Source: an uncultured Candidatus Saccharibacteria bacterium (GTDB lineage Bacteria > Patescibacteriota > Minisyncoccia > Minisyncoccales > JAGMDC01). Taken from it: a stretch of DNA of 64,000 nt. Numbering within the stretch: the first letter of the stretch is position 1; each line of letters opens with the position of its first letter. The notes beneath the pieces were generated by a model, which saw nothing but the letters and a program-made list of their open reading frames with translations, ran no database searches and was not told the origin of the DNA. Positions 1 through 64,000 of this stretch are shown here, in pieces. The position numbers and the translations under genes were made by a program. Location of the stretch: positions 125,267-189,266 of the forward strand of contig CAZTQA010000002.1 in the NCBI GenBank assembly GCA_964615205.1, given 5' to 3'.

Positions 1-111
1 GCTTGCAATAACGGGAATCCATATCCAGAAAAAAACAAGCAAAAAAGCTAATCCTCCCAATAGAAATCTTACAAAGAATATCCAAACAGATTTAGGGCTT
101 AAATTTTCCAT
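1..111 (-). CDS. hypothetical membrane protein, N-terminal fragment (gene runs off left edge)
   Basis: Hand translation from ATG at 111: MENLSPKSVWIFFVRFLLGGLAFLLVFFWIWIPVIAS. Hydrophobic, with no stop before the window edge. Confidence 0.3.
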   Translation of the reverse strand, partial: MENLSPKSVWIFFVRFLLGGLAFLLVFFWIWIPVIAS

Positions 112-147
112 AAATTTTTTTATAATTTAATTTCCTCGACCTTTACT

Positions 148-1047
148 TTATTCTGTCTTCATGCCGCGAAGAGCAGCTATGCGCTCTTCTGTTGGCGGAT
201 GAGTCATAAATAATTTGGTGAAAAAACTTCTCTTTTGCTCTCCCCGAAAAGGATTGCTAATAAAAAGATGGGCTGTAGAGTTATTGGCTTTTCTCATCTG
301 ATTAGGGTCAGCAGCAATTTTTTCCAAAGCCCGGGCCAAACCTTCTGGATATCTGGTAAGCAAAGCGCCGCTGGCATCAGCCAAAAATTCTCTCTTCCGA
401 GAAATAGCCAAACGAATTAAACTGGCTGCCAAAGGAGCTAAAATAGCTGCTAAGATACCGAGAACTAAAAGAATAACGCCAGCCGAGCCTTTAGAATCGC
501 GCCGGCCTCCTCCATAAAAACTAATCCTTAAAAACATATTGGAAAGTATAGCTACAACTCCAGCTAAAACCACAATTACTGTCTGCAAAAACATATCTTT
601 ATTCCCAATATGGGAAAGCTCATGAGCAATTACGCCTTCAAGCTCTGCCCTCTCTAGTTTTTCCAAAAGTCCTCTGGTTACTGCCACTACAGCATGATTA
701 GCGTCTCTTCCAGTGGCAAAAGCATTTGGTTGAGATTCCTGAATAATATAGATTTTGGGCAAAGGCAAGCCGGCTGTGATACAGAGATTTTCCACTAAAC
801 GATAAAGTTCTGGATTGTCTCTTTTTTCAATGGGACGGGCATTAGTCATTCGCAGAACTAATTTATCTGAATACCAATAACTTCCAAAGCTCATAGCAAT
901 ACTTAATACCACAGCAATAATCAAAATAATGCTGGTATCCAATAAATAACTAAAAAGCCAGCCAATGGCTATAATAAAAACCAAAAAACCGGTCATTAAC
1001 AGCCAAGTCCTCCGAACGTTTGATTCAGCATGAGAATACAATGTCAT
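148..1047 (-). CDS. htpX: M48-family zinc metalloprotease HtpX
   Basis: 299 aa with N-terminal and central TM helices. HELSH (HExxH) motif and overall HtpX-like layout; sits beside lemA as is common. Confidence 0.9.
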   Translation of the reverse strand: MTLYSHAESNVRRTWLLMTGFLVFIIAIGWLFSYLLDTSIILIIAVVLSIAMSFGSYWYSDKLVLRMTNARPIEKRDNPELYRLVENLCITAGLPLPKIYIIQESQPNAFATGRDANHAVVAVTRGLLEKLERAELEGVIAHELSHIGNKDMFLQTVIVVLAGVVAILSNMFLRISFYGGGRRDSKGSAGVILLVLGILAAILAPLAASLIRLAISRKREFLADASGALLTRYPEGLARALEKIAADPNQMRKANNSTAHLFISNPFRGEQKRSFFTKLFMTHPPTEERIAALRGMKTE

Positions 1048-1060
1048 AAAATTAACCTAA

Positions 1061-1618
1061 TTAGAAATTTACCTTGACCGGCTCACGGGCAGCAGCTTCT
1101 TCAATTTCAAAAAATTCCATTTTAACAAAACCCATAACACCAGCAATCAAATTAGTAGGAAAGCTTTCAATTTTAATATTCAAATCGCGGACATTGGTGT
1201 TATAAAACCTTCTGGATGCCTGGATTTTGTCTTCAGTATCTCGAAGTTCTCTCTGTAACTCCAGAAAATTCTGGGAAGCCTTTAGGTCTGGATAGCTTTC
1301 AGCCACAGCAAAAAGGGATTTCAAGGTATTGGAAAGCATATTTTCCGCTTCTCCCCTTTCCTTGGCTCCCGTGGCTTGCATGGCCTGGGCTCTGGCTTGA
1401 GTCACTTTCTCAAAAAGCTCTCTTTCATGACTGGCATAACCCTTAACTGTTTCTACCAAATTAGGAATAAGATTGTATCTTCTCTTTAATTGGACATCAA
1501 TGTCTGACCAGGCCTCCTTGCTTCTGGCTCTTAGCTTAACCAGACCATTGAAAGTGATAACCAGCCAAGCTGCAATAACTACTGCTGCGAGTATAAGAAT
1601 AATTAAAAGATTAGACAT
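1061..1618 (-). CDS. lemA: LemA family membrane protein
   Basis: 185 aa with a single N-terminal TM. The WSDIDVQLKRRYNLIPNLVETVKGYASHE stretch is typical of LemA. Confidence 0.85.
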   Translation of the reverse strand: MSNLLIILILAAVVIAAWLVITFNGLVKLRARSKEAWSDIDVQLKRRYNLIPNLVETVKGYASHERELFEKVTQARAQAMQATGAKERGEAENMLSNTLKSLFAVAESYPDLKASQNFLELQRELRDTEDKIQASRRFYNTNVRDLNIKIESFPTNLIAGVMGFVKMEFFEIEEAAAREPVKVNF

Positions 1619-1733
1619 CGCTTTAGATTTATGATTTATGATTTATAAATAATTCGACCTTGATGACTTTATTATATTAAAATTTAGCCCTTCTGTCAAA
1701 AAAAAAGGAGGATATAGTGCCTCCATCGAAGAG

Positions 1734-2135
1734 CTAAACGAACATTTGTTGTACTAACTTTTTGTCTATTATCGTGACCTCAATGGTATTGCTGTATAGA
1801 GTCCCTGAAATCCCTACGGGGACATGGACTACTTGTATGTCTGAGGACTGTTTGTCTTTGACTCTGCAAAAACTTCTTTCTTGATATCCGCACACCGGGC
1901 ACACGGCTTTTACTTTGACAACTCCGATTCGCAGGAATGTTAAGTCTTTACCATTGATCCGATTCAGAGGTGTTCCGCAAGCAGGACAAATGCCTGGATT
2001 ACGGGCCTTTCTTTCTTTGAGTCTTTGTAATTTCACTCGCCGTTGAAACTTTCCTTTCTTTCTGACTTCTCTTCTTCTTTCCTGCGCCCTAGGATTTCTT
2101 CTTCTTTTAATCATCTTTGATTTCCATCTTTTCAC
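1734..2135 (-). CDS. small basic zinc-ribbon protein, function unknown
   Basis: 133 aa with a GTG start. About 50 aa of Arg/Lys-rich N-terminus, then CPACG...CPVCG (a four-Cys ribbon). No family recognised. Confidence 0.4.
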   Translation of the reverse strand: MKRWKSKMIKRRRNPRAQERRREVRKKGKFQRRVKLQRLKERKARNPGICPACGTPLNRINGKDLTFLRIGVVKVKAVCPVCGYQERSFCRVKDKQSSDIQVVHVPVGISGTLYSNTIEVTIIDKKLVQQMFV

Positions 2136-2314
2136 TTCCTCCCAGAGAACTATCCTCTTCCACTGCCTCTTGTGCCTTGCCCTCCTCCAAATCTTGTCTT
2201 TCTAGGCCTATGGATTTTCCTTTCTCTTCTTTCCCGTCTATTCTTTACGTCTCCACCCATTTTTTCCAACCGAGTATTATTATAAACAATCCTTAAAATT
2301 AGTCAAACAGAAAA

Positions 2315-2342
2315 CCCCGGTGCTGCGATCGCAGCACCGGGG
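2315..2342 (-). terminator. rho-independent terminator of groESL (28-bp perfect palindrome)
   Basis: ccccggtgctgcga/tcgcagcaccgggg is a perfect palindrome. On the minus strand it is followed by ttttctgttt and lies 38 nt downstream of the groEL stop. Confidence 0.7.
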
Positions 2343-2379
2343 GCATTTTTAACTTTTAATTTTAGATTTTTAATTTATT

Positions 2380-4324
<1,945 letters not shown>

Positions 4325-4332
4325 ATAATCCT

Positions 4333-4360
4333 ATATTACAGAAAAAGAAATCTTTGTCAA
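4333..4360 (-). promoter_or_regulatory. candidate sigma70-type promoter of groESL
   Basis: Minus strand reads TTGACA, 16 nt, TAATAT. The -10 box ends 8 nt before the groES ATG. No CIRCE element seen. Confidence 0.4.
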
Positions 4361-4381
4361 TATTGTTGATAAAAAGATTTT

Positions 4382-4885
4382 GTGTTATATTTATATAATA
4401 TGGAAGAAAATAATCAAAACCCAGAATTAAATCAAACACGCTGTCAGAGAATTAAAGATTCTTCCTGGTTCATTCTGGCTGTGGCTTTTCTGGTAGTCAT
4501 AATCGGCATTGTGGTTTTAAGCTGGCAGTATCATAAAATTGCAGAAAAAGAAATTCCTTCTCTCAAAGAAACTATAGAAGAGAATAACGCCCAGAATGTT
4601 TTAGAAAAATTTATGCAATATCGTATTGAAGGAAATGAAAATCAGGCCTTGATTTATCTTACAGAAAATGCGGTTGCTCAAAGGGAACAAGGAAAATTCC
4701 AGCTTATTAACCAATTCGAAAGCTTTGAAATCATTAACTCGCAGAAAACAGACGAAAATAGTTATCGTTTTGCTGTTAGAATTAAAGGAGAAAAGAACAA
4801 CTACGAAGTTATTGAAAGTATTAAGATTATAAAGTTTTTGGAGTTAAATAAATATTACATAGATTCTGTGGAATTAGCAGGATAA
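4382..4885 (+). CDS. hypothetical membrane-anchored protein
   Basis: 167 aa with a single TM (FILAVAFLVVIIGIVVLSW). The start may be the internal ATG at 4400 (MEENNQ). Confidence 0.45.
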   Translation: MLYLYNMEENNQNPELNQTRCQRIKDSSWFILAVAFLVVIIGIVVLSWQYHKIAEKEIPSLKETIEENNAQNVLEKFMQYRIEGNENQALIYLTENAVAQREQGKFQLINQFESFEIINSQKTDENSYRFAVRIKGEKNNYEVIESIKIIKFLELNKYYIDSVELAG

Positions 4886-4886
4886 A

Positions 4887-6251
4887 ATGTTTCTTTCTCT
4901 TTTTAAAAAACTTTTTTGCTTTTTTGTTTTATCAGCCCTTATAACCGGGTTTTTTCTTTTTGTCATAAGTAATCCCAAAGAAATCAATAAGATTTTTTCT
5001 TCTGCTTCCTTGGCAGAAATTTCTAAAGAAGACAATCAAAAACCTGAAGAAAAAATTAAATACTTAATAGACTTTTATAGTTTAACTGAGCAGGAATTTA
5101 TTTCTCAAGAAAAAGATTTTATAGAAATAAATCTTTCAGAAGAAAAAGCCCAAGTTTATAAACAAGGAATAATGGAAAAAGAGATTGACATTCTGACTCA
5201 AGGAAATCCTCAAGAATGGGGAGGAACACCGGTCGGTCTCTATGAGGTTTTGTCTGGAAATAAAATAGGTTTTTCCAACATCAGTCAGGTGTATATGCCT
5301 TGGGCTCTCCATTTTTATGGAAAATACTATATCCACGGAGAACCCTATTATTCCAATGGAACTAAAATGGAATCAGATTACTCTGGAGGTTGCATTAGAT
5401 TTACTGATAAAGATGCTGAATATATTTTTAAAGCCACTGAAATCGGAATACCTATGTTAATTATTGACAAACAATCCCTTTCTTCAGAAATTGTGGGAGG
5501 CCCGGCCTCCCACAATTTAGAGGTTTCGGCAGAATCTTTTTTGGTAGCTGATTTAGACAATTATCAAGTTTTGGCAGAAAAAAACTCAAGCCAGGTTCTT
5601 CCTATTGCTTCTTTAAGCAAGCTTATGACAGCTATAATAGCCATAGAACATAATAATTTAAAGAATTCAATCTGGACCACAGAAGATATGCTTACTGCCC
5701 TTGGCTCTACTCCTGGCTTAGAAGCAAACAAAAAATATAACTTAGTAGAACTGCTTCACCCTCTTTTAACCCAATCTTCAAACGATGCAGCTGAAATATT
5801 AACCAGGTTCTTGGGTAGAGAGAAAACTATTAATTTAATGAATGAAAAAACAAAAACTATTGGTATGAAAAACACTTTTTTTGAAGACCCCAGCGGTCTA
5901 AGTCCTAATAATGTTTCCACAACTGAAGATTTATTCTATTTAACTCGATATATTTTTAATGTTCGTCCTCCTATCTTAGAAATAACTAAGGGCGAAATAA
6001 TTGAAGATTTTGGCACAGTTCATTTTGAAGATCTACATAACAAAAATATTTTTCCAGAAAGCCAAGATTTTTTGGGCGGTAAAACCGGATTTATTGTTGA
6101 GTCCAAGAATACAGGCATATTCATATTCAAAATGCCTTTATCAGACAACACTTCTCGTAATATAGTTATTATTCTTCTGAAATCAAAGTCTCCTAAAACC
6201 GACGTAGAAAAAATAATTACCTGGTGGTTTGAAAATATTTTTTTACAATGA
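4887..6251 (+). CDS. fusion of L,D-transpeptidase (YkuD) domain and serine D-Ala-D-Ala carboxypeptidase (PBP5/S11-like) domain
   Basis: YIHGEPYY...SGGCIRF matches the YkuD H...GC[IV]R catalytic signature. Downstream SLSKLMT (SxxK) and SSND (SxN-like) motifs fit a DD-carboxypeptidase. N-terminal TM present. Confidence 0.7.
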   Translation: MFLSLFKKLFCFFVLSALITGFFLFVISNPKEINKIFSSASLAEISKEDNQKPEEKIKYLIDFYSLTEQEFISQEKDFIEINLSEEKAQVYKQGIMEKEIDILTQGNPQEWGGTPVGLYEVLSGNKIGFSNISQVYMPWALHFYGKYYIHGEPYYSNGTKMESDYSGGCIRFTDKDAEYIFKATEIGIPMLIIDKQSLSSEIVGGPASHNLEVSAESFLVADLDNYQVLAEKNSSQVLPIASLSKLMTAIIAIEHNNLKNSIWTTEDMLTALGSTPGLEANKKYNLVELLHPLLTQSSNDAAEILTRFLGREKTINLMNEKTKTIGMKNTFFEDPSGLSPNNVSTTEDLFYLTRYIFNVRPPILEITKGEIIEDFGTVHFEDLHNKNIFPESQDFLGGKTGFIVESKNTGIFIFKMPLSDNTSRNIVIILLKSKSPKTDVEKIITWWFENIFLQ

Positions 6252-6305
6252 TAAAATAAACTATACACTAAATAAAAGGCCGAAGACTCAAATACAAATA
6301 ATATT

Positions 6306-6419
6306 ATGTCTCAATTATTAAATAAAAAAGTTTCTACCACTCAAGGATCTATAATTATTTTGTTAGCAGCTGTTATTGCTGGTGGTGTTTTGCTTTATCA
6401 GTACTACTCATTGGTCTAA
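6306..6419 (+). CDS. small (37 aa) single-TM protein
   Basis: Hand-translated MSQLLNKKVSTTQGSIIILLAAVIAGGVLLYQYYSLV. It fills the gap before the next gene and is below the ORF-track size cutoff. Confidence 0.3.
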   Translation: MSQLLNKKVSTTQGSIIILLAAVIAGGVLLYQYYSLV

Positions 6420-6421
6420 TA

Positions 6422-7402
6422 ATGAAAAAGCTCAAGATATCTCTTATTCTTCTGGTTTTTGCCGTTTTTTGTGGCTTGTTTTATTTTCTTGTATTTCCGC
6501 CTAAAATAATAAATACTTCTATAAATTCTGAAATAGTTATAGATTTTGATAAGCCAGTAAAAAGACAAATGCTGGAGCATATAATTACGCTCGAAGTCCA
6601 CGGCGAATGGCGATATGAAAATCCTTTAGTAGAAAATCATCTTTACAGAACCTTAAGGTTTGTTCCAGCTATAGGCTTTCAATCAGATACTCAATACGAA
6701 ATAGAATTAAAAAATATTATCAACCCTATTGGAATAGGAATAAGCAATTATTCCTTTTTTAGTTTTAAAACTGAAAAGAACCCCGAAGAAAACAATCCTG
6801 AACCTAAACAATCTGAACCTAATATAACTTTAATTGATATACCTATTGATTGGCAGGACTATCCCCTTTCCTGCGAGGCAGCCTCTTTGAAAATGGCTCT
6901 GGCAAGCAAAAAAGTTTTTGTTTCTGAAGACCAAATTATGAAAAAGATTGGATATGATTTAACTCCGCGCAAAAATAATGTTTGGGGCGATCCTTATAAA
7001 AGTTATGTTGGAGATATCAGCGGCAAAATCTGCTCTACTGGTTTCGGCGTTTTTTGGGAGCCAGTAGCCCAGGCTGCTGGTTGTTGGAGACCATCTCAAG
7101 CTTTCACTAACTGGACAATTGAAGAATTAATATCTGAATTAAATCAAGGGAATTCTGCAGTTGTCTGGGGAACATTGCCCGTTGCTTCTTTAACTGATTG
7201 CTCCTGGCATACTCCGGAAGGAAAATATATCAAGGCATATAAGCAGACGCATGTCAGGTTGGCAGTAGGGTTTATCGGCTCAGTTGAAAATCCTTCCAAA
7301 ATCATTTTAAATGATCCTTTATCAGGAAAATTATACTGGTCTACAGATTATTTTATATCTAACTGGCAATCCTTTAACTCCAGCGCTGTAGTGGTAAGAT
7401 AG
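6422..7402 (+). CDS. secreted C39-like cysteine peptidase domain protein
   Basis: 326 aa with an N-terminal TM/signal. WQDYPLSCEAASLKMAL resembles the Peptidase_C39_2 catalytic Cys region. An N-terminal beta-rich domain precedes it. Confidence 0.55.
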   Translation: MKKLKISLILLVFAVFCGLFYFLVFPPKIINTSINSEIVIDFDKPVKRQMLEHIITLEVHGEWRYENPLVENHLYRTLRFVPAIGFQSDTQYEIELKNIINPIGIGISNYSFFSFKTEKNPEENNPEPKQSEPNITLIDIPIDWQDYPLSCEAASLKMALASKKVFVSEDQIMKKIGYDLTPRKNNVWGDPYKSYVGDISGKICSTGFGVFWEPVAQAAGCWRPSQAFTNWTIEELISELNQGNSAVVWGTLPVASLTDCSWHTPEGKYIKAYKQTHVRLAVGFIGSVENPSKIILNDPLSGKLYWSTDYFISNWQSFNSSAVVVR

Positions 7403-7511
7403 TTCTCTAAACCTTGACAAATATAACATAACCTGCCCTGATATGGGCAGGCTTGAGGAGAAAGAGCCAAAAAAAAGAAAGGTAAAGAAAGATTGGGAGG
7501 TGATATGAAAA

Positions 7512-8090
7512 ATGAAAATGAAAACAGGAATATCAATTGCATTAATAATCGGCTTATGTCTCGTATGCGTAGCAGCTGCCTATGTGTTTGAGTCCCGTTC
7601 CATAGTTACCTTCTCGGGTACGGTGAGAAGTGCGGATATTGTCGTAAGCGATCCCCTGAATCTGGACATAGGAGACTTAGGTCCTGGTGAAGAATTCGTA
7701 ATTATTGAGCCGGGATCAATAGATCTCTACACAAACATCAACGGTCTTTGCGTACGAGTATACGCTGAAAATTACAACTACGAAGTACTGCAAAGCTTGC
7801 AGATATCCGCTGAAGTGTTAAATCTGGACGATGGCTTAATCATAGCGACCTTCAACGACAAGGACGTAAGCTCATTGTACTATGAGTTGAATTTAAAGAA
7901 CCTGCCGAACAACGTTTGCTTTCACTTCACTAGGATCGAAGGACAAGCAGCCTATTCCAAGGGAGATAAAACCCTTGGCAATCTTCAGATTAAGCTTTAC
8001 CCTTATCCGAATGAGTGGGATACTAGTGAAGGCAAAGGAATGGGATTAACAACCTCGAACGAGACAACCAGCGACGGGGCAAAGGGTTAA
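7512..8090 (+). CDS. secreted hypothetical protein (weak TasA/camelysin-type signal-region resemblance)
   Basis: 192 aa with a signal/TM, then AAAYVFESRS...TFSGTV. Preceded by a strong GGGAGGTGAT Shine-Dalgarno, unlike most genes here. Confidence 0.5.
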   Translation: MKMKTGISIALIIGLCLVCVAAAYVFESRSIVTFSGTVRSADIVVSDPLNLDIGDLGPGEEFVIIEPGSIDLYTNINGLCVRVYAENYNYEVLQSLQISAEVLNLDDGLIIATFNDKDVSSLYYELNLKNLPNNVCFHFTRIEGQAAYSKGDKTLGNLQIKLYPYPNEWDTSEGKGMGLTTSNETTSDGAKG

Positions 8091-8205
8091 ACCCTGAACG
8101 TCCGCCACCGAGTGTGAAAAATTTTTTCCTTTCTTTTTTCTTTTTTTAAGTTTATAACTCGTTCACAGAACATTTGTAAATTTAAACAAAGAAAAACCTA
8201 AAAAT

Positions 8206-8233
8206 AAGTAATCTCACGATCGTGAGATTACTT
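8206..8233. repeat. 28-bp perfect palindrome, family B copy 1 (intergenic)
   Basis: aagtaatctcacga/tcgtgagattactt. Matches 26/28 to the copy at 39327..39354 inside tsaD, and the two differences are compensatory. Confidence 0.8.
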
Positions 8234-8242
8234 GTGGGATTT

Positions 8243-8266
8243 ACCCCGTACAATCCTATACGGGGT
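8243..8266 (+). terminator. hairpin followed by T-tract
   Basis: accccgta-caatccta-tacggggt (8-bp stem), followed by ttacttctttttt. Confidence 0.45.
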
Positions 8267-8301
8267 TTACTTCTTTTTTAATTTCTGCTACTATTAAAGC
8301 A

Positions 8302-8673
8302 GTGTTAAGAGAACTCATTCTTAAAATCATTGCCGGAATTGCCGGAATTTGGTTAGCGTCTGAATTTGTTTCCGGCGTGATGATAATAGATTCCTGGCAG
8401 ATATTTGTCTGGGCAGGTTTAATTTTAGGCCTGATTAATTATTTCATTAAACCTATCCTTAATTTCATCGCTCTGCCCTTGCGAATATTGACTTTAGGAT
8501 TATTTAGTTTAGTTATTAATATGGGAATTATCTGGGTAGTAGATTATTTTTTTGACAGCATCACTATTCAGGAATTAGCTTCCTTATTCTGGACTACCCT
8601 TATTGTCTGGTTGATGAATATAATTCTGCCTAAATTTTTTCCTAAAAAAAGAAAACTATTGGAAAATGCCTGA
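8302..8673 (+). CDS. DUF360 / 4-TMS holin-superfamily-IV-like membrane protein
   Basis: 123 aa with four TM segments. IKPILNFIALPLRILTLGLFSLVIN is typical of this family. GTG start. Confidence 0.7.
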   Translation: MLRELILKIIAGIAGIWLASEFVSGVMIIDSWQIFVWAGLILGLINYFIKPILNFIALPLRILTLGLFSLVINMGIIWVVDYFFDSITIQELASLFWTTLIVWLMNIILPKFFPKKRKLLENA

Positions 8674-8887
8674 TTATATAACATTTATACAAATAGCTAT
8701 AGCTACTTCTATTATTGTTTTAATTCTTGTTCAGCAGAGAGGAACTGCTTTAGGTTCTGCTTTCGGTGGTGAAGGAGGAGGAGGATTTTATGCTACCCGA
8801 AGAGGAATCCAAAAGAAAATATTCTGGGCCACTATTGTTTTAGGAGTGGCTTTTATTGGGCTATCTTTAATAACCCTTGTTATCTAA
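8666..8887 (+). CDS. secG: preprotein translocase subunit SecG
   Basis: 73 aa with two TMs flanking a Gly-rich loop (GSAFGGEGGGGFYATRRG). Confidence 0.85.
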   Translation: MPDYITFIQIAIATSIIVLILVQQRGTALGSAFGGEGGGGFYATRRGIQKKIFWATIVLGVAFIGLSLITLVI

Positions 8888-8889
8888 CA

Positions 8890-10881
8890 ATGTCTCTAAA
8901 AGAAAAATTGCCTTCCTTTAATCAATGGAAGCGATTATTTAAAATTTTAAATAAGAAGGAAAAGATATATTTTTCTCTTTTCTTTATTTTATTTTTATTC
9001 TCCTTTCTTTTTCTTTCTTTCAATTTTTATTTCAATAATACTCAAATTGTTCCCAAACAAGGCGGAATCTACACCGAGGGCTTGATAGGCCAGCCCAGAT
9101 TTATAAATCCTGTTTATGCCACTTCTAACGATGTTGACAGAGATCTCACAGAAATACTTTTTTCTGGATTAATGAAGTACGACAGCAATGGAAATTTAGT
9201 CCTGGATTTGGCTAAAGGATATAATCCAGAAAACGAAGGAAGAGGTTATACTTTTTATCTAAAAGAGAATGTCTTTTGGTCGGACAATGAAAAACTTACT
9301 GCTGATGACATAATTTTTACCATTGAAACCATACAGAATCCGGATTATAAAAGTGAACTGCGTACAAATTGGTTAGGAGTAGATACTGAAAAAATCTCTG
9401 AATATGCAGTCAAATTCATATTAGACAAACCCTACAGCGGTTTTTTAGAAAGACTGACTTTAAAGATTCTGCCCGCTCATATCTGGAAGGAAGTTTCTGC
9501 GGATAATTTTTCCAAAAGCTATTACAATCTCCAGCCTGTAACTTGCGGACCCTACAAAATAGATAAGGTAGACCAAGATAAAAAAACAGGTTTAATTAAT
9601 TCTTTAACTTTAGAAAGGGACGAAAACTATTTCAACCAAAAACCATATATTTCAAAAATAATTTTCTACTTTTTTGAAACCGAAGAAGATCTCGTTGAGG
9701 CTACCCAGCAAGGCAGAATTAAGGGCCTTTCCCTAAATAATTTTCAAAGTCAAGAAATACCTTCTTTCTTAAAAGAATACGCCCTGACTCTTCCAAGATA
9801 TTTTGCTATCTTTTTTAATCCCGAAGAGTCAGATATTCTTGAAAAGAAGGAAATCAGGCAAGCCTTGAATTACGGAACCAATAAACAAGAATTGATTGAT
9901 AAAGTATTGGCTGACAAAGCTACTATTGTTGATTCACCCATTCTGCCTGAGATATTTAATTTCCAGGCGCCGGAAACCGTATATGAATATGATGCGGAAA
10001 AAGCCAAGAAAATTTTGGAAGATCAAGGATTTAAAGAAACCGAAAACGGTTATAGAGAAAAAGAGATCAAAAAAGAATTGGCATTTTCTTTTAAAAGTGA
10101 GTTAAGCTACGGTTCTGAAAACAAAGAGGTGGAAGAGCTTCAGAGATGCTTAGTCAACAGCGAGATCGTGGGAGAAGATATTTATCCAGAAAAAGAAATC
10201 ACTGGCTATTTTGGAAACAAAACTAAAGAAGCTGTAATTAGATTTCAGGAAAAATATAGAGAGGAAATACTTGATCCCGGAGGTTACACAAAAGGAACTG
10301 GAACTGTAGGACAATCCACCAGAAAAAAACTTAATCAAATCTGTTTTGACAATACTCAGGAAACACTTCCATTGAAATTTTCTTTAGTAACTGTCGATGA
10401 CCCAGTTTTAAAAGAAATAGCTGATTTAATTAAAGAACAGTGGCAAAAAATAGGAGTGGAGCTTGAAATCAATGTTTTTTCTGTTTCTGATCTCCAGTAT
10501 GACTGCATTAAACCCAGAAATTACGAGTCCCTTCTTTTTGGAGAAGTATTGGGAATAATTCCTGACCCTTATCCTTTCTGGCATTCTTTGCAAAAAGTAG
10601 ATCCCGGACTTAATTTAGCTATCTACGAAAACAAAAAAACAGACAAGCTTTTAGAAGGTGCCCGACAGCTTCAGGACATGGAAACTATTCAAGAAAAACT
10701 GGAAGAATTCCAAAACCTATTAATTGCTGACGCTCCCTGCGTTTTTCTGTACAGTCCAAACTATACTCATCTTGTTTCCAAGGAAATCCGGGGAATCAAT
10801 CCGGGATTGATAGCTGATCCCTCAAAAAGATTCAGCCAAATAGAAGATTGGTATATCAAAACCAAAAGAACTTTTAAGTAA
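8890..10881 (+). CDS. family-5 (peptide/nickel type) solute-binding protein with an inserted peptidoglycan-binding domain
   Basis: 663 aa with an N-terminal TM and SBP_bac_5-like sequence throughout. The internal EVEELQRCL...GYFGNKTKEAVIRFQEKY...GTVGQSTRKKLNQ resembles PG_binding_1. Confidence 0.65.
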   Translation: MSLKEKLPSFNQWKRLFKILNKKEKIYFSLFFILFLFSFLFLSFNFYFNNTQIVPKQGGIYTEGLIGQPRFINPVYATSNDVDRDLTEILFSGLMKYDSNGNLVLDLAKGYNPENEGRGYTFYLKENVFWSDNEKLTADDIIFTIETIQNPDYKSELRTNWLGVDTEKISEYAVKFILDKPYSGFLERLTLKILPAHIWKEVSADNFSKSYYNLQPVTCGPYKIDKVDQDKKTGLINSLTLERDENYFNQKPYISKIIFYFFETEEDLVEATQQGRIKGLSLNNFQSQEIPSFLKEYALTLPRYFAIFFNPEESDILEKKEIRQALNYGTNKQELIDKVLADKATIVDSPILPEIFNFQAPETVYEYDAEKAKKILEDQGFKETENGYREKEIKKELAFSFKSELSYGSENKEVEELQRCLVNSEIVGEDIYPEKEITGYFGNKTKEAVIRFQEKYREEILDPGGYTKGTGTVGQSTRKKLNQICFDNTQETLPLKFSLVTVDDPVLKEIADLIKEQWQKIGVELEINVFSVSDLQYDCIKPRNYESLLFGEVLGIIPDPYPFWHSLQKVDPGLNLAIYENKKTDKLLEGARQLQDMETIQEKLEEFQNLLIADAPCVFLYSPNYTHLVSKEIRGINPGLIADPSKRFSQIEDWYIKTKRTFK

Positions 10882-10885
10882 AGAA

Positions 10886-11458
10886 GTGGAAAAAACAACT
10901 AAGCCAGATATAAGATATCTGAATGATATGAAATTAGTTCTTTATGACCAAAAATGGGCTAAGACAGCTCCTAATTTTGAGCTTTACTATATGCATCGGG
11001 GTATAAAGCAAAAAGGAGAATTCAGATATGATATTACTGTTATCCCCCCAAAAATGCTAGGCAAGGAATTTATAAAAACAAAAGGTCATTATCATATTGG
11101 AAAGCATAAAGAAATCTATCAAGTGCTAAAAGGCCAGGCCGTCTTTTTAATGCAGAAAGGGGAAAATGAAATTAAAGATGTCTACGCCGTGAAAGCAAAA
11201 GAAAAAGAATGGATTATTATACCTTCATATTATGGACACATCACTATTAATCCCAGCCAGACAAAAACCTTGAAAATAGCTAACTGGGTTTCTTGCAAAT
11301 GTAAGAGTAATTACACGCCTATTCAGAGAAAAAAAGGAGCTGGCTATTTCTATACTAAAAACGGATGGAAGAAAAATAAAAACTATAAAAAAGTTCCCAA
11401 ACTGCGTTTTGAAAAATCATTAAAAAAAGCGGGTGTGGCGGAACTGGCAGACGCGTAG
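10886..11458 (+). CDS. cupin-type (archaeal-type) glucose-6-phosphate isomerase
   Basis: 190 aa. TVIPPKMLGKEFIKTKGHYH...EIY and IIPSYYGHITIN fit the two cupin-PGI signatures as remembered (T..P...G.E...T.GH.H...E.Y and P....H...N). GTG start. The last 30 nt overlap a tRNA. Confidence 0.65.
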   Translation: MEKTTKPDIRYLNDMKLVLYDQKWAKTAPNFELYYMHRGIKQKGEFRYDITVIPPKMLGKEFIKTKGHYHIGKHKEIYQVLKGQAVFLMQKGENEIKDVYAVKAKEKEWIIIPSYYGHITINPSQTKTLKIANWVSCKCKSNYTPIQRKKGAGYFYTKNGWKKNKNYKKVPKLRFEKSLKKAGVAELADA

Positions 11459-11513
11459 CGTTCAGAGCGCTATCCCGATTATCGGGGTGAGAGTTCAAGT
11501 CTCTCCGCCCGCA
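11429..11513 (+). tRNA. tRNA-Leu (anticodon CAG)
   Basis: Manual cloverleaf: acceptor GCGGGTG/CGCCCGC, anticodon arm TAGCG-TTCAGAG-CGCTA, long variable arm, T arm GAGAG-TTCAAGT-CTCTC. CCA is not encoded. Confidence 0.85.
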
Positions 11514-11522
11514 CATACTAAA

Positions 11523-13214
11523 ATGCAAACTCAAAAAAATAAACAAACTGAAAACCTTCGCCTTATTCCTTTAGGAGGTTTAGGCGAAGTAGGAAGAAAT
11601 ATGTCGGTTCTTGAATACAAGAATCAGATTTTGATTATTGATATGGGTTTCAGGATGCCGGAAGAAGATATGCACGGTATTGATTACATAATTCCTAATG
11701 CTAAATATTTAAGGGGAAAAGAAAAAAATATTTTAGGCGTAGTTTTTACTCACGGCCATTATGACCATATCGGCGCTGTCCCCTATTTAGCTAAAAACTT
11801 AGGTAATCCTCCTATGTATGCTTCGGCTTTAACTAAAGGCATTATTCTGAAACGTCAGGAAGATTTTCCTGATCAGCCCAAACCCGATATCATTGAAATT
11901 AAACATGGAAGCAAAATAAAATTAGGGCCTTTTGAAGTTGAATTTGTACGAATGAACCACAACATCCCGGACAATTTAGGATTATTTATTGAAACGCCTG
12001 TGGGAAATATCTTCCATACTTCTGATTTTAAATTTGATGATGCACCCGTAAATGAGCTGCCTACTGATTTTAAAAAACTCAAGGAATTGGGCAAAAGAAA
12101 GGTTCTTCTTTTAATGTCTGACTCTACTGGAGCAGAAGAAGAAAATCATTCTTTGTCAGAGCAGGATATTCAGAAGAATTTAGAAAAGATTTTTATAGAA
12201 TCAAAAGGTAGAATTATTGCAGCCACATTTGCTTCCCTTATTAATCGAATCCAGCAACTCATAGCTCTCTCTGAAAAATATAACCGAAGAGTAATCGTAG
12301 AAGGCTACTCAATGAAAACCAACGTAGAGATATGCCGGGCTTTAGGATATATGAAAATCCAAAAAGGAACCCTGGTTGCACCTCAAGAGATGAAAAATCT
12401 GGCTGATTCCCAAATTACTTTTATCTGTACCGGCGCCCAAGGAGAAGAGAAATCCACCCTAAACAAGATTACTAATAATGATTATCCTTTTCTAAGATTT
12501 AAAAAGGAAGATACAGTTGTCCTTTCTTCCTCGGTTATTCCTGGAAACGAAAGAACAGTTCAGTTTTTGAAAGACAGAATCCTGCAGCAAGGAGCCCAAG
12601 TTTATCATTATAAAATGATGGACATTCATGCCGGAGGACATGCTCAAAGAGAAGAATTAAAAGAAATGATAACAATGATGAGACCTAAATTCTTTATGCC
12701 TATTCATGGACAATATTCTATGTTGGTTAATCATGCCCAGTTAGCTAATTCTATGGGAATACCAGAAAAAAATATTGTAGTAGCTGAAAATGGAAAAATT
12801 ATCAACATCAGCCCTGACAAAATATTCATCAAAAAAGACAGCATCCCCTGCGATTATGTTATGGTAGATGGATTGGGCATTGGAGATGTAGGAGAAATCG
12901 TTCTGCGAGACAGGCAGGTTCTTGCCCAAGACGGAATGTTTGTGATTGTGGTTCTGGTAGATAAAAAAACTGGTAAGGTTAGAAACTCGCCCGATATTAT
13001 CTCTCGAGGATTTGTCTACTTAAGAGAATCCAGACCTCTTTTGGCAGAAACCAGGAAAAAAGTCATTGCTATAATCAATAAAAGCGTCAGTCCCAACAAA
13101 ACTGTTAACTGGACTAATCTTAAGGAAGAACTGAAAAAGAGAATCGGAGAATTTCTCTTTCACAAAACTCAGAGAAGGCCTATGATTTTGCCTGTTATCA
13201 TCGAAGTTGACTAA
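11523..13214 (+). CDS. rnj: ribonuclease J
   Basis: HGHYDHIG metallo-beta-lactamase motif plus a beta-CASP-like body. Start moved to the ATG at 11523 (MQTQKNK) because the longer ORF would read through the tRNA. Confidence 0.85.
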   Translation: MQTQKNKQTENLRLIPLGGLGEVGRNMSVLEYKNQILIIDMGFRMPEEDMHGIDYIIPNAKYLRGKEKNILGVVFTHGHYDHIGAVPYLAKNLGNPPMYASALTKGIILKRQEDFPDQPKPDIIEIKHGSKIKLGPFEVEFVRMNHNIPDNLGLFIETPVGNIFHTSDFKFDDAPVNELPTDFKKLKELGKRKVLLLMSDSTGAEEENHSLSEQDIQKNLEKIFIESKGRIIAATFASLINRIQQLIALSEKYNRRVIVEGYSMKTNVEICRALGYMKIQKGTLVAPQEMKNLADSQITFICTGAQGEEKSTLNKITNNDYPFLRFKKEDTVVLSSSVIPGNERTVQFLKDRILQQGAQVYHYKMMDIHAGGHAQREELKEMITMMRPKFFMPIHGQYSMLVNHAQLANSMGIPEKNIVVAENGKIINISPDKIFIKKDSIPCDYVMVDGLGIGDVGEIVLRDRQVLAQDGMFVIVVLVDKKTGKVRNSPDIISRGFVYLRESRPLLAETRKKVIAIINKSVSPNKTVNWTNLKEELKKRIGEFLFHKTQRRPMILPVIIEVD

Positions 13215-13247
13215 GATTATTGAAAATGCTATGATGTTTTTACGTTT

Positions 13248-14196
<949 letters not shown>

Positions 14197-14198
14197 TT

Positions 14199-14396
14199 AT
14201 GGACTGTTATTTTTGCAAAAAAAACATAAAAGAAGTTGATTTTAGGGAAACAGAATTGTTAAAGCGGTTTATTTCTGGTTTAGGAAAAATAAAACCCAGA
14301 AAAAAAACTGGGCTTTGCGCTAACCACCAAAGAAAGCTTTCCCGGGCTGTAAAAAGAGCTCGTCACTTGGGATTACTCTCCTCTACAGAAAAATAG
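14199..14396 (+). CDS. rpsR: 30S ribosomal protein S18
   Basis: 65 aa: CYFCKK...DFRETELLKRFIS...GKIKPRKKTGLCANHQRKLSRAVKRARHLGLL. Confidence 0.85.
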   Translation: MDCYFCKKNIKEVDFRETELLKRFISGLGKIKPRKKTGLCANHQRKLSRAVKRARHLGLLSSTEK

Positions 14397-14397
14397 C

Positions 14398-15378
14398 TTA
14401 GTCTTGTTTTTGGAGACTTTTCTCTAATTTCTTAAGTACTTCTGGATTCTCTTTAAGAAATTTTCTGGCTCCCTCAACCCCTACTCCTAATTTATAATTT
14501 TCAAAGCTGTAAGTATTACCGCTTTTTTTTATGATTTCCTTCTTTAGGGCAGCGTTCAATAAATCAGAAGCTTTGGAAATTCCTTCTCCATAATAAATGT
14601 CAAATTCAGCTGTCTTAAAGGGAGCGGCAACTTTATTCTTTACAATTTTAGCTTTGACACGGGAACCAATAATATCTTCTTTCTGCTTTATTTGGGCAAT
14701 TCTTCTTAATTCAATCCTGACTGAAGAATAAAACTTAAGAGCCAAACCTCCAGGGGTGGTTTGGGGATTACCAAACATTACTCCGATTTTCATCCGCGTC
14801 TGATTAAGAAAAACAACTACTGTTTTGGTTTTGGAAACAATACCGGATAATTTCCTTAAAGCTGATGACATTAATCTTGCCTGAAGCCCGATTTGGAACT
14901 CTCCCATTTCACCGGCAATCTCTGCTTTAGGAGCTAAAGCTGCCACTGAATCAACTACAATCACGTCCACAGTCCCTGATCGCACTAATGTTTCTACAAT
15001 TTGGAGAGCTTGCTCTCCTGAATCTGGCTGAGAAATTAAAATATCGTCTACATTAACACCGATTCTCTTGGCGTAATCAGGATCTAAGGCGTGCTCTGCA
15101 TCAATAAAAGCGCTTGTGCCTCCCCTTCTCTGGGCTTCAGCTAAAATATGAAGAGAAAGAGTTGTCTTTCCAGAAGATTCTCCTCCAAATATTTCAATCA
15201 CTCTGCCTCTGGGAACGCCTCCCACTCCTAAAGCCACATCTATGGAATAAGAGCCTGTAGGTATAACATCCACATCTACAGCCCTTACATCTTTTAATTT
15301 CATAATAGCGCCCTCTCCGAAACGTTGTTTAATTTCATCTACAGCTTCGTTTAAGTTGTTGTTTTCTTTTTTCTTCAT
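14398..15378 (-). CDS. recA: recombinase RecA
   Basis: GGESSGKTT Walker A and full-length RecA-like sequence. Confidence 0.97.
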
Positions 15379-15389
15379 ATATTTATATT

Positions 15390-17609
15390 CTATATGTTTT
15401 CATTGTTTTCTTCAACTATATATACTTCCCTAGGTTTGGCACCGTCTGCTGGTCCCACTATGCCCCTTTCCTCCAGCACATCTATTAAACGGGCCGCTCG
15501 AGCATAGCCTAAACGCAATCTTCTCTGCAGTAAAGAAGCGGAAGCTTTTTTGGACTCAATAATCACTTTTTTAGCTTCTTCATAAAGAGGATCTTCATCG
15601 TATAAAGTTTCTTCCCTGTCTAATTCTTCATCTAAAGAATTAGTTGTTCCATTCTCCAAGCTTTTTTGAATAGGTTCAGAAATTTGCTTATCTATATTTT
15701 CTTCTTCTGACTTTTCCTGAACCGGCATATCTGCGTTCTTTATCCAATTAGCTACTTTTTTAACTTCTTTCTCTGAAACATAAGCTCCTTGGATACGGCG
15801 CGGTTTAGAAATATCTGCGGAAATAAAAAGCATGTCTCCAAAACCTAAAAGTTTTTCTGCTCCTGACATATCCAAAATGGTTCTGGAATCAACTTGGGAA
15901 GCTACTTGAAAAGCCACTCGGCTGGTAATATTAGCTTTAATCAAACCAGTGATTACTTCTACTGACGGCCTTTGAGTAGCTACAATCAAATGGATGCCTA
16001 CAGCCCGTGACATCTGGGCTAAACGAACAATACCAGCCTCCACCTCTCTGCCTCGGGCAGCCATAACATCTGCCAATTCATCAATGATTAAAACAATGTA
16101 TGGCAAAGGAGTTAGATCCTCTTTTTTCTTAATCACCATTTCATTATAGCTGGCAATATTACGGGCTTTCATTTCAGACAAAACATCAAATCTTCTTTCC
16201 ATTTCTGCAATAAGCCATTTGAGAATATTGACTGTTTTTTGAGGAGTTAAAATAACTGAAGAAAGCAAATGAGGTAGGCCGTTATAAATGGAAAACTCCA
16301 CTCTTTTAGGATCAACCATAATAAATCTTAAACTTTGAGGAGAATTGTGATAAAGCAGGCTAAGAACAATATTGTTCAGGCAAATAGTCTTTCCGCTTCC
16401 TGTGCTTCCAGCTACTAAAAGATGGGGCATACGAGCTAAATCAGCAAAGACTGGTTCCCCGCTCACATCTCTTCCTAAGGCAAAATTTAATTTTGAATCG
16501 CTATTTTGAAAAGCTGGCTGTTCTATTAAATTTCTTAAGCCCACTCTGGCCCTGCCTTTATTGGGTAGTTCAATGCCTACTAAAGAACGTCCTGGAATAG
16601 GAGCTTCAATTCTAATAGGATGAGCAGCCAGAGCTAAAGAAAGATCATTGTTTAAAGTAGTAATCTTGGAAAGCTTGACTCCCTCTGCCGGTTTAAAGGT
16701 GTACTGGGTAACTGTAGGCCCAATATTGACTTCTGCCATTTCAACTGGAATATCAAAATTCTGGAGAGTACGTTTAATAATAGCCGAATTAACTTTTATA
16801 TCTCCAGAAGTAGGAGAGCCCTGATCCTTGGCCAATAAATCCAGAGGCGGAGGCTGATAGTTTTCTCTGGGAAAAACTGATAAAGGTTTAGTTTTAATTT
16901 TAAAAATGGATGAAAAATTCTTTTCTCCCTCTGCCCTTTCCTCTTCCTCTGTTTCTTTTTCTGGAATTTTCATTTGCTCATTCTGCTCTGGTTTCTGCTC
17001 CAAAGGTTTGATAAAGATTGGCTTTTCCTCTTCTTTTTCTTTTTCCCCTAGTTTCTCTTTTTCTTTTTTAGGACGAGGACTGATTTGCCAAAGAATAAGT
17101 CCACCGATAACAGCTACAGCCAAAAGAATAATAGTAGCCCCTAAACTACTAAAGGCTTTTACCAAGGGAAGAGCAATTAAATAACCCAACCATCCACCCT
17201 GTTTGGCTTCTTCTCCCAAGCTTATTAATCCTAAAATTCCAGATAAACTTAAAGCTATTAAAAAGATACCAAAAATAATATGAAATCTGTTTTTCTTTAG
17301 CTTTCCCTCATAGTTGCCTATTAAAAGCACAATTCCTCCTAAAACAAAAAGGGCAGGCAGAAAAATAACCACCTTCCCTACTAATGAATTAGAGAAATCT
17401 ATAAATATCTCTCCGGCTTTGCCGAATAAATTAAAAAAAGAAAGAGTTATTACAACAGCTATTAAAAACATTAACACGGCTGTTATCTTTCTTTTGGTTT
17501 CATCTAATAATTCAAGCTGAAAAAGAGGTTTCTTCTCCTTTTCTTTAGTATTAAATGATTTTTTATTATTCTTTTTATTATTCTTTTTATTTTTATTTTT
17601 CTTCCCCAT
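15390..17609 (-). CDS. ftsK: DNA translocase FtsK/SpoIIIE
   Basis: N-terminal TM block, a Glu/Lys linker, GSTGSGKT Walker A, and a C-terminal gamma-like winged helix ([21 protein letters not shown]). Confidence 0.9.
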
Positions 17610-17650
17610 TATATTTCCATATTATCATAATTACCATAAAAAACCAACAC

Positions 17651-17724
17651 AAAAAAACAGAGACCCGGTCTTGTCTTGTCGTAGTCCCGATGCTTCGGGA
17701 CGAAGACAGGCCTCTGTTTTTTTT
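17651..17724. terminator. compound hairpin with A-tract and T-tract flanks (bidirectional-type terminator after rpoC)
   Basis: aaaaaaacagag...ctctgtttttttt forms the outer stem; gtcccga-tgct-tcgggac is an inner 7-bp hairpin. Lies between the ftsK start and the rpoC stop. Confidence 0.6.
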
Positions 17725-17728
17725 GTTC

Positions 17729-17755
17729 AACACCGGGTGTCGGACACCGGGTGTT
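17729..17755. repeat. CACCGGGTG double motif hairpin
   Basis: aacaccgggtgt-cgg-acaccgggtgtt. A related CACCCGGT...ACCGGGTG hairpin is at 32106..32127. Confidence 0.5.
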
Positions 17756-17757
17756 TG

Positions 17758-20700
17758 TTATTTTTTGAAGCCGGTACCGGCTGGAATGAGCTTACCAATA
17801 ATAACGTTTTCTTTTAGTCCTCTCAACTTATCTTCTTTTCCTTCTAAGGAAGACTTAATCAAGACGCGGGAAGTTTCTTGAAAAGAAGCAGACGAAAGAA
17901 AGCTGTCTGTAGTTAAAGCCACTTTTGAAATTCCTAAAAGTGTTTGTTCTGTTTTAATGAGTTTCTTTTTTTGTTTTTCTAAACGCTCATTTTCTTCTAC
18001 CACCTTGGATTGTTCTAAGATTTCTCCTTTAAAGAATAAACTATCGCCTGGATCTTTAATTTTCATTCTGGAAAACATCTGACGGACAATAACTTCAATA
18101 TGTTTGTCGTGTATAGCTGCTCCTTGGCCAGCATATATTTTTTGAATTTCCCTTACAATATATCTTTGAGTTTCCTGTACTCCTAAAACCTTGAAAATTT
18201 CTTTTAAATCCAGATTTCCTTCGTAGAGTTGGTCTCCTTTTTTGACTTCATCCCCGGCTTTAACCAGAATAGTTCTTTTAATCGGAACTTTGATTTCAAT
18301 CACGTCTGATTTTTTAACTTTTCCTTTAACAGATTCAGGCTTTATTTTTATGATTTGCTGTTTGGCCTCCAATATTAATCCGTCAACTGAAGAGACAACG
18401 GCTTTGCCTGAAGGAATACGGCACTCAAAAACTTCTTCTACTCGCGGAAGTCCCTGGGTAATATCTCCAGCGCTAGCCACTCCTCCAGTGTGAAAGGTTC
18501 TCATTGTTAGTTGAGTTCCTGGTTCACCAATAGCCTGGGCGGCTACAATACCCACAGCCTGGCCAAATTCAACCAATTGATTATGCCCTAAGTCCCAGCC
18601 ATAACACTGCCTGCACACTCCTCTGGCAGATTTACAGTTTAAAGGAGAACGAATATTAACTTCATCAATATCAGCTTCAATAATTTTTCTAGCTTTTTGC
18701 CTGTCTATTATCTCCCCTGCTTTGATAATACCTTTAATATCTTCCAAGCAGACCCTTCCTAAAATTTTAAAGAAAAAATCCTGATTAGTTATATCTGCGT
18801 CCTTTTTATAGACTACAATTCCTTTTTTATCTTTGCAGTCTTCTTCAGTCACTATCACCTCATGAGAAACATCAATTAATCGCCTGGTAAGATAACCAGC
18901 TGTGGAAGTTCTTAAAGCTGTATCTGTAGTTCCTTTTCTGGCGCCGTGAGTAGAAATGAAATATTCCAAAGCATTGAATCCTTCTTTAAAAGAACTTTTT
19001 ACTGGCAGTTCCATAATTTGTCCAGCTGGATTAATAACCAATCCTTTCATGCCAGCCATTTGAACCGGTTGGTTCCAGGAACCTCTGGCTCCGGAATCTA
19101 CAATAGAAAACACCGAACCCAAACGGGGTAAAGCCTTGGGAATCAATTCCTCAATTTGTGATTTGGTCTTGTGCCAGACCTCAATCACTTCTGAAATTCT
19201 TTCCTCGTTGGATAATAATCCTTTTTTATAGTTTCTATATATTTTCTCAACTTCTTTTTCTGCTTGAGCCACCAATTCTTTCTTTTCTTTAGGAACAACC
19301 AAATCGTCCATACCCCAGGTAATACCGGAAAGAGTGGAATACTCAAAGCCTAAATCTTTTATTTTGTCCAAACAATGCCAGGCAGTTTCATTAGCGTACT
19401 TTTCTATAATTTCATTGATAACTCTTTCTAATCTCTTGGAATTTATTTGTTCATTCACAAAATCATATTCATCTGGAAGAGCATTGTTAAACAAAATTCT
19501 ACCTACTGAAGTTTCTATTAAATTCCCTTCTTTAAATCTGACTTTTACCTTAGCTCTTAGATCTATTAATCCAGTATCTTTGGCTAAAATAGCTTCATTT
19601 TTAGAACCAAAAGTCTTATCTTCACCTAAGGCCTTATCTTTAATATTGGTAATCCAATAACATCCCAAAACTATATCTTTACTGGGACTTACAACTGAAT
19701 TGCCAGTAGCCGGCTTTAATAAATTAACCACTGAAAACATTAATTCCCTGGCTTCTTTTTGGGCTTCTTCAGAGAGAGGAACATGGACTGCCATTTGGTC
19801 GCCGTCAAAATCAGCATTGAAAGCAGAACAAACCAAAGGATGAACTCTGATAGCTTCCCCTTCAATTAGCATGGGCTTAAAGGCCTGAATGCCTAAGCGA
19901 TGCAGAGTGGGAGCCCTATTTAATAGAACTAACTTATCTTTAACCACGTCTTCTAAAATTGCCCACACATCATCTGTTTCCTCGTCAATAAGATGACTTG
20001 CTCCTCTAACATTGTATGCTAATTCCTTTTCTAAAATTCCTTTAATAACAAAAGGTTTAAATAATTCCAAAGCCATTTTCTTGGGAAGTCCACACTGATT
20101 GAGTTTTAGATTGGGCCCCACCACAATTACAGAACGGCCAGAATAATCCACTCTTTTACCCAAAAGATTCTGCCTAAATCTTCCTTGTTTTCCTTTGAGC
20201 ATATCTGCCAATGATTTTAAAAGACGCTGTCCGCCAGTAGAAGCCTGGGTCATGGTCCCCTTTCTCATAGTATTGTCTATTAAAGCATCTACAGCCTCCT
20301 GAAGCATTCTTTTTTCGTTTCTAACTATAACTTCGGGAGCATTTATTTCTAAAAGATATTTCAAGCGATTGTTTCTGTTGATTACTCTTCTATAAAGATC
20401 GTTTAAATCCGAGGAGGCAAATCTTCCCCCATCCAACTGAACCATAGGTCTTAAATCCGGAGGAAGAACTGGTAATACAGTAAGGAACATCCATTCTGGA
20501 CGAATATCGGCGTCTTTCATCTTTTTCAGCATCCTTAATCTTCGCAGAAGCTTTCTCTTAATAGTAATGGAACTTTCTTTAGCGAGTAAATCTTTAACTA
20601 TTAAATCTTTATTGTTATATTCTTTTTCTAATCCTTTTACTAATTTATCTAAATCAACTTTCTCAAAAATATTTTTTAAAGTTTCCGCTCCGGTTCCAGC

Positions 20701-21339
20701 TTTAAAAACTTGTCCATATTTTAAAGAAAAATTATGGTAATCAACCTCGGAAATAATTTTCAATGGTTTAAGGCCTAAAACTTCTTCCCTGGCCTTATCT
20801 CTTGCCGTTTTTAATCCTTCTGCATTAACTTTTATTTTTTCTCCCGATTTATCGGGGCTAGCTTTCAACTTTCTTTTGTATTCTTTATCTATTTCTTCCA
20901 AAATTGTATTTCTTTCTTCTTCGTTAACTTTGGTAATAATATAAGCAGCAAAATAAATTACTTTTTCCAACTGCTGAACCGGAACATCTAAAACTGTTCC
21001 TATCCTGGAGGGAATTCCTCTTAAAAACCAGATGTGAGAAACTGGACAGGCTAATTTAATATGGCCCATTCTCTCCCGCCTTACAGAAGATTTGGTTACT
21101 TCTACCCCGCATTTATCACAAATCACCCCCTTGTAGCGAATGCGTTTGTATTTACCGCAATAACATTCATAGTCCTTTTGGGGACCAAAAATACGCTCAC
21201 AGAAAAGCCCGTCCTTTTCTGCTCTTTGAGTACGGTAGTTTATGGTCTCTGGTTTTATTACTTCGCCATGAGACCAAGTCAGAATTTCTTCTGGTGAAGC
21301 AAGCTTTATTATTAATGATTCAAGATTAGCTACACGCAT
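17758..21339 (-). CDS. rpoC: DNA-directed RNA polymerase subunit beta-prime
   Basis: 1193 aa with the NADFDGD catalytic motif and zinc-binding Cys clusters. Confidence 0.97.
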   Translation of the reverse strand: MRVANLESLIIKLASPEEILTWSHGEVIKPETINYRTQRAEKDGLFCERIFGPQKDYECYCGKYKRIRYKGVICDKCGVEVTKSSVRRERMGHIKLACPVSHIWFLRGIPSRIGTVLDVPVQQLEKVIYFAAYIITKVNEEERNTILEEIDKEYKRKLKASPDKSGEKIKVNAEGLKTARDKAREEVLGLKPLKIISEVDYHNFSLKYGQVFKAGTGAETLKNIFEKVDLDKLVKGLEKEYNNKDLIVKDLLAKESSITIKRKLLRRLRMLKKMKDADIRPEWMFLTVLPVLPPDLRPMVQLDGGRFASSDLNDLYRRVINRNNRLKYLLEINAPEVIVRNEKRMLQEAVDALIDNTMRKGTMTQASTGGQRLLKSLADMLKGKQGRFRQNLLGKRVDYSGRSVIVVGPNLKLNQCGLPKKMALELFKPFVIKGILEKELAYNVRGASHLIDEETDDVWAILEDVVKDKLVLLNRAPTLHRLGIQAFKPMLIEGEAIRVHPLVCSAFNADFDGDQMAVHVPLSEEAQKEARELMFSVVNLLKPATGNSVVSPSKDIVLGCYWITNIKDKALGEDKTFGSKNEAILAKDTGLIDLRAKVKVRFKEGNLIETSVGRILFNNALPDEYDFVNEQINSKRLERVINEIIEKYANETAWHCLDKIKDLGFEYSTLSGITWGMDDLVVPKEKKELVAQAEKEVEKIYRNYKKGLLSNEERISEVIEVWHKTKSQIEELIPKALPRLGSVFSIVDSGARGSWNQPVQMAGMKGLVINPAGQIMELPVKSSFKEGFNALEYFISTHGARKGTTDTALRTSTAGYLTRRLIDVSHEVIVTEEDCKDKKGIVVYKKDADITNQDFFFKILGRVCLEDIKGIIKAGEIIDRQKARKIIEADIDEVNIRSPLNCKSARGVCRQCYGWDLGHNQLVEFGQAVGIVAAQAIGEPGTQLTMRTFHTGGVASAGDITQGLPRVEEVFECRIPSGKAVVSSVDGLILEAKQQIIKIKPESVKGKVKKSDVIEIKVPIKRTILVKAGDEVKKGDQLYEGNLDLKEIFKVLGVQETQRYIVREIQKIYAGQGAAIHDKHIEVIVRQMFSRMKIKDPGDSLFFKGEILEQSKVVEENERLEKQKKKLIKTEQTLLGISKVALTTDSFLSSASFQETSRVLIKSSLEGKEDKLRGLKENVIIGKLIPAGTGFKK

Positions 21340-21348
21340 AATTTGGAA

Positions 21349-24300
21349 TTATATTTTTTCGCTTTTGTTTTCTTCTTCCTTCTCTTCATTCTCCTTAACC
21401 TCTATGTTAAGTCCTAACGATTTCAACTCTAAAAGTAAAAGATTAAAAGAAGCCGGAATATTAGGATTCTTTATTTTTTCACCCTTGAGAATAGCTTCAT
21501 AAGCTGCTCCTCTTCCAGTTACATCATCTGATTTAATAGTCAACATTTCTTGAAGAATATAGGCTGCACCATAACCTTCTAATGCCCAGACCTCCATTTC
21601 TCCGAATCTCTGGCCCCCAAATTGAGCTTTTCCTCCTAAGGGCTGCTGGGTAATTAAGGAATAAGGTCCGATGGAACGCATATGAATTTTATCTTCCACC
21701 ATATGGATCAATTTAAGCAAATAACTGTAGCCAACGGTAATTTTTTCTGGGAAAGGTATCCCTGTTCTTCCGTCAAAAAGAACCAGCTTGCCGTCTTCGG
21801 GAAAGCCAGCTTTTTTAAGCTCCTCTTTTATATCTTGCTCAGTTGCTCCAGACAAAGGAGAGGTGGCAGCTGAATAGCCCAATTTATGGGCCGCTAAACC
21901 TAAATGAGTTTCTAAAATCTGCCCGATGTTCATTCTGGAAGCCACACCCAAAGGATTTAAAATAACATCTACGGGCGTGCCATCTTCCAAGAAAGGCATT
22001 TCTTCTTCTGGTAAAACTTTGGAGATAACGCCCTTGTTTCCGTGTCTTCCGGAAAGCTTGTCTCCAGCTCCGATTTTCCTAATCTGGGCTACTTCCACCT
22101 GAACTCTTTTTATAATTCCTGGTTCCAATTTATCTCCTTTCTCTCTGTCAAATATTTTTATACCCACCACTCTTCCATTTTTCCCATGTTCTAATCTTAA
22201 AGAACTATCTTTGACCTCTTTGGCTTTTTCTCCAAAAATAGCTCTTAATAATCTTTCTTCAGCTGTTAAGTCTGCCTCTCCTTTGGGAGAAATCTTGCCT
22301 ACCAAAATGTCATTAGGCCCGACATCAGCTCCTATTCTTACTATTCCTTCTTCGTCTAAATCCTTAAGTTTTTCTAAACCCACATTAGGAATATCAGAAG
22401 TAGTAAGCTCTGGTCCTAACTTGGTTTCTCTGACATCGCAAACAAAACTCTCAATATGGATAGAAGTAAAATAATCGTTTTTAACCAATCTTTCAGAAAT
22501 AATTACAGCATCTTCATAATTTCCTCCTCTCCAAGGCATAAAAGCTACTAAAACGTTCTGGCCCAAAGCCAGACGTCCGTTCTTAATGGCTCCCCCATCA
22601 GCTAAGACATCTCCTTTTTTTATTTTTTGATTTTTTTCCACTATGGGCTTTTGATGAAAGCAAGTATACTGATTGGTTCTTATAAAAGTTCTTAATTCAT
22701 ACTCTTTTATCCTTCCGCTTTTGGTTCTTAAAACAATTCTTTCAGAATCAACTTCTTTGACCGTTCCATCTTCTTCGGCCACAATGGCTTGCCCGGAATC
22801 TTTAGCTATCTTTTCTTCTATACCCGTGGAAACCAAGGGGGATTCCGGCTTAAGCAGAGGAACTGATTGTCTCTGCATATTAGAACCCATAAGAGCCCTG
22901 TTGGCATCATCGTTTTGAAGAAAGGGAATAAGAGAAGTGGCTACAGAAATAGACTGCTGGGGAGAGACGTCTACAAAATCAATTCTTTCCTTTTTAATTT
23001 CTCCAGGCTGACCTTGAATTCTGGCTTCTACTAAAGAAGAAAGGATATTCCCCTTATCATCAACAGAAATGCCGGCATGAGCAATATTGTATTTTTCTTC
23101 TTCATAAGCTGTAAGATAAACGATTTCATTGATAACTTTGCCGTTTTTAACTTTGTAATAAGGAGTTTCAATAAATCCGTAAGGGCTTATTCTAGCATAG
23201 CTTGCCAAATGGCTTACTAAACCAATATTAGCTCCTTCTGGTGTTTGGATAGGACAAATTCTTCCATAATGGGAAGGCTGAACATCTCTAACTTCAAATC
23301 CAGCTCTTTCCCGGGTAAGACCTCCGGGACCAGTAGCAGTCAAAGTTCTTTTATGTTCCAGCTCCGCTAAAGGATTCTCATTATCCATAAACTGGGAAAA
23401 TTGACTGGAAGCAAAAAACTCTTTAGTTACGGCCATAAAAGGTTTGGGATTGATAAATTGAGCTGGCATAGCTCCTTCAATTTCAAGAGTAGACATTCTA
23501 TCTTTGATAATCCTTTCCATTCTCATCATACCCACCCTTAAACGATTCTGGAGAAGTTCATTAATAGTTCTCACTCTCCTATTGCCTAAATGATCAATCT
23601 GATCAGCTTTAGATTGAGGATCATTGTTTAAACGAATAATTTCTCTGATTACTTCCACCACATCCTCTAAATGCAGAACCCTGTCTTCTTTTTTAATCTC
23701 TTTTGTTTTCTGGAACTTTTTAAGTTCTGGCAATCGCTCTAAGGTTTTCCAACGTCCCACTTTTGATAAATCATATCTGTCAAAATTGAAAAACATATTG
23801 TCAATCAATTCTTTGGCAGAATCAGGATTAGCCAAATCACCCGGCCTTAATCTTTGATAAACATCAATTACGGCCTCGGCTTGGTTTTTACTTTCGTCCC
23901 TGCTCAGGGTTTTATCAATATATTTAATTTCCCCTTTATCAACATCGTTGAAGGCTTTTTTAATATCCTGATCTTTTTCCAGCCCAAAAGCTCTTAACAA
24001 GGTTGTGGCCGGAACTTTTCTTTTTCGATCAATCTTGACCCCGATTAATCCTGAAGATTCAGTTTCAATCTCAAGCCAAGCTCCGCGATTAGGTATAATC
24101 TTAGCCCCGAAATGCTTTTTACCGTTAACATTTTGGCTGGTAAAAAAAGCACCCGGAGAACGGATAAGCTGGGAGATAACCACTCTTTCCACTCCGTTAA
24201 CTACAAAAGTTCCTCTTTCTGTCATTAAAGGAAAATCAGCCAGGAAAACTTCTTGTTCCCTGGTTTCTTTGGTTTTGAGGTTAACCAGTTTAACTTTTAC

Positions 24301-24561
24301 TCTAAGAGGAGCCTCAAAAGAATCATTGTTTCTTTTAGCTTCCAAGTCATTTTTGTATTTTGATTTAGATATTTTGTAATCTATAAACCAGAGCTCTAAT
24401 TCTTTGCCAGTGTAATCTCTAATGGGAGAAATTTCTTCAAAGAGTCCTTTTAAATCTGTTTCCCAAAACTGATGCCAGTTTTTTTTCTGAACATCTAAAA
24501 GATAAGGGAGAGGTAAATTAATCTTTGATTTATTAAAGTGTTTAATTTTTAGAGCCTCCAT
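21349..24561 (-). CDS. rpoB: DNA-directed RNA polymerase subunit beta
   Basis: 1070 aa with full-length RpoB-like sequence ([19 protein letters not shown]). Confidence 0.97.
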
Positions 24562-24677
24562 AATTTGAAAAATAAAAAATTACCCTCAATTTAATTTTTA
24601 GGGCTGTAAAATTAATTTAGTTTAAAAAAAATAAGCAAGCACAAATTACAATTTGCTTATAAATTGCCTATAAAACA

Positions 24678-24706
24678 AGTATATTACATTCCTTGGAAAT
24701 TGTCAA
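24678..24706 (-). promoter_or_regulatory. candidate promoter of rpoBC
   Basis: Minus strand reads TTGACA, 17 nt, TATACT. This would give a 5-prime UTR of roughly 110 nt. No rplJ/rplL genes lie upstream. Confidence 0.35.
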
Positions 24707-24709
24707 CAA

Positions 24710-25312
24710 TTATATCTTTAAAATTACCAATTCTCTTCCTTCTTTAGGCAAATCCTTTTTTTTGATAGAGAGTTTGTTAACTGGCTCAATTGTTTTTTCT
24801 CCCATTACTTTAAGGAAATCATCTAATTTGTTAAGTTTGATCTTAATCTTGGGAATATGATAACACATAGGTATAACTAATCTCGGCTCTATCTGTTTAA
24901 CAATCTTAAAAGCGGCTTGAGCGTCTTCGCCTACAGGAACCATTAAAATATCTATATCCCCTATTTTATCCACTTGGCTGCTGGTAAGTTCTTTTTGTTT
25001 AATGCATCCTAAATGACATAAGCGCATTCCTTCTGTTTCTAAAACATATATATTTGAATCTACTGAAATACCCTGAATAAAAACATCTTTTATGTCATAT
25101 TCCCCCGGTTCATTGATTAAAAAATAATCCGAGTTTTTTATTCTTTCTGCTGAATATTTTTTCTCTGTAAAAATTAAAATATCTGCCTCTGTTTTAGGCA
25201 TTGTTAATCCGGTTTCTGCGGCCAAAGGATCAATAACTATCTTGACTGAACCGTCTTTTCCTTTTGGGCTCACAATCTGGAAACAAGATTGTCCAAACCA
25301 AGTGATGTTCAT
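24710..25312 (-). CDS. MBL-fold (UPF0173-like) protein, metal ligands apparently degenerate
   Basis: MNITWFGQSCFQI... resembles the UPF0173 N-terminus but lacks the His cluster. Start placed at ATG 25312 rather than GTG 25330. Confidence 0.5.
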   Translation of the reverse strand: MNITWFGQSCFQIVSPKGKDGSVKIVIDPLAAETGLTMPKTEADILIFTEKKYSAERIKNSDYFLINEPGEYDIKDVFIQGISVDSNIYVLETEGMRLCHLGCIKQKELTSSQVDKIGDIDILMVPVGEDAQAAFKIVKQIEPRLVIPMCYHIPKIKIKLNKLDDFLKVMGEKTIEPVNKLSIKKKDLPKEGRELVILKI

Positions 25313-25313
25313 A

Positions 25314-25353
25314 TATCTAAATAATAACACAAACCCCCTACTTTGGGTAGAGG
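25314..25353 (-). repeat. 40-nt islet repeat R1 (hairpin plus leader abutting a start codon)
   Basis: Minus strand reads cctctacccaaagtagggggtttgtgttattatttagata, then T, then ATG. Matches R3 at 34/40. Confidence 0.7.
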
Positions 25354-25377
25354 AAATAATCTTTTTACTATCTTTAT

Positions 25378-27015
25378 CTATAAGTCATCTATATTAAAGA
25401 AATGGATCTTGCTATCGCTCATTTGGGCAATTATCCATTTGGAACTGCTGCATATGTTAATACCAGCATTATTCGGTATGCCTCCTACTAATTCACCTAA
25501 GTATGTAAATTCAGTTCCATTTCTGCAGGAATACAAATCATTCCAGGTTAGTTCTACTCCATCTACTTGTCCATAGGCTATCCAGTCAGCCCCGGATAAA
25601 ATTGTGTTCATTCTCTCCGTATATTGCTGTGCTTCAAAAACCAGCGAATAGCTAAAGTCTGGCTTAATATCCACCAGATACATGTAAGCTCCTTTGCAGA
25701 ATGGATCGGTTGAGAACATATAAGAATGTTCGTTTTGGTAGGTTAATCTGATACTGTCGTTGTAGACAACAGCGGACAGATGCGGTAACTCGCCTTCTGG
25801 AGGATACGGAGATTTAGGAAAATCGGGATAGTCCCATTTTGTTATGAACTTTTCAGCATAGTCAATTTCTATTCCTTCTGGGACCAAAATACCATATACT
25901 AATCGTATTGTGTGGCTGCCATCAGTAATGACGAAATGCCAGATCGAGCCATCCTGGTGCTGAACAACGGTTTCGTGCGTGGCATAATTACATGGCGATA
26001 ATCTGGTAGTTGTAGTATTCCAAACATCATTATCATATAATTTCAGCCAGGTATCTACAGCAACATTATTATCCTCATCGTATACTCTTTTCTGCTGGTG
26101 CCCGGCTATTAATAGCCTGCCATCTTGCAATCGTATAAAGCCTGCAACCCTGCTGTAACTATCTCCTATGGTTTCCGAAGACGAAAGTAATGCAGTATCG
26201 CCTGATATGTCATAGTGGGCCATCTTCAAAGGAAGACCGCAAGCAACCCAGACATCATTTTGTGATGTTAATTGTGCATAACTAGGTTGCCAGGCAGGTA
26301 CTTCAGATAATTTGTAAGTACTTACTGTTCCTGAGCGATTGACATAGAGATAAGTATAGCCACTGACATAGATAAAAGCTATTGTATCTTCATACTCAGC
26401 TGCTTGTTTTTGATAAGGTACTGAACCTGTAAAAGGTTCAGGGGTTGGTGTTTGAGACGGTGCTGGCTGAGGAGGTGCTGCTCCAGACAAATGCCAGTTC
26501 TTATTGAGCCAGGAGAAGTCTAAGGTGTTGACTAAGTTGTCCTCGTTCAAGTCAGCATCAGAGTCAGTGTTCTGCCATTGGTTAGACATAATTATCCAGT
26601 CATCTTCATCAATATAGTTATTGTTGTCTAAATCACCTATGTCTAATGATACTGTGTCTGCAATATCATCAATTAAGTTATGATTAGATATCTTTTCATC
26701 TAAGTAACCAGGTATTTCTATTAATATATGGTAATTATTGTTTTTGTCTTGTGTAAAATCAGATAAGTCTAATTGAATATCATCATTATTGTCAGTAAAT
26801 ATGTTCTCTTGGTAATAAATATGTATGCTTTCTCCTGGAATAAAGATAGATACCTTGGTAATAAGGTGGCTGCCTGTTATTGGTTTGGCTTCTAAATCAA
26901 GGTTAATGGAGAATATGGAAGATGGTTGAGAAAAGCTTTCTGAACCATAACCTAAAGCTGAAAGAAATAAAAAAGCTATTAATAAGATAACTTTAAATAA
27001 GACTATTGCTTTCAT
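25378..27015 (-). CDS. secreted protein with dockerin-like Ca-binding repeats and a large unassigned C-terminal domain
   Basis: 545 aa with a signal peptide. GDLDNNNYIDEDDWIIM and ADLNEDNLVNTLDFSWL look like EF-hand/dockerin type I repeats. A PPQPAPSQTPTPEP linker follows, then a roughly 340-aa Trp/Tyr-rich domain. Confidence 0.5.
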   Translation of the reverse strand: MKAIVLFKVILLIAFLFLSALGYGSESFSQPSSIFSINLDLEAKPITGSHLITKVSIFIPGESIHIYYQENIFTDNNDDIQLDLSDFTQDKNNNYHILIEIPGYLDEKISNHNLIDDIADTVSLDIGDLDNNNYIDEDDWIIMSNQWQNTDSDADLNEDNLVNTLDFSWLNKNWHLSGAAPPQPAPSQTPTPEPFTGSVPYQKQAAEYEDTIAFIYVSGYTYLYVNRSGTVSTYKLSEVPAWQPSYAQLTSQNDVWVACGLPLKMAHYDISGDTALLSSSETIGDSYSRVAGFIRLQDGRLLIAGHQQKRVYDEDNNVAVDTWLKLYDNDVWNTTTTRLSPCNYATHETVVQHQDGSIWHFVITDGSHTIRLVYGILVPEGIEIDYAEKFITKWDYPDFPKSPYPPEGELPHLSAVVYNDSIRLTYQNEHSYMFSTDPFCKGAYMYLVDIKPDFSYSLVFEAQQYTERMNTILSGADWIAYGQVDGVELTWNDLYSCRNGTEFTYLGELVGGIPNNAGINICSSSKWIIAQMSDSKIHFFNIDDL

Positions 27016-27022
27016 TAATTAA

Positions 27023-27051
27023 TTTTAACTTTTAGCTAAACCACCTGTCAA
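27023..27051 (-). promoter_or_regulatory. candidate promoter, leaderless geometry
   Basis: Minus strand reads TTGACA, 17 nt, TTAAAA. The -10 box ends 7 nt before the ATG at 27015. Confidence 0.4.
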
Positions 27052-27053
27052 TG

Positions 27054-27085
27054 CTAAAAGATAAACCCTTTACTTTGGGTAGAGA
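27054..27085 (-). repeat. islet repeat R2 (partial copy)
   Basis: Minus strand reads tctctacccaaagtaaagggtttatcttttag, starting directly after the stop of the 27086..27403 gene. Confidence 0.55.
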
Positions 27086-27403
27086 TTAGATTTTTACCAA
27101 AGAACTAAATTTATTAAACATTAATAATGTTTTAAAAATTTTGATTAACTCTTCTAAGGTTTTATCTTTTTTAAGATAAAATTCGGCTAAAACTTCTCTG
27201 AATCTTAATAGTTCTTTTAAAGCTCCTTTTCGCCAACGAGGGTCATTGCTAGTTAAATCAATTAATTCAAATGCCCTATTCAAACAACCCATAGCCAATT
27301 TTTCATTTTTGCTAATTAATAAGTTTTTTGTCCGAGAAAATTCTGAAGCAATGTTTAAAATTTGCTCTTCCTTAGAAAGTTTTTGCCATTTTCCCTGAGT
27401 CAT
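27086..27403 (-). CDS. hypothetical all-helical small protein
   Basis: 105 aa. Its ATG overlaps the upstream stop as ATGA. No family recognised. Confidence 0.45.
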   Translation of the reverse strand: MTQGKWQKLSKEEQILNIASEFSRTKNLLISKNEKLAMGCLNRAFELIDLTSNDPRWRKGALKELLRFREVLAEFYLKKDKTLEELIKIFKTLLMFNKFSSLVKI

Positions 27404-27759
27404 AGATCACTGATTGTTTTTTTTAATGCCTTATCAATTTTTTCTATAATTGTTTTATCTCGAATATCCATTAAAGGATTATTTTGTGAAGGCTTAATAT
27501 TGATTAAGGCCGAATAATCAATAGTTATTTCGTTTCCATGCTCCGGTAAAAATATGCTGCCACCCCAAAGATTTCTACTATCCGAACCATTGTTAATTAG
27601 AAGTTGTTGAGCATCAGAATGTAATTCGCCACCGAAAGCAATTAGTTCTTTTTCAATATCCACGACAAATTTAACCACTTCTTTAAAGGGTTTGTCTAAA
27701 AACTTTTCAAGATACTCCTTATTAACTTTTTCTCTAATAATTTCAATTGGATAAATCAT
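27400..27759 (-). CDS. hypothetical protein (possibly DUF5674-like, from memory only)
   Basis: 119 aa. The FGGELHSDAQQLLINNGSDSRNLWGG segment resembles a CPR-enriched DUF as I recall it; unverified. Confidence 0.45.
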   Translation of the reverse strand: MIYPIEIIREKVNKEYLEKFLDKPFKEVVKFVVDIEKELIAFGGELHSDAQQLLINNGSDSRNLWGGSIFLPEHGNEITIDYSALINIKPSQNNPLMDIRDKTIIEKIDKALKKTISDL

Positions 27760-27765
27760 ATTTTC

Positions 27766-27805
27766 TATCTAAAGAATAACACAAACTCTCTAATTTGTGT
27801 AGAGG
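27766..27805 (-). repeat. 40-nt islet repeat R3
   Basis: Minus strand reads cctctacacaaattagagagtttgtgttattctttagata, then gaaaat, then ATG. Confidence 0.7.
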
Positions 27806-27872
27806 GTTTCTAAAGCTTAGTTTTAATCAAGACTTGTAAAAAAAATAAAAATAATGTAAGATTAACCTGAAT

Positions 27873-28919
27873 ATGGAAAACGAAGAAATAAAACCAGCTA
27901 AAATAGGAGACATTATAGAAGGAAGAGTGGTCGGAATTGACCGCTCCAGTGTTTTTATTGACTTGGGAGCAATTGGCACAGGCATCATTTTTGGCAGAGA
28001 ATTTCAGGAAGCAAAGAGCCGCCTCAGAAACATTAAAAAAGGAGAAACTATTTCTGCCAAGATTGTTGATTTAGAAAACGAAGAAGGATATATTGAGCTT
28101 TCTGCCAGAGAAGCGGAAAAAGAGAATAACTGGAAAAACATCAGAGAAATAAAAGATAAAGAAGAAAAAATTAAGGTTAAAATTATCGGAGCTAATAAAG
28201 GCGGCCTGTTGGCAGAGATAAACGGTTTGGCTGCTTTTATGCCTGTTTCCCAGCTTTCTTTCCAGCATTATCCTCATATCGAAGGAGATGATAGATCTCA
28301 GATAGTTAAAAAACTGCAGCAGTTTATTGGTCAAGAATTAGAAGCAAAAGTGATTAGTTACGAGCCGGAACAGGAAAAATTAATTATATCTGAAAAAGCC
28401 AGTGAGATGGAAAATGTTAAAGAAGATATTAAGAAATACAAAATAGGAGACGTAATAAAGGGTGAAATCACTAAAATCACTGATTTCGGTGCTTTTATAA
28501 GATTTTCATTAAATGAAAGATTTTTAGAAGGATTAATTCATATTTCTGAACTTGACTGGGAAATAGTTGAAAATCCTTCTCAAATAGTCAAGGTAGGAGA
28601 AAAAATAAAAGCCAAGATTGTTAATCTTACAGAAGATAAGATTTTTCTTTCTTTGAAGGCGCTTAAAAAAGACCCCTGGGAAGATGTGGAGAAAGAATAT
28701 AAAAAAGGAGATAAGGTTAAGGGTAAAGTAGTAAAATTAGATAGCTTCGGTGCCTTGGTGCAATTAACTAAATCTAAAATACAGGCTCTCTGCCACATTT
28801 CAGAATTTGGCACTAAAAATAAAATGGAAGATAAAATTAAGGAAGGAGAAGAATACTCCTTTAAAATTCTTTCCGTTAATCCTAAGGAACATAAAATGTC
28901 TTTGAGTTTAGCAGAGTAA
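27873..28919 (+). CDS. rpsA: 30S ribosomal protein S1 (four S1 domains)
   Basis: 348 aa with repeated S1 motifs (G.I..G.V....D.GAF......EGLIH.SE). Confidence 0.85.
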   Translation: MENEEIKPAKIGDIIEGRVVGIDRSSVFIDLGAIGTGIIFGREFQEAKSRLRNIKKGETISAKIVDLENEEGYIELSAREAEKENNWKNIREIKDKEEKIKVKIIGANKGGLLAEINGLAAFMPVSQLSFQHYPHIEGDDRSQIVKKLQQFIGQELEAKVISYEPEQEKLIISEKASEMENVKEDIKKYKIGDVIKGEITKITDFGAFIRFSLNERFLEGLIHISELDWEIVENPSQIVKVGEKIKAKIVNLTEDKIFLSLKALKKDPWEDVEKEYKKGDKVKGKVVKLDSFGALVQLTKSKIQALCHISEFGTKNKMEDKIKEGEEYSFKILSVNPKEHKMSLSLAE

Positions 28920-28920
28920 T

Positions 28921-30780
28921 ATGGCAAAATCTAAAAATTTCCAAAATCTTTTCAAAAACATTATTTTTGTTTTTCTTATTTTTTTAACTATTTCAGCTAT
29001 TTTTGCTTTGTTTTCCCAACCCTTTGCGGAAGTAAAAAACATATCCATAAGCCAGTTAGTGGAAGATATAAATGAAGGAAAAGTAAAAGAAATTGTTGTT
29101 TCCGGCAGTGAAATCAATATTGAGTATCTTGACGAAACCCAATCCAGAACCAGAAAAGAAACAGAAATAGCTTTTTCAGATACCTTAAGAAACTATGGAT
29201 TGAGTGAAGAAAAGATTGCTCAAACCAATATTGTAGTAGAAGCAGAAGGAGGATGGGCTTCTTGGATCCTTCCTTTATCTTTAATCCTGCCTTTGGTTAT
29301 TTTCGTTTTGTTCTTCTGGCTCATTTTCCGCCAGGCCAAGGGCGGAGCTATGCAGGCATTTAATTTTGGCAAGGCTAAAGCCCGGCTTTTTGGAGCAGAA
29401 GGACATCCTAAAGAAAAAATCACTTTTAAAGATGTGGCTGGATTAAAAGAAGCCAAACAGGAATTGCAGGAAATTGTAGGTTTTTTGAAAAATCCCAAGA
29501 AATTTCTAACTATGGGAGCCAGAATTCCCAGAGGAGTTCTTCTTTTAGGACCGGCTGGCGTAGGAAAAACTCTACTCGCCAGGGCAGTGGCTGGCGAAGC
29601 CAATGTCCCCTTCTTCTCTGTGTCTGGCTCTGAATTTGTAGAAATGTTTGTAGGCGTCGGTTCTGCCCGCGTAAGAGATTTGTTTGCCACAGCTAAAAAA
29701 GCTGGCACTTCCATCATTTTCATTGATGAATTAGATGCCATTGGCAGAATAAGAGGAGCTGGGATTGGCGGAGGTCATGATGAAAGAGAGCAAACTTTAA
29801 ACCAAATCTTGGTGGAGATGGACGGATTTGAAAGAGATTCCAAAACCATTGTTTTAGCTGCCACTAATAGGGGCGATGTTTTGGACCCTGCCCTCCTAAG
29901 ACCAGGCCGTTTTGATAGAAAAGTGGTTCTGGATTTGCCTGATGTTAAAGACCGCAAACAAATTCTAGAAATTCATTCCAAAGACAAGCCCTTGGCTTTG
30001 AATATTGATTTGCGAGAAGTGGCTGAAAGAACACCTGGCTTTTCCGGAGCTGATTTAGCCAATGTGGCTAATGAGGCAGCTATTCTGGCAGCCCGTAAAA
30101 ACAAAAAGCAGGTTTTCCAGCAGGACTTTCTGGAATCAATTGAAAAAGTTCTTTTGGGTCCGGAAAGAAAATCCCATATCTTGTCTGAAGGAGAGAAAAA
30201 AAGAGCTGCTTACCATGAAGCTGGACATGCTTTGGTCTCTTCTTTAATACCAGGAACGGAACCAGTAAGAAAGGTTTCTATTGTTGCCAGAGGAATGGCA
30301 GCTGGTTATACTTTAAAAGTACCCACAGAAGAAAAACGGCTTAAAACTAAATCAGAATTTTTGGCTGAATTAGCTGTTTTGCTGGGTGGTTACACAGCTG
30401 AAAAAATAATCTTTAAAGAAATTTCAACCGGGGCTTCCAATGATTTAGAAAGAGCCTCAGAATTAGCCAGAAAATTAGTTAAACGGTATGGAATGTCTTC
30501 TCTGGGGCCTGTTTCCTTTGGAGAAAGAGAAGAATTAATTTTCTTGGGAAGAGAAATCTCTGAACAAAGAAATTATTCTGAAGAAGTGGCTTCTCTAATT
30601 GACAAAGAAGTGGCTAAATTCATTAAAGAAGCTGAAATTAAAGCTAAGTCAATTTTAACCAAAAACAAGAAACTTTTAGAAAAGCTTTCCAAAACCTTAA
30701 TTAAAAAAGAGACAATTGAGAGAGAGGAATACGAAAGTATAATAAAGTCCAGAAAAACTAAAAAGAAAAGCAAAAGATAA
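28921..30780 (+). CDS. ftsH: ATP-dependent zinc metalloprotease FtsH
   Basis: Two TMs, GPAGVGKT Walker A, the RPGRFDR second region of homology, and HEAGHA. Confidence 0.95.
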
Positions 30781-30854
30781 GGGCGTGTAGCTCAGTGGTA
30801 GAGCATCCGTCTTATAAGCGGGAGGTTTCGCAGGTTCGAATCCTGCCACGCCCA
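30781..30854 (+). tRNA. tRNA, anticodon UAU (Ile) by manual folding; atypical 7-nt variable region
   Basis: Acceptor GGGCGTG/CACGCCC, D arm GCTC-AGTGGTA-GAGC, anticodon arm TCCGT-CTTATAA-GCGGG (two G:U pairs), T arm GCAGG-TTCGAAT-CCTGC. Starts immediately after the ftsH stop. Confidence 0.6.
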
Positions 30855-30862
30855 ATTGATGG

Positions 30863-30936
30863 GGGCGTATAGCTCAGTTGGTTAGAGCGTCGCGTTGACA
30901 TCGCGGAGGTCTCCCGTTCGATCCGGGATACGCCCA
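30863..30936 (+). tRNA. tRNA-Val (anticodon GAC)
   Basis: Acceptor GGGCGTA/TACGCCC, anticodon arm TCGCG-TTGACAT-CGCGG, T arm TCCCG-TTCGATC-CGGGA. Confidence 0.85.
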
Positions 30937-30950
30937 CTAGAAAATTAAAA

Positions 30951-31613
30951 ATGAAAAGAGAAAAAGTGTCTGGCTACGCCAGATCTGGCGAAGCCAGAAA
31001 AGTTATTTTTGAAAATAATGATTTGCTGGTTATAGACAAACCGGCTGGAGTTAATTCTGATGATTTTGAAATGAGAATCCATCGCTTGGACAAAGACACT
31101 TCCGGAATTCTGTTAATAGCCAAAAACCAATCTGCTCTTGATTTTTTTCAAAAACAGTTTAAAAATAGAACGGTAGTCAAAAAATATTCAGCTTTGGTTT
31201 ACAAAACCCCAAAAAATGATTTCGGAAAGATAGAAACTCTTATAGGGCGTTCCTTGAAAGACGGCAAAAAACAAAAAATCTATCTTTTCAGAGAACCAGA
31301 TGCTCAAAGAAAAGGATTAAGGCAAGCGGTTACTGATTATAGAGTAATTAAAAGATATAAAGAATTTACTTTAATTGAAGCTGAACCCAAAACCGGCCGC
31401 AAGCATCAAATCAGATGCCACTTAGCTTATTTAGGTCACCCTGTGACGGGAGATAAAGTTTACGGATTCAAAAACCAGCCTCTACCTAAAGGATTGAAAA
31501 GACAGTTTCTTCACGCCGGCTATATTAAAATAACTATGATAGACGGCACAAAAAAAGAATTTAAATCTGAATTGCCACAAGATTTAAAACAAATTCTATG
31601 TCAAATAAATTAG
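30951..31613 (+). CDS. RluA-family pseudouridine synthase (short form, no S4 domain)
   Basis: LLVIDKPAG and the HRLDKDTSG catalytic motif, plus GRKHQIRCHLA. Confidence 0.75.
   Translation: MKREKVSGYARSGEARKVIFENNDLLVIDKPAGVNSDDFEMRIHRLDKDTSGILLIAKNQSALDFFQKQFKNRTVVKKYSALVYKTPKNDFGKIETLIGRSLKDGKKQKIYLFREPDAQRKGLRQAVTDYRVIKRYKEFTLIEAEPKTGRKHQIRCHLAYLGHPVTGDKVYGFKNQPLPKGLKRQFLHAGYIKITMIDGTKKEFKSELPQDLKQILCQIN
30969..30998. repeat. 30-bp near-perfect palindrome, family D copy 1 (inside the RluA-like gene)
   Basis: tctggctacgccaga/tctggcgaagccaga (one arm mismatch), translated as SGYARSGEAR. Matches the reverse complement of the copy at 53669..53698 at 27/30. Confidence 0.75.
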
Positions 31614-31999
31614 TTTCTCAATTTAATAAATCCCAAATAAAGACAGATTTACCGAACATCAGGCCCGGTGATACTGTTCGTATTCATCAAATCATTCCTG
31701 TTGTCAGCGGGATGAGAAGCAAGAAAGTTAAAAAAGTAGAAAAAGAAGAAAAAGAAAAAACCCAGATTTTTGAGGGTATAGTTTTGGCGCGCAAGCATGG
31801 AAAAGGAATCAATTCCACTATAACTGTAAGAAAAGTAATCTCTGGGATAGGAGTAGAAAAGATTATTCCTATTCACTCTCCTCTCGTAAAAAAAATAGAA
31901 ATCCTCAAAAGAGGAAAAGTAAGAAGGGCAAAATTGTTCTACCTAAGAACAGCCAAAGGAAGAAAAGCCCGCTTAAAAGCTAAAGAAATAAAGTCCTAA
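31598..31999 (+). CDS. rplS: 50S ribosomal protein L19 (with a Lys/Glu-rich internal insertion)
   Basis: IRPGDTVRIH...IFEGIVLARKHGKGINSTITVRK...GVEKIIPIHSP...RRAKLFYLR. Confidence 0.85.
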   Translation: MSNKLVSQFNKSQIKTDLPNIRPGDTVRIHQIIPVVSGMRSKKVKKVEKEEKEKTQIFEGIVLARKHGKGINSTITVRKVISGIGVEKIIPIHSPLVKKIEILKRGKVRRAKLFYLRTAKGRKARLKAKEIKS

Positions 32000-32084
32000 G
32001 CCCAGGTGGTGGAATTGGTATACACACATGGTTGAGGGCCATGGCTCATTTTTGGGCGTGCGGGTTCAAGTCCCGCCCTGGGCA
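32000..32084 (+). tRNA. tRNA-Leu (anticodon GAG)
   Basis: Acceptor GCCCAGG/CCTGGGC, anticodon arm CATGG-TTGAGGG-CCATG, long variable arm, T arm GCGGG-TTCAAGT-CCCGC. Starts directly after the rplS stop. Confidence 0.85.
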
Positions 32085-32089
32085 CATCT
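32067..32089 (+). repeat. 23-bp direct repeat, copy 1 (tRNA-Leu 3-prime end)
   Basis: caagtcccgccctgggcacatct, identical to 32146..32168. Confidence 0.8.
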
Positions 32090-32105
32090 CAAAACTATAA
32101 GGGTT

Positions 32106-32145
32106 CACCCGGTTATTCAACCGGGTGCCCGGTCGTATGACCGGG
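32106..32145. repeat. two adjacent G+C-rich hairpins between the direct repeats
   Basis: cacccggtt-attc-aaccgggtg (32106..32127) and cccggtc-gtat-gaccggg (32128..32145). Confidence 0.6.
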
Positions 32146-32168
32146 CAAGTCCCGCCCTGGGCACATCT
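32146..32168 (+). repeat. 23-bp direct repeat, copy 2
   Basis: caagtcccgccctgggcacatct. Abuts the stop codon of the minus-strand ferritin-like gene. Confidence 0.8.
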
Positions 32169-32449
32169 TATTCAGACAATTCTTCAACCTCTTCCCTGCC
32201 CTCCTCCAATTCTTTTTCCTGTTCCTTGTCTCTTTGGAGAAGAAGAGCTTCAAACTCACCAACATGAGTTTTTTCTTCTTTAGCAATATCCATTAAAACT
32301 TTTCTAATGTTTTCATCATCAGTCATTGAAGCTAGCTGTTCGTAAAGATTGACTGCATCCAGTTCAGCAATTATGCCTACTCTTAAAATTTCTTGGTCTA
32401 TATTTTCTTTGGGTACTTTCTCTAAATTGATAGGAATTTGTGAAAGCAT
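32168..32449 (-). CDS. EncFtn-like (encapsulated-ferritin family) ferritin-like protein without a recognisable encapsulin targeting tail
   Basis: 93 aa. AELDAVNLYEQ and AKEEKTHVGEF place Glu29, Glu59 and His62 at the same E...30 aa...E-x-x-H spacing I recall for EncFtn ferroxidase ligands. Acidic C-terminus. Confidence 0.55.
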   Translation of the reverse strand: MLSQIPINLEKVPKENIDQEILRVGIIAELDAVNLYEQLASMTDDENIRKVLMDIAKEEKTHVGEFEALLLQRDKEQEKELEEGREEVEELSE

Positions 32450-32504
32450 ATTTTTTATTATTGTACATTATACGCGACCTTTCTAATTTTATTCTAACAT
32501 TTAT

Positions 32505-32852
32505 TTATACGCGGTTGAAGTCATCTTCTAAACGTTCAATATCATCCTCTTCTAAATATTCGCCTAATTCAACTTCAAAGACCTCTAAATTAGAATGGCC
32601 TGTGTTTTCTAAGCGGTGTATTTCTTCTTTTTTTATAATAATACTATCTCCCTGTTTTAAATTCATTTCTTTTTCTCCCTTAATAGCTTTCGCCTGCCCC
32701 TTAGTAATAACCCAGTATTCTTTTCTGTGTTTGTGTCTTTGCAGACTCAATCTTTTTTGTGGCAAAATAATTATTTTTTTAATTTTAAAACCCTGGTCCT
32801 GACCAATTATTTCAAAATATCCCCAAGGTTTTTGTGTTTTCTCTCTTGTCAT
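32505..32852 (-). CDS. cupin protein resembling the C-terminal cupin domain of type II phosphomannose isomerase
   Basis: 115 aa: KPWGYFE...LSLQRHKHRKEYWVITKG...GDSIIIKKEEIHRLEN. Confidence 0.65.
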   Translation of the reverse strand: MTREKTQKPWGYFEIIGQDQGFKIKKIIILPQKRLSLQRHKHRKEYWVITKGQAKAIKGEKEMNLKQGDSIIIKKEEIHRLENTGHSNLEVFEVELGEYLEEDDIERLEDDFNRV

Positions 32853-35410
32853 AATTTTATCTTTAAAGTAACTATTTCAAAAGGATTAATAGTAAATTCC
32901 ATAATATTTTTATTGAGCTTTATTTTCTTGCTTATTTTTTTATCCTCTTTCTCAAGCAGATTAACTGTCTGTACATCTTTGATGTCTTTAAAAGAATTTA
33001 TCCTTGCCCTTGTCTTCTTGCCGGAAATTTCATAAACCCTGACAATAAAACCATTATTTTTCTCTGCCTTTTTAAAAGCACTTAGCAAAACATTATCTGG
33101 TTCAACTTTCAAAAATGAATTTTCTGCCCTACATTTTCTGTCCGGCTCCACCTGAAGAGCTGCTAACTTATTATTGACTTGCCAGGCCTGTTTCCAAACC
33201 TTGGCTTTCTTCCAATCATTTTGATGAGGATAAATGGAATAGTTAAAAACATAATTCCTAAATTCCCGAGCTTCAGACACAGGAATAATAGGACCGGCTT
33301 TGCCATCAGAAGAAAGCACCTCCACCGACCTTAATAAGGTTAGATACATACAATTATCTCTGACTTCATTTTCCGGATTACCTGTATTTATAAGGGTTAA
33401 CCCCTTTCTTTGGTCGCTGTAATCAAACCATTGCCAGCAAGGAAAAATACCCGGACATTCTTCATAATAAGAGGCGCACTTTAAATGATATTGGTCAGTT
33501 TTTCTCTCTGTTGTTCCAAACTGACTTTCAGAAACATATTTATCTTGATTGACTTTAGTGTCAAATCCTACCCTTATTCTTATTTTGGGATGATTGTTTT
33601 CTACTTCGGTTACAAAATCGATTCTGGGTAATTCTTTGTAAATAATCATTTTCTTTCTAAATTTAATAAAGGGATACCTCCAGATTTGGGGCTTCAAACT
33701 ATCTACTAATCTATAAGGCCATCTCAAAGAAAAGTAATCAGTTTCAATGTTAATAATTTTTCTTAAATTAGAATCTTGTGTATTGTAATTTCTGATTTTA
33801 AAAGTTCCGTATTTTAAACCTTTTCCACTTTCAGTTTTTAGAGGAAAATTAAAACTTTCTTTATGATTATAGAGGTCTCCCGATTCATCATCTAAAACTA
33901 TCTCATTGCCTTTACATAAAAGCTTGTTTCTCTGAAAAACTTCAATTAATCCATCTTCTTTAGAAAACTTAACATTGAAAAATTTGTTTTTAATAAGATT
34001 GTTGTTCTGTTTAAGAAAAAAGCTTTCATCTATTTGGGGTTTAGCACTCATAATTCTGTAAACCTTATAGCCCAGTGCTGGAACATCGGCTACAAAACCT
34101 ATCTTAATTCTCTTCAAAGAATTATCTGAATATCTCTGGGATTCTATCTCTTCAACTTCCTTCTCTATATTCTGGTTTTTAACCCCAGTTATTTTGAAAA
34201 CCTTCCCTTGTTTAAAATCTAACTCGCACTCCACCCAATCAGACACATCCCAGGATAATGAATTGAAAACAGCTATCTCCTCAAAATTGGGGGAGGTCGA
34301 ACCTCCCCCAATTTTGGAATTATTGATAAGTATTGAGTTTAAAACATAATTAAAAGGATCTGGAATTCTGCTCTTTAAAAAACTAATGTTTTCTTTAGCT
34401 TCAGTGTACCCGGAATCCACACCTGTGCCAGGAACTACATCATGAAAAGCTAAAAACAAAACTTTCTTCCATAAGTTTCTCAAATTGATAGGGCATTTAT
34501 TTCCTAAAAGAGAATTGATAGAACTGAATTTTTCAAAACCAATTAAACTATTTTCGCATTCACGCAAATCTTTTTTGAGCCAAATCCTGGTAGAGGCTGT
34601 GCCTGGAAAGACGCGGGAATATCTGCCTGAATACATTTCTCCTTTTCTGACGCGAAGTTTTTTTTGCTCTTTCTCCAAACTCCTGAAAAATTCAGAGACA
34701 AGAGCTATCTTCATTTTGGATTTATGTTTTCGGTTCCATTTTTTAACCGCTGACATTGTTTCTTCTTGAGGCAGAGTTACTCCGCTGCCAGAAGGCATTA
34801 AAATATTTTTAGTCGCCGCCCAGCCTTTTAATTTAGTATAACTTTCTTCTAATTTGGTTAGATCTAAACCGGCCCTATATCCTAAGGGCATAAAATGAGA
34901 AATAATCTTTGTTCCATCCAGTCCTTGCCATATAAATTCAGAAAATTTTCTTTGAAAAGCTCCCCTTCTGAAAGCCACGTATTTATAACCGCATTTACGA
35001 TATACTTGGGGAAGCTGATTATTAAGCCCGAAACTGTCTGCCTGCCACATTACTTCAACATCTTTGTTGAAGTTTTCTTCCACGAAATCTTTACCCACAG
35101 CTATTTCCCTCACCAAGGTTTCACCTTGGGGAAACATAGTATCTGCCATTAAATATTCTCCATCAGCAATCTCAATTTTGTCTTCTTGAATATATTTTTT
35201 AATTTTTCTAAAAAGCTCCGGGTATTTATTTTTGATTTCTTCTAATAAATATGTCTGTTCAATCAAAAAGCGATAATCTTTTTCTTTTTCCATCAAGATT
35301 ACAACTTTCTTTAAAATTAAATCTATATTGATATGAAAATAATCTTCTCGGGTAAAAACCCAAACCGCATCATAATGAGTATGTGGAACTAAATAAATTT
35401 CATTTTTCAT
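32849..35410 (-). CDS. GH38 alpha-mannosidase family protein
   Basis: LVPHTHYDAVW N-terminal GH38 signature and family-typical length. Start set at ATG 35410 (MKNEIYLVPH), giving an 11-nt overlap with the upstream gene. Confidence 0.8.
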   Translation of the reverse strand: MKNEIYLVPHTHYDAVWVFTREDYFHINIDLILKKVVILMEKEKDYRFLIEQTYLLEEIKNKYPELFRKIKKYIQEDKIEIADGEYLMADTMFPQGETLVREIAVGKDFVEENFNKDVEVMWQADSFGLNNQLPQVYRKCGYKYVAFRRGAFQRKFSEFIWQGLDGTKIISHFMPLGYRAGLDLTKLEESYTKLKGWAATKNILMPSGSGVTLPQEETMSAVKKWNRKHKSKMKIALVSEFFRSLEKEQKKLRVRKGEMYSGRYSRVFPGTASTRIWLKKDLRECENSLIGFEKFSSINSLLGNKCPINLRNLWKKVLFLAFHDVVPGTGVDSGYTEAKENISFLKSRIPDPFNYVLNSILINNSKIGGGSTSPNFEEIAVFNSLSWDVSDWVECELDFKQGKVFKITGVKNQNIEKEVEEIESQRYSDNSLKRIKIGFVADVPALGYKVYRIMSAKPQIDESFFLKQNNNLIKNKFFNVKFSKEDGLIEVFQRNKLLCKGNEIVLDDESGDLYNHKESFNFPLKTESGKGLKYGTFKIRNYNTQDSNLRKIINIETDYFSLRWPYRLVDSLKPQIWRYPFIKFRKKMIIYKELPRIDFVTEVENNHPKIRIRVGFDTKVNQDKYVSESQFGTTERKTDQYHLKCASYYEECPGIFPCWQWFDYSDQRKGLTLINTGNPENEVRDNCMYLTLLRSVEVLSSDGKAGPIIPVSEAREFRNYVFNYSIYPHQNDWKKAKVWKQAWQVNNKLAALQVEPDRKCRAENSFLKVEPDNVLLSAFKKAEKNNGFIVRVYEISGKKTRARINSFKDIKDVQTVNLLEKEDKKISKKIKLNKNIMEFTINPFEIVTLKIKL

Positions 35411-36125
35411 GTAAGATAATTCTTTTAATTGATTTCGCCCATTCTTGAGGACCATTTTTAACAAGAATAGGAATATCTACATTTTTTAACATTGGCTTGT
35501 CATTCTCTGAATCGCCCAAACCAATAGTGATTATTTTTCCAAACTCCTTCTTATACATCTGGGTTAATAATTTAACTGCTTTTCCTTTATCTGCTTTTTT
35601 GCCAAAAACTTGGATAAACCTGCCTCCAGAAACAACATTGAATTCCTTTTTTAACTCTTTTAAAGCTTTTTTATCTGATTCAACCACTGTCTCTCCAAAT
35701 TCCCTTTTTTTTGCCAACTTAGCCCTCCCTAATTTCAGTCCTGTAATTTCAGCCACTTGTTTAGCGGTCATATCTTTGTATCCTTTTATTTTATATTTTC
35801 TCTGCAAAGTTTTAATTTCTTTTTTAATTTTATCAGACTGAATTCCTAAAACAACTTTTAAGGTGTTAATTTGTTTAAAATAATTTTTAGGAACATAAAC
35901 AGCCGAGCCATTTTCTACTATAATGGGGTGATTTAATCTCATTTTTCTGCGGAAAACACTTTGTTCTGCCTTTGTTTTGGCAGAGCAAAAAATTACAGGG
36001 ATTTTCTTCTTTTTTAAAATATTTAAAACCGGCTCTGCCGGTTTAAAAGAATAAGCTTTATTAAGCAGGGTTCCGTCTAAATCAGTAAAAATTATATATT
36101 GTGTATTCTTTGCTTTTTTAAGCAT
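35400..36125 (-). CDS. HAD-IIB phosphatase of the mannosyl-3-phosphoglycerate phosphatase (MpgP/YedP) family
   Basis: IIFTDLDGTLL...PVIFCSAKTKAE...IVENGSAV parallels E. coli YedP as remembered. A GDSENDKPML motif lies near the C-terminus. Confidence 0.7.
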   Translation of the reverse strand: MLKKAKNTQYIIFTDLDGTLLNKAYSFKPAEPVLNILKKKKIPVIFCSAKTKAEQSVFRRKMRLNHPIIVENGSAVYVPKNYFKQINTLKVVLGIQSDKIKKEIKTLQRKYKIKGYKDMTAKQVAEITGLKLGRAKLAKKREFGETVVESDKKALKELKKEFNVVSGGRFIQVFGKKADKGKAVKLLTQMYKKEFGKIITIGLGDSENDKPMLKNVDIPILVKNGPQEWAKSIKRIILHEK

Positions 36126-36131
36126 TGACTA

Positions 36132-36431
36132 TTATAGAATACTCCAGAACCTCCATTCATGGGGTACATCAACTCCGTAAATACGCAGATGAAAAAAATC
36201 GTTTAAATCGCTTACAAAATGACCTATACCGAAAAAAATCAATGGCAAAGCCCAAAAATTATCATAAAAAACAATCCCGACAATAATTACAAACAAACCA
36301 TAAATCCAATGGTGAGGAGTTTTCTTCGTCGTTAGATATTCGTTATTTCGGTATTTATCTCCAATTCTCCCAATAGCAAACCCCACAAACAAAGCTGATA
36401 TGTAAATTGAAACTAAAATTAAGAAATTCAT
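36132..36431 (-). CDS. small integral membrane protein, unknown function
   Basis: 99 aa with three predicted TM helices. Confidence 0.4.
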   Translation of the reverse strand: MNFLILVSIYISALFVGFAIGRIGDKYRNNEYLTTKKTPHHWIYGLFVIIVGIVFYDNFWALPLIFFGIGHFVSDLNDFFHLRIYGVDVPHEWRFWSIL

Positions 36432-36457
36432 TGTTAATTAGTTTATAATAATATAAT

Positions 36458-38593
36458 ATGGAAATGATGGCAACAATGGATTTATCCACACCAATTGAAA
36501 AAATCTTTGGCATTGGCCCGGTTTTTCAAAAAAAACTAAAAAGAATAGGGGTTAAAACTGTCCGCGACCTATTTTATCATTTTCCTCACCGTTATGAGGA
36601 CTTTTCCAATATTATTTCTGTTTCCAAAGTAAAATTAAATGAAAATGTTTGTATTTTGGGGAAAATCCTGGAGATAAAAAATAGCCGAACCTGGAAAAAA
36701 AGAATGATTTTAACCCAAGCCATTGTTCAGGATAAAAACGGGGCCATAAAAGTGGTCTGGTTCAACCAGCCCTATCTAACCAGAACTTTAAAAATAAATG
36801 ATAATGTCTGTTTGGCTGGAAAAACTACCTTGGGAGAAGATGGACTATATCTTTCTAATCCTGCCTATGAGAAAATTACCGACTATAAACCACAAACCAT
36901 AAACTTAACCCACACCGGCCGATTGGTGCCCGTATATCCGGAAACAGAGGGACTTTCTTCGCGCTGGCTAAGATATATTTTAAAGCCCCTCTTATTTAAA
37001 TTTCAGAATCAGATTCCGGAAATCATTCCTCCTCAAATACTCCAAGAAAATAAGCTTTTGCCAATCAAAAAATCCCTCTGGCAGGTTCACTTCCCAGATT
37101 CTTTAGATTCGGCTCAAAAAGCCAAACAAAGATTTTCTTTTGAGGAATTGTTTTTAATTGAATTGGCTGTTTTAAAATCCAGGATGCGCCTCAATGAACA
37201 GAAATCAATATCCATTCCTATGAACATTGATTTGATCAAACGTTTTGTCCAGGGTTTGGGTTTTAAATTAACGGACGACCAAAGAAAATCTAGCTGGCAA
37301 ATTATGAAAGATTTAGAAAAAACCAGGCCTATGAACCGGCTTCTGGAAGGAGATGTTGGTTCTGGCAAAACAATTGTGGCTTTGATAGCTGCTTTAGAAA
37401 CCATTAAAGCTGGCTATCAGGCGGCTTTTATGGCTCCTACAGAAATTTTAGCTAAGCAGCATTTCAAAGAAGTAGCTTCTCGTTTTAAAAACTTTAATAT
37501 TAATATTGGTTTGTTAACCGGGAAAGAAGACAAGTTTATTTCTAAAAAATTAAAACAGGAACCGATTGAAATTTCTAGAAACAAGCTTTTAGAGAAGAGT
37601 CTGAAAAAAGAAATAGATATTTTGATTGGTACTCATGCTTTAATTCAGGATAGGGTTAAATTTGGCAATTTGGCTTTAGTAATTCTAGACGAACAACATC
37701 GTTTCGGCGTAGAACAGCGCGCCCGCCTTGCAGGGACAGGAGGGGGACTGTCCCCCTCCTGTCCCCATCTATTGTCTATGACCGCCACCCCTATCCCCCG
37801 CAGCCTGGCTTTGACTATATACGGCGACCTTGACCTGTCTTTGATAGAACAGCTTCCCAAGGGAAGGAAAAAAATAATTACTAAAATAGTTCCTCTGACT
37901 GAAAGAAATAAAACCTATAGTTTTATTAAAAAAGAAATAAAAAAGGGAAGACAAGTATTCATTATCTATCCCAGAATTGAAGCTAATAATGATGAAACGC
38001 TCACGGAGACCAAAGCTGTAAAGCAGGAATACGAAAGATTGTCAAAAAAAGTTTTTCCAGATTTAAAATTAGCTATGCTTCATGGAAAAATGACCCCAAA
38101 GGAGAAAGAGAAGATAATGCTTGACCTAAAGAATAGAAAAACAGATATTCTGGTTTCCACCTCTGTGATAGAAGTAGGCATTGACGTACCTAATGCTACA
38201 GTTATGCTTATAGAGGGAGCAGAAAGATTTGGTTTAGCTCAATTACATCAGTTTAGGGGAAGAGTGGGGCGTTCAAAGTACCAATCCTATTGTTTTCTTT
38301 TGACAGAATCACCGGCAAGAAAAACCCACCAAAGATTAAAAGCTCTGATTTCAGCCCAAAATGGGTTTGAATTGGCAGAAAAAGATCTGCAGATAAGGGG
38401 GCCAGGAGATTTTAGCGGAACAAGACAGTGGGGTATTCCAGATTTAATAATGGATTCTTTGAAAGATTTTTCTTTAGTGGAAAAAACTAGAGAAGCAGCT
38501 AAAAGAATATTAGAAAAAGACAAACAATTAAAAAATTATCCTTGGCTCAAAGAAAGATTAAAAGAATTTAATCAAAGGATTCATTTAGAGTAA
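36458..38593 (+). CDS. recG: ATP-dependent DNA helicase RecG
   Basis: Wedge/OB N-terminus, GDVGSGKT, DEQHRFGV, MTATPIPR, and RGRVGR. Confidence 0.9.
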   Translation: MEMMATMDLSTPIEKIFGIGPVFQKKLKRIGVKTVRDLFYHFPHRYEDFSNIISVSKVKLNENVCILGKILEIKNSRTWKKRMILTQAIVQDKNGAIKVVWFNQPYLTRTLKINDNVCLAGKTTLGEDGLYLSNPAYEKITDYKPQTINLTHTGRLVPVYPETEGLSSRWLRYILKPLLFKFQNQIPEIIPPQILQENKLLPIKKSLWQVHFPDSLDSAQKAKQRFSFEELFLIELAVLKSRMRLNEQKSISIPMNIDLIKRFVQGLGFKLTDDQRKSSWQIMKDLEKTRPMNRLLEGDVGSGKTIVALIAALETIKAGYQAAFMAPTEILAKQHFKEVASRFKNFNINIGLLTGKEDKFISKKLKQEPIEISRNKLLEKSLKKEIDILIGTHALIQDRVKFGNLALVILDEQHRFGVEQRARLAGTGGGLSPSCPHLLSMTATPIPRSLALTIYGDLDLSLIEQLPKGRKKIITKIVPLTERNKTYSFIKKEIKKGRQVFIIYPRIEANNDETLTETKAVKQEYERLSKKVFPDLKLAMLHGKMTPKEKEKIMLDLKNRKTDILVSTSVIEVGIDVPNATVMLIEGAERFGLAQLHQFRGRVGRSKYQSYCFLLTESPARKTHQRLKALISAQNGFELAEKDLQIRGPGDFSGTRQWGIPDLIMDSLKDFSLVEKTREAAKRILEKDKQLKNYPWLKERLKEFNQRIHLE
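37743..37775. repeat. 33-bp perfect palindrome, family A copy 1 (in frame inside recG)
   Basis: gggacaggagggggac-t-gtccccctcctgtccc, translated as GTGGGLSPSCP between helicase motifs II and III. Matches the copy at 55007..55039 at 30/33. Confidence 0.8.
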
Positions 38594-38596
38594 GAG

Positions 38597-38668
38597 CGAC
38601 CCTACGGAGAGTCGAACTCCGGTTTTCAGGATGAAAACCTGATGTCCTAGCCACTAGACGATAGGGTC
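38597..38668 (-). tRNA. tRNA-Glu (anticodon UUC)
   Basis: Minus strand: acceptor GACCCTA/TAGGGTC, anticodon arm TCAGG-TTTTCAT-CCTGA, T arm CGGAG-TTCGACT-CTCCG. Confidence 0.85.
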
Positions 38669-38691
38669 ATTCGCTTAAATATTACCTTAAA

Positions 38692-39795
38692 ATGAGAAAA
38701 AAATCAATGGAAAACATAATAATTTTAGCTATTGAAACCTCTTGTGATGACACCTGCATAGCAATATTAAAAATCAAAAATCAAAAATCAAAAATATTGA
38801 GTAATGCGGTTTCGTCGCAAATAGAAATCCATAAAAGGTATGGAGGAGTTTATCCTATGATGGCAAAAAGAGAGCATCAAAAAAACCTGCCTTTAGTTCT
38901 CAAAAAATCCCTGGAAGAGGCTAAAATTAATCGCCCTGATTATATTGCTGTAACCATAGGCCCAGGATTAGAACCTTGTTTATGGACTGGAGTAAATTTT
39001 GCTAAACATTTAGCTCAAAAATGGAATCTCGAAATTATACCAGTAAATCATATTGAATCTCACATATTAGTTAATTTTCTACAAACTACCAACCATAAGC
39101 TACAAGCTGTTCTCCCGGCTGTTTGTTTGGTAGTAAGTGGTGGACATACCCAGTTAATTTTAATGAAAGAAATTGGGAAGTATAAAATTTTGGGAGAGAC
39201 CAGGGATGATGCAGCTGGGGAATGTTTTGATAAAACTGCTCGCATCCTTGGCTTAGATTATCCCGGAGGACCCGCCGTAGCTCAACAAGCTGATCAATTC
39301 AGACAATCTAGAAAAAATAAAGAAACAAGTAAACTCACGATCGTGAGTTTACTTCCGAGACCAATGATTTACTCTAAGGATTATGATTTTAGTTTTTCCG
39401 GATTAAAAACCGCAGTCTTATATAAAGTTAAATGTCCCGTCTTCGCCAAGGCTTCAGTGGACAAGGAAAAACAAAAAACAAAAAAATTTGTTCAAATGAT
39501 GGCTAAAGAAATCCAGCAGGCTATTATTGATATTTTAATTAAAAAAACTTTGAAAGCAGCCAAAGATTACAATGCTAAAACAATTATCTTGGGAGGAGGA
39601 GTTTCTGCTAATCAGGAACTACGTAAGCAATTTAAGAAAAAGATTCAAAAAGATTTCTCTCAATGCCAGTTTTTAGTTCCTGAACCAAAGTTCAGCACAG
39701 ATAATGCTGTTATGACTGCCATAACTGCCTATTTTAATTTAAGTAAAACCCAAAGCTGGAAAAAAATTAAAGTTAATGCTAATCTTAAAGTATGA
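38692..39795 (+). CDS. tsaD: tRNA N6-adenosine threonylcarbamoyltransferase TsaD
   Basis: AIETSCDDT, NHIESH, DFSFSGLKTA, and GGGVSAN. The start may be the ATG at 38707. Confidence 0.9.
   Translation: MRKKSMENIIILAIETSCDDTCIAILKIKNQKSKILSNAVSSQIEIHKRYGGVYPMMAKREHQKNLPLVLKKSLEEAKINRPDYIAVTIGPGLEPCLWTGVNFAKHLAQKWNLEIIPVNHIESHILVNFLQTTNHKLQAVLPAVCLVVSGGHTQLILMKEIGKYKILGETRDDAAGECFDKTARILGLDYPGGPAVAQQADQFRQSRKNKETSKLTIVSLLPRPMIYSKDYDFSFSGLKTAVLYKVKCPVFAKASVDKEKQKTKKFVQMMAKEIQQAIIDILIKKTLKAAKDYNAKTIILGGGVSANQELRKQFKKKIQKDFSQCQFLVPEPKFSTDNAVMTAITAYFNLSKTQSWKKIKVNANLKV
39327..39354. repeat. 28-bp perfect palindrome, family B copy 2 (inside tsaD)
   Basis: aagtaaactcacga/tcgtgagtttactt, covering codons TSKLTIVSLL. 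These lie in a segment longer than the E. coli TsaD equivalent as I recall it. Confidence 0.8.
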
Positions 39796-40583
39796 ACCAT
39801 ATTATTCTTATTGTTTTTGGTTTAGCTCCCAGCCTTATCTGGCTTTCTTATTATCTACGAAAGGATACTCACCCGGAACCAAAATCAATGATTCTGAAGA
39901 TATTTATCTGCGGAGCTATTGTAACTGCGCCTGTAGCTTTTCTGGAGATGCTTTTTCAGGGAGGATTTGATCTAGTGGCTGAAATTTCTAACATTTATCC
40001 CTCCCCCACTCAAATATCTTCCCTTTTCAGATATGGTATACTCCAAGTTTCAGAATTAAGCTCCTCTTCTTTGTTATTTTTTTTGCTTTATAGCTTAATA
40101 GCTGTAGCTTTTATAGAAGAATTTTTTAAATACTTAGTTGTAAGATGCAAGGTTTTAAATGATTCAGAATTTGACGAACCAATTGACACTATGATTTATA
40201 TGATAATCGCTGGATTGGGTTTTGCCGCTTTGGAAAATATTCTTTATCTTCATCCTCATCTTTTTCCAATAATTAAATTCAGTGAAACCTGCCAGATAAC
40301 CACTATTCGGTTTCTGGGGGCTGTTTTTTTGCACGCTCTTTGTTCGGCCACAATTGGTTTTTTCTTAGCTTTATCTATTTGCAGGGGTAAATATAAACTA
40401 TTGTACTTATCCACAGGTTTTATTTTTGCCAGCATATTGCATGGATTGTTTAATTATTCTATAATTATTCTTGAGGGGGATTTAAAATTCTATATTCCTA
40501 CTTTAATTCTATTATCGCTTGCTCTTTTTGTTTCTTGGGCTTTTGTTGAACTCAAGAAAATGAAAAGCATGTGTGTGTTATGA
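39792..40583 (+). CDS. prsW: PrsW-family intramembrane metalloprotease
   Basis: Multi-TM protein with the FIEEFFKY (EExxK) motif and a later FLHALCSATIG His motif. Confidence 0.7.
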   Translation: MNHIILIVFGLAPSLIWLSYYLRKDTHPEPKSMILKIFICGAIVTAPVAFLEMLFQGGFDLVAEISNIYPSPTQISSLFRYGILQVSELSSSSLLFFLLYSLIAVAFIEEFFKYLVVRCKVLNDSEFDEPIDTMIYMIIAGLGFAALENILYLHPHLFPIIKFSETCQITTIRFLGAVFLHALCSATIGFFLALSICRGKYKLLYLSTGFIFASILHGLFNYSIIILEGDLKFYIPTLILLSLALFVSWAFVELKKMKSMCVL

Positions 40584-41119
40584 GCTTTCTAAAAAAATTC
40601 AAAAAAAATATTGGCGTAGAAGAAACAGAAAACACAGAAACAAAAGAAGAATCGGAAGAAGAAACAGAAAAGAAAAGAAAGAAAATAAAGGTTAATCCTC
40701 AAAAACCAGCTAAAAAAGCAAACAAAAAAGAAACTACTGAAGAAAAAGAGATTAAGAAAAAAGAAGAAGTAAACTGGCTGGAACAAAGAGGAGAATTAAC
40801 TGTAGATGTTTATAAGACTAAAGAAGATTTGGTGGTTCAGTCAGTAGTAGCCGGCATTAAGCCTGAAGATTTAGATATTGTTATTGAAAACGGCATTCTT
40901 ACTATTCAGGGAGAAAGAAAAAAACCAGAAGATGATTCTGAAGAAGAAAAAAGCTATTTTCTCCAGGAATGCTATTGGGGACCTTTTCAAAAAAGGATTG
41001 TTTTGCAGGAAGAAATAGACAACTCTAAAGTAGAAGCATCAATGAAAGAAGGCATTATTACTATTATAATGCCCCGAGTTTCTAAAACCCGAAAAAGAAA
41101 AATTGTAATCAAAACTTAA
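40580..41119 (+). CDS. Hsp20/alpha-crystallin family small heat-shock protein with Lys/Glu-rich N-terminal extension
   Basis: Alpha-crystallin core (LTVDVYKTKEDLVVQSVVAGIKPEDLDIVIENGILTIQGERK...GIITIIMPR). The ATG at 40580 overlaps the prsW stop as ATGA. Confidence 0.8.
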   Translation: MSFLKKFKKNIGVEETENTETKEESEEETEKKRKKIKVNPQKPAKKANKKETTEEKEIKKKEEVNWLEQRGELTVDVYKTKEDLVVQSVVAGIKPEDLDIVIENGILTIQGERKKPEDDSEEEKSYFLQECYWGPFQKRIVLQEEIDNSKVEASMKEGIITIIMPRVSKTRKRKIVIKT

Positions 41120-41140
41120 AAAGGAGCTTAGCTCCTTTTT
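41118..41140 (+). terminator. rho-independent terminator after hsp20
   Basis: aaaaggagc-tta-gctcctttttt. Confidence 0.65.
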
Positions 41141-41227
41141 TGGTGCCGCAGGAGAGATTTGAACTCTCAAGTCCTTTCGGACACTGGGTCCTAAACCCAG
41201 CGCGTCTGCCAGTTCCGCCACCGCGGC
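41141..41227 (-). tRNA. tRNA-Leu (anticodon UAG), CCA encoded
   Basis: Minus strand: acceptor GCCGCGG/CTGCGGC, anticodon arm CTGGG-TTTAGGA-CCCAG, long variable arm, T arm GAGAG-TTCAAAT-CTCTC, 3-prime ACCA. Confidence 0.85.
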
Positions 41228-41297
41228 TCATTTATTATTTTAACCTACTTCTAAAAAAAATCAATCCCGTTTGAACGGGATTGATTTTAGAATAAAT

Positions 41298-41630
41298 TTA
41301 TTCTAAGACCCCTACCATACTTTGAACAAAATTCACCAAAGCGTAAGCCAAGACGCCCACTATTACTCCAATTAAAGCCCATAAAACAAAATCTCGCGCC
41401 TTTTTAACTTTATCTGGATCTCCTTGAGCCGTAACAAACAAAATTCCAGCTATAAGCAAGAAAATAACCGCTACAATTATCAAAAGTGCAAATAAATAAT
41501 TTATAACTTTTTCTAAGGCATCCCAGAGATCTAACTTTGTTCCAGGATGATCTGTTGGTTCATCTGCCATCGATATAGCTGGTATGGTCACCAAACTGAT
41601 TAAAAGTAAAGCTGTAATAATTTTTTTCAT
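41298..41630 (-). CDS. TrbC/VirB2-like (T4SS-pilin-type) small membrane protein
   Basis: 110 aa. Signal peptide, then helix-loop-helix IIVAVIFLLIAGILFVTAQGDPDKVKKARDFVLWALIGVIVGVLAYAL, the pattern of CPR T4SS_pilin proteins as I recall it. Confidence 0.55.
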   Translation of the reverse strand: MKKIITALLLISLVTIPAISMADEPTDHPGTKLDLWDALEKVINYLFALLIIVAVIFLLIAGILFVTAQGDPDKVKKARDFVLWALIGVIVGVLAYALVNFVQSMVGVLE

Positions 41631-41675
41631 AATAAATATTAGTTTTGTTTTAAATCGACCTTTTTGTTTTTAATT

Positions 41676-42761
41676 TTATCCTCCGAAAATTTCTTGGATA
41701 ACGTTGATTATTGCATATGACATTAGAACAATCCCTAATCCTATAATCGTCCACAAAACAACATCTCTGGCTTTTTGAATTTTAGCTGGATCCCCAGCTG
41801 CTGTAACAAACAATATACCGGCCCAGATAAACATTATAGGAGAGATAGCAACAGCAAGCTTTATAAGGAATCTTACAATAGCATTTACAAGATCTTCAAA
41901 ACTTTTAGCACATAAAGGATTTTCTATGCAAAAAGCTCCCTCTGGACATATTGTTTCTTCTCCAGGACAAGTGAAAACCCATTCCCATCCATCTTTATCC
42001 TCGGCTGGCTTGGCTTTAGCTGTTTCGCAATCGCTCTTGTTGCTGTAAATCTTTTTATTGTAACAATATTTTTCCTCGCCAATTTCAATTAATCTTGAAC
42101 CGCAATAACAAGGAAGCGGATTAGCAAAAATATCGCATCCCCCAGAGCATACTGGACTGCATTCCTCCTTACATTCTCCTTCTAAATCATATCCTTCGCT
42201 TAAAGCATGACAGCAATACTCTCCACGGCTTACTTCGGTCTTTTCCTCTCCGCACCAGCAAGTATCCTCTACCCACTGGCAATCGTCGCCACAGACTGGA
42301 AGTTCTTCAATGCAATAGCCATCGTCACAAATTTTATTCTTTCCACAAAACTCCCCTTCGCAATCTTCTTTATCCTTACAATCAACATATCCATCACCGT
42401 CATTATCAACACCATCCTCGCAAGAAGTTTCATTATCATAATAACAATCAGGTACTAAACTCTTATCAGATTGGCACTCTCCTCCAATAAAACCAAATAA
42501 AGAATCCTTGCACCATTCATCAGCGCAACTATCAACACATTCACACCAGCAATCGCTTGTTTCCCCTGTCTTGCAGTCGCATCTTGGAACTTGATATCCG
42601 AATTCGCAATCTGCGACACATTCTGACTGGCCATAATCAGAGCTGCATCCCCCCCAGTCTCCACAGGTCCTTGGACCAATATCGCAATCTTTTGCATTGG
42701 CTAAAACAAAAAAACTAAACAAAAATACAATACTTACAAGTAATACAAAAACTTTTTTCAT
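41676..42761 (-). CDS. Cys-rich extracellular domain fused to a C-terminal TrbC/VirB2-like pilin module
   Basis: 361 aa with a signal peptide. About 260 aa carry 38 Cys (hand count) and include CEDGVDNDGDGYVDCKDKEDC (a MopE-like DNDGDG motif). The C-terminus reads IMFIWAGILFVTAAGDPAKIQKARDVVLWTIIGLGIVLMSYAI. Confidence 0.5.
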   Translation of the reverse strand: MKKVFVLLVSIVFLFSFFVLANAKDCDIGPRTCGDWGGCSSDYGQSECVADCEFGYQVPRCDCKTGETSDCWCECVDSCADEWCKDSLFGFIGGECQSDKSLVPDCYYDNETSCEDGVDNDGDGYVDCKDKEDCEGEFCGKNKICDDGYCIEELPVCGDDCQWVEDTCWCGEEKTEVSRGEYCCHALSEGYDLEGECKEECSPVCSGGCDIFANPLPCYCGSRLIEIGEEKYCYNKKIYSNKSDCETAKAKPAEDKDGWEWVFTCPGEETICPEGAFCIENPLCAKSFEDLVNAIVRFLIKLAVAISPIMFIWAGILFVTAAGDPAKIQKARDVVLWTIIGLGIVLMSYAIINVIQEIFGG

Positions 42762-42773
42762 TAAGATATTATA

Positions 42774-43289
42774 CTATTTTTGAAATATTAAGGCAAAGTG
42801 ATAAATTCCTGCTTCAAATTCTTTTATTAAATTCAATCCTAGTTTCTGACAAGCCAGCTTAATTTCTTCAGGAAGAATCCTCCCCTCTCTAGGACCCAAA
42901 GCCACATCTTTTTTCCAATCTACGATTAGAAGTCTGCCTTTTTTCTTTAGAGCTTTATTCCCTTGCTCAAGTACAAATTTTAAATCTTCTACTTGAAATA
43001 AAAGATCTGTCATCAAAACTAAGTCACAGCTGTTATCTTCTACTTTAGAACCTTTTTCCAAGTCAGCTAAAACAAACTTAATGTTGTTTATATTTTCAGC
43101 TTTTGCCTTCCCCTTAAGAGCGGATAAAGATTCTTCTAAAACATCTACGGCTAAAACCTTGCCATCTTCCAATATTTTAGCTAAAGAAATCGTCCAACTA
43201 CCGCTACCGCACCCAAAATCAGCCGCAATTAAATCATCACGCAGATTCATTTTTCTTAAAACTTGTTTCGGATCAACAAAACTCATCAT
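42774..43289 (-). CDS. class I SAM-dependent methyltransferase
   Basis: ADFGCGSGSWT motif I. Start placed at ATG 43289 (MMSFVDPK). A longer in-frame ORF reaches 43451 through a G+C-rich tract. Confidence 0.7.
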   Translation of the reverse strand: MMSFVDPKQVLRKMNLRDDLIAADFGCGSGSWTISLAKILEDGKVLAVDVLEESLSALKGKAKAENINNIKFVLADLEKGSKVEDNSCDLVLMTDLLFQVEDLKFVLEQGNKALKKKGRLLIVDWKKDVALGPREGRILPEEIKLACQKLGLNLIKEFEAGIYHFALIFQK

Positions 43290-43314
43290 ATAATAGGCAT
43301 AAGGAAATATAGCT

Positions 43315-43420
43315 TTTAGGAGCGCCCGGAGCCGAGCGGGCAAGGTTCGAGCGAAGCGAGAGAGCGAGGCGAGGATAGAGTGAGTGAGCCGGTTGGGGCG
43401 AGCGAACGTATCCTGAAAGC
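43315..43420. other. anomalous G+C-rich, strand-asymmetric (purine-rich on plus strand) tract
   Basis: About two-thirds G+C by hand count over roughly 90 nt, with repeated gagcga/gcgagg units. Lies between the gyrA stop and the methyltransferase start. Confidence 0.5.
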
Positions 43421-43441
43421 TGTATTTCCGAATGCTATGTG

Positions 43442-45922
43442 CTAAATGCATGCAGCTGAAGCCACTTTTTCTCCCGGACCCAAGCGCATTATTCTCACGC
43501 CTTGGGTTGACCGACTGATAATAGAAATTGAATCTATGGACGTTCTGATGGCTTGGGCTTTCTGGGAAATAACTATTAAATCTTTTTCTTCTCCTGACAA
43601 AATCTTAGAGAAAACTATATTTCCTGTTTTAGCTGTAATATTGGCTGTTTTTATGCCCGAGCCTCCCCTGGACTGAAGCCGGTATTCCTTTAAATCAGTC
43701 CTTTTGCCGTATCCGTTTTCCGCTACCACTAATAGGTATTTCTCATTTTGGCCGATAATTTCCATTTTAATCATTTCGTCGTCTTTTTTTAACCTAATTC
43801 CCGTTACACCTGCAGCACTCCTGCCCATTGGCCTGACATCTGTTTCTTTAAACCTAATGGACTGCCCTTTTTTAGTGACTATCATTACTTCATCTTTACC
43901 AGAACTCATACCAACTGATTTAAGTAAGTCTCCTTTTTTCAAATTAATGGCAATCAGTCCAGATCTTCTTACGTTCTCAAAATCTTCCAGAGGAGTTTTC
44001 TTAATTATACCATTTTTAGTTGCCATTATTAAATATTTATTACTATTTTCCCCATTGTCTTTGTTTTCTTTTTTCAAAGACAAAACAGAAAGAATTTTGT
44101 CCTGGGGAGAAAGTTCCAAAAAGTTTAATAAACCTCTTCCTTTAGCTACTCTTGTTCCTTCCGGAATTTCATAAGCCGGAATTCGGAAAACCTTTCCTGA
44201 ATCTGTAAAGAAAAGCAAATAATCATGGGTCTGACAGAAAAGAAAATGTTCCACGATATCATCCCCTAATGTTTTCATTCCCATTAATCCTTTGCCCCCT
44301 CTCTTCTGAATTTTATAAATATTGGGATTGACCCTCTTAATATATCCTCCTTGAGTCAGGGTAATGATGGTTTCCTCTTGGGGAATCAGGTCTTCTTCTG
44401 CAATATCCCCTACTTTCTGGACTATAACCTTGGTTTTTCTATCGTCTCCAAAAACTTCAGCTGTTTCTTTGAGTTCCTTTTTCATAATTTCTTTTACTTT
44501 TTGAGGACTCTTAAGGATTGACTTCAATTCTTTGATAAGTTTTCTTTTTTCTTCCAGTTCTTCTTCTATTTTCTGGCGCTCCAGCTTGGCTAAGGCAGAA
44601 AGCTTTGTTTCTAGAATAGCATTAGCCTGAATTTCTGTAAGCTGAAACTCCTTCATCAAATTCTTAAGAGCATCTTCGCGGTTAGCCGAGCTTTTAATGG
44701 TCTTGATAACAGCATCTATTTTACTAAGGCATTTATGCAAACCCTCTAAAATATGGGCTCTCTCTTCTGCTTTTTTCAACTCATATTTGGCTCGTCTTAC
44801 AATTACTTCTTTACGGTGAATAAGAAAATAATTCAAGACCTCAAACAAAGAAAGCACTCTGGGCTGGATTCCATCTACCAAAGCAAGCATATTCAAATGA
44901 AATGTTTTCTGGAGGTCAGAAAATTTATAAAGACGATTCAATATTTTTTGAGGAAAAGCGTCTTTTTGGAGCTCAATGACAATTCTCATTCCATCTTTGT
45001 CTGATTCATCTCTTATGTCTTTAACCCCGCTGATTCTCTTTTCCTGAACCAGCTTGGCAATCTGCTCCACCAACCCTGCTTTTTGCACCTGATAAGGAAT
45101 TTCTGTAACCAGAATGCGGTTTCTGCCATTTTTATCTTCACTAATTTCTGCTTTTCCTCTCATCACAATGGGACCATTGCCCTGGGAATAAGCAGTAACT
45201 ATTTCTCTGCGATTGTAAATTATTCCCCCGGTGGGAAAATCAGGTCCTTTGATGAATTCAAATAAGTCTTCGGTTGTAGCTTTAGAATGATCAATTAAAT
45301 AAACAGCCGCACTAATAACTTCAGAAAGATTATGAGGAGGAATATTAGTCATCATCCCTACGGCAATACCTAAAGAACCATTTAACAGAAGCTGAGGCAT
45401 AGGAGAAGGAAGAACTACCGGCTCCTTGCGAGTGCCGTCATAATTATCCCTGAAATCAACTGTTTCTTTGCTAATATCTTTGAGCATTTCCTCTCCCACT
45501 TTAGACATTTTGCACTCTGTGTATCTCTGGGCTGCCGGGGGGTCACCATCAATGCTTCCCCAGTTGCCCTGGCCCTTGATTAAAGGATAGCGCAAGGAAA
45601 AATCCTGCGCCATACGCACCAAAGAATCATAGACGGCCATATCGCCATGAGGATGATAACGGCCTAAGGTAGAGCCCACTACTGTAGCTGATTTCCTGAA
45701 CTTAGCATCATGCTTTAGCCCATCTTCATGCATAGCATACAAAATCCGACGGTGTACTGGTTTTAAACCGTCTCTAACGTCAGGAAGAGCCCGAGAAATA
45801 ATCACCGACATAGCATAATCAATATAGGATTCTTTCATTTCTTCAGTGATTTCTCTGGGCTTAACATAGCCAACATTTTTGTCTGGTTTGGCTTTATCTT
45901 CTTTTTTGGAACTATCAGCCAT
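43442..45922 (-). CDS. gyrA: DNA gyrase subunit A
   Basis: 826 aa with YHPHGD, AAQRYTE (active-site Tyr region), and a C-terminal beta-pinwheel. Confidence 0.97.
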
Positions 45923-45987
45923 ATATTTTATAATAGCATTTCAGCTTAAAAAATCAAAATTAGGTTTTCGGAGCTAAAAAACTAAGA

Positions 45988-47097
45988 CTAAGTAAGATTT
46001 TTATCTTGCAAGTGTATATTCTGTAAAATACCGAGAGCTAAAAAAGTAATCACCAAATTATTGCCTCCATAACTGATAAAAGGCAAAGAAATGCCCACAA
46101 TAGGCAGAAGGCCTAAATTCATGCCTGCATTAATAAAAATCTGGCTTATCAAAACAATTCCCACTCCTGAAGCTAAAAGCCGGGAAAAATTGGTCTGACT
46201 GAAAAGAGCTGTCCTAAAAATACGCCAAACAAGAATTAAGAAAAGAAAAAATAGGCAAAAAATGCCTACAAATCCCATTTCTTCGGCAATAGCTGCAAAA
46301 ATAAAATCTGTTTGAGGTTCAGGCAAAAAACCAAATTGAGTTTGGGAACCTTTACCTATGCCTTGCCCAAAAAGCCCTCCGTTTCCAATGGCTATCTTAG
46401 ATTGATTCTGATTCCAGCCAATACCTAAAGGTTCTAATTGCGGCTGAATAAAACTAACTATTCTGGATTTTTGGTAATCTTTTAATAAAAAAGACCAGCT
46501 TAAAGCAAAAATAAGTATACCGCATAAAATTAAGATTAAGAAATGTTTTAATTTGATACCGGAAATAATCAAAATTCCTACCCAGAGAGAGATTAGAATT
46601 AGAATAGATCCTAAATCCGGCTGAAAAAAGATAAGAAAAGTAGGAAGAGCTAAATAACATCCGGAAACTAAAATATGCTTTAAGCTGTACATCTCAATGT
46701 GCCTCATAGAAAAATATTTTGCCAAAAGAACTATCAGGATAATCTTCATAAATTCAATAGGATCAACTGAAAGCGGACCTAATTTATACCATCCTCGACT
46801 ACCCCGAATTTCAGGAGCAAAAAAGAAAAGCCCTAATAAAGCTAAACAACCCAGAAAATAAGCCAAGAGCATTAAATAGGAATTGTTTTTAATCATTCGG
46901 TAATCAAAAAAAGAAAATAAAAACATTAAAAAAACTCCTATTCCAAAAAAGATTATTTGTTTGTGAAAATTAAAAAAATCATTTTCCCGTAAAGAGGAAC
47001 TATAAAGAGATAAAAGCCCAATGCCCACCAGCAAAAAAGCGCTCATAATTAAAATCCAGTCCAACTTCTTGAAATGTTTGATAATTTGCCTTGTCAT
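45988..47097 (-). CDS. SEDS-family peptidoglycan glycosyltransferase (FtsW/RodA)
   Basis: 369 aa with about 10 TMs. EPQTDFIFAAIAEEMGFVG and PFISYGGN motifs. Confidence 0.85.
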   Translation of the reverse strand: MTRQIIKHFKKLDWILIMSAFLLVGIGLLSLYSSSLRENDFFNFHKQIIFFGIGVFLMFLFSFFDYRMIKNNSYLMLLAYFLGCLALLGLFFFAPEIRGSRGWYKLGPLSVDPIEFMKIILIVLLAKYFSMRHIEMYSLKHILVSGCYLALPTFLIFFQPDLGSILILISLWVGILIISGIKLKHFLILILCGILIFALSWSFLLKDYQKSRIVSFIQPQLEPLGIGWNQNQSKIAIGNGGLFGQGIGKGSQTQFGFLPEPQTDFIFAAIAEEMGFVGIFCLFFLFLILVWRIFRTALFSQTNFSRLLASGVGIVLISQIFINAGMNLGLLPIVGISLPFISYGGNNLVITFLALGILQNIHLQDKNLT

Positions 47098-49076
47098 TTG
47101 ATTAATTCTTGAAATTCTTTTTCAGAAATTATTTTTAAATTTAATTCTTGAGCTTGTTTAAGTTTTGAGCCGGGATTTTTACCTTTTACCAAATAATCTG
47201 TCTTCTGACTTAAGCTAGAAGGTGTCTTACCGCCTAATTGTTTTACCTTCTGATGAGCTTTTTCCCGCGACATTGATTCCATTTCGCCAGTAAAAACAAA
47301 AGACTTGTTTAATAATTTTTGGGATTTATTTTCCAATTTATCACTTTTTATGATAATTCCTGCTTTTTCTAAATCCTTTAATAATTGGGCATTTTCTTTT
47401 TGATTGAACCAATCCTTAATGCTTTCGGTTACTTTAGGCCCGATACCTTCAATGCTCTCTAAATTTAATTTAGGTATTTCCTCAATTTTAGTAACATTTT
47501 CAGCTAATAATTCAGCTGTTTCTTCGCCCACATATTTAATGCCTAAAGAAGCTATAAATTTAGATAAAGAAATAGTTTTACTTTTTCCAATGGCTTCAAC
47601 TAAATTAGAAGCTGATTTCTGGGCAAATCTTTCCAATGGCTCTAAGTCACCTTCTCTTAATTGAAAAATATCCGAAGCTTTAGAAACCAAACCAGCATCC
47701 ATTAATTGATCAATGATTTTAGGACCTAATCCCTCGATGTCAAAGCCTTTTTTTGAAACAAACCAATAAAGCTTTCTTTTTTGAATAGACCCGCAATTCT
47801 TATTGCTGCAATAATGAGCTACTTCCCCTTCTGGTTTAATTACCCTTGAACCGCAAACAGGACATACGTCTGGTATTTGTATTTTTTTGGCTTCTTTGGG
47901 TCTTAGCTCGGGCAGGTATTTAACAATGTGAGGAATAACGTCACCTGCCTTCTCCACAATAACTGTATCTCCTATTTTTATACCCAATCTTTTTATTTCA
48001 TCGCTATTATGAAGAGTAGCTCTGGAAACAGTCGTTCCAGCGATATTAATTGGCTTCAACCAAGCTACTGGCGTGAGTTTGCCAGTTCTGCCGACCTGAA
48101 AAACCACTTTCTCTAAAATAGTAGCAGCTTGTTCTCCAGGCCATTTGAAAGCTATAGCCCATCTGGGCGCCTTGCCAGTATAGCCAAGCCTGTTTTGAAA
48201 TTCCCTTTTATTTACTTTAACCACAATACCGTCAATCCAGTAATCCTGGGAATCTTTTTTCTTCTGCCATTTTTTCCAAAACTCAATCACTCCTTCTATA
48301 TTTTCGCAGTGTTCAAAACTTTTATTGACCTTAAAGCCCAAATCCATCAATTCCTTTAATTCCTCAAATTGAGTTTCAGGAATATCTTTCTCCGGCCAGG
48401 AATAGTCATAAATAAAACAGTCTAAATGACGCTGGCTGGCGATTTTAGGATCCAATTGCCGAATGGCGCCGGCAGCTGCATTTCTGGGATTGGCAAACAG
48501 GACCAAGTCTTGTTTTTTCCTTTGCTGGTTTAACTTTTCGAAAACTGATTTTCTCATAAATACTTCCCCTTCAGCTACCATGCTGGCATCTTTTTTCAAA
48601 TGAAGAGGAATGGCTTCAATTGTTTTTAGGTTCTGGGTCACATCCTCCCCTATCTTGCCGTCTCCCCGAGTAGCTCCAGTTTTAAGAATCCCTTTTTCAT
48701 AAGTCAGAATAATGTGTAGGCCGTCTATTTTCAGTTCGCAGGTGTAATCCACTTCAGGAATACTTAATTCTTTTTTCATTCTTTTGTCAAAATTCCTGAT
48801 CTCTTCTTCGTTAAAAACATCATTAAAAGACCACTGGGAAACAAGATGCCTTATTTTTTTAAATTCTTCCAAGGGTTTGCCTCCGATTCTCTGGGTGGGA
48901 GAATCAGGAGTAATCAAATCCGGGTACTGTTGCTCTAATTCAAAAAGCTCGTGCTTTAAAGAATCCGAAGCGCTGTCAGACATAATTGATTTGTCCAAAA
49001 CATGGTAGCTATACCTGGCCTCTCTTATAACTTTTTTCAGCTTCTCAATTCTTTCTTTAGCTTGTTCTTTATTCAT
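47094..49076 (-). CDS. ligA: NAD-dependent DNA ligase LigA
   Basis: CELKIDGL adenylation motif, a four-Cys zinc finger, HhH repeats, and a C-terminal BRCT domain. Confidence 0.95.
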   Translation of the reverse strand: MNKEQAKERIEKLKKVIREARYSYHVLDKSIMSDSASDSLKHELFELEQQYPDLITPDSPTQRIGGKPLEEFKKIRHLVSQWSFNDVFNEEEIRNFDKRMKKELSIPEVDYTCELKIDGLHIILTYEKGILKTGATRGDGKIGEDVTQNLKTIEAIPLHLKKDASMVAEGEVFMRKSVFEKLNQQRKKQDLVLFANPRNAAAGAIRQLDPKIASQRHLDCFIYDYSWPEKDIPETQFEELKELMDLGFKVNKSFEHCENIEGVIEFWKKWQKKKDSQDYWIDGIVVKVNKREFQNRLGYTGKAPRWAIAFKWPGEQAATILEKVVFQVGRTGKLTPVAWLKPINIAGTTVSRATLHNSDEIKRLGIKIGDTVIVEKAGDVIPHIVKYLPELRPKEAKKIQIPDVCPVCGSRVIKPEGEVAHYCSNKNCGSIQKRKLYWFVSKKGFDIEGLGPKIIDQLMDAGLVSKASDIFQLREGDLEPLERFAQKSASNLVEAIGKSKTISLSKFIASLGIKYVGEETAELLAENVTKIEEIPKLNLESIEGIGPKVTESIKDWFNQKENAQLLKDLEKAGIIIKSDKLENKSQKLLNKSFVFTGEMESMSREKAHQKVKQLGGKTPSSLSQKTDYLVKGKNPGSKLKQAQELNLKIISEKEFQELIK

Positions 49077-49112
49077 ATTTTAAGTATATCTCAAATAAAG
49101 CCTTTTTAAAAG

Positions 49113-49135
49113 AAAAAACAGAGATCGGATCTCTG
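49113..49135 (-). terminator. rho-independent terminator ending the minor-pilin operon
   Basis: Minus strand reads cagagatc-c-gatctctg followed by ttttttc. Member of the CAGAG...CTCTG terminator family. Confidence 0.7.
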
Positions 49136-49168
49136 CATTTCCAAGGCAAGTTTACTGCATCATAAAAA

Positions 49169-50191
49169 TTATGGCTTTGTTTCCTCTAAATCTCCCATAA
49201 TTCCACTAGTTCCTCCTGAAAAAGGATCAATAGCAACTTCAAACATAAGATCGCTGCCAGCATCTGGACAAGGACTACCATAACAACTAGTCTGCCAAGT
49301 ATTGCTTCTATCTGACCACCAGGCTCTACCGCCAGGATAAAAACCGTCTTCTGCCATTTTTAGTCTACATCTGTGTCCGTCCCAATCGTCAGAAGTATTT
49401 TCGGAACCATTTGATCTAGTGCTTAAAACAACGAAAGAGTATTTTTCACCTTCATATACTCTATAAGGCGAAAAAGTAAGATTCTTCTCTCCACAACCAC
49501 CGGTGCTACCCACTGATATATTATTACTAGTAGCCAATATTTGGTTTCCCGGTCTACCGTTCTCGACATCCCTTAATTGTATTCTCCAATAGCCATAACA
49601 TCCACCAATTCCGCCACCAAGCCGAGATCCTCTCCAAACAGTTATCTGAATAAGGTCACCCGTCATGTCTGCCTGAAAAGTTTGTCCTACTCTTCTTACA
49701 TCAACACTCAACCATTCATCGTAAGTAGCGCCTGGGGCATCACAAGTGCTTGAGCATTGTGCTGCATAAGTACAAGGATCTGGACCTAAGTTAGTAAAAT
49801 TAGAATATTGATCTGGATTAATTACCCCTACTCTAGAAAACAAAACAGCTCTTTCAACGTCATTGAAGTTACCAATAGATTTAATCGCCTCTGGATTAGC
49901 TATTGTGCCCTCTGTTACTTCTAAACAATACTGGCTTCCATTATCTAAAGTAGTCCAACCGCTAGAACAAAGCTGATCAATAAAATCTCCCTGATCCAAA
50001 CGGAACAAAGCATGCTCAATTCCTGAATCAGCTGCATTTAAGGCTTTTAGCGATTCTTCTACATTGCTCGCCATTCTCATTTCTTTAACAGTCAAAGAAG
50101 TCAGCCATATACCGATAGATAAAATTACAGAAAGAAAAACCAGAGTTATCAGTAAAGCATTTTGTCCTTTTTGGTTTTTAAGATCAATCAT
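49169..50191 (-). CDS. PilX-like minor pilin / pilus-associated protein with large C-terminal domain
   Basis: 340 aa. KGQNALLITLVFLSVILSIG...EMRMASN...ALNAADSGIEHA fits the PilX N-terminal pattern. The C-terminal roughly 230 aa are Cys/Trp/Gly-rich and unassigned. Confidence 0.55.
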   Translation of the reverse strand: MIDLKNQKGQNALLITLVFLSVILSIGIWLTSLTVKEMRMASNVEESLKALNAADSGIEHALFRLDQGDFIDQLCSSGWTTLDNGSQYCLEVTEGTIANPEAIKSIGNFNDVERAVLFSRVGVINPDQYSNFTNLGPDPCTYAAQCSSTCDAPGATYDEWLSVDVRRVGQTFQADMTGDLIQITVWRGSRLGGGIGGCYGYWRIQLRDVENGRPGNQILATSNNISVGSTGGCGEKNLTFSPYRVYEGEKYSFVVLSTRSNGSENTSDDWDGHRCRLKMAEDGFYPGGRAWWSDRSNTWQTSCYGSPCPDAGSDLMFEVAIDPFSGGTSGIMGDLEETKP

Positions 50192-50211
50192 AAATATAGA
50201 TTTTATAAAAT

Positions 50212-51816
50212 TTATTCTTCAAAACAATAAAGATGGGCCCTGGTGTTGTAATCCCAATGGCACTGTAAATTACTACTGCTTGTCCATCCACCATCTCTCT
50301 GAAGATTGGTGCCTATTCTGCCTACAAGAGACGAACTTGCAGAAGTCCAATGATTACAATTATAATATGTCGATCCAAACTGCCTTGCCTCCCCGTTGCT
50401 GTTTGTGCCTGTCCAGACCCTACCGTTGGTAAAATTGCCATTCTCGTTATACTTTATTAAATTTCGAATGCTACCGTCAATCAAATCTCCCTTAGAAAAA
50501 GCAATTATTGATCTTTCGCTTGGCCCCTGGTTATAGTAAAGAGCATCTGCTATTCGATCCTTAGCATCAACAGTATTGGTAGAAAGCCAGGCTCTCCAAG
50601 TTCCTCCAATCCCAGCCGCATCAGCCAAGCTTTGGCATCTGCCATCTGCCCCGGCTAATCCACCAAAAGCTCCATGATACATTTCGCTTGAAATAAAAAC
50701 TCTTTTTAAATCAATCGAAGGAGGTATTTCTACATTAGTATAGGTTTCTTCAAAACAATATAATCTATATCTGTTAGTGCATGGGGGAAAAGTACTACTA
50801 CCAGCCCAGCTACTACCTGTTTGGCCAACAAAGCCAACCCCCCCTTGTCCCACTGGAGTAGCTCCCAGCCAGCAACAATCCCACTCGTAACCCACAGCTC
50901 CAAAATGATGACCGCAAAAATCCCAAGAAGCTCTATAGCTAGTATTTCCCCCCGAGCAATCAGTGCTGCTCCAAACTCTTTCATTCGTAGCAACAAGATT
51001 GCCGTATTCATCGTAATTAATCGGGTGGTTTATTGAACAATCAAGAAGATCGCCCTTAGAACCGGCTATAAATTGCCATTTACTGCCATCGTAAATCACA
51101 AAAGGACCATCTTGAATACGGTCTCTAACGTTCCAAGCAGTATGCGTATATGGATTATAAGCGGAAATCCAAGCCATCCAGGTCCCACCGAGCCCGGCTG
51201 TATCAGCCCAGTTCTGGCATAATAGATCAGCTCCAGTTATATTACCAAGTCCTGCCATATCGCCTCGAACTTTTAACGAACTAACAAAGACTCTATTTGC
51301 TGAAATCATTAATTTATCTCTTTGGTTCTTGTTCAAAAGTGAAATAGTGTTTTGAAAATCCATAGAAATATTAGAATTTTGAACTGACTGAATAGTCATT
51401 GAAATAGTAACTTTCGGTTCAAGAATGTTATTAATAAAATCATTAACATTAAAATTCAAATTAGTGAATTTAATCTTATTAGAGCTGATAACATTTGAAT
51501 TCTTTTCTAATTGTTCATTAGCGTTAAGTCTATAAACTATAGAATTACCATGAGCATCAATAAAACTTAAATCTGAATCATTATTACCAGCCTGACTACC
51601 AGAAATAGCGCCCATTCTTATCTCTCGAGTCATTAATTCCATTAAATAACGGCCATCAGATTCTACCTCTTTAATTTGTTCAACTTGCGCCTTGCTTTTT
51701 AAGGTGGAAGTAAAAATACCCAAAGCAGCTGTAAAAACCACGGTAAAAATAGCAATTGAAACAAGAATTTCAACCAAGGTAAAACTTTTGTCTTTTTGAG
51801 AAATAATCTTATTCAT
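50212..51816 (-). CDS. PilW-like minor pilin carrying two endostatin/DUF1554-like modules
   Basis: Prepilin N-terminus QKDKS/FTLVEILVSIAIFTVVF. Two repeats follow, each starting RVF[VI]SS...GAD..C...AD.AG.GGTW.AW.S and ending ...LYCFEE. Confidence 0.6.
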   Translation of the reverse strand: MNKIISQKDKSFTLVEILVSIAIFTVVFTAALGIFTSTLKSKAQVEQIKEVESDGRYLMELMTREIRMGAISGSQAGNNDSDLSFIDAHGNSIVYRLNANEQLEKNSNVISSNKIKFTNLNFNVNDFINNILEPKVTISMTIQSVQNSNISMDFQNTISLLNKNQRDKLMISANRVFVSSLKVRGDMAGLGNITGADLLCQNWADTAGLGGTWMAWISAYNPYTHTAWNVRDRIQDGPFVIYDGSKWQFIAGSKGDLLDCSINHPINYDEYGNLVATNERVWSSTDCSGGNTSYRASWDFCGHHFGAVGYEWDCCWLGATPVGQGGVGFVGQTGSSWAGSSTFPPCTNRYRLYCFEETYTNVEIPPSIDLKRVFISSEMYHGAFGGLAGADGRCQSLADAAGIGGTWRAWLSTNTVDAKDRIADALYYNQGPSERSIIAFSKGDLIDGSIRNLIKYNENGNFTNGRVWTGTNSNGEARQFGSTYYNCNHWTSASSSLVGRIGTNLQRDGGWTSSSNLQCHWDYNTRAHLYCFEE

Positions 51817-51817
51817 A

Positions 51818-52696
51818 TTATTTATTTAAAACTTTAACATAAATCCTGTAAGGTTGGTTATTCGTGGCAGTATATGCATCATAAAGACAGTCCGGATCGC
51901 TGTGAAAAGCATGAGAACCATGAAGCTTACACTCGCTAAAATCTAAGATAGTACAACCGCTAGGATTTGTGACAAAACCGCACCATAGGTCTCTACCGAC
52001 TAGATCCCATCCCCCAGTGATCAAAGTGGTATCGGTCCCACAAGTATAGAAACCATCAATATCGCAAAAAGCTTTACTGCAATCCCCTCGAGAGGAAGAT
52101 GTGCCAGCATATTCCCAGTGATATAATTTTTGAGGATTTGGCGACATCTCGTAATCGTATAAACGTCTTTCTAAATTTATCGTATGTTGGGTTCCTTGAG
52201 TGTCATGCCAACTAACTTGTGAAACTACTTTTATTTCATCATTGGAAATTTTATCCAACTTAATAAAACGATAAAAACCTGTTTCTACGGCTGTAGCCGA
52301 ACTAATATGAGTATAAAGCCCATCATCAAAATAAAGCTGGCAATTACCGTCATCTTTGCATTCCCAAACATTTGCATATATAGGCATGCTAAAATGATTT
52401 ATAGTACCATCGGGCTCAACTGTACTCCCGAATCTCTCATTTCCCTGTTTACCAATATTTGTATCAAAATCTCTTCCCAATAATAAATTGGTATCTCTGA
52501 TATTATGTAATATTTCAATGCCTTCTTGGGCTAAATTAACAGCGATAACTCTTTCCGGACTAACCTTGGCGATAGAAAGATTGCGAAGAACTAATCCCAC
52601 GACGCCAACTAAACCAACTGTAATTACAGTAATAGCTACCAAAACCTCTAGAATAGAAAAGCTTTTATTCTTATTGTTCTTTAAATATGTAAACAT
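51818..52696 (-). CDS. PilV-like minor pilin with Cys-rich C-terminal domain
   Basis: Prepilin N-terminus NNKNKS/FSILEVLVAITVITVGLVG...LAQEGIE. Confidence 0.6.
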   Translation of the reverse strand: MFTYLKNNKNKSFSILEVLVAITVITVGLVGVVGLVLRNLSIAKVSPERVIAVNLAQEGIEILHNIRDTNLLLGRDFDTNIGKQGNERFGSTVEPDGTINHFSMPIYANVWECKDDGNCQLYFDDGLYTHISSATAVETGFYRFIKLDKISNDEIKVVSQVSWHDTQGTQHTINLERRLYDYEMSPNPQKLYHWEYAGTSSSRGDCSKAFCDIDGFYTCGTDTTLITGGWDLVGRDLWCGFVTNPSGCTILDFSECKLHGSHAFHSDPDCLYDAYTATNNQPYRIYVKVLNK

Positions 52697-52704
52697 AAAT
52701 TTTA

Positions 52705-53154
52705 TTATTGTATTTCAATCAAACCAGCTGAATTAACAGTAATTCGCTTCGTGGAACCATCAGAATATTTAATATCAATGTCTCTAGGGATATCAACGGA
52801 CCCATCGGGTGTCCTGAAACGAATGCTATTACTAGAACTATCTATGGTTATTGATTTCAAAGGAAAATCAATTTCTTCAATCTCTACCTCCGGACTATAT
52901 TTACATAGCACATATTTACTATCCCCATTAGTGTATTTTATACCATAACTATCAGGCACAGAATCATTATGCCTCTCTGCAGACATGGCCATGTTTTGGG
53001 CACGGCGTAGATCAGTAACCAGCTGCCGGGCAGCAACGTCAAGGTCAGTTGAAGGTCTGGGATTAATAAAAACTACTCCAAGCAAAATGAGCATCATGAC
53101 TATTACTGCTAGAAGTTCTATTAAGGTCATTCCTTTATTGTTGAATTTAAGCAT
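52705..53154 (-). CDS. GspH/FimT-like minor pilin
   Basis: Prepilin N-terminus NNKG/MTLIELLAVIVMM, followed by AARQLVTDLRRAQNMAMS. Confidence 0.6.
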   Translation of the reverse strand: MLKFNNKGMTLIELLAVIVMMLILLGVVFINPRPSTDLDVAARQLVTDLRRAQNMAMSAERHNDSVPDSYGIKYTNGDSKYVLCKYSPEVEIEEIDFPLKSITIDSSSNSIRFRTPDGSVDIPRDIDIKYSDGSTKRITVNSAGLIEIQ

Positions 53155-53157
53155 TTT

Positions 53158-53997
53158 TTAAATAAACAGATTTAAATACCAATTTGTTATTTGCTGGCCC
53201 CAGAATAAAGCGATAAAAGTGCCTGTTACCAGAAAAGGACCAAAAGGAATTTCTGATTTCAGGGTTTTCTTTTTAATTAAAATCAGTTCTATTCCTATTA
53301 TAGCACCAATTAGAAAAGCAAAAAACATAGCTACAAAAATATTGGGCCAGCCAAGCAGCAAGCCCATTAAAAAAGCAAGCTTTATGTCTCCTACTCCCAT
53401 GCCCTTGCCATGAGTAATAAGAACAATTGCCAGGAAAAAACCAGCAGCAATAAAAGCTGCTGAGATAAAGCTCCAAATCCCAATCCGCCAGCTGGCGGAC
53501 AATGACCAATCAAATCCCAATGACCAATTTTCAAACAATTTATAAATAAAGGCTATCCCTATAGCTGGGAAGATAACCTTGTCTGGGATGATGTAGTGCT
53601 TCAAGTCATAGACAAAGATAATTATTAAAATGCTGGCAATAGCAAAAAGAAACATTAAATCCAAAATCTCTGGCTCTGCCAGATCTGGCGTAGCTAGACA
53701 AAATCCTAACGACCAATAATAAAAAATTGGTAGAAATAGCAAACCCGTTGCTATTTCTACCAATGGGTATTGAATAGAGATTTTTTTGTGGCAGTAGCGG
53801 CATTTAGCTTTTAAAATAAAAAAGCTTAGTAAAGGGATTAAATCATACCAAGCCAGTTTGTGTCTGCATTTCGGGCAATAAGACCTGCCCTTCAAAGCGC
53901 TCTCCCCCTTCTCCAAGCGATAAATAACGCAATTTAAAAAACTACCCACTGTCAGGCCAAAAATAAAAACAAAAACATAGAAAACAACATTTACCAT
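53158..53997 (-). CDS. pilD: prepilin peptidase (A24 family) PilD
   Basis: N-terminal CxxC...CxxC (CPKCRH...CRYCHK), a multi-TM body, and KGMGVGDIKL and PFGPFL aspartyl-protease motifs. Confidence 0.9.
   Translation of the reverse strand: MVNVVFYVFVFIFGLTVGSFLNCVIYRLEKGESALKGRSYCPKCRHKLAWYDLIPLLSFFILKAKCRYCHKKISIQYPLVEIATGLLFLPIFYYWSLGFCLATPDLAEPEILDLMFLFAIASILIIIFVYDLKHYIIPDKVIFPAIGIAFIYKLFENWSLGFDWSLSASWRIGIWSFISAAFIAAGFFLAIVLITHGKGMGVGDIKLAFLMGLLLGWPNIFVAMFFAFLIGAIIGIELILIKKKTLKSEIPFGPFLVTGTFIALFWGQQITNWYLNLFI
53669..53698. repeat. 30-bp palindrome, family D copy 2 (inside pilD)
   Basis: tctggctctgccaga/tctggcgtagctaga. In pilD it encodes LATPDLAEPE, a different reading frame of the element from copy 1. 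Confidence 0.7.
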
Positions 53998-54041
53998 TAG
54001 ATTATTATACCAATTTCCCCAAATTTCACAAAAAAATAGAG
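53981..54041 (-). promoter_or_regulatory. pilD promoter/start module (copy 1 of a 61-bp duplication)
   Basis: Minus strand reads TTGTGA, 16 nt, TATAAT, aatcta, ATG GTA AAT GTT GTT TT. Near-identical to 56979..57038. Confidence 0.65.
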
Positions 54042-54059
54042 ATCCGATTTCTGTTTTTT

Positions 54060-54260
54060 TTATTTCTTAAATTTTTTAGGTAGCTCTACCCCCAAGTCTC
54101 TACAGATTTTTTTGCTTAAAAAATCGTTTACTTCATTATGTCTTGGAACCGTGGAAGATCTTTTGATTAAAGAGTTATAAAAAACACTATGTCTTAAACC
54201 TTCTCTAACAAAAACACATCCTTGCTTAATTAAGTGTTTAATTAAATCTACCCTCTTCAT
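54060..54260 (-). CDS. hicA: HicA-family mRNA interferase toxin
   Basis: 66 aa: LIKHLIKQGCVFVREGLRHSVFYN...VPRHNEV, a typical HicA/YcfA pattern. Confidence 0.8.
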   Translation of the reverse strand: MKRVDLIKHLIKQGCVFVREGLRHSVFYNSLIKRSSTVPRHNEVNDFLSKKICRDLGVELPKKFKK

Positions 54261-54481
54261 TAAAAAGAAACTGAAAGAGATTCCCGAATAATGTTATGTT
54301 TTGAAACCTCTTTCCTATTAAGAAACCTGTTAGTCTCAAGAATTAATAAAAGCGCCTCTTTAAGATTTTCTTTAGTTTCTTCAAGAGTTTTTCCTTGAGT
54401 ATTGACGCCTGGGATTTCTTCTATCCATCCAATATACCATTTTCCGCTTTTTTTATATATTGCCGTAAATTGCCTTGCCAT
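54260..54481 (-). CDS. hicB: HicB-family antitoxin (short, UPF0150-type)
   Basis: 73 aa: FTAIYKKSGKWYIGWIEEIPGVNTQGKTLEETKENLKEAL. Overlaps hicA by 1 nt. Confidence 0.75.
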   Translation of the reverse strand: MARQFTAIYKKSGKWYIGWIEEIPGVNTQGKTLEETKENLKEALLLILETNRFLNRKEVSKHNIIRESLSVSF

Positions 54482-54489
54482 ATGCTCTA

Positions 54490-54518
54490 ATTATATAAAA
54501 TCCGACCCTAAAAGTCAA
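54490..54518 (-). promoter_or_regulatory. candidate promoter of hicBA, leaderless geometry
   Basis: Minus strand reads TTGACT, 17 nt, TATAAT. The -10 box ends 8 nt before the hicB ATG. Confidence 0.5.
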
Positions 54519-54525
54519 CTTTTAC

Positions 54526-54548
54526 AAAAAACAGAGATCTGCTCTCTG
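54526..54548 (-). terminator. rho-independent terminator
   Basis: Minus strand reads cagaga-gcaga-tctctg followed by ttttttg. CAGAG...CTCTG family. Confidence 0.65.
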
Positions 54549-54597
54549 CACTAATTGATTGAGGTTCAGCCTCCTTCACTATGTTAATAACCACAAT

Positions 54598-54918
54598 TTA
54601 ACAAATTCCAACTTCTGCTTCTAATCGAGCAACTCTTTTTTCAAGCCAAATAATTTTTTCTCTATCAATTTGTCTTTCTTTCTGAAATTTTTGAATTAAA
54701 TTTTTTAATTCTTTTAATTGCTTGGAATGCTCTGTAGCTTTATCTTCTAAAAATATTACTCTCCTTTCTAAACTGGATAGTTTATTTCTTATATCTTTTA
54801 TGTCTTCTTTTATTCTAGAGACATCCTGTCTCATGCCAGCCCTATCTTCTTGGGCATCCAAAAACCCCTTTTGAATCATTTGGGCTAATTTTTCAATTGT
54901 AATTTCTTTCTTTTTCAT
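54598..54918 (-). CDS. coiled-coil hypothetical protein
   Basis: 106 aa, charged, with heptad-like repeats (LSSLERRVIFLEDK...LEKRVARLEAEV). Confidence 0.45.
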   Translation of the reverse strand: MKKKEITIEKLAQMIQKGFLDAQEDRAGMRQDVSRIKEDIKDIRNKLSSLERRVIFLEDKATEHSKQLKELKNLIQKFQKERQIDREKIIWLEKRVARLEAEVGIC

Positions 54919-54926
54919 ATGCTTTC

Positions 54927-54955
54927 ATTTTAGCTCAAGCGGAATCTGCTGTCAA
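54927..54955 (-). promoter_or_regulatory. candidate promoter, leaderless geometry
   Basis: Minus strand reads TTGACA, 17 nt, TAAAAT. The -10 box ends 8 nt before the ATG at 54918. Confidence 0.4.
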
Positions 54956-55006
54956 ACATAAAGTGTGTCAGACGTATCTGAATCTGGACAACAAAGGTTA
55001 GACAAA

Positions 55007-55039
55007 GGGACAGGAGGGAGACAGTCCCTCTCCTGTCCC
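55007..55039. repeat. 33-bp palindrome, family A copy 2 (intergenic, 11 nt downstream of the OST gene stop)
   Basis: gggacaggagggagacagtccctctcctgtccc. The outer 10-bp arms are perfect and the inner part is degenerate. Confidence 0.75.
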
Positions 55040-55049
55040 TGTTAAACTT

Positions 55050-56948
55050 TTAAATTGAGACTTTGTATATTTTTATTACAGAACTAAAATAGTTATCGGA
55101 GAAGGTATTAAATTTTAATTCAAAGCCAGGTACTTCTTCGTTATAAATGAGAAGTCTTGTGAATAAACTATTTTTTAATTCATCTGGAATGAAAAATTTT
55201 GTTTCCTCAGATTTCTCGTCATATTCAGCCGCATATTTGTATTGATTTCCAGCTTCAGTTTCTCTATCCCAAGTAGCGCAATATGTCCAGATATAACTTC
55301 TGGGTATTAAGTCAGCTGAAAGCAATAAATAAACTTCTGAAGCCTCTCCTTTATAATTCTTAATAATATTCAAGGCCTTTTGGGGATCATCAGTAAATAA
55401 AATGTTAGAAAAATCTTGTATTCTCGAGGTAATACAAATATTATCTTTAATAATACCCTTCCTGTCAAAACATTCTTCTCTAGAAGCGGAATCCAAATCA
55501 GTTTCTTTCAGCCCTCCGAAGCTTCCATTATCAAGTATTACTTTTCTGTTAGTTGTTGTTAATATCCAATAACCATAATCTGACCAAGAAAGGACTACTG
55601 CATCCTCATTTGTTTTTTGTTTTAGAAAATTTAAAGCGCTACCCCACTGCGAATTAATGCCAGTCCTATGATCAAACGCCTCCAAATAAGCAATATTAAA
55701 AGTAAAGTAAAAACAGAAAAAAATAAGAACAACTGATAAAATAAACATTGATTTATCTAATCTCTTCTCTAATAGTAAAGCAAGACTTTTCTTCCAGATA
55801 ACTAAAACACAAAACCCAGCGCATAAAGCTAACGGAAGAGCAAAAAACTCTCCATACCTAATAGATTTTGAAAAAGGAAAAAGAGTAGTAATAAAAAAAA
55901 CTGTTAATAAAGGAAACAAATACTGCCATTTGCTTTTATTAATATTTTTAACAAAACAAAGAATTATTAAAATAAACCCTAAAATCCCAATGAAAAAACA
56001 AGAACTGCCTAAATTACTTATTGCATTAATAAAACCTTTCGGGGCTTGAAGCTCATCAATAAAAGGTCTGAGGCTTGGGAAGCCCTCTGGAGTAATTTGT
56101 TCTGCAGATGTTTTAATCTGAAAAAAACTAAAAGGAGAAATAAGTGTTTCTTTAACAACATCAATGCCTAAGAAAACAAGCGTAAACAGAAAAAAACTCA
56201 AGAAAAAAATCAGGTAAACAAAAAAATAGTTCTTGAAAGATAAAAAAGATTTTTTAGAAAAATAATGAATACAAAAATGGAAAAATAAAAGGGAAAGAAC
56301 AATCCAAAAAGCCAGCCAGCTACCTACCCAGGCCCAAGACCATAAAAAGAGCAAGAAGCCGGCCAAAAAAGAAAATGTTAGTGCTTTCCGTTTAAAAACC
56401 CTTTCTAAATCAACTTTAGAAAGAGCAGCAATAAAAAAACATATAATAAGGGACAAAAATAAAAGATTAATACCATCAGTATCTAAATCCCCTGACATAC
56501 TTCTTAATAGAAAAACCGGCGACAGAGTAAAAAAAAGAGCAGACAGAACGCCAACCAAATTACTGAAAAGAATTCTACCAATGAAAAAAATAGGAAAAAC
56601 ACTTAAAGCTCCTATAAATAGAGAAAACCAAAAACAAAAAGCTAAAAGAGACGGTTGCGGCAATAAAAGATTGAAAAGTTTATAAGAATAAGTTATTAAA
56701 TAAACAAAAAAATCAGGCTTATACGGAACTCCGTCAGGATACATTCTCAAAATATCTGTTTCAATATTACCTTGGTTTAAAAGAACATCTGACTGATGGT
56801 AATAAAAAAACCCATCATGCCTTAGCAGATAAGGCTCGTAAAGGGTATATGAACGCAAACTTAAAGAAAGAAAGAAAACAAAAAATAAAAAAATTATTGT
56901 GAATAATTTTTTATTTTGGGAAAAGATTTTAACAATAGATATTCTCAT
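55050..56948 (-). CDS. STT3/PglB/AglB-type oligosaccharyltransferase homolog (GT-C fold)
   Basis: 632 aa with about 13 TMs plus a soluble C-terminal domain. SWSDYGYWI matches the WWDYG motif. SGDLDTDG is a DxD-like acidic loop, PFIDELQ is TIXE/SVSE-like, and SIRYGEFFALP carries the conserved Arg segment. Confidence 0.75.
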   Translation of the reverse strand: MRISIVKIFSQNKKLFTIIFLFFVFFLSLSLRSYTLYEPYLLRHDGFFYYHQSDVLLNQGNIETDILRMYPDGVPYKPDFFVYLITYSYKLFNLLLPQPSLLAFCFWFSLFIGALSVFPIFFIGRILFSNLVGVLSALFFTLSPVFLLRSMSGDLDTDGINLLFLSLIICFFIAALSKVDLERVFKRKALTFSFLAGFLLFLWSWAWVGSWLAFWIVLSLLFFHFCIHYFSKKSFLSFKNYFFVYLIFFLSFFLFTLVFLGIDVVKETLISPFSFFQIKTSAEQITPEGFPSLRPFIDELQAPKGFINAISNLGSSCFFIGILGFILIILCFVKNINKSKWQYLFPLLTVFFITTLFPFSKSIRYGEFFALPLALCAGFCVLVIWKKSLALLLEKRLDKSMFILSVVLIFFCFYFTFNIAYLEAFDHRTGINSQWGSALNFLKQKTNEDAVVLSWSDYGYWILTTTNRKVILDNGSFGGLKETDLDSASREECFDRKGIIKDNICITSRIQDFSNILFTDDPQKALNIIKNYKGEASEVYLLLSADLIPRSYIWTYCATWDRETEAGNQYKYAAEYDEKSEETKFFIPDELKNSLFTRLLIYNEEVPGFELKFNTFSDNYFSSVIKIYKVSI

Positions 56949-56995
56949 TTCTCATAAAAACTAATCAATAATAACCTAAAAACAACATCCACCAT
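56945..56995 (-). CDS. 16-codon leader mini-ORF (MVDVVFRLLLISFYEK) derived from a pilD 5-prime duplication
   Basis: Hand translation. The first six codons mirror pilD (MVNVVF). Its TGA overlaps the OST ATG as ATGA. Confidence 0.35.
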   Translation of the reverse strand: MVDVVFRLLLISFYEK

Positions 56996-57038
56996 TAATT
57001 TATTATACCAATTTCCCCAACTTTTACAAAAAAAAGAG
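56979..57038 (-). promoter_or_regulatory. promoter/start module, copy 2 of the 61-bp duplication
   Basis: Minus strand reads TTGTAA, 16 nt, TATAAT, aaatta, ATG GTG GAT GTT GTT TT. Confidence 0.6.
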
Positions 57039-57072
57039 GTTTGACCTTCTTAATTTAGTTATTTTATAAAAT

Positions 57073-57546
57073 TTAATTTGATGGACAAGTCATATTGCCC
57101 GTAAAATTACATTCTTTTGTCCCTGGATCGATATCAGTAATAATTGCTTTTCCAGTGTTATCAATACAAAAAAATCCCACTCCAGAAATATTTAAACGAG
57201 AATATATACAATATTTATTAGTGTCAGCGTAACAAAATACATAGCCTCCGTTGTTTGAAATTTCCATATTAATTGAAGTTAATTCGTCTTGATAAAGATA
57301 ATCTATTCTGATCTCACCGTCGTCGCATAAATCCGCATAACTATTTTTTTTATTATAAATAAACTCAGCAAAAGGAACTAATTGCCTAATTCCTAATATG
57401 ATCCTAGCATCTCTAGCTTTAATTTTACTTTGATTCAAAGAAACTAAAGTAATTGAACTAAGAATACCAATAATAGCAACAACAAGCAATAATTCAATTA
57501 AGCTGAACGCTCTATTAACTTTCTTAATAATAAATAAACTAATCAT
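57073..57546 (-). CDS. type IV pilin paralog 3
   Basis: 157 aa with prepilin N-terminus KKVNRA/FSLIELLLVVAIIGILSS. The C-terminus ...KECNFTGNMTCPSN carries N-x-T sequons. Confidence 0.7.
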   Translation of the reverse strand: MISLFIIKKVNRAFSLIELLLVVAIIGILSSITLVSLNQSKIKARDARIILGIRQLVPFAEFIYNKKNSYADLCDDGEIRIDYLYQDELTSINMEISNNGGYVFCYADTNKYCIYSRLNISGVGFFCIDNTGKAIITDIDPGTKECNFTGNMTCPSN

Positions 57547-57984
57547 CTAGGGACAATTAGGACAACTAGTAAGACTAAAAGTTGCATCACAAGTTACACA
57601 GGGCATTGCTTTTGAGGTTCCTCTACTGTCAACGCACCAATTTTTAGCAATGCTATCATAAACAGATGCACAAGCAGCCCATTCCTCACCGTCAACATCA
57701 TCTGATCTACAAATCGCCGTTTTTTCTAGTTTTTCAATTTCGTCAATTGCTCTAACTACATCCAAATCAGCCCCGCAAAAATCTTTGAAATTTCCAAAAT
57801 CATCAGCATACAATTCACCAGCTACCTTCAAACTACCCAAATTCGCAATAATAGTAGCATCTTTCGATTTATTTCTTGCTCGATTTAAAGATACAAAAAC
57901 AATTAAAGATAACAATCCAACAATAGCAATAACCACCAAAATCTCAATTAAAGTAAACGATTTAGCTCTAATTTTATATTTCAT
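57547..57984 (-). CDS. type IV pilin paralog 2
   Basis: 145 aa with prepilin N-terminus KIRAKS/FTLIEILVVIAIVGLLS. Shares the C-terminal pattern W.AC...Y....WCVDS.G.SKA with the other pilins. Confidence 0.7.
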   Translation of the reverse strand: MKYKIRAKSFTLIEILVVIAIVGLLSLIVFVSLNRARNKSKDATIIANLGSLKVAGELYADDFGNFKDFCGADLDVVRAIDEIEKLEKTAICRSDDVDGEEWAACASVYDSIAKNWCVDSRGTSKAMPCVTCDATFSLTSCPNCP

Positions 57985-58000
57985 GAATAAAACCTTAATA

Positions 58001-58034
58001 AGAGGCCTTGCAAGATTACTTTTACAAGGCCTCT
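58001..58034 (-). terminator. strong hairpin after the first pilin gene
   Basis: agaggccttg, 14-nt loop, caaggcctct (10-bp perfect stem). Confidence 0.6.
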
Positions 58035-58079
58035 GACAATAATAATTCAGATATTAAAAAAACAAATTTTAAAATCTTA

Positions 58080-58493
58080 TTACGGACAAACTGTACCAGT
58101 AAAACCAGCTGTTGTACAAGTCATGGTAGGTTCTGCTTTTGAATTACCTGCACTATCTACACACCAAACGAGATTAGTTGTGTCGTAAATTGGTGAACAA
58201 GCAGCCCATGAATCTGCAGCATCATTACATACCGCCGTTTTGCCTTGCTTTGCAATCGCACTGATAGCTTTGCTTGCGTCGCCACTAGCACAAAAACCAC
58301 TATAGTCTCCAGTATCTGCATATAATTCGGCCCCTGCTCTTAGGGCAGCAAGATCTGCCTGGATATTAGCATCTTTGGCTTTATTTCTAGCGCCGGAGAG
58401 GGAAACCAAGACAATTGAAGAAAGAATACCGATAACTGCAATTACAACTAATAATTCAATTAAGGTAAAACCTTTCTTAGTAAATTTTTTCAT
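58080..58493 (-). CDS. pilA: type IV pilin, likely major subunit
   Basis: 137 aa with the canonical prepilin N-terminus MKKFTKKG/FTLIELLVVIAVIGILSS. It has its own upstream region and its own terminator. Confidence 0.75.
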   Translation of the reverse strand: MKKFTKKGFTLIELLVVIAVIGILSSIVLVSLSGARNKAKDANIQADLAALRAGAELYADTGDYSGFCASGDASKAISAIAKQGKTAVCNDAADSWAACSPIYDTTNLVWCVDSAGNSKAEPTMTCTTAGFTGTVCP

Positions 58494-58598
58494 ATTAAAT
58501 TTAAATTAAAAATTTTAATTTTAAAGTAATCGACCTTTAGTTTATTTCTATTTTTCTATTATAACTCTTTTTAGGAAAACACACCTGTGGAAAACTCT

Positions 58599-58620
58599 AA
58601 AACTGCCTTTTGGCAGTTTT
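58599..58620 (-). terminator. hairpin overlapping the pilC stop codon
   Basis: aaaactgcc-tttt-ggcagtttt. Confidence 0.5.
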
Positions 58621-59845
58621 ACACTGCTGTTCCGATGAAGTTGTAAAGAGGAATAAACACAGCTGCAGCAATGGTACCTACAATCAGAGCCAAAAACACG
58701 ATCAGGGCCGGTTCAATAACGCTTAAAAGAGTATCCAAAGCCCTTTCCACTTCTTTCTGGAAGAAAAAGGCTACCTTCTCTAAGCTGTCCTCCAGCTGTC
58801 CGCTTTTTTCTCCGGTTGACACCATTTGGGTGAAAATTGTCGGAAAGTAATCCGGGTACCTGATTAAAATCGAACTGATTGTTTTTCCTCTTTTGACTCC
58901 TTCCTGGGTTTTTAAAATAGCTTCTTTGTAAACACTATTATTAACGATATCACTGCAGATTTTAATTGCCTGTGAAATAGGCAGTCCCCCGGCAATCAAG
59001 GTGGAAAGATTCTGGGCAAAACGGGAAAGATAAAACTTTTTTAAAAAATCGCCCAGAACCGGAAAATCTAAAATACGCTTGTCAAAAAATTCTTTTCCTT
59101 CATCAGTTCTTTTAAAATAGAAGTAAATAAAAGCCATAAAAGCTATCAGGATTCCCACAATCAGAAAAAGCCAATGCCTCAAAAATCCTGAAGCTCCCAA
59201 AACAACCTTAGTAAAAAAAGGCAGTTCCTGTTCTGAAGAAAGAAAAATTTCTTCAAATTGAGGCATAATAAAGAAGATAATAATAGTGATAACACCAAAG
59301 GAAACACCCACTACCAAAAGAGGATAAATCATTGAACCCTTGATTTTAGACATAAACTCATACTGCTGCTCAGTTCTATCAGCTAAATATTTTAAGACTT
59401 CCGACAGCTTTCCTGATGCTTCGCCTGATTTTATCATATTGACATAAAAAGGAGAAAATAGCTCCGGATACTTGTCAAATGATTCGGAAAGAGCAGTTCC
59501 TCCCTCAACATCTCTAGCAATACTTAAAACTTTTTCCCGAAAAACCGGGTTTTTCTGCTGCATCCCTAATACTTCCAAACTTTCCACTAAAGGCACATTG
59601 GCTGTAAACATCATTGAAAGCTGGCGAGAAAAAATAACTATGTCTTTTTGACTTACTCTCTGAAAAATCTTTATATCTTTTAACCAAACCGGAATAAGCT
59701 CGGACTCAATTAAAGAAACCGCGAAAAGATCGTGGCTTTCTAAAATATCCAGAGCTGATTCTCTGGAACTTGCATCCACTATCCCCTCTTTCATCTCTCC
59801 ATCTTCAGTTCTTGCCTGATATTTGAATTTCATAGCATCAATCAA
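58619..59845 (-). CDS. pilC: type IV pilus platform protein PilC (GspF family)
   Basis: 408 aa with two GspF-type repeats and three TM segments. Confidence 0.9.
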   Translation of the reverse strand: MIDAMKFKYQARTEDGEMKEGIVDASSRESALDILESHDLFAVSLIESELIPVWLKDIKIFQRVSQKDIVIFSRQLSMMFTANVPLVESLEVLGMQQKNPVFREKVLSIARDVEGGTALSESFDKYPELFSPFYVNMIKSGEASGKLSEVLKYLADRTEQQYEFMSKIKGSMIYPLLVVGVSFGVITIIIFFIMPQFEEIFLSSEQELPFFTKVVLGASGFLRHWLFLIVGILIAFMAFIYFYFKRTDEGKEFFDKRILDFPVLGDFLKKFYLSRFAQNLSTLIAGGLPISQAIKICSDIVNNSVYKEAILKTQEGVKRGKTISSILIRYPDYFPTIFTQMVSTGEKSGQLEDSLEKVAFFFQKEVERALDTLLSVIEPALIVFLALIVGTIAAAVFIPLYNFIGTAV

Positions 59846-60905
59846 TTAGTCTTCTAAGCTCAATGGGATTGGTAGAATAATTTAAAGCATTCTGCAGAGA
59901 AACTTCTTTTTTGCGGATTAATTCAGCCAAGGCATAGTTTAAAGAAACCATTCCTTTTTTGCGGCTGGTTTCAATAACCAAAGGCAGCTCATGAATTTTG
60001 TTCTCTCTGATTAAATTAGCTACAGCCGGAGTGGAAAGCATTATTTCGCAAGCCGGAATCTGGCCTCCCCTGATTCGAGGGATCAATCTCTGGGAAACTA
60101 CACCCAATAAAGAACCTGAAAGCTGGGCTCTGATTTGATCTTGCTGTTCAGCCGTGAAACTATCCACAATTCTGTGAATAGTCTGTGAAGCAGAATTGGT
60201 GTGTAAGGTGGCAAAAACTAAGTGCCCGGTTTCAGCTGCTGTAATAGCTGTAGCAATGGTTTCCGGGTCTCTCATTTCACCCACCATAATCACATCTGGA
60301 TCCTGACGGAAAGTGGAACGTAAAGCCCGGGCAAAAGACAAAGTATCCTGGTAAACCTCTCTCTGGTCAATAACTGATTTATCGTCTTCAAAAACATACT
60401 CAATGGGATCTTCAATAGTAATGATATGGTCAGTACGAGTGTGATTGATTTCATCAATTAAGGCTGCCAAGGTAGTTGATTTGCCATGACTGGAAGGACC
60501 AGTCATAATTACAAATCCCTGCATAGGCTTTGCAAATTCGTGCATAATGGGCGGCAAACTTAATTCTTCAATAGTTCTAATTTTATTGGGAATAAGGCGC
60601 AGGGCGCAGGAGACACAGCCCTTTTGGTAAAAAATATTTACCCTGAATCTTCCTTTGTCTTCAAAATGATAAGAAAAGTCAATTTCTTTTTGCTGGGAAA
60701 ATCTTTGCTGCTGCTGCTCGGTCATTAAAGCCATCGCCAAACCCTGCGTATCTGTGGAATTCAATCTCTCTTTTTTAGTCAAAGGAATGAGCCGTCCGCT
60801 AATCCTTAAAACTGGAGGATGCGTAACAGAAAGATGCAGGTCAGAGGCCTGTTCGCGAATAGTTAAATCAAGCAAATCGTTAAGTTGTTCTTGATAGCTT
60901 GCCAT
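59838..60905 (-). CDS. pilT: type IV pilus retraction ATPase PilT
   Basis: 355 aa. ASDLHL..., GPSSHGKST Walker A, and the Asp and His boxes typical of PilT. Confidence 0.9.
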   Translation of the reverse strand: MASYQEQLNDLLDLTIREQASDLHLSVTHPPVLRISGRLIPLTKKERLNSTDTQGLAMALMTEQQQQRFSQQKEIDFSYHFEDKGRFRVNIFYQKGCVSCALRLIPNKIRTIEELSLPPIMHEFAKPMQGFVIMTGPSSHGKSTTLAALIDEINHTRTDHIITIEDPIEYVFEDDKSVIDQREVYQDTLSFARALRSTFRQDPDVIMVGEMRDPETIATAITAAETGHLVFATLHTNSASQTIHRIVDSFTAEQQDQIRAQLSGSLLGVVSQRLIPRIRGGQIPACEIMLSTPAVANLIRENKIHELPLVIETSRKKGMVSLNYALAELIRKKEVSLQNALNYSTNPIELRRLID

Positions 60906-60906
60906 T

Positions 60907-61272
60907 TTATTTAAGTATCTTTTTTATTTCTTCGACTACTTCGGTTGGGGTAAAATGGGCTTTAATTAAATATTTAGTTACCCCCAAGCCGAGACCTTTA
61001 TCTATTTCTGTTTTCTGCCCCAGATTAGAAAGCACCACTACGGGCATCTTTTCTAACTTTTTGTCTTTTCTTAGCTCTATCAGCACCTGCCAGCCGTCCA
61101 TTTGAGGAAGAACAATATCTAAAAGTAAAAGATCAGGCACTTTTTCTTTAACCATTTTTAAACCCTCCTTACCATTCTTGGCTACTTTAACATTAAAATC
61201 TTCTTCCAGCTTGGTAGTATAGATATCTATTAAAAAGGGATCGTCTTCAACTAATAAAATAGTTTTTTTCAT
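60907..61272 (-). CDS. stand-alone response-regulator receiver (CheY/PilH-like)
   Basis: 121 aa: ILLVEDD, LLLLDIVLPQMDG (phospho-acceptor Asp), and the conserved Lys in YLIKAHF. Confidence 0.85.
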   Translation of the reverse strand: MKKTILLVEDDPFLIDIYTTKLEEDFNVKVAKNGKEGLKMVKEKVPDLLLLDIVLPQMDGWQVLIELRKDKKLEKMPVVVLSNLGQKTEIDKGLGLGVTKYLIKAHFTPTEVVEEIKKILK

Positions 61273-61278
61273 ATATAA

Positions 61279-63036
61279 TTATTTTTCCTCCTTAGTTACT
61301 CTCATTACTTCTTCAAATGAAGTCAAGCCATTCAAAGTCTTAATCAATCCGTCTTGGAGCATAGTAAGCATGCCCTGGTTTTTAGCTTCTTGTTTGAATT
61401 CTAATTCTGATTTGCCTTGGAGTACTAATTGAGACAATTCTTTGGTCATTTCTAATAATTCGTAAACAGCTACTCTGCCTGTATAACCCTGGAGCCGGCA
61501 TTTTTTGCATCCTTTTGCTTCCCAGACGTATAAAGGCTTAGTGATTTTAAATCTTTTTTTATCCTCTGAAGAAATAGGACCTAATTCTTTTAAGATCATA
61601 TCCTCCACTTCTTTGTTGGCTTTAATTTTCTGCCTGCAAAAAGGACAAAGCCGTCTTACTAATCTTTGCGCCAAAATTACGCTTAGACTAGAAGGGAGTA
61701 AAAATCGTTCTATGCCTAAATCTATTAATCTTGGCAAAGCTCCAACTGCTGTCGTAGTGTGAAGAGTTGAAAGGACAACGTGGCCGGTCAAGGCAGCATG
61801 CACAGCCAGAGCAGCCGTCTCTTTATCTCTAATTTCACCCACCATAATCACATCTGGATCCTGACGAAGAATAGAACGCAAGGCTCGAGCAAAAGTATAA
61901 CCAATTTCTTCTTTCGTCTGGGACTGATTAACACCTACCATAAAATATTCTACCGGATCTTCAATGGTAACAATATTCACGCCTTCTTGGTTCAACAAAT
62001 CTAAAACAGCATAAAGGGTAGTGCTTTTTCCAGAACCAGTAGGCCCAGTTGATAGAATCATACCATAGGGTTTTTCTCTGGCTTTATTTAAAACTTCAAA
62101 ATTTCTTCCTTCCAAGCCCAAATTTTCTAAATTCTTCAATCCCTTAGAAGGATCTAATACTCTCATAACCACTTTCTCTCCTGAAATAGTAGGAAAAGTA
62201 GAAACCCTAAAATCAATATCTCTTCCACTGATTTTGCTGGTTATTCTTCCATCCTGTGGCACTCTGCTTTCATCAATTTTTAAATTGGAAAGAATTTTTA
62301 TTCTGGCTACTACAGCTGGATGGATCCGAAAGGGTAAAAAAAGCGAGGAATGAAGTATTCCATCTAAGCGGAATCTTACTCTTAGTTTGTCTTTAACTGG
62401 TTCAACATGAATATCAGAAGCGTTTCCATCTACAGCATGTTTAATAATTACTGAAACAATCTTAGAGATAGGAGCTTCTTCCCCTATCTTTTCCAACTCT
62501 GCTGCTTTTTCAGAGACATCTGTTTCTTCATACTCTGACTCTGCTTCCGTTAGGGCCTGCTTTACCTCTTTAGTAAAACTTAAATACTGTTTTAAAATGT
62601 CCCTGAAATTGGAAAAAGTGATCAAATATACTCTGAAAGAATAATTGCCTCTTCTGGTTAAAAACTTCAGAGCTTCTTGTGACTTAAGATTCTCCGGATA
62701 AACCATTCCTATTTCTAAAATCCTGCCCTTCTTTCCTATGGGCACCATATAATAAAATTCAGCCGCATCTTTGGGAATTATTCTTAAGATATCTATGGAA
62801 ATTTCAGAAGCATCGACATTTTTTAAAGGTATCTTTAGGTTTTCTGCTTTGAGCTGAAAAAGAACATTTTCACTTATTATTCCATCCCTTAAAAGAAGCT
62901 CCTCTTCTGTTTTTTCTGATGTTTTAAGTTCCTCCTCCAAAATCTGGGCTTTCTTTTTATTCAGAACCCCTTTTTCTACTAACTGGTTTATTAAGGTCAT
63001 AATATTAGTATGAGAGAAACGGATTTTCTCTGCCAA
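61279..63036 (-). CDS. pilB: type IV pilus assembly ATPase PilB (GspE family)
   Basis: GPTGSGKST Walker A, a tetra-Cys motif (CPFC...CKKC), and GspE N-terminal domains. The likely true start is ATG 63000 (MTLINQLVEKG), which removes the overlap with the upstream ORF. Confidence 0.9.
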   Translation of the reverse strand: MAEKIRFSHTNIMTLINQLVEKGVLNKKKAQILEEELKTSEKTEEELLLRDGIISENVLFQLKAENLKIPLKNVDASEISIDILRIIPKDAAEFYYMVPIGKKGRILEIGMVYPENLKSQEALKFLTRRGNYSFRVYLITFSNFRDILKQYLSFTKEVKQALTEAESEYEETDVSEKAAELEKIGEEAPISKIVSVIIKHAVDGNASDIHVEPVKDKLRVRFRLDGILHSSLFLPFRIHPAVVARIKILSNLKIDESRVPQDGRITSKISGRDIDFRVSTFPTISGEKVVMRVLDPSKGLKNLENLGLEGRNFEVLNKAREKPYGMILSTGPTGSGKSTTLYAVLDLLNQEGVNIVTIEDPVEYFMVGVNQSQTKEEIGYTFARALRSILRQDPDVIMVGEIRDKETAALAVHAALTGHVVLSTLHTTTAVGALPRLIDLGIERFLLPSSLSVILAQRLVRRLCPFCRQKIKANKEVEDMILKELGPISSEDKKRFKITKPLYVWEAKGCKKCRLQGYTGRVAVYELLEMTKELSQLVLQGKSELEFKQEAKNQGMLTMLQDGLIKTLNGLTSFEEVMRVTKEEK

Positions 63037-63286
63037 ATTCTATCTCTGGATAAGAAATCTTTTCAAATTCCTGAATCTCATCAAAAAAGGCATTTTTTAA
63101 AACATTAAAATCTATGTTTATGTTTTTATCTATGAATCTCTGTTGGGGAACAAAAGCAGTCTCAATATTTTCTTCCTTGACGAAAAACGTTTGGCTTAAC
63201 ACAAAAAGAGCTACTATTACTACTGCGAAAAAAAGAACGGCTAGATAAATTATTCTTTTTTCTTGTTTCTCTTTTATACCTTTCAT
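63005..63286 (-). CDS. small single-TM protein in the PilP position
   Basis: 93 aa with an N-terminal TM, sitting between pilO and pilB. Confidence 0.4.
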   Translation of the reverse strand: MKGIKEKQEKRIIYLAVLFFAVVIVALFVLSQTFFVKEENIETAFVPQQRFIDKNINIDFNVLKNAFFDEIQEFEKISYPEIEFGRENPFLSY

Positions 63287-63290
63287 ATTT

Positions 63291-63845
63291 TTAATAAGAA
63301 TAAACTTTCATTTGTAAATTGAAACTAAGCATTCCACCAGTCTTGTAAAGTCCGCTGGAAAAAGAAATACTCTCTATTCCAATAAAGCGAGCTGATTTTT
63401 CTATGTCAGAAAGGAAATTCTTAAAAGCAGAATAACTGCCGCTCACAGAAACGGAAAATGGGTTATTTTTTACTTTACTTGTCTCTGTTTCAGTAGTGGC
63501 AGTAGTTGTCCTTGTTTTGCTCCCCGAAGAAGACAAACTTACAGAAGAAAGCATTAAACCATTTTTTTCAGTTGTTGTCTGAATAAAATTGAAAACCGAA
63601 GGCATATCATTACTGTCTGGAAGAGCTGAATCTATTAAGCTTAATTCTGTCTCAAATTTCTCTAACTTTCTCTTGGTTTCAGCCAAATTAGTGAAATAAT
63701 CCTCCAGAATTGCTAAATCATGTTCGTCTTGTTCTAATTGAGCTGTTCTCTGGTTTAATCTTTCATATTTGGGCATAAGAATAAAAAATGCCAAAAGAAA
63801 AATTATTAATAGGACAACGCTTGTTAAAATAATTGGATTTTTCAT
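63291..63845 (-). CDS. pilO: PilO-like pilus alignment protein
   Basis: 184 aa with an N-terminal TM, a coiled-coil and a C-terminal ferredoxin-like region, at the syntenic position. Confidence 0.55.
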   Translation of the reverse strand: MKNPIILTSVVLLIIFLLAFFILMPKYERLNQRTAQLEQDEHDLAILEDYFTNLAETKRKLEKFETELSLIDSALPDSNDMPSVFNFIQTTTEKNGLMLSSVSLSSSGSKTRTTTATTETETSKVKNNPFSVSVSGSYSAFKNFLSDIEKSARFIGIESISFSSGLYKTGGMLSFNLQMKVYSY

Positions 63846-63848
63846 TTT

Positions 63849-64000
63849 TTAGTTTAAATTAAAAACTTGGGGGCTTATTGTTATATCTAAACCAAAACTA
63901 ACTCCCTCGTTCTCTCCTAAAGATATATTGGTAACATTAAGGGTTTGGATATCGCTCTCGGCATAAAGGATTAAAAGTTGCTCTCCGAGAGTTGTAAAAT
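63849..64000 (-). CDS. PilN-like protein, C-terminal fragment (gene runs off right edge)
   Basis: Hand translation ...TLGEQLLILYAESDIQTLNVTNISLGENEGVSFGLDITISPQVFNLN*. The call rests on its position upstream of pilO. Confidence 0.4.
   Translation of the reverse strand, partial: FTTLGEQLLILYAESDIQTLNVTNISLGENEGVSFGLDITISPQVFNLN

Follow-up and report, generated by a model that had tools for sequence, protein, structure and literature searches.

The window, as the whole 64-kb stretch of DNA analysed here is called, belongs to a Parcubacteria-like member of the Patescibacteria with about 36% G+C, and the homologues of its L19 gene carry the names Parcubacteria or Nealsonbacteria. The stop codon of L19 lies directly 5' of an intact tRNA-Leu(GAG) gene, here called type A, which is convergent with an EncFtn-like gene. 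The type-A tRNA has the acceptor strands GCCCAGG/CCTGGGC, the T-arm GCGGG-TTCAAGT-CCCGC, the discriminator A32084, and no encoded CCA. The same allele is found at the related loci L054, L019, L059, and L064. The features of the window site are as follows.

32000..32084, + strand: intact tRNA-Leu(GAG), type A (ARAGORN; Rfam tRNA, 53.4 bits)
32067..32089, + strand: repeat copy 1, made up of T-loop CAAGT, 3' T-stem, 3' acceptor strand, discriminator, and trailer CATCT
32085..32089, + strand: trailer CATCT, first copy (from the sequence)
32090..32100, + strand: A/T-rich filler CAAAACTATAA, 11 nt (from the alignment; not conserved)
32101..32105, + strand: GGGTT, the cassette's left arm, repeating 32062-32066 (5' T-stem G's and T54-T55)
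32106..32127, + strand: hairpin 1, 9-bp stem, loop ATTC (CACCCGGTT-ATTC-AACCGGGTG)
32128..32145, + strand: hairpin 2, 7-bp stem, loop GTAT (CCCGGTC-GTAT-GACCGGG)
32146..32163, + strand: tail of the cassette, CAAGTCCCGCCCTGGGCA, 18 nt (T-loop C56-T60, 3' T-stem, 3' acceptor strand, and discriminator of type A)
32164..32168, + strand: trailer CATCT, second copy; 32168 is also where the complement of the EncFtn stop codon begins
32168..32449, - strand: EncFtn-like/rubrerythrin-like gene, 93 aa (PF22277, PF02915), convergent with the tRNA

The split T-arm cassette

A sequence-only reading of this DNA had described a 23-bp direct repeat of the tRNA-Leu(GAG) 3' end, two G+C-rich hairpins between the copies, and an EncFtn-like gene adjoining the second copy, and the repeat and both hairpins are exactly as described. 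The 23-mer, CAAGTCCCGCCCTGGGCACATCT, stands at 32067-32089 and 32146-32168, the hairpins occupy 32106-32127 and 32128-32145, and the EncFtn stop codon overlaps the final base of repeat copy 2; the gene itself is a neighbor, outside the cassette. Copy 1 starts at T-loop position 56, thus taking in the last 5 nt of the T-loop, and ends 5 nt past A32084. A dispersed repeat unrelated to the tRNA, which the same reading had considered, is ruled out: The 64-kb window holds only the two exact copies, with no further match at up to three mismatches (shuffles 0/100) and no other copy of the hairpin block. An assembly artefact is likewise ruled out by the identical arrangement in seven independent metagenome assemblies (ENA ERZ27248922, ERZ27248897, and ERZ27248936; JGI 3300028169, 3300005645, and 3300028272; Logan SRR8437246).

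Besides the overlap of the EncFtn stop codon with copy 2, two further features were absent from the sequence-only reading. The T-arm sequence GGGTTCA (32062-32068) recurs at 32101-32107, and hairpin 2 is approximately an inverted copy of hairpin 1, the whole units being 83% complementary. The resulting unit is a 63-nt cassette (32101-32163) composed of GGGTT, a 40-nt double hairpin, and CAAGTCCCGCCCTGGGCA. It is a 5'-truncated copy of the type-A tRNA-Leu(GAG) 3' end, running from the T-stem G's to the discriminator, and the T-loop of this tRNA-like segment is interrupted by the 40-nt block, in which two G+C hairpins stand side by side in inverted orientation to each other. Read one way, the block would lie exactly between T55 and C56 (GGGTT^CAAGT) with no duplication; read the other way, it would follow A57, with an overlap of 2 nt (CA). 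The stem of hairpin 2 extends to 9 bp with the flanking TG/CA, the hairpin region folds with z = -3.7 to -4.6, and the reverse strand of the block scores 43.5 bits with the covariance model.

With the 40-nt block skipped, covariance models align the cassette flanks to the intact type-A T-arms (GGGUU followed by CAAGUCCCGCCCUGGGCAC) of the window, L019, L054, L059, and L064. The cassette is without the GCCCAGG partner strand and has no paired acceptor stem or cloverleaf, and ARAGORN and the Rfam tRNA model call no tRNA in 32090-32168. A scan of the region with Rfam 15, including CRISPR repeats, ribozymes, and tRNA-like RNAs, left only the tRNA above its gathering threshold; the best non-tRNA matches (E ~0.08-0.9) fell far under theirs, e.g., 19 bits vs 45 for CRISPR-DR9. 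The ends of the cassette (GGGTT... and ...CCTGGGCA) show no terminal inverted repeats. Covariance searches found no further copy in the 64-kb window or, with filters off, in ~100 kb of related loci. The additional hairpin copy that had been claimed at 17729-17755 is instead ACACCGGGTGT repeated twice in tandem, and neither covariance model matches there.

Occupied and empty sites in close and distant genomes

Comparison of this tRNA locus in relatives, as the sequence-only reading had proposed, revealed that the arrangement varies. The closest relative found, L054 (JGI 3300056904; L19 C-terminus 55/58 aa, EncFtn 90%, tRNA 98%), has an empty site that reads ...CCCTGGGCA-CAACA-(EncFtn stop), with 5 nt from the tRNA to the stop codon, no hairpins, and no second copy. 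The corresponding stretch of the window is ...GGGCA-CATCT-(filler and cassette)-CATCT, overlapping the EncFtn stop. The site in L055 (RecG 91%, EncFtn 87%) is occupied, with a variant hairpin 2 (ATGACTGGG/CAAGTCCC...) whose 3' arm differs by a single substitution, and it ends ATGACTGGG/CAAGTCCCGCCCTGGGCA/CAT/TTA(stop). This is a partial copy; the complete copies retrieved number three (the window, L057, and L058). The syntenic loci L015, L018, and L019 (L19 76-78%) have neither EncFtn nor the cassette, and L018 and L019 have an ordinary A-tract/stem/T-tract terminator 3' of tRNA-Leu. These comparisons show the structure to be an insertion/deletion polymorphism at the 3' end of the tRNA.

The junction GGGCAAGTCCCGCCCTGGGCA, found only in occupied sites (an intact tRNA reads GGGTTCAAGTCC), was used as a query, and it returned one contig per large collection, L057 and L058. 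The gene order in L057 is SBP, PGI, tRNA-Leu(CAG), cassette, and RNase J; in the window, the order at 8890-13214 is syntenic with this locus and the cassette is absent. The order in L058 is L19, tRNA-Leu(GAG) with the acceptor GCGGACG, cassette, and tRNA-Ala(GGC). Unoccupied counterparts are thus available in L054, in L059 and L064 for the L058 lineage, and in the window itself for the L057 locus. The hosts are distant from one another, with 52% aa identity in L19 (window vs L058) and 47% in RNase J (window vs L057), and the neighboring tRNAs are 58-62% identical at the nucleotide level vs 87-90% for the cassettes. Orientation is constant relative to the tRNA, and the cassette sits a few nucleotides 3' of tRNA-Leu; the filler between trailer and GGGTT measures 11 nt in the window, 0-1 nt in L057, and 7 nt (AAATTTA) in L058.

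Aligned across genomes, the unit reads GG(G)TT / CA-hairpin 1-TG / hairpin 2 / CAAGTCCCGCCCTGGGCA. Differences are confined to the 40-nt block with one exception: The 23 flank nucleotides are invariant except for the first G in L058, and the tail is invariant in the window, L055, L057, and L058. All hairpin pairs (16/16) form in the window, L057, and L058, with four compensated pairs (3/9 in hairpin 1 and one in hairpin 2) and no one-sided changes, and pairing registers slid by 1-3 columns are 23-56% paired. This level of covariation was attained by 7/500 shuffles with three sequences only, and conservation of the hairpin structure by compensatory change is suggestive, not statistically strong. 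Two competing pairings were rejected. An acceptor-like pairing of GCCCGG with the tail was dropped on the compensatory change in L058, which supports hairpin 2. A fold of the whole window transcript in which copy 2 pairs with the 5' strand of the tRNA would make this copy an alternative tRNA 3' end, but neither L057 nor L058 could form it.

The distant copies also bear on how the repeat arose. Copy 2 had been read as the duplicated local target of a lost island or as a long target duplication of 23 bp. The first proposal is not supported, the same 63-nt unit occurring in L057 and L058, whose own tRNA 3' ends (...CCTCCTACCCGCA and ...CCTCTCGTCCGCA) mismatch the tail. Because these tRNAs differ from the tail in T-arm and acceptor, the 18-nt tail is not a duplicate of the local gene. 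Nor is the 23-bp length general. The direct repeat matches the resident tRNA 3' end at 23/23 positions in the window and, in L057 and L058, only at GCA plus 4-6 nt of trailer. What recurs after the final A of the cassette is the trailer, i.e., CATCT in the window, CAAAAA in L057, and TTAT in L058; in the latter two, the repeat is 4-6 nt, or 7-9 nt with the shared GCA. This is probably, though not provenly, a short target duplication (n=3), and its significance is weakened by the trailers being A/T-rich and often starting with CA. The 23-nt identity in the window would then arise because the resident tRNA is the source allele of the tail (18 nt) and the trailer is duplicated (5 nt).

A second family is found in L019 (minus strand, 20483-20566), where GGGTT/hairpins/CAAATCCC...CGGCA lies 3' of a tRNA that is missing its 5' part because the locus ends there. 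From the tRNA onward, the locus reads CATT-GGGTT, ~52 nt of hairpins unlike those of the window, CAAATCCCTTCCTCGGCA-CAAAC, and a terminator. Its architecture matches that of the window cassette, as does the point of insertion in the T-loop, and the trailers have only CA in common. The equivalent site in the window, at tRNA-Leu(TAG) (41141-41227), has the same terminator and no insert. The L019 tail differs from its adjacent tRNA and is closer to the 3' end of the orthologous tRNA-Leu(TAG) of the window (12/18).

The differing alleles at the L19 locus indicate that tRNA alleles turn over there. It holds three types of tRNA-Leu(GAG), two of them LAGLIDADG-linked. L059 and L064 (L19 84% and 83% to L058 over the aligned region; 87% and 82% in the database search) have type-A tRNA-Leu(GAG) followed by tRNA-Ala after 2-13 nt (in L059, 2 nt after the encoded CCA; in L064, 13 nt) and no cassette. 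The L058 tail ends 4 nt from tRNA-Ala, the spot where type-A tRNA-Leu ends in these two relatives, and it could be the remainder of a resident type-A gene. In L060-L063 (L19 82-90%), L19 is separated from a type-B tRNA-Leu(GAG) by a LAGLIDADG gene, and the L058 tRNA-Leu is 87% identical to this LAGLIDADG-linked allele (L060). In L014 (L19 92% to the window), a third tRNA-Leu allele stands beside a LAGLIDADG gene that is frameshifted and ~60% identical to the L060 gene. Between the lineages that carry the cassette at 87-90% identity, the type-A tRNA itself is 87% identical. Elsewhere, tRNA-Ile genes were seen split at 37/38 by an insert bearing another tRNA-Ile. A homing-endonuclease scar was considered, since LAGLIDADG genes do occur in relatives, and was rejected: The upstream tRNA of the window is the putative target allele itself, and a random repair scar would not stay conserved across genomes.

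Proposed explanations: insertion, allele turnover, and RNA function

A discrete, conserved, hairpin-constrained cassette, tied to tRNA-Leu 3' ends and gained or lost on short timescales, is securely established. As to its nature, the best explanation is that tRNA-Leu 3' ends are the specific sites at which a small, non-autonomous cassette inserts, a reading that we hold tentatively, as plausible without quite being probable. (Our probabilities for the various readings overlap and need not add up to one.) The cassette would be moved in trans, now or formerly, by an enzyme, either recombinase or transposase, that recognizes the hairpin DNA, probably in single-stranded form, together with the tRNA-Leu 3' end. 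The T-arm-like flanks would serve as its target-mimicking core, and insertion would duplicate 4-6 nt of the local trailer. Such a cassette would need no cellular function, although in L058 it would have to be co-transcribed within the tRNA operon. A double-stranded circle of ~80 bp is physically implausible as an intermediate.

The L057 copy and the fixed 5' boundary favor insertion. The rules for trailer and target are weakened by their basis in three complete copies and one partial copy, and the single copy per 64 kb counts against an insertion cassette, being unlike typical MITE or REP families. The relatives of L058 that hold type-A tRNA-Leu at the tail position also count against it, as the tail could be local there instead of imported, and the compensatory covariation fits RNA function equally well. 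The statement that no integrase is present stood up to Pfam scans and precomputed domains, in which RecA and FtsK are the only DNA-transaction proteins. The 64-kb window showed no domain of an integrase, a transposase, or another recombinase (Pfam for unannotated ORFs; precomputed domains for the central genes) and no HUH transposase (RAYT, TnpA, or IS91-type Rep). Neither a full-length relative nor a circular or excised form appeared among the retrieved sequences, the cassette and hairpin patterns had 0 matches in viral contigs, and BLAST of phages and plasmids gave 0 matches.

The main rival, itself rather unlikely, is an in-situ relic of tRNA allele turnover, with the tail as the 3' end of a displaced local tRNA-Leu. 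A 40-nt hairpin element would have landed at T55^C56, the hairpin block alone would be mobile, and the intact upstream tRNA-Leu would be a restored copy in the window or a foreign allele in L058. This would explain why the flanks, with the 40-nt block removed, read as an unbroken type-A T-arm and 3' end. The L058 relatives and the L019 family favor it: The L058 tail stands 4 nt from tRNA-Ala, in the place of the relatives' type-A gene, and the L019 tail is closer than the adjacent tRNA to the orthologous tRNA-Leu(TAG) end. Turnover of tRNA alleles is, moreover, seen in the three tRNA-Leu(GAG) types and the split tRNA-Ile genes. However, L057 bears a GAG-type, type-A tail at a conserved tRNA-Leu(CAG)/RNase J locus, and the 5' boundary (G)GGTT is the same in all copies and in the second family, which independent decay would not give. 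A relic would also require an extra 28-nt duplication event in the window, and the identical trailers of L058, where the allele is foreign, would demand a conversion tract that ends exactly at the tRNA 3' end.

Insertion and turnover may also be combined. It is conceivable, though we regard it as doubtful, that Patescibacteria harbor an undescribed class of miniature hairpin elements that home to fixed tRNA positions and drive allele turnover. The fixed positions would be T-loop 55/56 in tRNA-Leu and anticodon loop 37/38 in tRNA-Ile, and the elements would travel with tRNA fragments or whole replacement tRNAs, alongside LAGLIDADG genes. On this view, the cassette in the window would belong to the class and be moved by an enzyme recognizing DNA hairpins.

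A structured RNA, transcribed with tRNA-Leu and acting in tRNA-operon expression, is improbable. It might aid processing, insulate, protect the 3' end, or serve as a decoy by virtue of its tRNA-like T-arm and acceptor tail; a role at the RNA level is compatible with either an insertion cassette or a relic. The perfect conservation of the hairpins, their compensatory changes, and the invariant single-stranded flanks would suit an RNA, as would the constant orientation relative to the tRNA and a degree of conservation like that of the type-A tRNA. In L058, the cassette lies between tRNA-Leu and tRNA-Ala, which are 2-13 nt apart in relatives and probably co-transcribed. The cassette is nevertheless dispensable, being absent at the same tRNA in L054, L059, L064, and L019; it matches no Rfam family, and its acceptor-like tail is without a partner strand. 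All pairs are Watson-Crick and so do not indicate the transcribed strand. A guide-RNA-like reading, with a hairpin, an 18-nt "spacer" matching the tRNA, and a PAM-like GGTT, is no more than an idea: There is no nuclease or transposon, and the insertion distance does not fit.

Very improbable is the classical scar that the sequence-only reading had suggested, i.e., the attL/attR of a tyrosine-integrase island at the tRNA-Leu T-loop, later deleted to 56 bp. The repeat begins in the T-loop and passes the 3' end, like the T-loop-class tRNA att sites reportedly described by Williams in 2002, and an empty site exists in L054. In a scan of viral contigs, a 19-mer of the tRNA-Leu end marked att or tRNA sites in 34 prophage contigs from unrelated bacteria, and none of these 34 extends the match to CATCT (0/34). 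All 34 sites belong to a different tRNA-Leu (anticodon-loop TTTAAAATCCC), and the match shows only that the 19-mer is a generic att sequence. Three genomes have this same tiny insert, two of them with a flanking tRNA that lacks the repeat, and it is not credible that three separate islands shrank to the same ~40-56 bp, which argues against an island scar. The hairpins would also lie inside the crossover core, and there is no integrase in the 64 kb and no foreign gene between the repeats.

That the hairpins serve tRNA-Leu and the convergent EncFtn gene as a bidirectional intrinsic terminator, with the repeat as an incidental local duplication, is scarcely credible even with two stable G+C hairpins between convergent genes and a terminator hairpin at the same position in L018 and L019, as neither hairpin is followed by a T-run on either strand or called by a terminator scan, genuine terminators in these genomes are of the A-tract/stem/T-tract form, the L058 cassette lies between co-oriented tRNAs and the L057 cassette upstream of RNase J, and L054 has no hairpin at all.

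Significance and likeness to known elements

Mobile DNA classically lands in tRNA genes, where the known players are kilobase-sized islands with integrases, and Patescibacteria are thought to be poor in mobile elements. Here, a 63-nt non-coding unit is better conserved than the neighboring tRNA genes across very distant ultra-small bacteria and has been gained or lost between near-identical lineages. If mobile, the cassette would be among the smallest site-specific elements described and would suggest that Patescibacteria have an unrecognised recombination activity that reads hairpins; if a relic, it would document frequent tRNA allele replacement in reduced genomes. Such cassettes mimic att sites and partial tRNAs and may mislead island finders, tRNA annotation, and assemblers.

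No element built in this way is known to us from earlier descriptions, and a search of the literature on the cassette sequence and on Patescibacteria tRNA att sites found nothing relevant. The cassette is closest to tRNA att duplications and to hairpin miniature elements (REPIN, PATE) and lacks defining features of each. Islands and prophages of the tyrosine-integrase type leave attL/attR duplications of tRNA 3' ends, and their integrase-less derivatives are known as CIMEs. The cassette shares with these the intact tRNA followed by a partial 3' copy from the T-loop past the gene end, the presence/absence polymorphism, and an orientation fixed relative to the tRNA. It differs in its insert of only 41-56 bp, the same in three genomes, in a partial copy that mismatches the adjacent tRNA in two of three genomes, in a hairpin-interrupted core, and in the lack of an integrase in the window.

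REP/REPIN (BIME) doublets are mobilised by RAYT, and PATEs are palindrome-associated elements derived from IS200/IS605. Like these, the cassette is non-autonomous and intergenic at gene 3' ends and has two similar inverted hairpins conserved in structure rather than sequence; on the GGGTT^CAAGT reading, the hairpin block would also lie beside a fixed short motif with no target duplication. Unlike them, it is single copy, has no GTAG-type motif, has hairpins that abut the junctions directly, and is always embedded in a tRNA-Leu 3' fragment, and no Y1 transposase was found in the window. As for the fixed-length duplication of MITEs, the 4-6 nt trailer is repeated in 3/3 complete copies, with an ambiguous register and n=3, and the repeat is absent in the L019 family.

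Downstream of E. coli tyrT are repeats that each contain the last 19 nt of tRNA-Tyr, in 178-bp tandem units. In both cases, the intact gene has a short copy of a tRNA 3' end beyond it, but the tyrT repeats are tandem in one genome, have no hairpin-split T-loop, and are not common to distant taxa. Rickettsia palindromic elements (RPEs) are multi-copy sequences of 100-150 bp that insert into functional RNA and protein genes. The cassette is likewise a small palindromic element within structural-RNA gene sequence in a reduced genome, but it sits in a 5'-truncated tRNA fragment, not a functional gene, and RPEs are larger and multi-copy.

Rolling-circle elements of the IS91 family insert 3' of CTTG/GTTC and may carry flanking DNA by read-through. 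At 40 nt, the hairpin block is far under any known member, and the window has no HUH transposase. The likeness, offered as a lead only, is that CTTG immediately precedes the block on the minus strand (ACTTG^; ATTTG^ in the L019 family), a reading that gives no duplication and on which the tail resembles the flanking DNA of one-ended transposition.

LAGLIDADG genes and tRNA-Leu(GAG) alleles

In several of the related loci compared with the window, the gap between the L19 gene and tRNA-Leu(GAG) houses a LAGLIDADG homing-endonuclease gene whose product matches PF14528 above the cut-off.

L014 636-1288: LAGLIDADG homing-endonuclease gene between L19 and tRNA-Leu(GAG)
L060 977-1636 (also in L061-L063): LAGLIDADG homing-endonuclease gene between L19 and tRNA-Leu(GAG)

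The two lineages carrying the gene have L19 proteins that are only ~50% identical, and the L014 and L060 endonucleases are ~60% identical to each other; the L014 copy has a frameshift. Both genes are linked to tRNA-Leu alleles that differ from the window's own (type A) and have the T-loop TTCGAGT. The LAGLIDADG genes at this site suggest homing without an intron, with replacement of the tRNA allele. Over 60 nt on the 3' side of the type-B tRNA-Leu(GAG) allele, the distant lineages L015 (10748-10807) and L060 (1740-1800) are 93% identical, and therefore the type-B allele and its 3' flank seem to move jointly. L015 also has a 221-aa open reading frame with inverted copies of AGAGCGGCTTCGCCGCGTTCTTTA on both sides, for which there was no Pfam match.

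Split and stacked tRNA-Ile genes

Bacteria normally read AUA with a modified CAU anticodon, and a tRNA-Ile with an encoded TAT anticodon is unusual. The window has such a gene at 30781-30854, with TAT encoded in the genome, and it is kept in all relatives examined. Two relatives have split or stacked tRNA-Ile sequences.

L018 3791-3985: split tRNA-Ile(TAT)
L019 8889-9044: stacked tRNA-Ile 5' halves

The resident L018 gene, which is the L019 allele, is interrupted at position 37/38 (CTTATA^AGG) by an insert of ~125 nt containing a complete, different tRNA-Ile(TAT). On its flanks are the complementary sequences TTGCCAAAATAGGT and ACCCATTTTGGCA, together with a small hairpin. In L019, an intact tRNA-Ile is preceded by two stacked tRNA-Ile 5' halves, with TTGCCA(A/G)AATAGGT behind each of them. 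Together, these arrangements look like serial, self-targeting insertion of a mini-element that carries a tRNA.

Small elements at other tRNA 3' ends

Further small units are found in L019, including a second family of cassette with the layout of the window's split-T-arm unit, and other hairpins and tail.

L019 20483-20566, minus strand: second-family split-T-arm cassette, GGGTT/hairpins/CAAATCCCTTCCTCGGCA
L019 3417-3555 and 9135-9265: A/T-rich repeat of ~125 nt, two copies
L019 17480-17570, minus strand: insert at a tRNA-Glu 3' end, compared with L018 13063

The second-family cassette lies 3' of a tRNA truncated where the locus ends, and its place corresponds to that of tRNA-Leu(TAG) in the window. 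A terminator common to L019 and the window follows the cassette directly, and window 41141-41227 is the empty counterpart of the site. The A/T-rich repeat, directly 3' of tRNA-Gly and of tRNA-Val, is another small element at tRNA 3' ends. The tRNA-Glu insert (~85 nt) has inverted termini, CACGTAAAA...TTTTACGT, and beyond it the end of tRNA-Glu recurs as a short repeat; L018 lacks the insert.

The sequence-only reading had placed a further copy of a cassette hairpin at window 17729-17755. This site, in the FtsK/rpoC intergenic region, is a tandem ACACCGGGTGT x2 that folds into an 11-bp hairpin with a T-run behind it; it has only ACCGGGTG in common with the first cassette hairpin and is not a cassette copy.

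Variable tRNA-Leu to RecG interval and the pilus cluster

The interval from tRNA-Leu to RecG (window 32168-36431) varies among the window, L054, L055, L015, L018, and L019. Within this set, EncFtn is confined to the lineages of the window, L054, and L055. The window shares the MPGP-GH38-cupin mannoside cluster with L015, L018, and L019, but L055 lacks the cluster; there, EncFtn comes directly after a homologue of the 99-aa membrane protein of the window.

Elsewhere, the window holds a long type IV pilus/pseudopilin cluster.

Window 49169-63845, minus strand: PilO, two T2SSE ATPases, T2SSF, prepilin peptidase, and several N-methyl pilins
Window 55050-56948: STT3-like oligosaccharyltransferase, inside the pilus cluster

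Follow-up and report, generated by a model that had tools for sequence, protein, structure and literature searches.

The window, a stretch of 64,000 nucleotides (64 kb), contains two copies of a G+C-rich palindrome, referred to here as family A. Family A is probably a REP-like hairpin repeat that occurs in low copy number in Parcubacteria-type Patescibacteria and is linked to a RAYT-like HUH/Y1 transposase. One copy is located in frame within recG and the other at the 3' end of an STT3 gene. The features concerned are listed below, with positions counted from the first letter of the window.

36458 to 38593, plus strand: recG, 711 aa, an intact ORF with all helicase motifs present.
37709 to 37780, plus strand: hypervariable linker of RecG, between motif II (DEQHRFG) and motif III (TATPIPR).
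37733 to 37765, no strand assigned: family A palindrome, recG copy, 33 bp, GGGACAGGAGGGGGAC-T-GTCCCCCTCCTGTCCC.
54598 to 54918, minus strand: ORF of 106 aa, coiled-coil-like, downstream of the intergenic copy, with sub-threshold Pfam matches only.
55007 to 55039, no strand assigned: family A palindrome, intergenic copy, GGGACAGGAGGGAGAC-A-GTCCCTCTCCTGTCCC, identical to the recG copy at 30 of 33 positions.
55050 to 56948, minus strand: STT3-type oligosaccharyltransferase gene (Pfam STT3, 94.8 bits), with the intergenic copy at its 3' end.

The arms of the recG copy comprise 16 nucleotides each, are 100% complementary and enclose a single nucleotide. The element has a G+C content of 73%, compared with 36% for the window, and 100 dinucleotide-preserving shuffles gave no match comparable to this 33-mer. 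The recG ORF reads the palindrome in phase 0 as GTGGGLSPSCP, located between DEQHRFG and MTATPIPR (motifs II and III). The original prediction of a perfect G+C-rich palindrome of 33 bp in frame within recG, and of this peptide between the two motifs, is borne out by the pairing of the arms (16/16) and by the translation, but the element lies 10 nucleotides before the predicted interval of 37743 to 37775. Its RNA is predicted to fold at -33.9 kcal/mol (z = -4.4), and the same 33-mer recurs without change in an independent ENA assembly (L006). Homologues of the encoded protein are annotated as RecG, with RecG_wedge, DEAD, Helicase_C and RecG_dom3_C domains. RecG acts on branched and hairpin DNA.

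The linker between motifs II and III ranges from 19 to 40 aa among 120 orthologues, in agreement with the earlier description of the palindrome's host site as variable, and nearly all of its variable part consists of the palindrome element. In the AlphaFold model of RecG, helix 418-424 and strand 437-442 are joined by a loop that holds the element-encoded residues 426 to 436, and pLDDT falls below 50 at residues 429 to 431. Alignment of RecG orthologues, which had been proposed as a check, indicates that the 11 codons form a lineage-specific in-frame insert in this hypervariable loop, since close orthologues lack the element or carry diverged or decayed copies of it. The 77%-identical orthologue P0004 has an element-free minimal linker (ATG AAA AAT TCA ACT ATT CCT CAT). 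P0007 is likewise devoid of the element, whereas P0003 and P0005, of which P0004 and P0007 are sisters, harbor decayed, 11-mer-duplicated versions. A diverged copy is found in the 91%-identical orthologue. Compared with the nearest empty orthologue, the recG copy provides 11 codons in place of approximately 6 (net +5 codons). No insertion target site or duplication is definable from empty and filled sites, as the linker has diverged too far and the alteration amounts to a replacement of codons rather than a clean insertion. The recG genes of the window and of locus L001 share 84% nucleotide identity and their elements match at 27 of 33 positions, which suggests that the recG copy is old and was inherited vertically, with no recent transposition. 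The same linker also holds the element in a distant RecG (L021), in another reading frame, and the nearest relatives of this RecG lack it. These sequences indicate two or more entries of family A into the linker, in different frames. In other lineages the linker is occupied by unrelated hairpins, with a 16-bp stem in L043 and a nested GC hairpin in L045.

These comparisons also bear on the possibility that the recG hairpin is under selection as a DNA or RNA structure, its origin from a mobile element being secondary. It could act as a translational pause, as an mRNA-processing site or as a cruciform feeding back on recG; taken together, these roles appear unlikely to account for it. The recG genes of the window and L001 differ at 16% of nucleotides and at 6 of the 33 element positions. 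Four of the six make up two fully compensated base pairs (stem positions 10 and 11) that leave the window copy 16/16 paired, and in a simulation at least two compensated pairs arose from six random substitutions with P ~0.005. The two pairs are adjacent, however, and may therefore reflect a single event. Of the 5 pairs free to vary, 3 have changed on both sides among 8 distinct variants, with 97.7% of cells still paired; this covariation sample is small, and 11 of the 16 stem pairs were fixed by the search pattern. Selection on structure would also be consistent with the drift of the peptide (GGG to GQG, SPS to SLP) under preserved pairing, with the unrelated hairpins of L043 and L045 and with the independent gain of family A by the distant RecG. 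Against it, the sisters P0004 and P0007 and most of the ~190 orthologues inspected have no hairpin in the linker, which suggests that the recG hairpin is dispensable, and the copies of L002 and L003 have decayed to stems of 5 to 7 bp. Symmetry could also be kept up mechanically, via arm-to-arm template switching or replacement by another family member.

There is a slim chance that, beyond mere tolerance, hairpin elements land preferentially in the RecG linker of Parcubacteria or are selected for there. The question is raised by the two or more entries of family A, by the unrelated hairpins in the same linker and by the compensatory symmetry with a drifting peptide. The palindrome might function in cis, for example as a cruciform or mRNA hairpin that tunes recG expression. 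Alternatively, hairpin elements might gain by altering the helicase that would otherwise process their transposition intermediates. If true, this second mechanism would provide a basis for the excess of REPs in DNA-repair genes, which was noted in 2013 and left unexplained (PMC3733652).

The intergenic copy differs from the recG 33-mer by 3 mismatches on the plus strand and by 2 on the minus strand. Its arms are complementary at 15 of 17 positions, with an internal stem mismatch. The copy lies 10 nucleotides past the STT3 stop codon (55050-55052), and the next minus-strand ORF follows 88 nucleotides 3'. The second copy and its 30/33 identity had been anticipated correctly, as had the OST gene beside it, with the exception of the distance to the stop codon, given as 11 nucleotides. 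The minus-strand RNA is predicted to fold at -27.3 kcal/mol and continues with UUUGUCU. The terminator role suggested at first is plausible: this copy may act as an mRNA 3'-end hairpin of the STT3 gene, a putative terminator or stabiliser, in the manner of classical REPs. The G+C-rich hairpin shortly past the stop and the U-containing stretch on the transcribed strand are shared with intrinsic terminators. Unlike these, the intergenic copy has a short, interrupted U-tract in addition to its stem mismatch, the same sequence within recG obviously leaves recG function unterminated, and a consensus terminator scan around the intergenic copy did not call the element.

We performed a protein-blind pattern scan of public genomes and metagenomes, which returned 32 loci, approximately 24 of them at 33 to 44% G+C. 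Named sources among the family A loci are Nealsonbacteria and a Patescibacteria group bacterium. The ~24 low-GC Patescibacteria loci corroborate the original prediction of a dispersed palindromic repeat family that includes the recG and intergenic copies. Their consensus, GGGACAGGGGAGGGAC-N-GTCCCTCCCCTGTCCC, is built from 11-mer units, tandem 11-mers (GGGACAGGGGA) being arranged around a GGGAC-N-GTCCC core with 1 to 5 units per copy. All six frames of the core are free of stop codons. Flanking sequence is either tGA...TCa or locus-specific, and at several loci the locus-specific flanks prolong the palindrome (caaacaa...ttgtttg in L012, cgccaga...tctggcg in L035). The flanks of the family A loci share no recognisable target motif. 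Strict-pattern copies number 1 to 3 per GTDB representative genome, a lower bound because diverged copies escape the strict pattern. About 11 distinct sites are solo copies, the sequence retrieved around them containing no transposase gene. Considered as a CRISPR, family A has no spacers, only tandem 11-mers, and an Rfam search with both window copies gave only sub-threshold, miRNA-like hairpin matches.

Several matches were set aside. High-GC loci (L007, L008, L013, L020 and L025-L029) have no transposase homologue nearby and were left out of family A; several of them are probably chance matches in GC-rich DNA. L007, L026 and L027 display a similar GGGACAG-unit architecture. L009, L035 and L015/L037 were rejected as intragenic copies, the spanning ORFs being spurious-looking or of low complexity, or the element lying at the ORF end. 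At L016, L023, L032, L034 and L038, where the element is near the N-termini of stop-to-stop ORFs, it was taken as upstream and intergenic.

In the window, 8 palindromes are perfect over a stem of 12 bp or more, corresponding to 21 qualifying centre/loop combinations; of 30 block shuffles, 29 gave none and one gave a single combination. Five of the 8 lie inside long ORFs, and other in-ORF palindromes of the window are also placed in variable or interdomain loops. Many of the window palindromes are unique sequences within ORFs, as would be expected if palindromes arose de novo, through local template switching, snap-back synthesis or 11-mer slippage, with convergent similarity between copies. 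The variable number of tandem 11-mers and the locus-specific extensions at L012 and L035 fit such an origin as well. We nevertheless regard it as very improbable for family A. The 33-mer, identical or 1 to 3 nucleotides off, occurs at more than 15 non-homologous loci from different genomes and twice in the window, where the chance expectation is 0. The palindrome is moreover tied to one transposase family across 60 to 100% protein identity, and a 33-mer of 73% G+C is not derivable from local sequence of 36% G+C.

In related genomes, the family A repeat is associated with a Y1 transposase gene. A conserved gene of 210 aa adjoins the palindrome at 9 family A loci and is bracketed by palindromes on both sides at L010, L012, L024 and L034, the transposase and its palindromes forming a unit of ~0.72 kb. 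The protein scores 47 bits against Pfam Y1_Tnp (cutoff 23). Its best NCBIfam family is the REP-associated tyrosine transposase, at 33.7 bits with an equivalog cutoff of 80, and it scores 17.6 bits against the IS200 family (cutoff 55). It comprises a Y1 domain of ~120 aa and a helical C-terminal extension of ~90 aa. NHxH, GHLFQDR and Y118 are invariant throughout the family, several members of which are named 'REP element-mobilizing transposase RayT' by JGI. Searches of the PDB by sequence, with the single protein or a profile, revealed no meaningful match, and the fold search alone was informative. The top PDB match of the AlphaFold model (pLDDT 95) is 4ER8 (E = 4e-7, TM 0.70), a structure of the E. 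coli RAYT in complex with a REP hairpin, and Foldseek ranks 2 to 24 share the HUH/Y1 fold as in IS200/IS605 proteins. Homologues at 60 to 67% identity still have palindromes with the GGGAC-N-GTCCC core beside the gene. The loop nucleotide (A or T) was tried as a marker of orientation relative to the gene and rejected as inconsistent, with T on the sense strand at 6 of 8 loci.

The unit might also be an ordinary autonomous IS200-like insertion sequence, the solo palindromes being excision footprints or end fragments. The compactness of the unit, the hairpins at both its ends, the transposase gene in about one third of the retrieved loci and the few solo copies per genome would all suit this explanation, as would the many homologues on contigs of ~1 kb, which resemble multi-copy repeats in short-read assemblies. 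Short contigs such as L024, however, run past the transposase unit into unique flanks. The best structural and NCBIfam matches are RAYTs and not IS200/IS608 TnpA, and both ends bear the same self-complementary sequence rather than distinct left-end and right-end hairpins. Excision of IS200/IS605 elements is seamless and would not be expected to leave a full hairpin. An IS200-like origin appears quite unlikely.

A REP-like repeat served by a RAYT-like enzyme remains the favored explanation. A dedicated RAYT-like HUH/Y1 single-strand DNA transposase would make and move the family A hairpin, and the 210-aa gene between or next to palindromes would constitute a compact 'REPtron/TIRtron-like' unit. 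A solo copy may have entered the ~20-nucleotide variable linker between helicase motifs II and III of RecG, where it would now be translated as an 11-residue Gly/Pro/Ser-rich loop and have since been inherited vertically. Such an insert could be tolerated because it would lie in a disordered surface loop and none of the six frames of its core contains a stop. Several observations count against this explanation, among them the following: no Y1 transposase was detected at E <0.1 in the window by tblastn or with the family HMM on ORFs of at least 50 aa, and the recG copy replaces codons instead of being cleanly inserted and appears old rather than recently transposed. To our knowledge, RAYT-driven transposition of REPs in vivo has never been directly demonstrated, even in E. 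coli.

With family A, REP/RAYT-type hairpin elements would extend to the Candidate Phyla Radiation (CPR), and the odd Gly/Pro/Ser-rich peptide of RecG would be explained as a translated palindrome. CPR genomes are ~1 Mb in size with a high coding density, and almost any insertion hits a gene; surviving copies may therefore mark dispensable loops of core proteins. Annotators and protein-family modellers should be aware that mobile DNA can be translated and appear as low-complexity inserts in CPR proteins. Repeated insertion in one RecG loop, together with compensatory upkeep of a stem in coding sequence, would make a clean case for intragenic REPs favouring DNA-repair genes.

Family A shares with IS200/IS605 elements (IS608, ISDra2) a transposase of HUH/Y1 fold and hairpin ends of the kind recognised as single-stranded DNA. 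IS200/IS605 elements have distinct subterminal hairpins at their left and right ends and defined tetra- or pentanucleotide targets, whereas family A has the same self-complementary repeat on both sides and no target motif was found in its flanks.

Rickettsia palindromic elements (RPEs), to which the recG palindrome had originally been likened, are repeated palindromes also found both between genes and in frame in essential-type genes, where they are translated as a surface peptide with the protein left intact. The recG copy resembles them as an in-frame insert in an intact ORF that orthologues (P0004, P0007) lack. RPE-1-type elements measure ~100 to 150 bp and have no associated transposase; family A measures 33 bp, is linked to a Y1 transposase family and has a host of another phylum, a Patescibacterium. 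The functional analogy holds, because family A is a dispersed palindrome family with a lineage-specific in-frame insert in recG, but identity with RPEs does not. Family A is thus RPE-like in its working and set apart by size, host and its RAYT-like transposase, the REP-like assignment being better supported.

Compared with REP/REPIN-RAYT systems, family A differs in several respects, some of which weigh against the assignment. Classical REPs occur in tens to hundreds of copies per genome, and family A in 1 to 3 strict copies per representative genome and in 2 in the window. No GTAG/CTAC or CGTC tag, as in the Di Nocera classes, was found beside its copies. Each copy is a lone self-complementary unit, variably extended by 11-mers, in place of the inverted doublets of REPINs, and the arms are near-perfect over 16 bp, with a 1-nucleotide loop and tandem 11-mers. 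The 210-aa protein carries the helical C-terminal extension beyond its Y1 domain, and its score lies below the NCBIfam RAYT equivalog cutoff. The host is a CPR bacterium, and our literature search for REP/RAYT elements in CPR/Patescibacteria found no published description. The similarities are nonetheless extensive. Family A is a short (33 bp) G+C-rich stem-loop palindrome, within the ~20 to 40 bp of REPs. Its copies are dispersed at unrelated sites, mostly intergenic and 3' of genes, and in related genomes (9 loci) they flank a Y1/HUH gene whose closest structure is 4ER8. REP/RAYT 'REPtrons' and the related TIRYT 'TIRtrons' have been described (Di Nocera et al. 2013, PMC3733652), as have intragenic, in-frame REPs, many of them in DNA-repair genes such as uvrABCD, recBCD, polA and dnaE2 (PMC3733652). 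Occasional in-frame copies inside DNA-repair genes are shared by family A, which is probably one more mobile hairpin of an established kind.

Family A, the G+C-rich 33-bp palindrome, is present in two copies in the window, one of them read through by recG.

36458-38593, + strand: recG ORF, 711 aa, whose homologues are RecG helicases of Patescibacteria
37733-37765, phase 0 of recG: family A, recG copy, GGGACAGGAGGGGGAC-T-GTCCCCCTCCTGTCCC; 16-nt arms, 1 unpaired centre base
55007-55039: family A, intergenic copy; 3 mismatches on the + strand, 2 on the - strand

The RecG homologues are labelled Minisyncoccales, Nealsonbacteria or Parcubacteria. The arms of the recG copy, of 16 nt each, are fully complementary, and the element has a G+C content of 73% versus ~36% for the window. 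As the original prediction held, this perfect palindrome is translated in phase 0, as GTGGGLSPSCP, in the linker that joins motif II (DEQHRFG) to motif III (MTATPIPR), although its true site is 10 bases upstream of the one first assigned. The same sequence is found in an independent ENA assembly (L006), and the element is therefore not an assembly artefact. The second copy follows a gene on the minus strand that matches Pfam STT3 (94.8 bits), 10 nt past its stop codon. No match of equal quality to the 33-mer occurred in 100 dinucleotide-preserving shuffles. Read on the transcribed (minus) strand, the second copy has a fold energy of -27.3 kcal/mol and a UUUGUCU tail, and its location is typical for both REPs (palindromic repeats with an associated transposase, RAYT) and terminators. 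A terminator consensus scan at this copy gave no call and an Rfam search with it gave no family above threshold; it may plausibly serve in termination or as a hairpin at the mRNA 3' end.

Among 120 RecG orthologues, the stretch from motif II to motif III varies from 19 to 40 residues, and the linker can be aligned only at its ends, VEQRAKL... and ...(I/V)PHLLSM. Comparison of the DNA revealed a diverged element, GGGACAGGACAGGGAC-T-GTCCCTGCCCTGTCC, in a 91%-identical orthologue (locus L001), and decayed elements, each with an extra left-arm 11-mer unit and a residual stem of only 5-7 bp, in two orthologues of 76-77% identity (L002 and L003). In L004, an orthologue of 77% identity, the linker is minimal (ATG AAA AAT TCA ACT ATT CCT CAT) and its DNA holds no trace of the element. 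A neighbour-joining RecG tree, for which the linker was masked, intersperses bearers with non-bearers: the sister of P0003 is the empty P0004, and that of P0005 the empty P0007. The 11 codons suspected of being an insertion are thus a lineage-specific gain, followed by decay or loss. The insertion is not clean, since about 6 codons of the empty orthologue correspond to 11 here, and the otherwise conserved Pro of PHLLSM is encoded in the window by the last CCC of the palindrome. In the AlphaFold model of the window RecG, residues 426-436, which the element encodes, make up a loop from helix 418-424 to the motif-III strand 437-442, with pLDDT below 50 at residues 429-431. The insertion was probably tolerated because the core of the element is stop-free in every frame and a disordered loop received it. 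L004 carries two extra genes (7759-9784) that separate recG from the HAD hydrolase gene, one with a weak match to a Tsp45I-like restriction enzyme; neither is found in the window, L002 or L003.

The recG genes of the window and L001 share 83.9% nucleotide identity and their elements 27 of 33 positions. The element has thus diverged at the gene's average rate and has been inherited vertically. Of the six differences, four make up two fully compensated pairs, at stem positions 10 and 11, and the window copy remains paired throughout (16/16); when six random substitutions were simulated, two or more compensated pairs arose with P ~0.005. In a set of eight distinct variants, both sides change in three of the five pairs that are free to vary, and 97.7% of cells are paired, a level of covariation matched in only 2 of 500 shuffles, the remaining 11 pairs being fixed by the search pattern. 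The peptide alters while stem pairing persists. Either the hairpin is selected as DNA or RNA, or its arms are homogenised mechanically. As an overall explanation, selection of the hairpin for a function in recG appears unlikely; the upkeep speaks for it and the eroded stems of L002 and L003 against it.

In a metagenomic RecG (L021) the consensus element occupies this linker too, but one base out of step with PHLLSM, so that its reading frame differs (EGQGRDCPSPVP). Its nearest relatives (74% identity) have ordinary linkers, LCANSSEKRIP and LCSNSAEKIIP, and it stands far from the window clade on the RecG tree; L021 is an independent acquisition. L021 keeps the TGA...TCA flanks, out of frame; the window copy has GCA where TGA would be in frame. 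The remaining ORFs across family A copies are apparently spurious or have the copy at their end, leaving recG as the sole solid intragenic site found for this family. In other Parcubacteria RecG genes, unrelated hairpins occupy the motif II-III linker, with a 16-bp stem containing AAAACCCGAGGTT in P0082 (L043; the whole linker folds at -31.6 kcal/mol), a 9-bp stem in P0096 (L044), and a nested G+C-rich GCCCGCC hairpin overlapping the conserved ARL codons in P0108 (L045). The recurrence in one RecG loop and the compensatory upkeep of a translated stem are the aspects worth following up.

Eight perfect palindromes in the window have stems of 12 bp or more, compared with ~0 in shuffles, and five of these are inside ORFs. 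The palindromes outside family A are as follows.

2315-2342 and 41257-41288: perfect intergenic palindromes, two sites
5488-5518, in ORF 4878-6251, + strand: AAATTGTGGGAGGCC-C-GGCCTCCCACAATTT, 15-bp perfect arms
8206-8233 and 39327-39354: two copies of the family AAGTAA(A/T)CTCACGATCGTGAG(T/A)TTACTT
30969-30998 and 53669-53698: two copies of a third family, TCTGGCTnnGCCAGATCTGGCnnAGCCAGA
34282-34316, in GH38 mannosidase ORF 32849-35464, - strand: CAAAATTGGGGGAGGT-CGA-ACCTCCCCCAATTTTG, translated KIGGGSTSPNFE, 16-bp perfect arms
53726-53764, inside the prepilin peptidase ORF: separate perfect palindrome, 17-bp arms

The GH38 palindrome belongs to a family different from family A; the window protein has six additional residues there, and the orthologues in L002-L004 are shorter exactly at this site. 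The copy at 39327-39354 lies in a variable TsaD loop (tsaD ORF 38692-39795), and its partner at 8206-8233 lies between genes or where ORF 8212-8673 begins. The palindrome at 5488-5518 falls in the linker joining YkuD (residues 80-190) and peptidase S11 (residues 212-411). The third family is represented near the start of ORF 30873-31613 and, at 53669-53698, by an imperfect palindrome between the prepilin peptidase's two A24 domains. As the ORF palindromes in GH38, TsaD, YkuD/S11 and the prepilin peptidase show, in-frame hairpin inserts in tolerant loops are a general feature of the lineage. One of the two intergenic palindromes is CCCCGGTGCTGCGATCGCAGCACCGGGG, with centre GCGATCGC; the other, AAAATCAATCCCGTT-TG-AACGGGATTGATTTT, may be a terminator, as it lies between convergent ORFs. 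The tsaD orthologues of L002 (12953-14098) and L003 (12305-13504) have in the same loop a different, branched hairpin insert of ~60 nt that encodes VKSFASSKRKSEILFNRVK and has a fold energy of about -23.5 kcal/mol; neither L004 nor the window has it.

We scanned genome and metagenome collections with the pattern GGGACAGGNNNNNGACNGTCNNNNNCCTGTCC, ignoring protein content, and obtained 6 and 26 loci, respectively. About 24 are on low-GC contigs (33-44% G+C), with named sources comprising a Nealsonbacteria MAG, a Patescibacteria group MAG and an unclassified 'bacterium' MAG. The element has the consensus tGA-GGGACAGGGGAGGGAC-(A/T)-GTCCCTCCCCTGTCCC-TCa, composed of tandem 11-mers GGGACAGGGGA with 1-5 units per arm. 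At four loci two copies ~700 bp apart bracket a single ORF, and that same ORF adjoins a copy at nine loci including these four; about 11 distinct loci have solo copies, with a transposase gene absent from the retrieved DNA. Considered against these tandem units on the one hand and the adjoining gene on the other, formation of the palindromes de novo, via template switching or slippage, is the least credible origin. The high-GC contigs L007/L027 (Vicinamibacterales, 65% G+C) and L026 hold palindromes of like architecture made of GGGGACAG-type 11-12-mers, and no homologue of the CPR (Patescibacteria) transposase was found in their retrieved DNA. GGGGACAG agrees with the GGGGWSAS motif reported for repeats flanking acidobacterial TIRYT genes.

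The adjoining ORF encodes a 210-aa protein matching Pfam Y1_Tnp at 47 bits (cutoff 23), with NHxH (the HUH motif), GHLFQDR and Tyr118 invariant. Its ~100 homologous clusters all come from Patescibacteria or Parcubacteria, and several members carry the JGI name 'REP element-mobilizing transposase RayT'. Many members (P0121-P0223) are on contigs of 0.7-3 kb, one cluster on 23 contigs, which points to a multi-copy or hairpin-rich unit at which assemblies break. Next to homologues of 60-67% identity (L039 and L041), palindromes keep a GGGAC-N-GTCCC core and differ in their outer arms. The AlphaFold model (pLDDT 95) best matches PDB 4ER8 (E = 4e-7, TM 0.70), the E. coli REP-associated tyrosine transposase with bound REP hairpin, followed by the TnpA proteins of IS608 and ISDra2. 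The best NCBIfam model is likewise 'REP-associated tyrosine transposase', at 33.7 bits (equivalog cutoff 80), well above the 17.6 bits of the IS200 model. An ordinary IS200-like insertion sequence with solo hairpins as mere remnants seems quite improbable. Neither tblastn nor profile searches found a Y1 transposase in the 64-kb window. A repeat family associated with a transposase gene, of lineage-specific presence and lodged in a RecG loop, family A is probably a low-copy REP-like hairpin repeat made and moved by this RAYT-like Y1 enzyme, which would act on single-stranded DNA. The recG copy would be an old in-frame insertion that was tolerated.

RPE-1-type Rickettsia palindromic elements (RPEs) are roughly 100-150 bp long. 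The proposed analogy with them stands insofar as both are in-frame palindromic inserts also found between genes. We rejected identity with RPEs, as family A is only 33 bp, has a linked transposase and resides in a host of another phylum. With its coordinates corrected, the observation is real, and the family is better assigned as REP/RAYT-like than as an RPE. The literature searched yielded no account of REP/RAYT elements in CPR bacteria. Family A resembles these systems in element size, hairpin, gene association and protein fold, but differs in having neither a GTAG or CGTC tag nor a REPIN doublet, in its low copy number and in a transposase score under the RAYT equivalog cutoff. The closest likeness is to the 'TIRtron/TIRYT' variants, whose flanking repeats are self-complementary (Di Nocera et al. 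2013, PMC3733652). In-frame intragenic REPs are documented, their excess in DNA-repair genes (uvrABCD, recBCD, polA, dnaE2) being puzzling, and recB of two Xanthomonas species carries different REPs at about the same site (PMC3733652). The recG case is a further example of intragenic REPs in DNA-repair genes.

Follow-up and report, generated by a model that had tools for sequence, protein, structure and literature searches.

The 28-bp palindrome inside tsaD was found to be one copy of a multi-copy palindromic repeat, present mainly in ultra-small bacteria (Patescibacteria), that in a subset of loci abuts, and typically brackets, the gene of a conserved PaaX-like protein, that lies between genes and in tolerant protein loops, and whose two arms largely remain complementary when it mutates. 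The window analysed here is a 64-kb stretch (64,000 nucleotides, 36% GC) of an uncultured Candidatus Saccharibacteria bacterium (contig CAZTQA010000002.1). A first-pass annotation had reported a perfect 28-bp palindrome in tsaD, an intergenic copy differing at exactly two positions that remain complementary, and a third 28-bp palindrome, also centred on CGATCG, as the groEL terminator, and this observation proved to be correct. The window holds two copies of AAGTAA[A/T]CTCACGATCGTGAG[T/A]TTACTT (hereafter designated family B), which differ only at positions 7 and 22 by complementary changes, and the three palindromes are all perfect, with 14-nt arms and no loop (Table 1). The window contains only three CGATCG sites, each of which is the centre of one of these palindromes.

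Table 1 Features of the window that bear on the palindrome family.
Positions	Strand	Feature	Sequence and context
39327..39354		Family-B palindrome, A/T variant	AAGTAAACTCACGATCGTGAGTTTACTT; in frame in tsaD, reading ..KE-TSKLTIVSLL-PRPM; DNA hairpin -10 kcal/mol, z -5.2; no T tract
38692..39795	+	tsaD host gene, intact	Palindrome lies in the variable loop just before the conserved (L)PRPM motif
8206..8233		Family-B palindrome, T/A variant	AAGTAATCTCACGATCGTGAGATTACTT; intergenic, between the next two ORFs listed; GC-rich stem followed by a T tract only on the non-coding-side strand
7512..8090		ORF	
8302..8673		Holin-like ORF	
8243..8266	+	Ordinary terminator hairpin	Next to the intergenic copy, which is therefore not needed as the plus-strand terminator here
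2315..2342		GC-rich 28-bp palindrome centred on GCGATCGC	CCCCGGTGCTGCGATCGCAGCACCGGGG; scans as a bidirectional intrinsic terminator after groEL, with a GC-rich stem followed by a T tract on both strands; relation to family B uncertain
2380..4032	-	groEL	
2279..2306	-	Strong promoter-like site TTGACT-16-TATAAT	Directly after the groEL terminator, upstream of the hyp-LemA-HtpX genes (the next operon)

The occurrence of these sequences by chance was examined by shuffling. The 28-mer pattern gave no match in 100 shuffles even with 3 mismatches allowed, whereas the window holds exactly two copies and no degenerate relics, and perfect hairpins with arms of at least 11 nt occur at 11 loci in the window, against a mean of about 0.5 hits per Markov-shuffled sequence in 30 shuffles. 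The first-pass annotation had also taken the TsaD segment to be longer than that of E. coli TsaD; relative to the solved Thermotoga TsaD (6N9A), the loop before PRPM is about 10–11 residues longer, and it holds about 20 residues against about 12 in most of 120 Patescibacteria orthologues. An assembly artefact was ruled out, because the identical insert-bearing TsaD is present in NCBI, JGI, and ENA assemblies, among which no insert-free strain variant of tsaD was found, and an ENA contig reproduces the groEL palindrome. In an Rfam search, no known RNA family matched at these sites, only 5 tRNAs being found in the window. Conservation of the segment in distant TsaD proteins, which had been named beforehand as a point against the palindrome reading, is formally observed in one case, the TsaD of a distant carrier locus (L026), which also reads ..NLTIV.. 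at that site; however, the cause is the same DNA palindrome and not protein conservation. Of the 120 listed homologues, 117 lack the segment, and the three that carry it are copies of the window's own protein (P0001) or variants centred on GCGATCGC (P0117 and P0057).

To determine how widely the family is distributed, we scanned one genome per GTDB species for AA-N-CTCACGATCGTGAG-N-TT. The centre YTCACGATCGTGAR was found in 93 stretches, where a uniform-composition estimate for 596 Gb gives about 9 hits by chance; indeed, about a dozen hits, in Actinomycetota, Polynucleobacter, and others, have arms of only 7–10 nt and look like that background. The remaining hits are mostly from Patescibacteria (Saccharibacteria, Uhr-, Jorgensen-, Yonath-, and Nomurabacteria, Paceibacterota, and WWE3), with others from Verrucomicrobiota/Kiritimatiellota and a few MAGs labelled Gammaproteobacteria. 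In these genomes, the core usually lies inside a perfect palindrome of 36–54 bp, with arms of typically 17–22 nt and up to 27 nt, and the outer arms differ between genomes but are shared by the copies within a genome. Of 110 copies, 91 are perfect, and only 21 positions are unpaired in 1964 arm pairs, although the initial search pattern forced the core to be perfect, which inflates the apparent perfection near the centre. Within genomes, the variant positions are mostly mirrored in both arms, with about 28 mirrored variants against about 10 interior one-arm variants. Moreover, the 21 mismatches are about half transition-type and split evenly between the two strands (5 G/T and 5 A/C), showing no one-strand wobble bias of the kind that RNA-level selection would leave, and palindromy often continues 1–5 nt past the shared unit into the copy-specific flank. 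No hit for the core was obtained in IMG/VR viral contigs, a result against a phage origin.

A scan of JGI metagenomes for the source population revealed 8 more matches (6 distinct sites) of exactly AAGTAA[A/T]CTCAC...GTGAG[T/A]TTACTT, in which both variants occur as perfect palindromes. One copy, at the locus designated L096, is an A/A hybrid that lies 27 bp upstream of the start of a PaaX-like gene cut by the contig end, and another (L098) lies in frame in a 447-aa PP-loop-like protein. No target-site duplication was seen in the flanks of the source-lineage copies. The window and about 18 kb of extensions contain no PaaX-like gene, and the extensions contain no further copy; for this genome, the link to the gene rests on the one metagenome contig (L096).

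Clustering of all ORFs in the fetched loci identified one strongly recurrent neighbour, a 180–300-aa protein encoded directly beside the palindrome in 20 of the 93 loci, whereas the next most frequent clusters reach only 6 and 5 loci. Pfam assigns this protein PaaX_M, the Cas2-like central domain of PaaX, as a strong match, while the C-terminal PaaX_C is absent from the 179-aa Patescibacteria forms and gives only a weak match in the longer Verrucomicrobiota form. The NCBIfam PaaX equivalog scores far below its cutoff, and Cas2 is also returned. An AlphaFold model (pLDDT 79) is closest to E. coli PaaX (8A39) and then to Cas2 and VapD, consistent with a predicted winged helix plus a Cas2-like domain. 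The Patescibacteria form is a tight family of 920 homologues of about 179 aa with 50–70% identity, named PaaX regulator, Cas2, or hypothetical in the sources. Of 23 such genes, 17 have a CGATCG-centred palindrome about 20–65 bp before the start, 17 have one just after the stop, and 12 have both; at one of these loci (L034), the stop codon TAA forms the first three bases of the downstream copy. As a check free of the bias of the search pattern, four loci were chosen by protein similarity alone (L108–L111). L108 and L111 are bracketed by perfect palindromes with 20–25-nt arms and the core TTCACGATCGTGAA, L109 has a copy with 14-nt arms upstream, and L110 has only degenerate copies on both sides, indicating that symmetrisation is not universal. 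A second paralogue in L110 is bracketed by its own, different palindrome, centred on AAGCTT. The gene keeps its synteny (htrA-clpB ... PaaX-like-LTD protein-radical SAM) and is therefore a resident gene, as a normal regulator would be, and not a hopping cassette. The N-terminal winged-helix part is highly divergent between lineages, too much so to be aligned reliably for a comparison of recognition helix with core type, whereas the Cas2-like part and the DNA centre are conserved. The protein carries an invariant FD(I/V)PE aspartate.

The positions of the copies relative to genes were then examined. In low-GC loci, 38 copies lie in tandem spacers, 10 in convergent spacers, and 5 in divergent spacers, many of them within 0–50 bp of a stop codon, and 13 are spanned by an ORF. 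At least nine of the latter are in frame in real genes, namely those for TsaD (the window and L026), the PP-loop-like protein (L098 and L068, the latter from a different lineage), KsgA, RNase HII, a P-type ATPase, an LTD giant protein, and a Wzy-like protein. Only two frames of the core are open, reading LTIV and HDRE, and both are used, the third containing TGA. The neighbours of the dispersed copies are unrelated housekeeping genes (LeuRS, CysRS, L21, GatB, MiaA, GyrB-like, and RecR), and we see no coherent regulon; a heat-shock regulon, suggested by groEL, hsp20/prsW, and clpB/htrA lying nearby, was discarded on these grounds and because many sites lie after stops or in convergent spacers.

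In two proteins, copies occur at the same site in different lineages. L026, whose TsaD is 57% identical to that of the window, carries a 40-bp family palindrome in the same loop, reading ..KKD-PRGENLTIVRFSPR-LPRPM. Its orthologue L106, with a TsaD 88% identical to that of L026, has a palindrome at that site with 5 of 20 arm positions changed, four of them mirrored, and a further locus (L107) has a degenerate version. L098 and L068 carry the variants of their own genomes at one site of the PP-loop-like protein, a segment that is hypervariable among 120 orthologues. About 30 of these show xTIVx, xAIAx, or xAMAx peptides there, as expected from palindromes centred on ACGATCGT, GCGATCGC, or GCCATGGC, although this is inferred from peptides, the DNA having been seen for just two of them. 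These results show that in-ORF copies persist for a long time and change in a mirrored way, yet wherever the DNA was examined they match the intergenic copies of their own genome, which needs either concerted evolution or repeated targeted insertion.

The first-pass annotation proposed either selection for the hairpin or the origin of new copies by one arm templating the other, and this interpretation is only partly supported. Its core holds and generalises, in that complementarity of the arms is what is preserved; the data do not decide between the two alternatives but lean towards templating. The cross-phylum family, the longer lineage-specific arms, and the PaaX-like partner gene were missed, and the link drawn to the groEL palindrome is weak, since the latter shares only the CGATCG centre and the 28-bp length with family B and is most likely an ordinary terminator.

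Our preferred interpretation, held with moderate confidence, is that the tsaD palindrome and its intergenic twin belong to a dispersed palindromic repeat family with a conserved centre, flanking A/T tracts, and lineage-specific outer arms, which would be the cognate DNA element of the conserved, single-copy PaaX-like protein, with further copies in intergenic DNA and in the few protein loops that tolerate 10–14 extra residues. What the analysis itself establishes is the family, its distribution, its symmetry, its association with the gene, and the in-frame insertions, whereas protein binding, nicking, mobility, and the copying mechanism are inferences. Two steps are robust inferences: identical 28–50-bp sequences at unrelated loci require copying and not convergence, and complementarity at freely varying positions requires a hairpin-level constraint or process, which a symmetric protein dimer on B-DNA would not impose. 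The PaaX-like dimer is inferred, without proof, to bind the palindrome with its conserved Cas2-like part over the conserved centre and its divergent winged helices on the lineage-specific arms, as E. coli PaaX does on TGATTC-N27-GAATCA (PMC9493321). The arms may stay complementary because the palindrome folds into a hairpin during replication and one arm is copied from the other, possibly promoted by the bound protein, the most economical process being quasipalindrome template switching, which makes imperfect inverted repeats perfect (PMC7202029) and is stimulated by protein trapped on DNA (PMC6357072); a change in one arm would then be either erased or mirrored, and palindromy could grow outward. 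The same kind of copying, or an unknown mobilisation step, may spread and homogenise the copies within a genome. Against this interpretation, the protein has no known transposase fold, no target-site duplication is seen, the partner gene keeps its synteny as a normal resident regulator would, the palindromes flanking the gene in L110 are degenerate, the same-site copies in TsaD and in the PP-loop-like protein need either repeated targeted insertion or concerted evolution, and the link to the gene for this genome rests on one metagenome contig. A more far-reaching reading, for which there is a real chance but which remains unlikely on present evidence, is that of a previously unrecognised class of protein-coupled palindromic repeats, in which the minimal PaaX-like protein recognises the centre conserved across phyla and, by stalling replication or nicking there, drives fold-back or template-switch copying that keeps each copy symmetric, homogenises copies within a genome, and seeds new ones, including in-frame copies in essential genes; this would be a REP/RAYT analogue built on a Cas2-like fold.

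Other explanations are considered less probable. The repeats could be a non-autonomous mobile element (MITE/REP-like) moved by an unidentified transposase, the PaaX-like protein being merely a regulator whose operator was the seed sequence or which uses the repeats secondarily. Arms identical over 20 nt or more at unrelated loci within one genome, the in-frame insertions, and the lack of regulon coherence all require some copy-and-paste process, and the PaaX fold has no known transposase activity; however, no transposase-like gene recurs near the copies in the loci examined, and neither target duplications nor hits in viral contigs were found, so that we regard this as unlikely. Somewhat less likely still, the hairpin itself may be the selected function in RNA or DNA, as a terminator, transcript-end stabiliser, or processing site, with the mirrored differences as classical compensatory substitutions. 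This would agree with the many copies just after stop codons that carry A and T tracts around the core, with the terminator-like groEL palindrome, and with the compensatory changes seen in REPIN hairpins (PMC3116915). Yet neither family-B copy in the window is the terminator of the neighbouring plus-strand genes, the mismatches show no one-strand wobble bias, perfect 40–54-bp stems exceed what a terminator needs, and selection for a hairpin does not explain a centre conserved across phyla or arms shared by all copies in a genome.

That the palindromes are ordinary operators of a PaaX-like regulon without mobility, their symmetry simply reflecting a symmetric dimer, is doubtful. A copy at fixed distance upstream of the partner gene is consistent with autoregulation, the architecture recalls the E. 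coli PaaX site, and the centre is conserved as in CIRCE- or parS-type sites, but a symmetric dimer does not require half-sites to be complementary at freely varying positions, and yet at position 8 all four bases occur with 103 of 110 copies complementary there. In addition, identical 40-bp sites cannot arise by point mutation, and sites also lie in convergent spacers and in ORFs. A by-product of a CGATCG-specific restriction-modification or methylation system, analogous to cyanobacterial HIP1, is very unlikely. Every CGATCG site in the window, and 11 of 13 in the source-lineage contigs, is a palindrome centre, and the groEL palindrome is centred on the HIP1 octamer, but GCGATCGC is not over-represented (one copy in 64 kb), the conserved unit is 14–20 bp and not 6–8 bp, and no methyltransferase or nuclease gene recurs beside the copies. 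A dif/Xer-like 11-6-11 recombination site was also rejected, because the copies are multiple and their arm length varies from 13 to 27 nt.

If the preferred interpretation is right, Patescibacteria and some Verrucomicrobiota/Kiritimatiellota carry a repeat-plus-protein system that parallels REP/RAYT but uses an unrelated, Cas2-like protein, which would be a second, independent solution to maintaining palindromic repeats and would give a possible function to hundreds of proteins now annotated as PaaX regulator, Cas2, or hypothetical. It would also offer a natural case in which templated, arm-to-arm mutation can be measured across many genomes, and would explain part of the puzzling length variation of conserved proteins in these reduced genomes, such as the TsaD loop and the PP-loop protein segment. 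For annotation, peptides such as xLTIVx, xHDREx, or xAIAx in variable loops would flag DNA palindromes rather than protein motifs. Literature searches for the core sequence and for PaaX-like proteins in Patescibacteria gave nothing relevant, and we found no published description of the system.

Among known systems, the family works like REP/REPIN elements with their RAYT (TnpA-REP) gene, which are likewise short, dispersed, mostly intergenic palindromes with a single-copy, vertically kept partner gene bracketed by the repeats, a lineage-specific repeat sequence, and compensatory changes in the hairpin (PMC3116915, PMC3337134). It differs in the defining feature, the partner being a winged-helix plus Cas2-like PaaX-type protein and not an HUH Y1 transposase, and in that the arms carry no shared GTAG tetranucleotide, the centre is conserved across phyla, copy numbers are low, and some copies are in frame in genes. 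Rickettsia palindromic elements (RPE; Ogata et al. 2000) are also inserted in frame into housekeeping protein genes at tolerant surface positions, but are about 100–150 bp, restricted to Rickettsia, and without a known partner protein, whereas the present elements are of 28–54 bp, unrelated in sequence, and have a partner gene. E. coli PaaX shares the architecture of the first two domains with the partner protein, and its operator is a long dyad with widely spaced half-sites, a copy of which lies in the regulator's own promoter region (PMC9493321); the copies of one MAG (CAYHPG) even read TGATTC-N26-GAATCA with the conserved core in the middle, while those of the window read AAGTAA-N16-TTACTT. 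In contrast to that system, there is no phenylacetate pathway context, the Patescibacteria proteins lack the C-terminal ligand domain, and the sites are multi-copy, mostly perfect palindromes found also after stops and inside ORFs. Quasipalindrome template-switch mutagenesis (Ripley model; PMC7202029, PMC6357072) predicts mirrored variants and outward growth of palindromy, but it is known as a mutational hotspot mechanism in E. coli, yeast, and T4 and not as the maintenance mode of a repeat family, and its action here is inferred only. Finally, HIP1 of cyanobacteria (Robinson 1995; Elhai 2015) shares the CGATCG-containing palindromic centre and the occurrence in both coding and non-coding DNA, but is an 8-mer that is hugely over-represented and spread by substitution, whereas here the sites are rare, the palindromes are long, and there is a partner gene.

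A search for inverted repeats in the window revealed a second hairpin family, GGGACAGGAGGGGGAC-T-GTCCCCCTCCTGTCCC against AGGGACAGGAGGGAGAC-n-GTCCCTCTCCTGTCCCT, in which, again, one copy is coding, lying within recG, and the other is intergenic, with a mirrored difference between them. A similar segment (GTVEGQSP) was found at the same place in RecG of L105, a locus carrying orthologues of the window's genes. Further perfect hairpins with 15–17-nt arms were detected at three positions inside ORFs and at one intergenic position, and two of them share AAATTG-GGGAGG. In total, 11 loci have arms of at least 11 nt, whereas a mean of about 0.5 hits per sequence was obtained in 30 Markov shuffles.

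The tsaD loop was also compared among the orthologous loci. Orthologues without the palindromic insert (L102, L103, and L104) carry 7-bp tandem repeats in this loop (AAAATTC ×5, AAACTAC, and AATTAAA), which give KFKIQNSKFKI-type peptides; a 7-bp repeat in a coding region would shift the reading frame on slippage. Other TsaD orthologues (that of L105 and the homologues P0019 and P0108) carry different hairpin-derived inserts at the same loop, as exemplified by HPVK...FNRV, where the two ends are reverse-complement readings of each other. The loop is a general sink for DNA-level insertions. As for the gene context, the tsaD-prsW-hsp20 block is flanked by tRNA genes, and the recG-tsaD-prsW-hsp20-pilin synteny is conserved in L102, L104, and L105. 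Beyond the right end of the window, the region found in an ENA assembly (L113) holds a phage-type integrase, an SNF transporter, and an Alba-like gene, and its two CGATCG sites are not palindromic; this region may be an island or a mis-join.

Positions of the additional hairpins, loop repeats, and neighboring features
Sequence	Position	Strand	Feature
Window	36458-38593		recG ORF
Window	37733-37765		second hairpin family, copy in recG
Window	55006-55040		second hairpin family, intergenic copy
Window	5488-5518		perfect hairpin, inside an ORF
Window	34282-34316		perfect hairpin, inside an ORF
Window	53726-53764		perfect hairpin, inside an ORF
Window	41257-41288		perfect hairpin, intergenic
Window	38597-38668	-	tRNA gene
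Window	41144-41227	-	tRNA gene
L104	around 10590-10640		tsaD loop with 7-bp tandem repeats
L098	347-1690		PP-loop-like protein gene
L110	784-1311		ORF of the second PaaX_M paralogue
L110	700-745		imperfect palindrome flanking ORF 784-1311
L110	1330-1375		imperfect palindrome flanking ORF 784-1311
L113	1-7905		region beyond the right end of the window

A hypervariable segment was found in a PP-loop-like protein of Patescibacteria (PF26298/PF26299), examined in L098, a JGI metagenome contig, together with 120 orthologues. The segment precedes the GGGKDS motif and holds tandem peptide repeats and palindrome-type peptides, and the total length of the protein ranges from 413 to 603 aa.

In L110, a locus selected by similarity to the PaaX-like protein, a second PaaX_M paralogue is bracketed on both sides by its own imperfect palindrome, CTTGTAAATAGTAAAGCTTTACTAAATACAAG. 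This arrangement, which is seen in the sequence, suggests the occurrence of cognate protein–palindrome pairs, a relationship that is inferred from the bracketing. The copies in the MAG CAYHPG01 (loci L031, L042, L049, and L055) read TGATTCG-AAAA-N-CTCACGATCGTGAG-N-TTTT-CGAATCA, that is, TGATTC-N26-GAATCA, which nearly matches the published E. coli PaaX site (PMC9493321).
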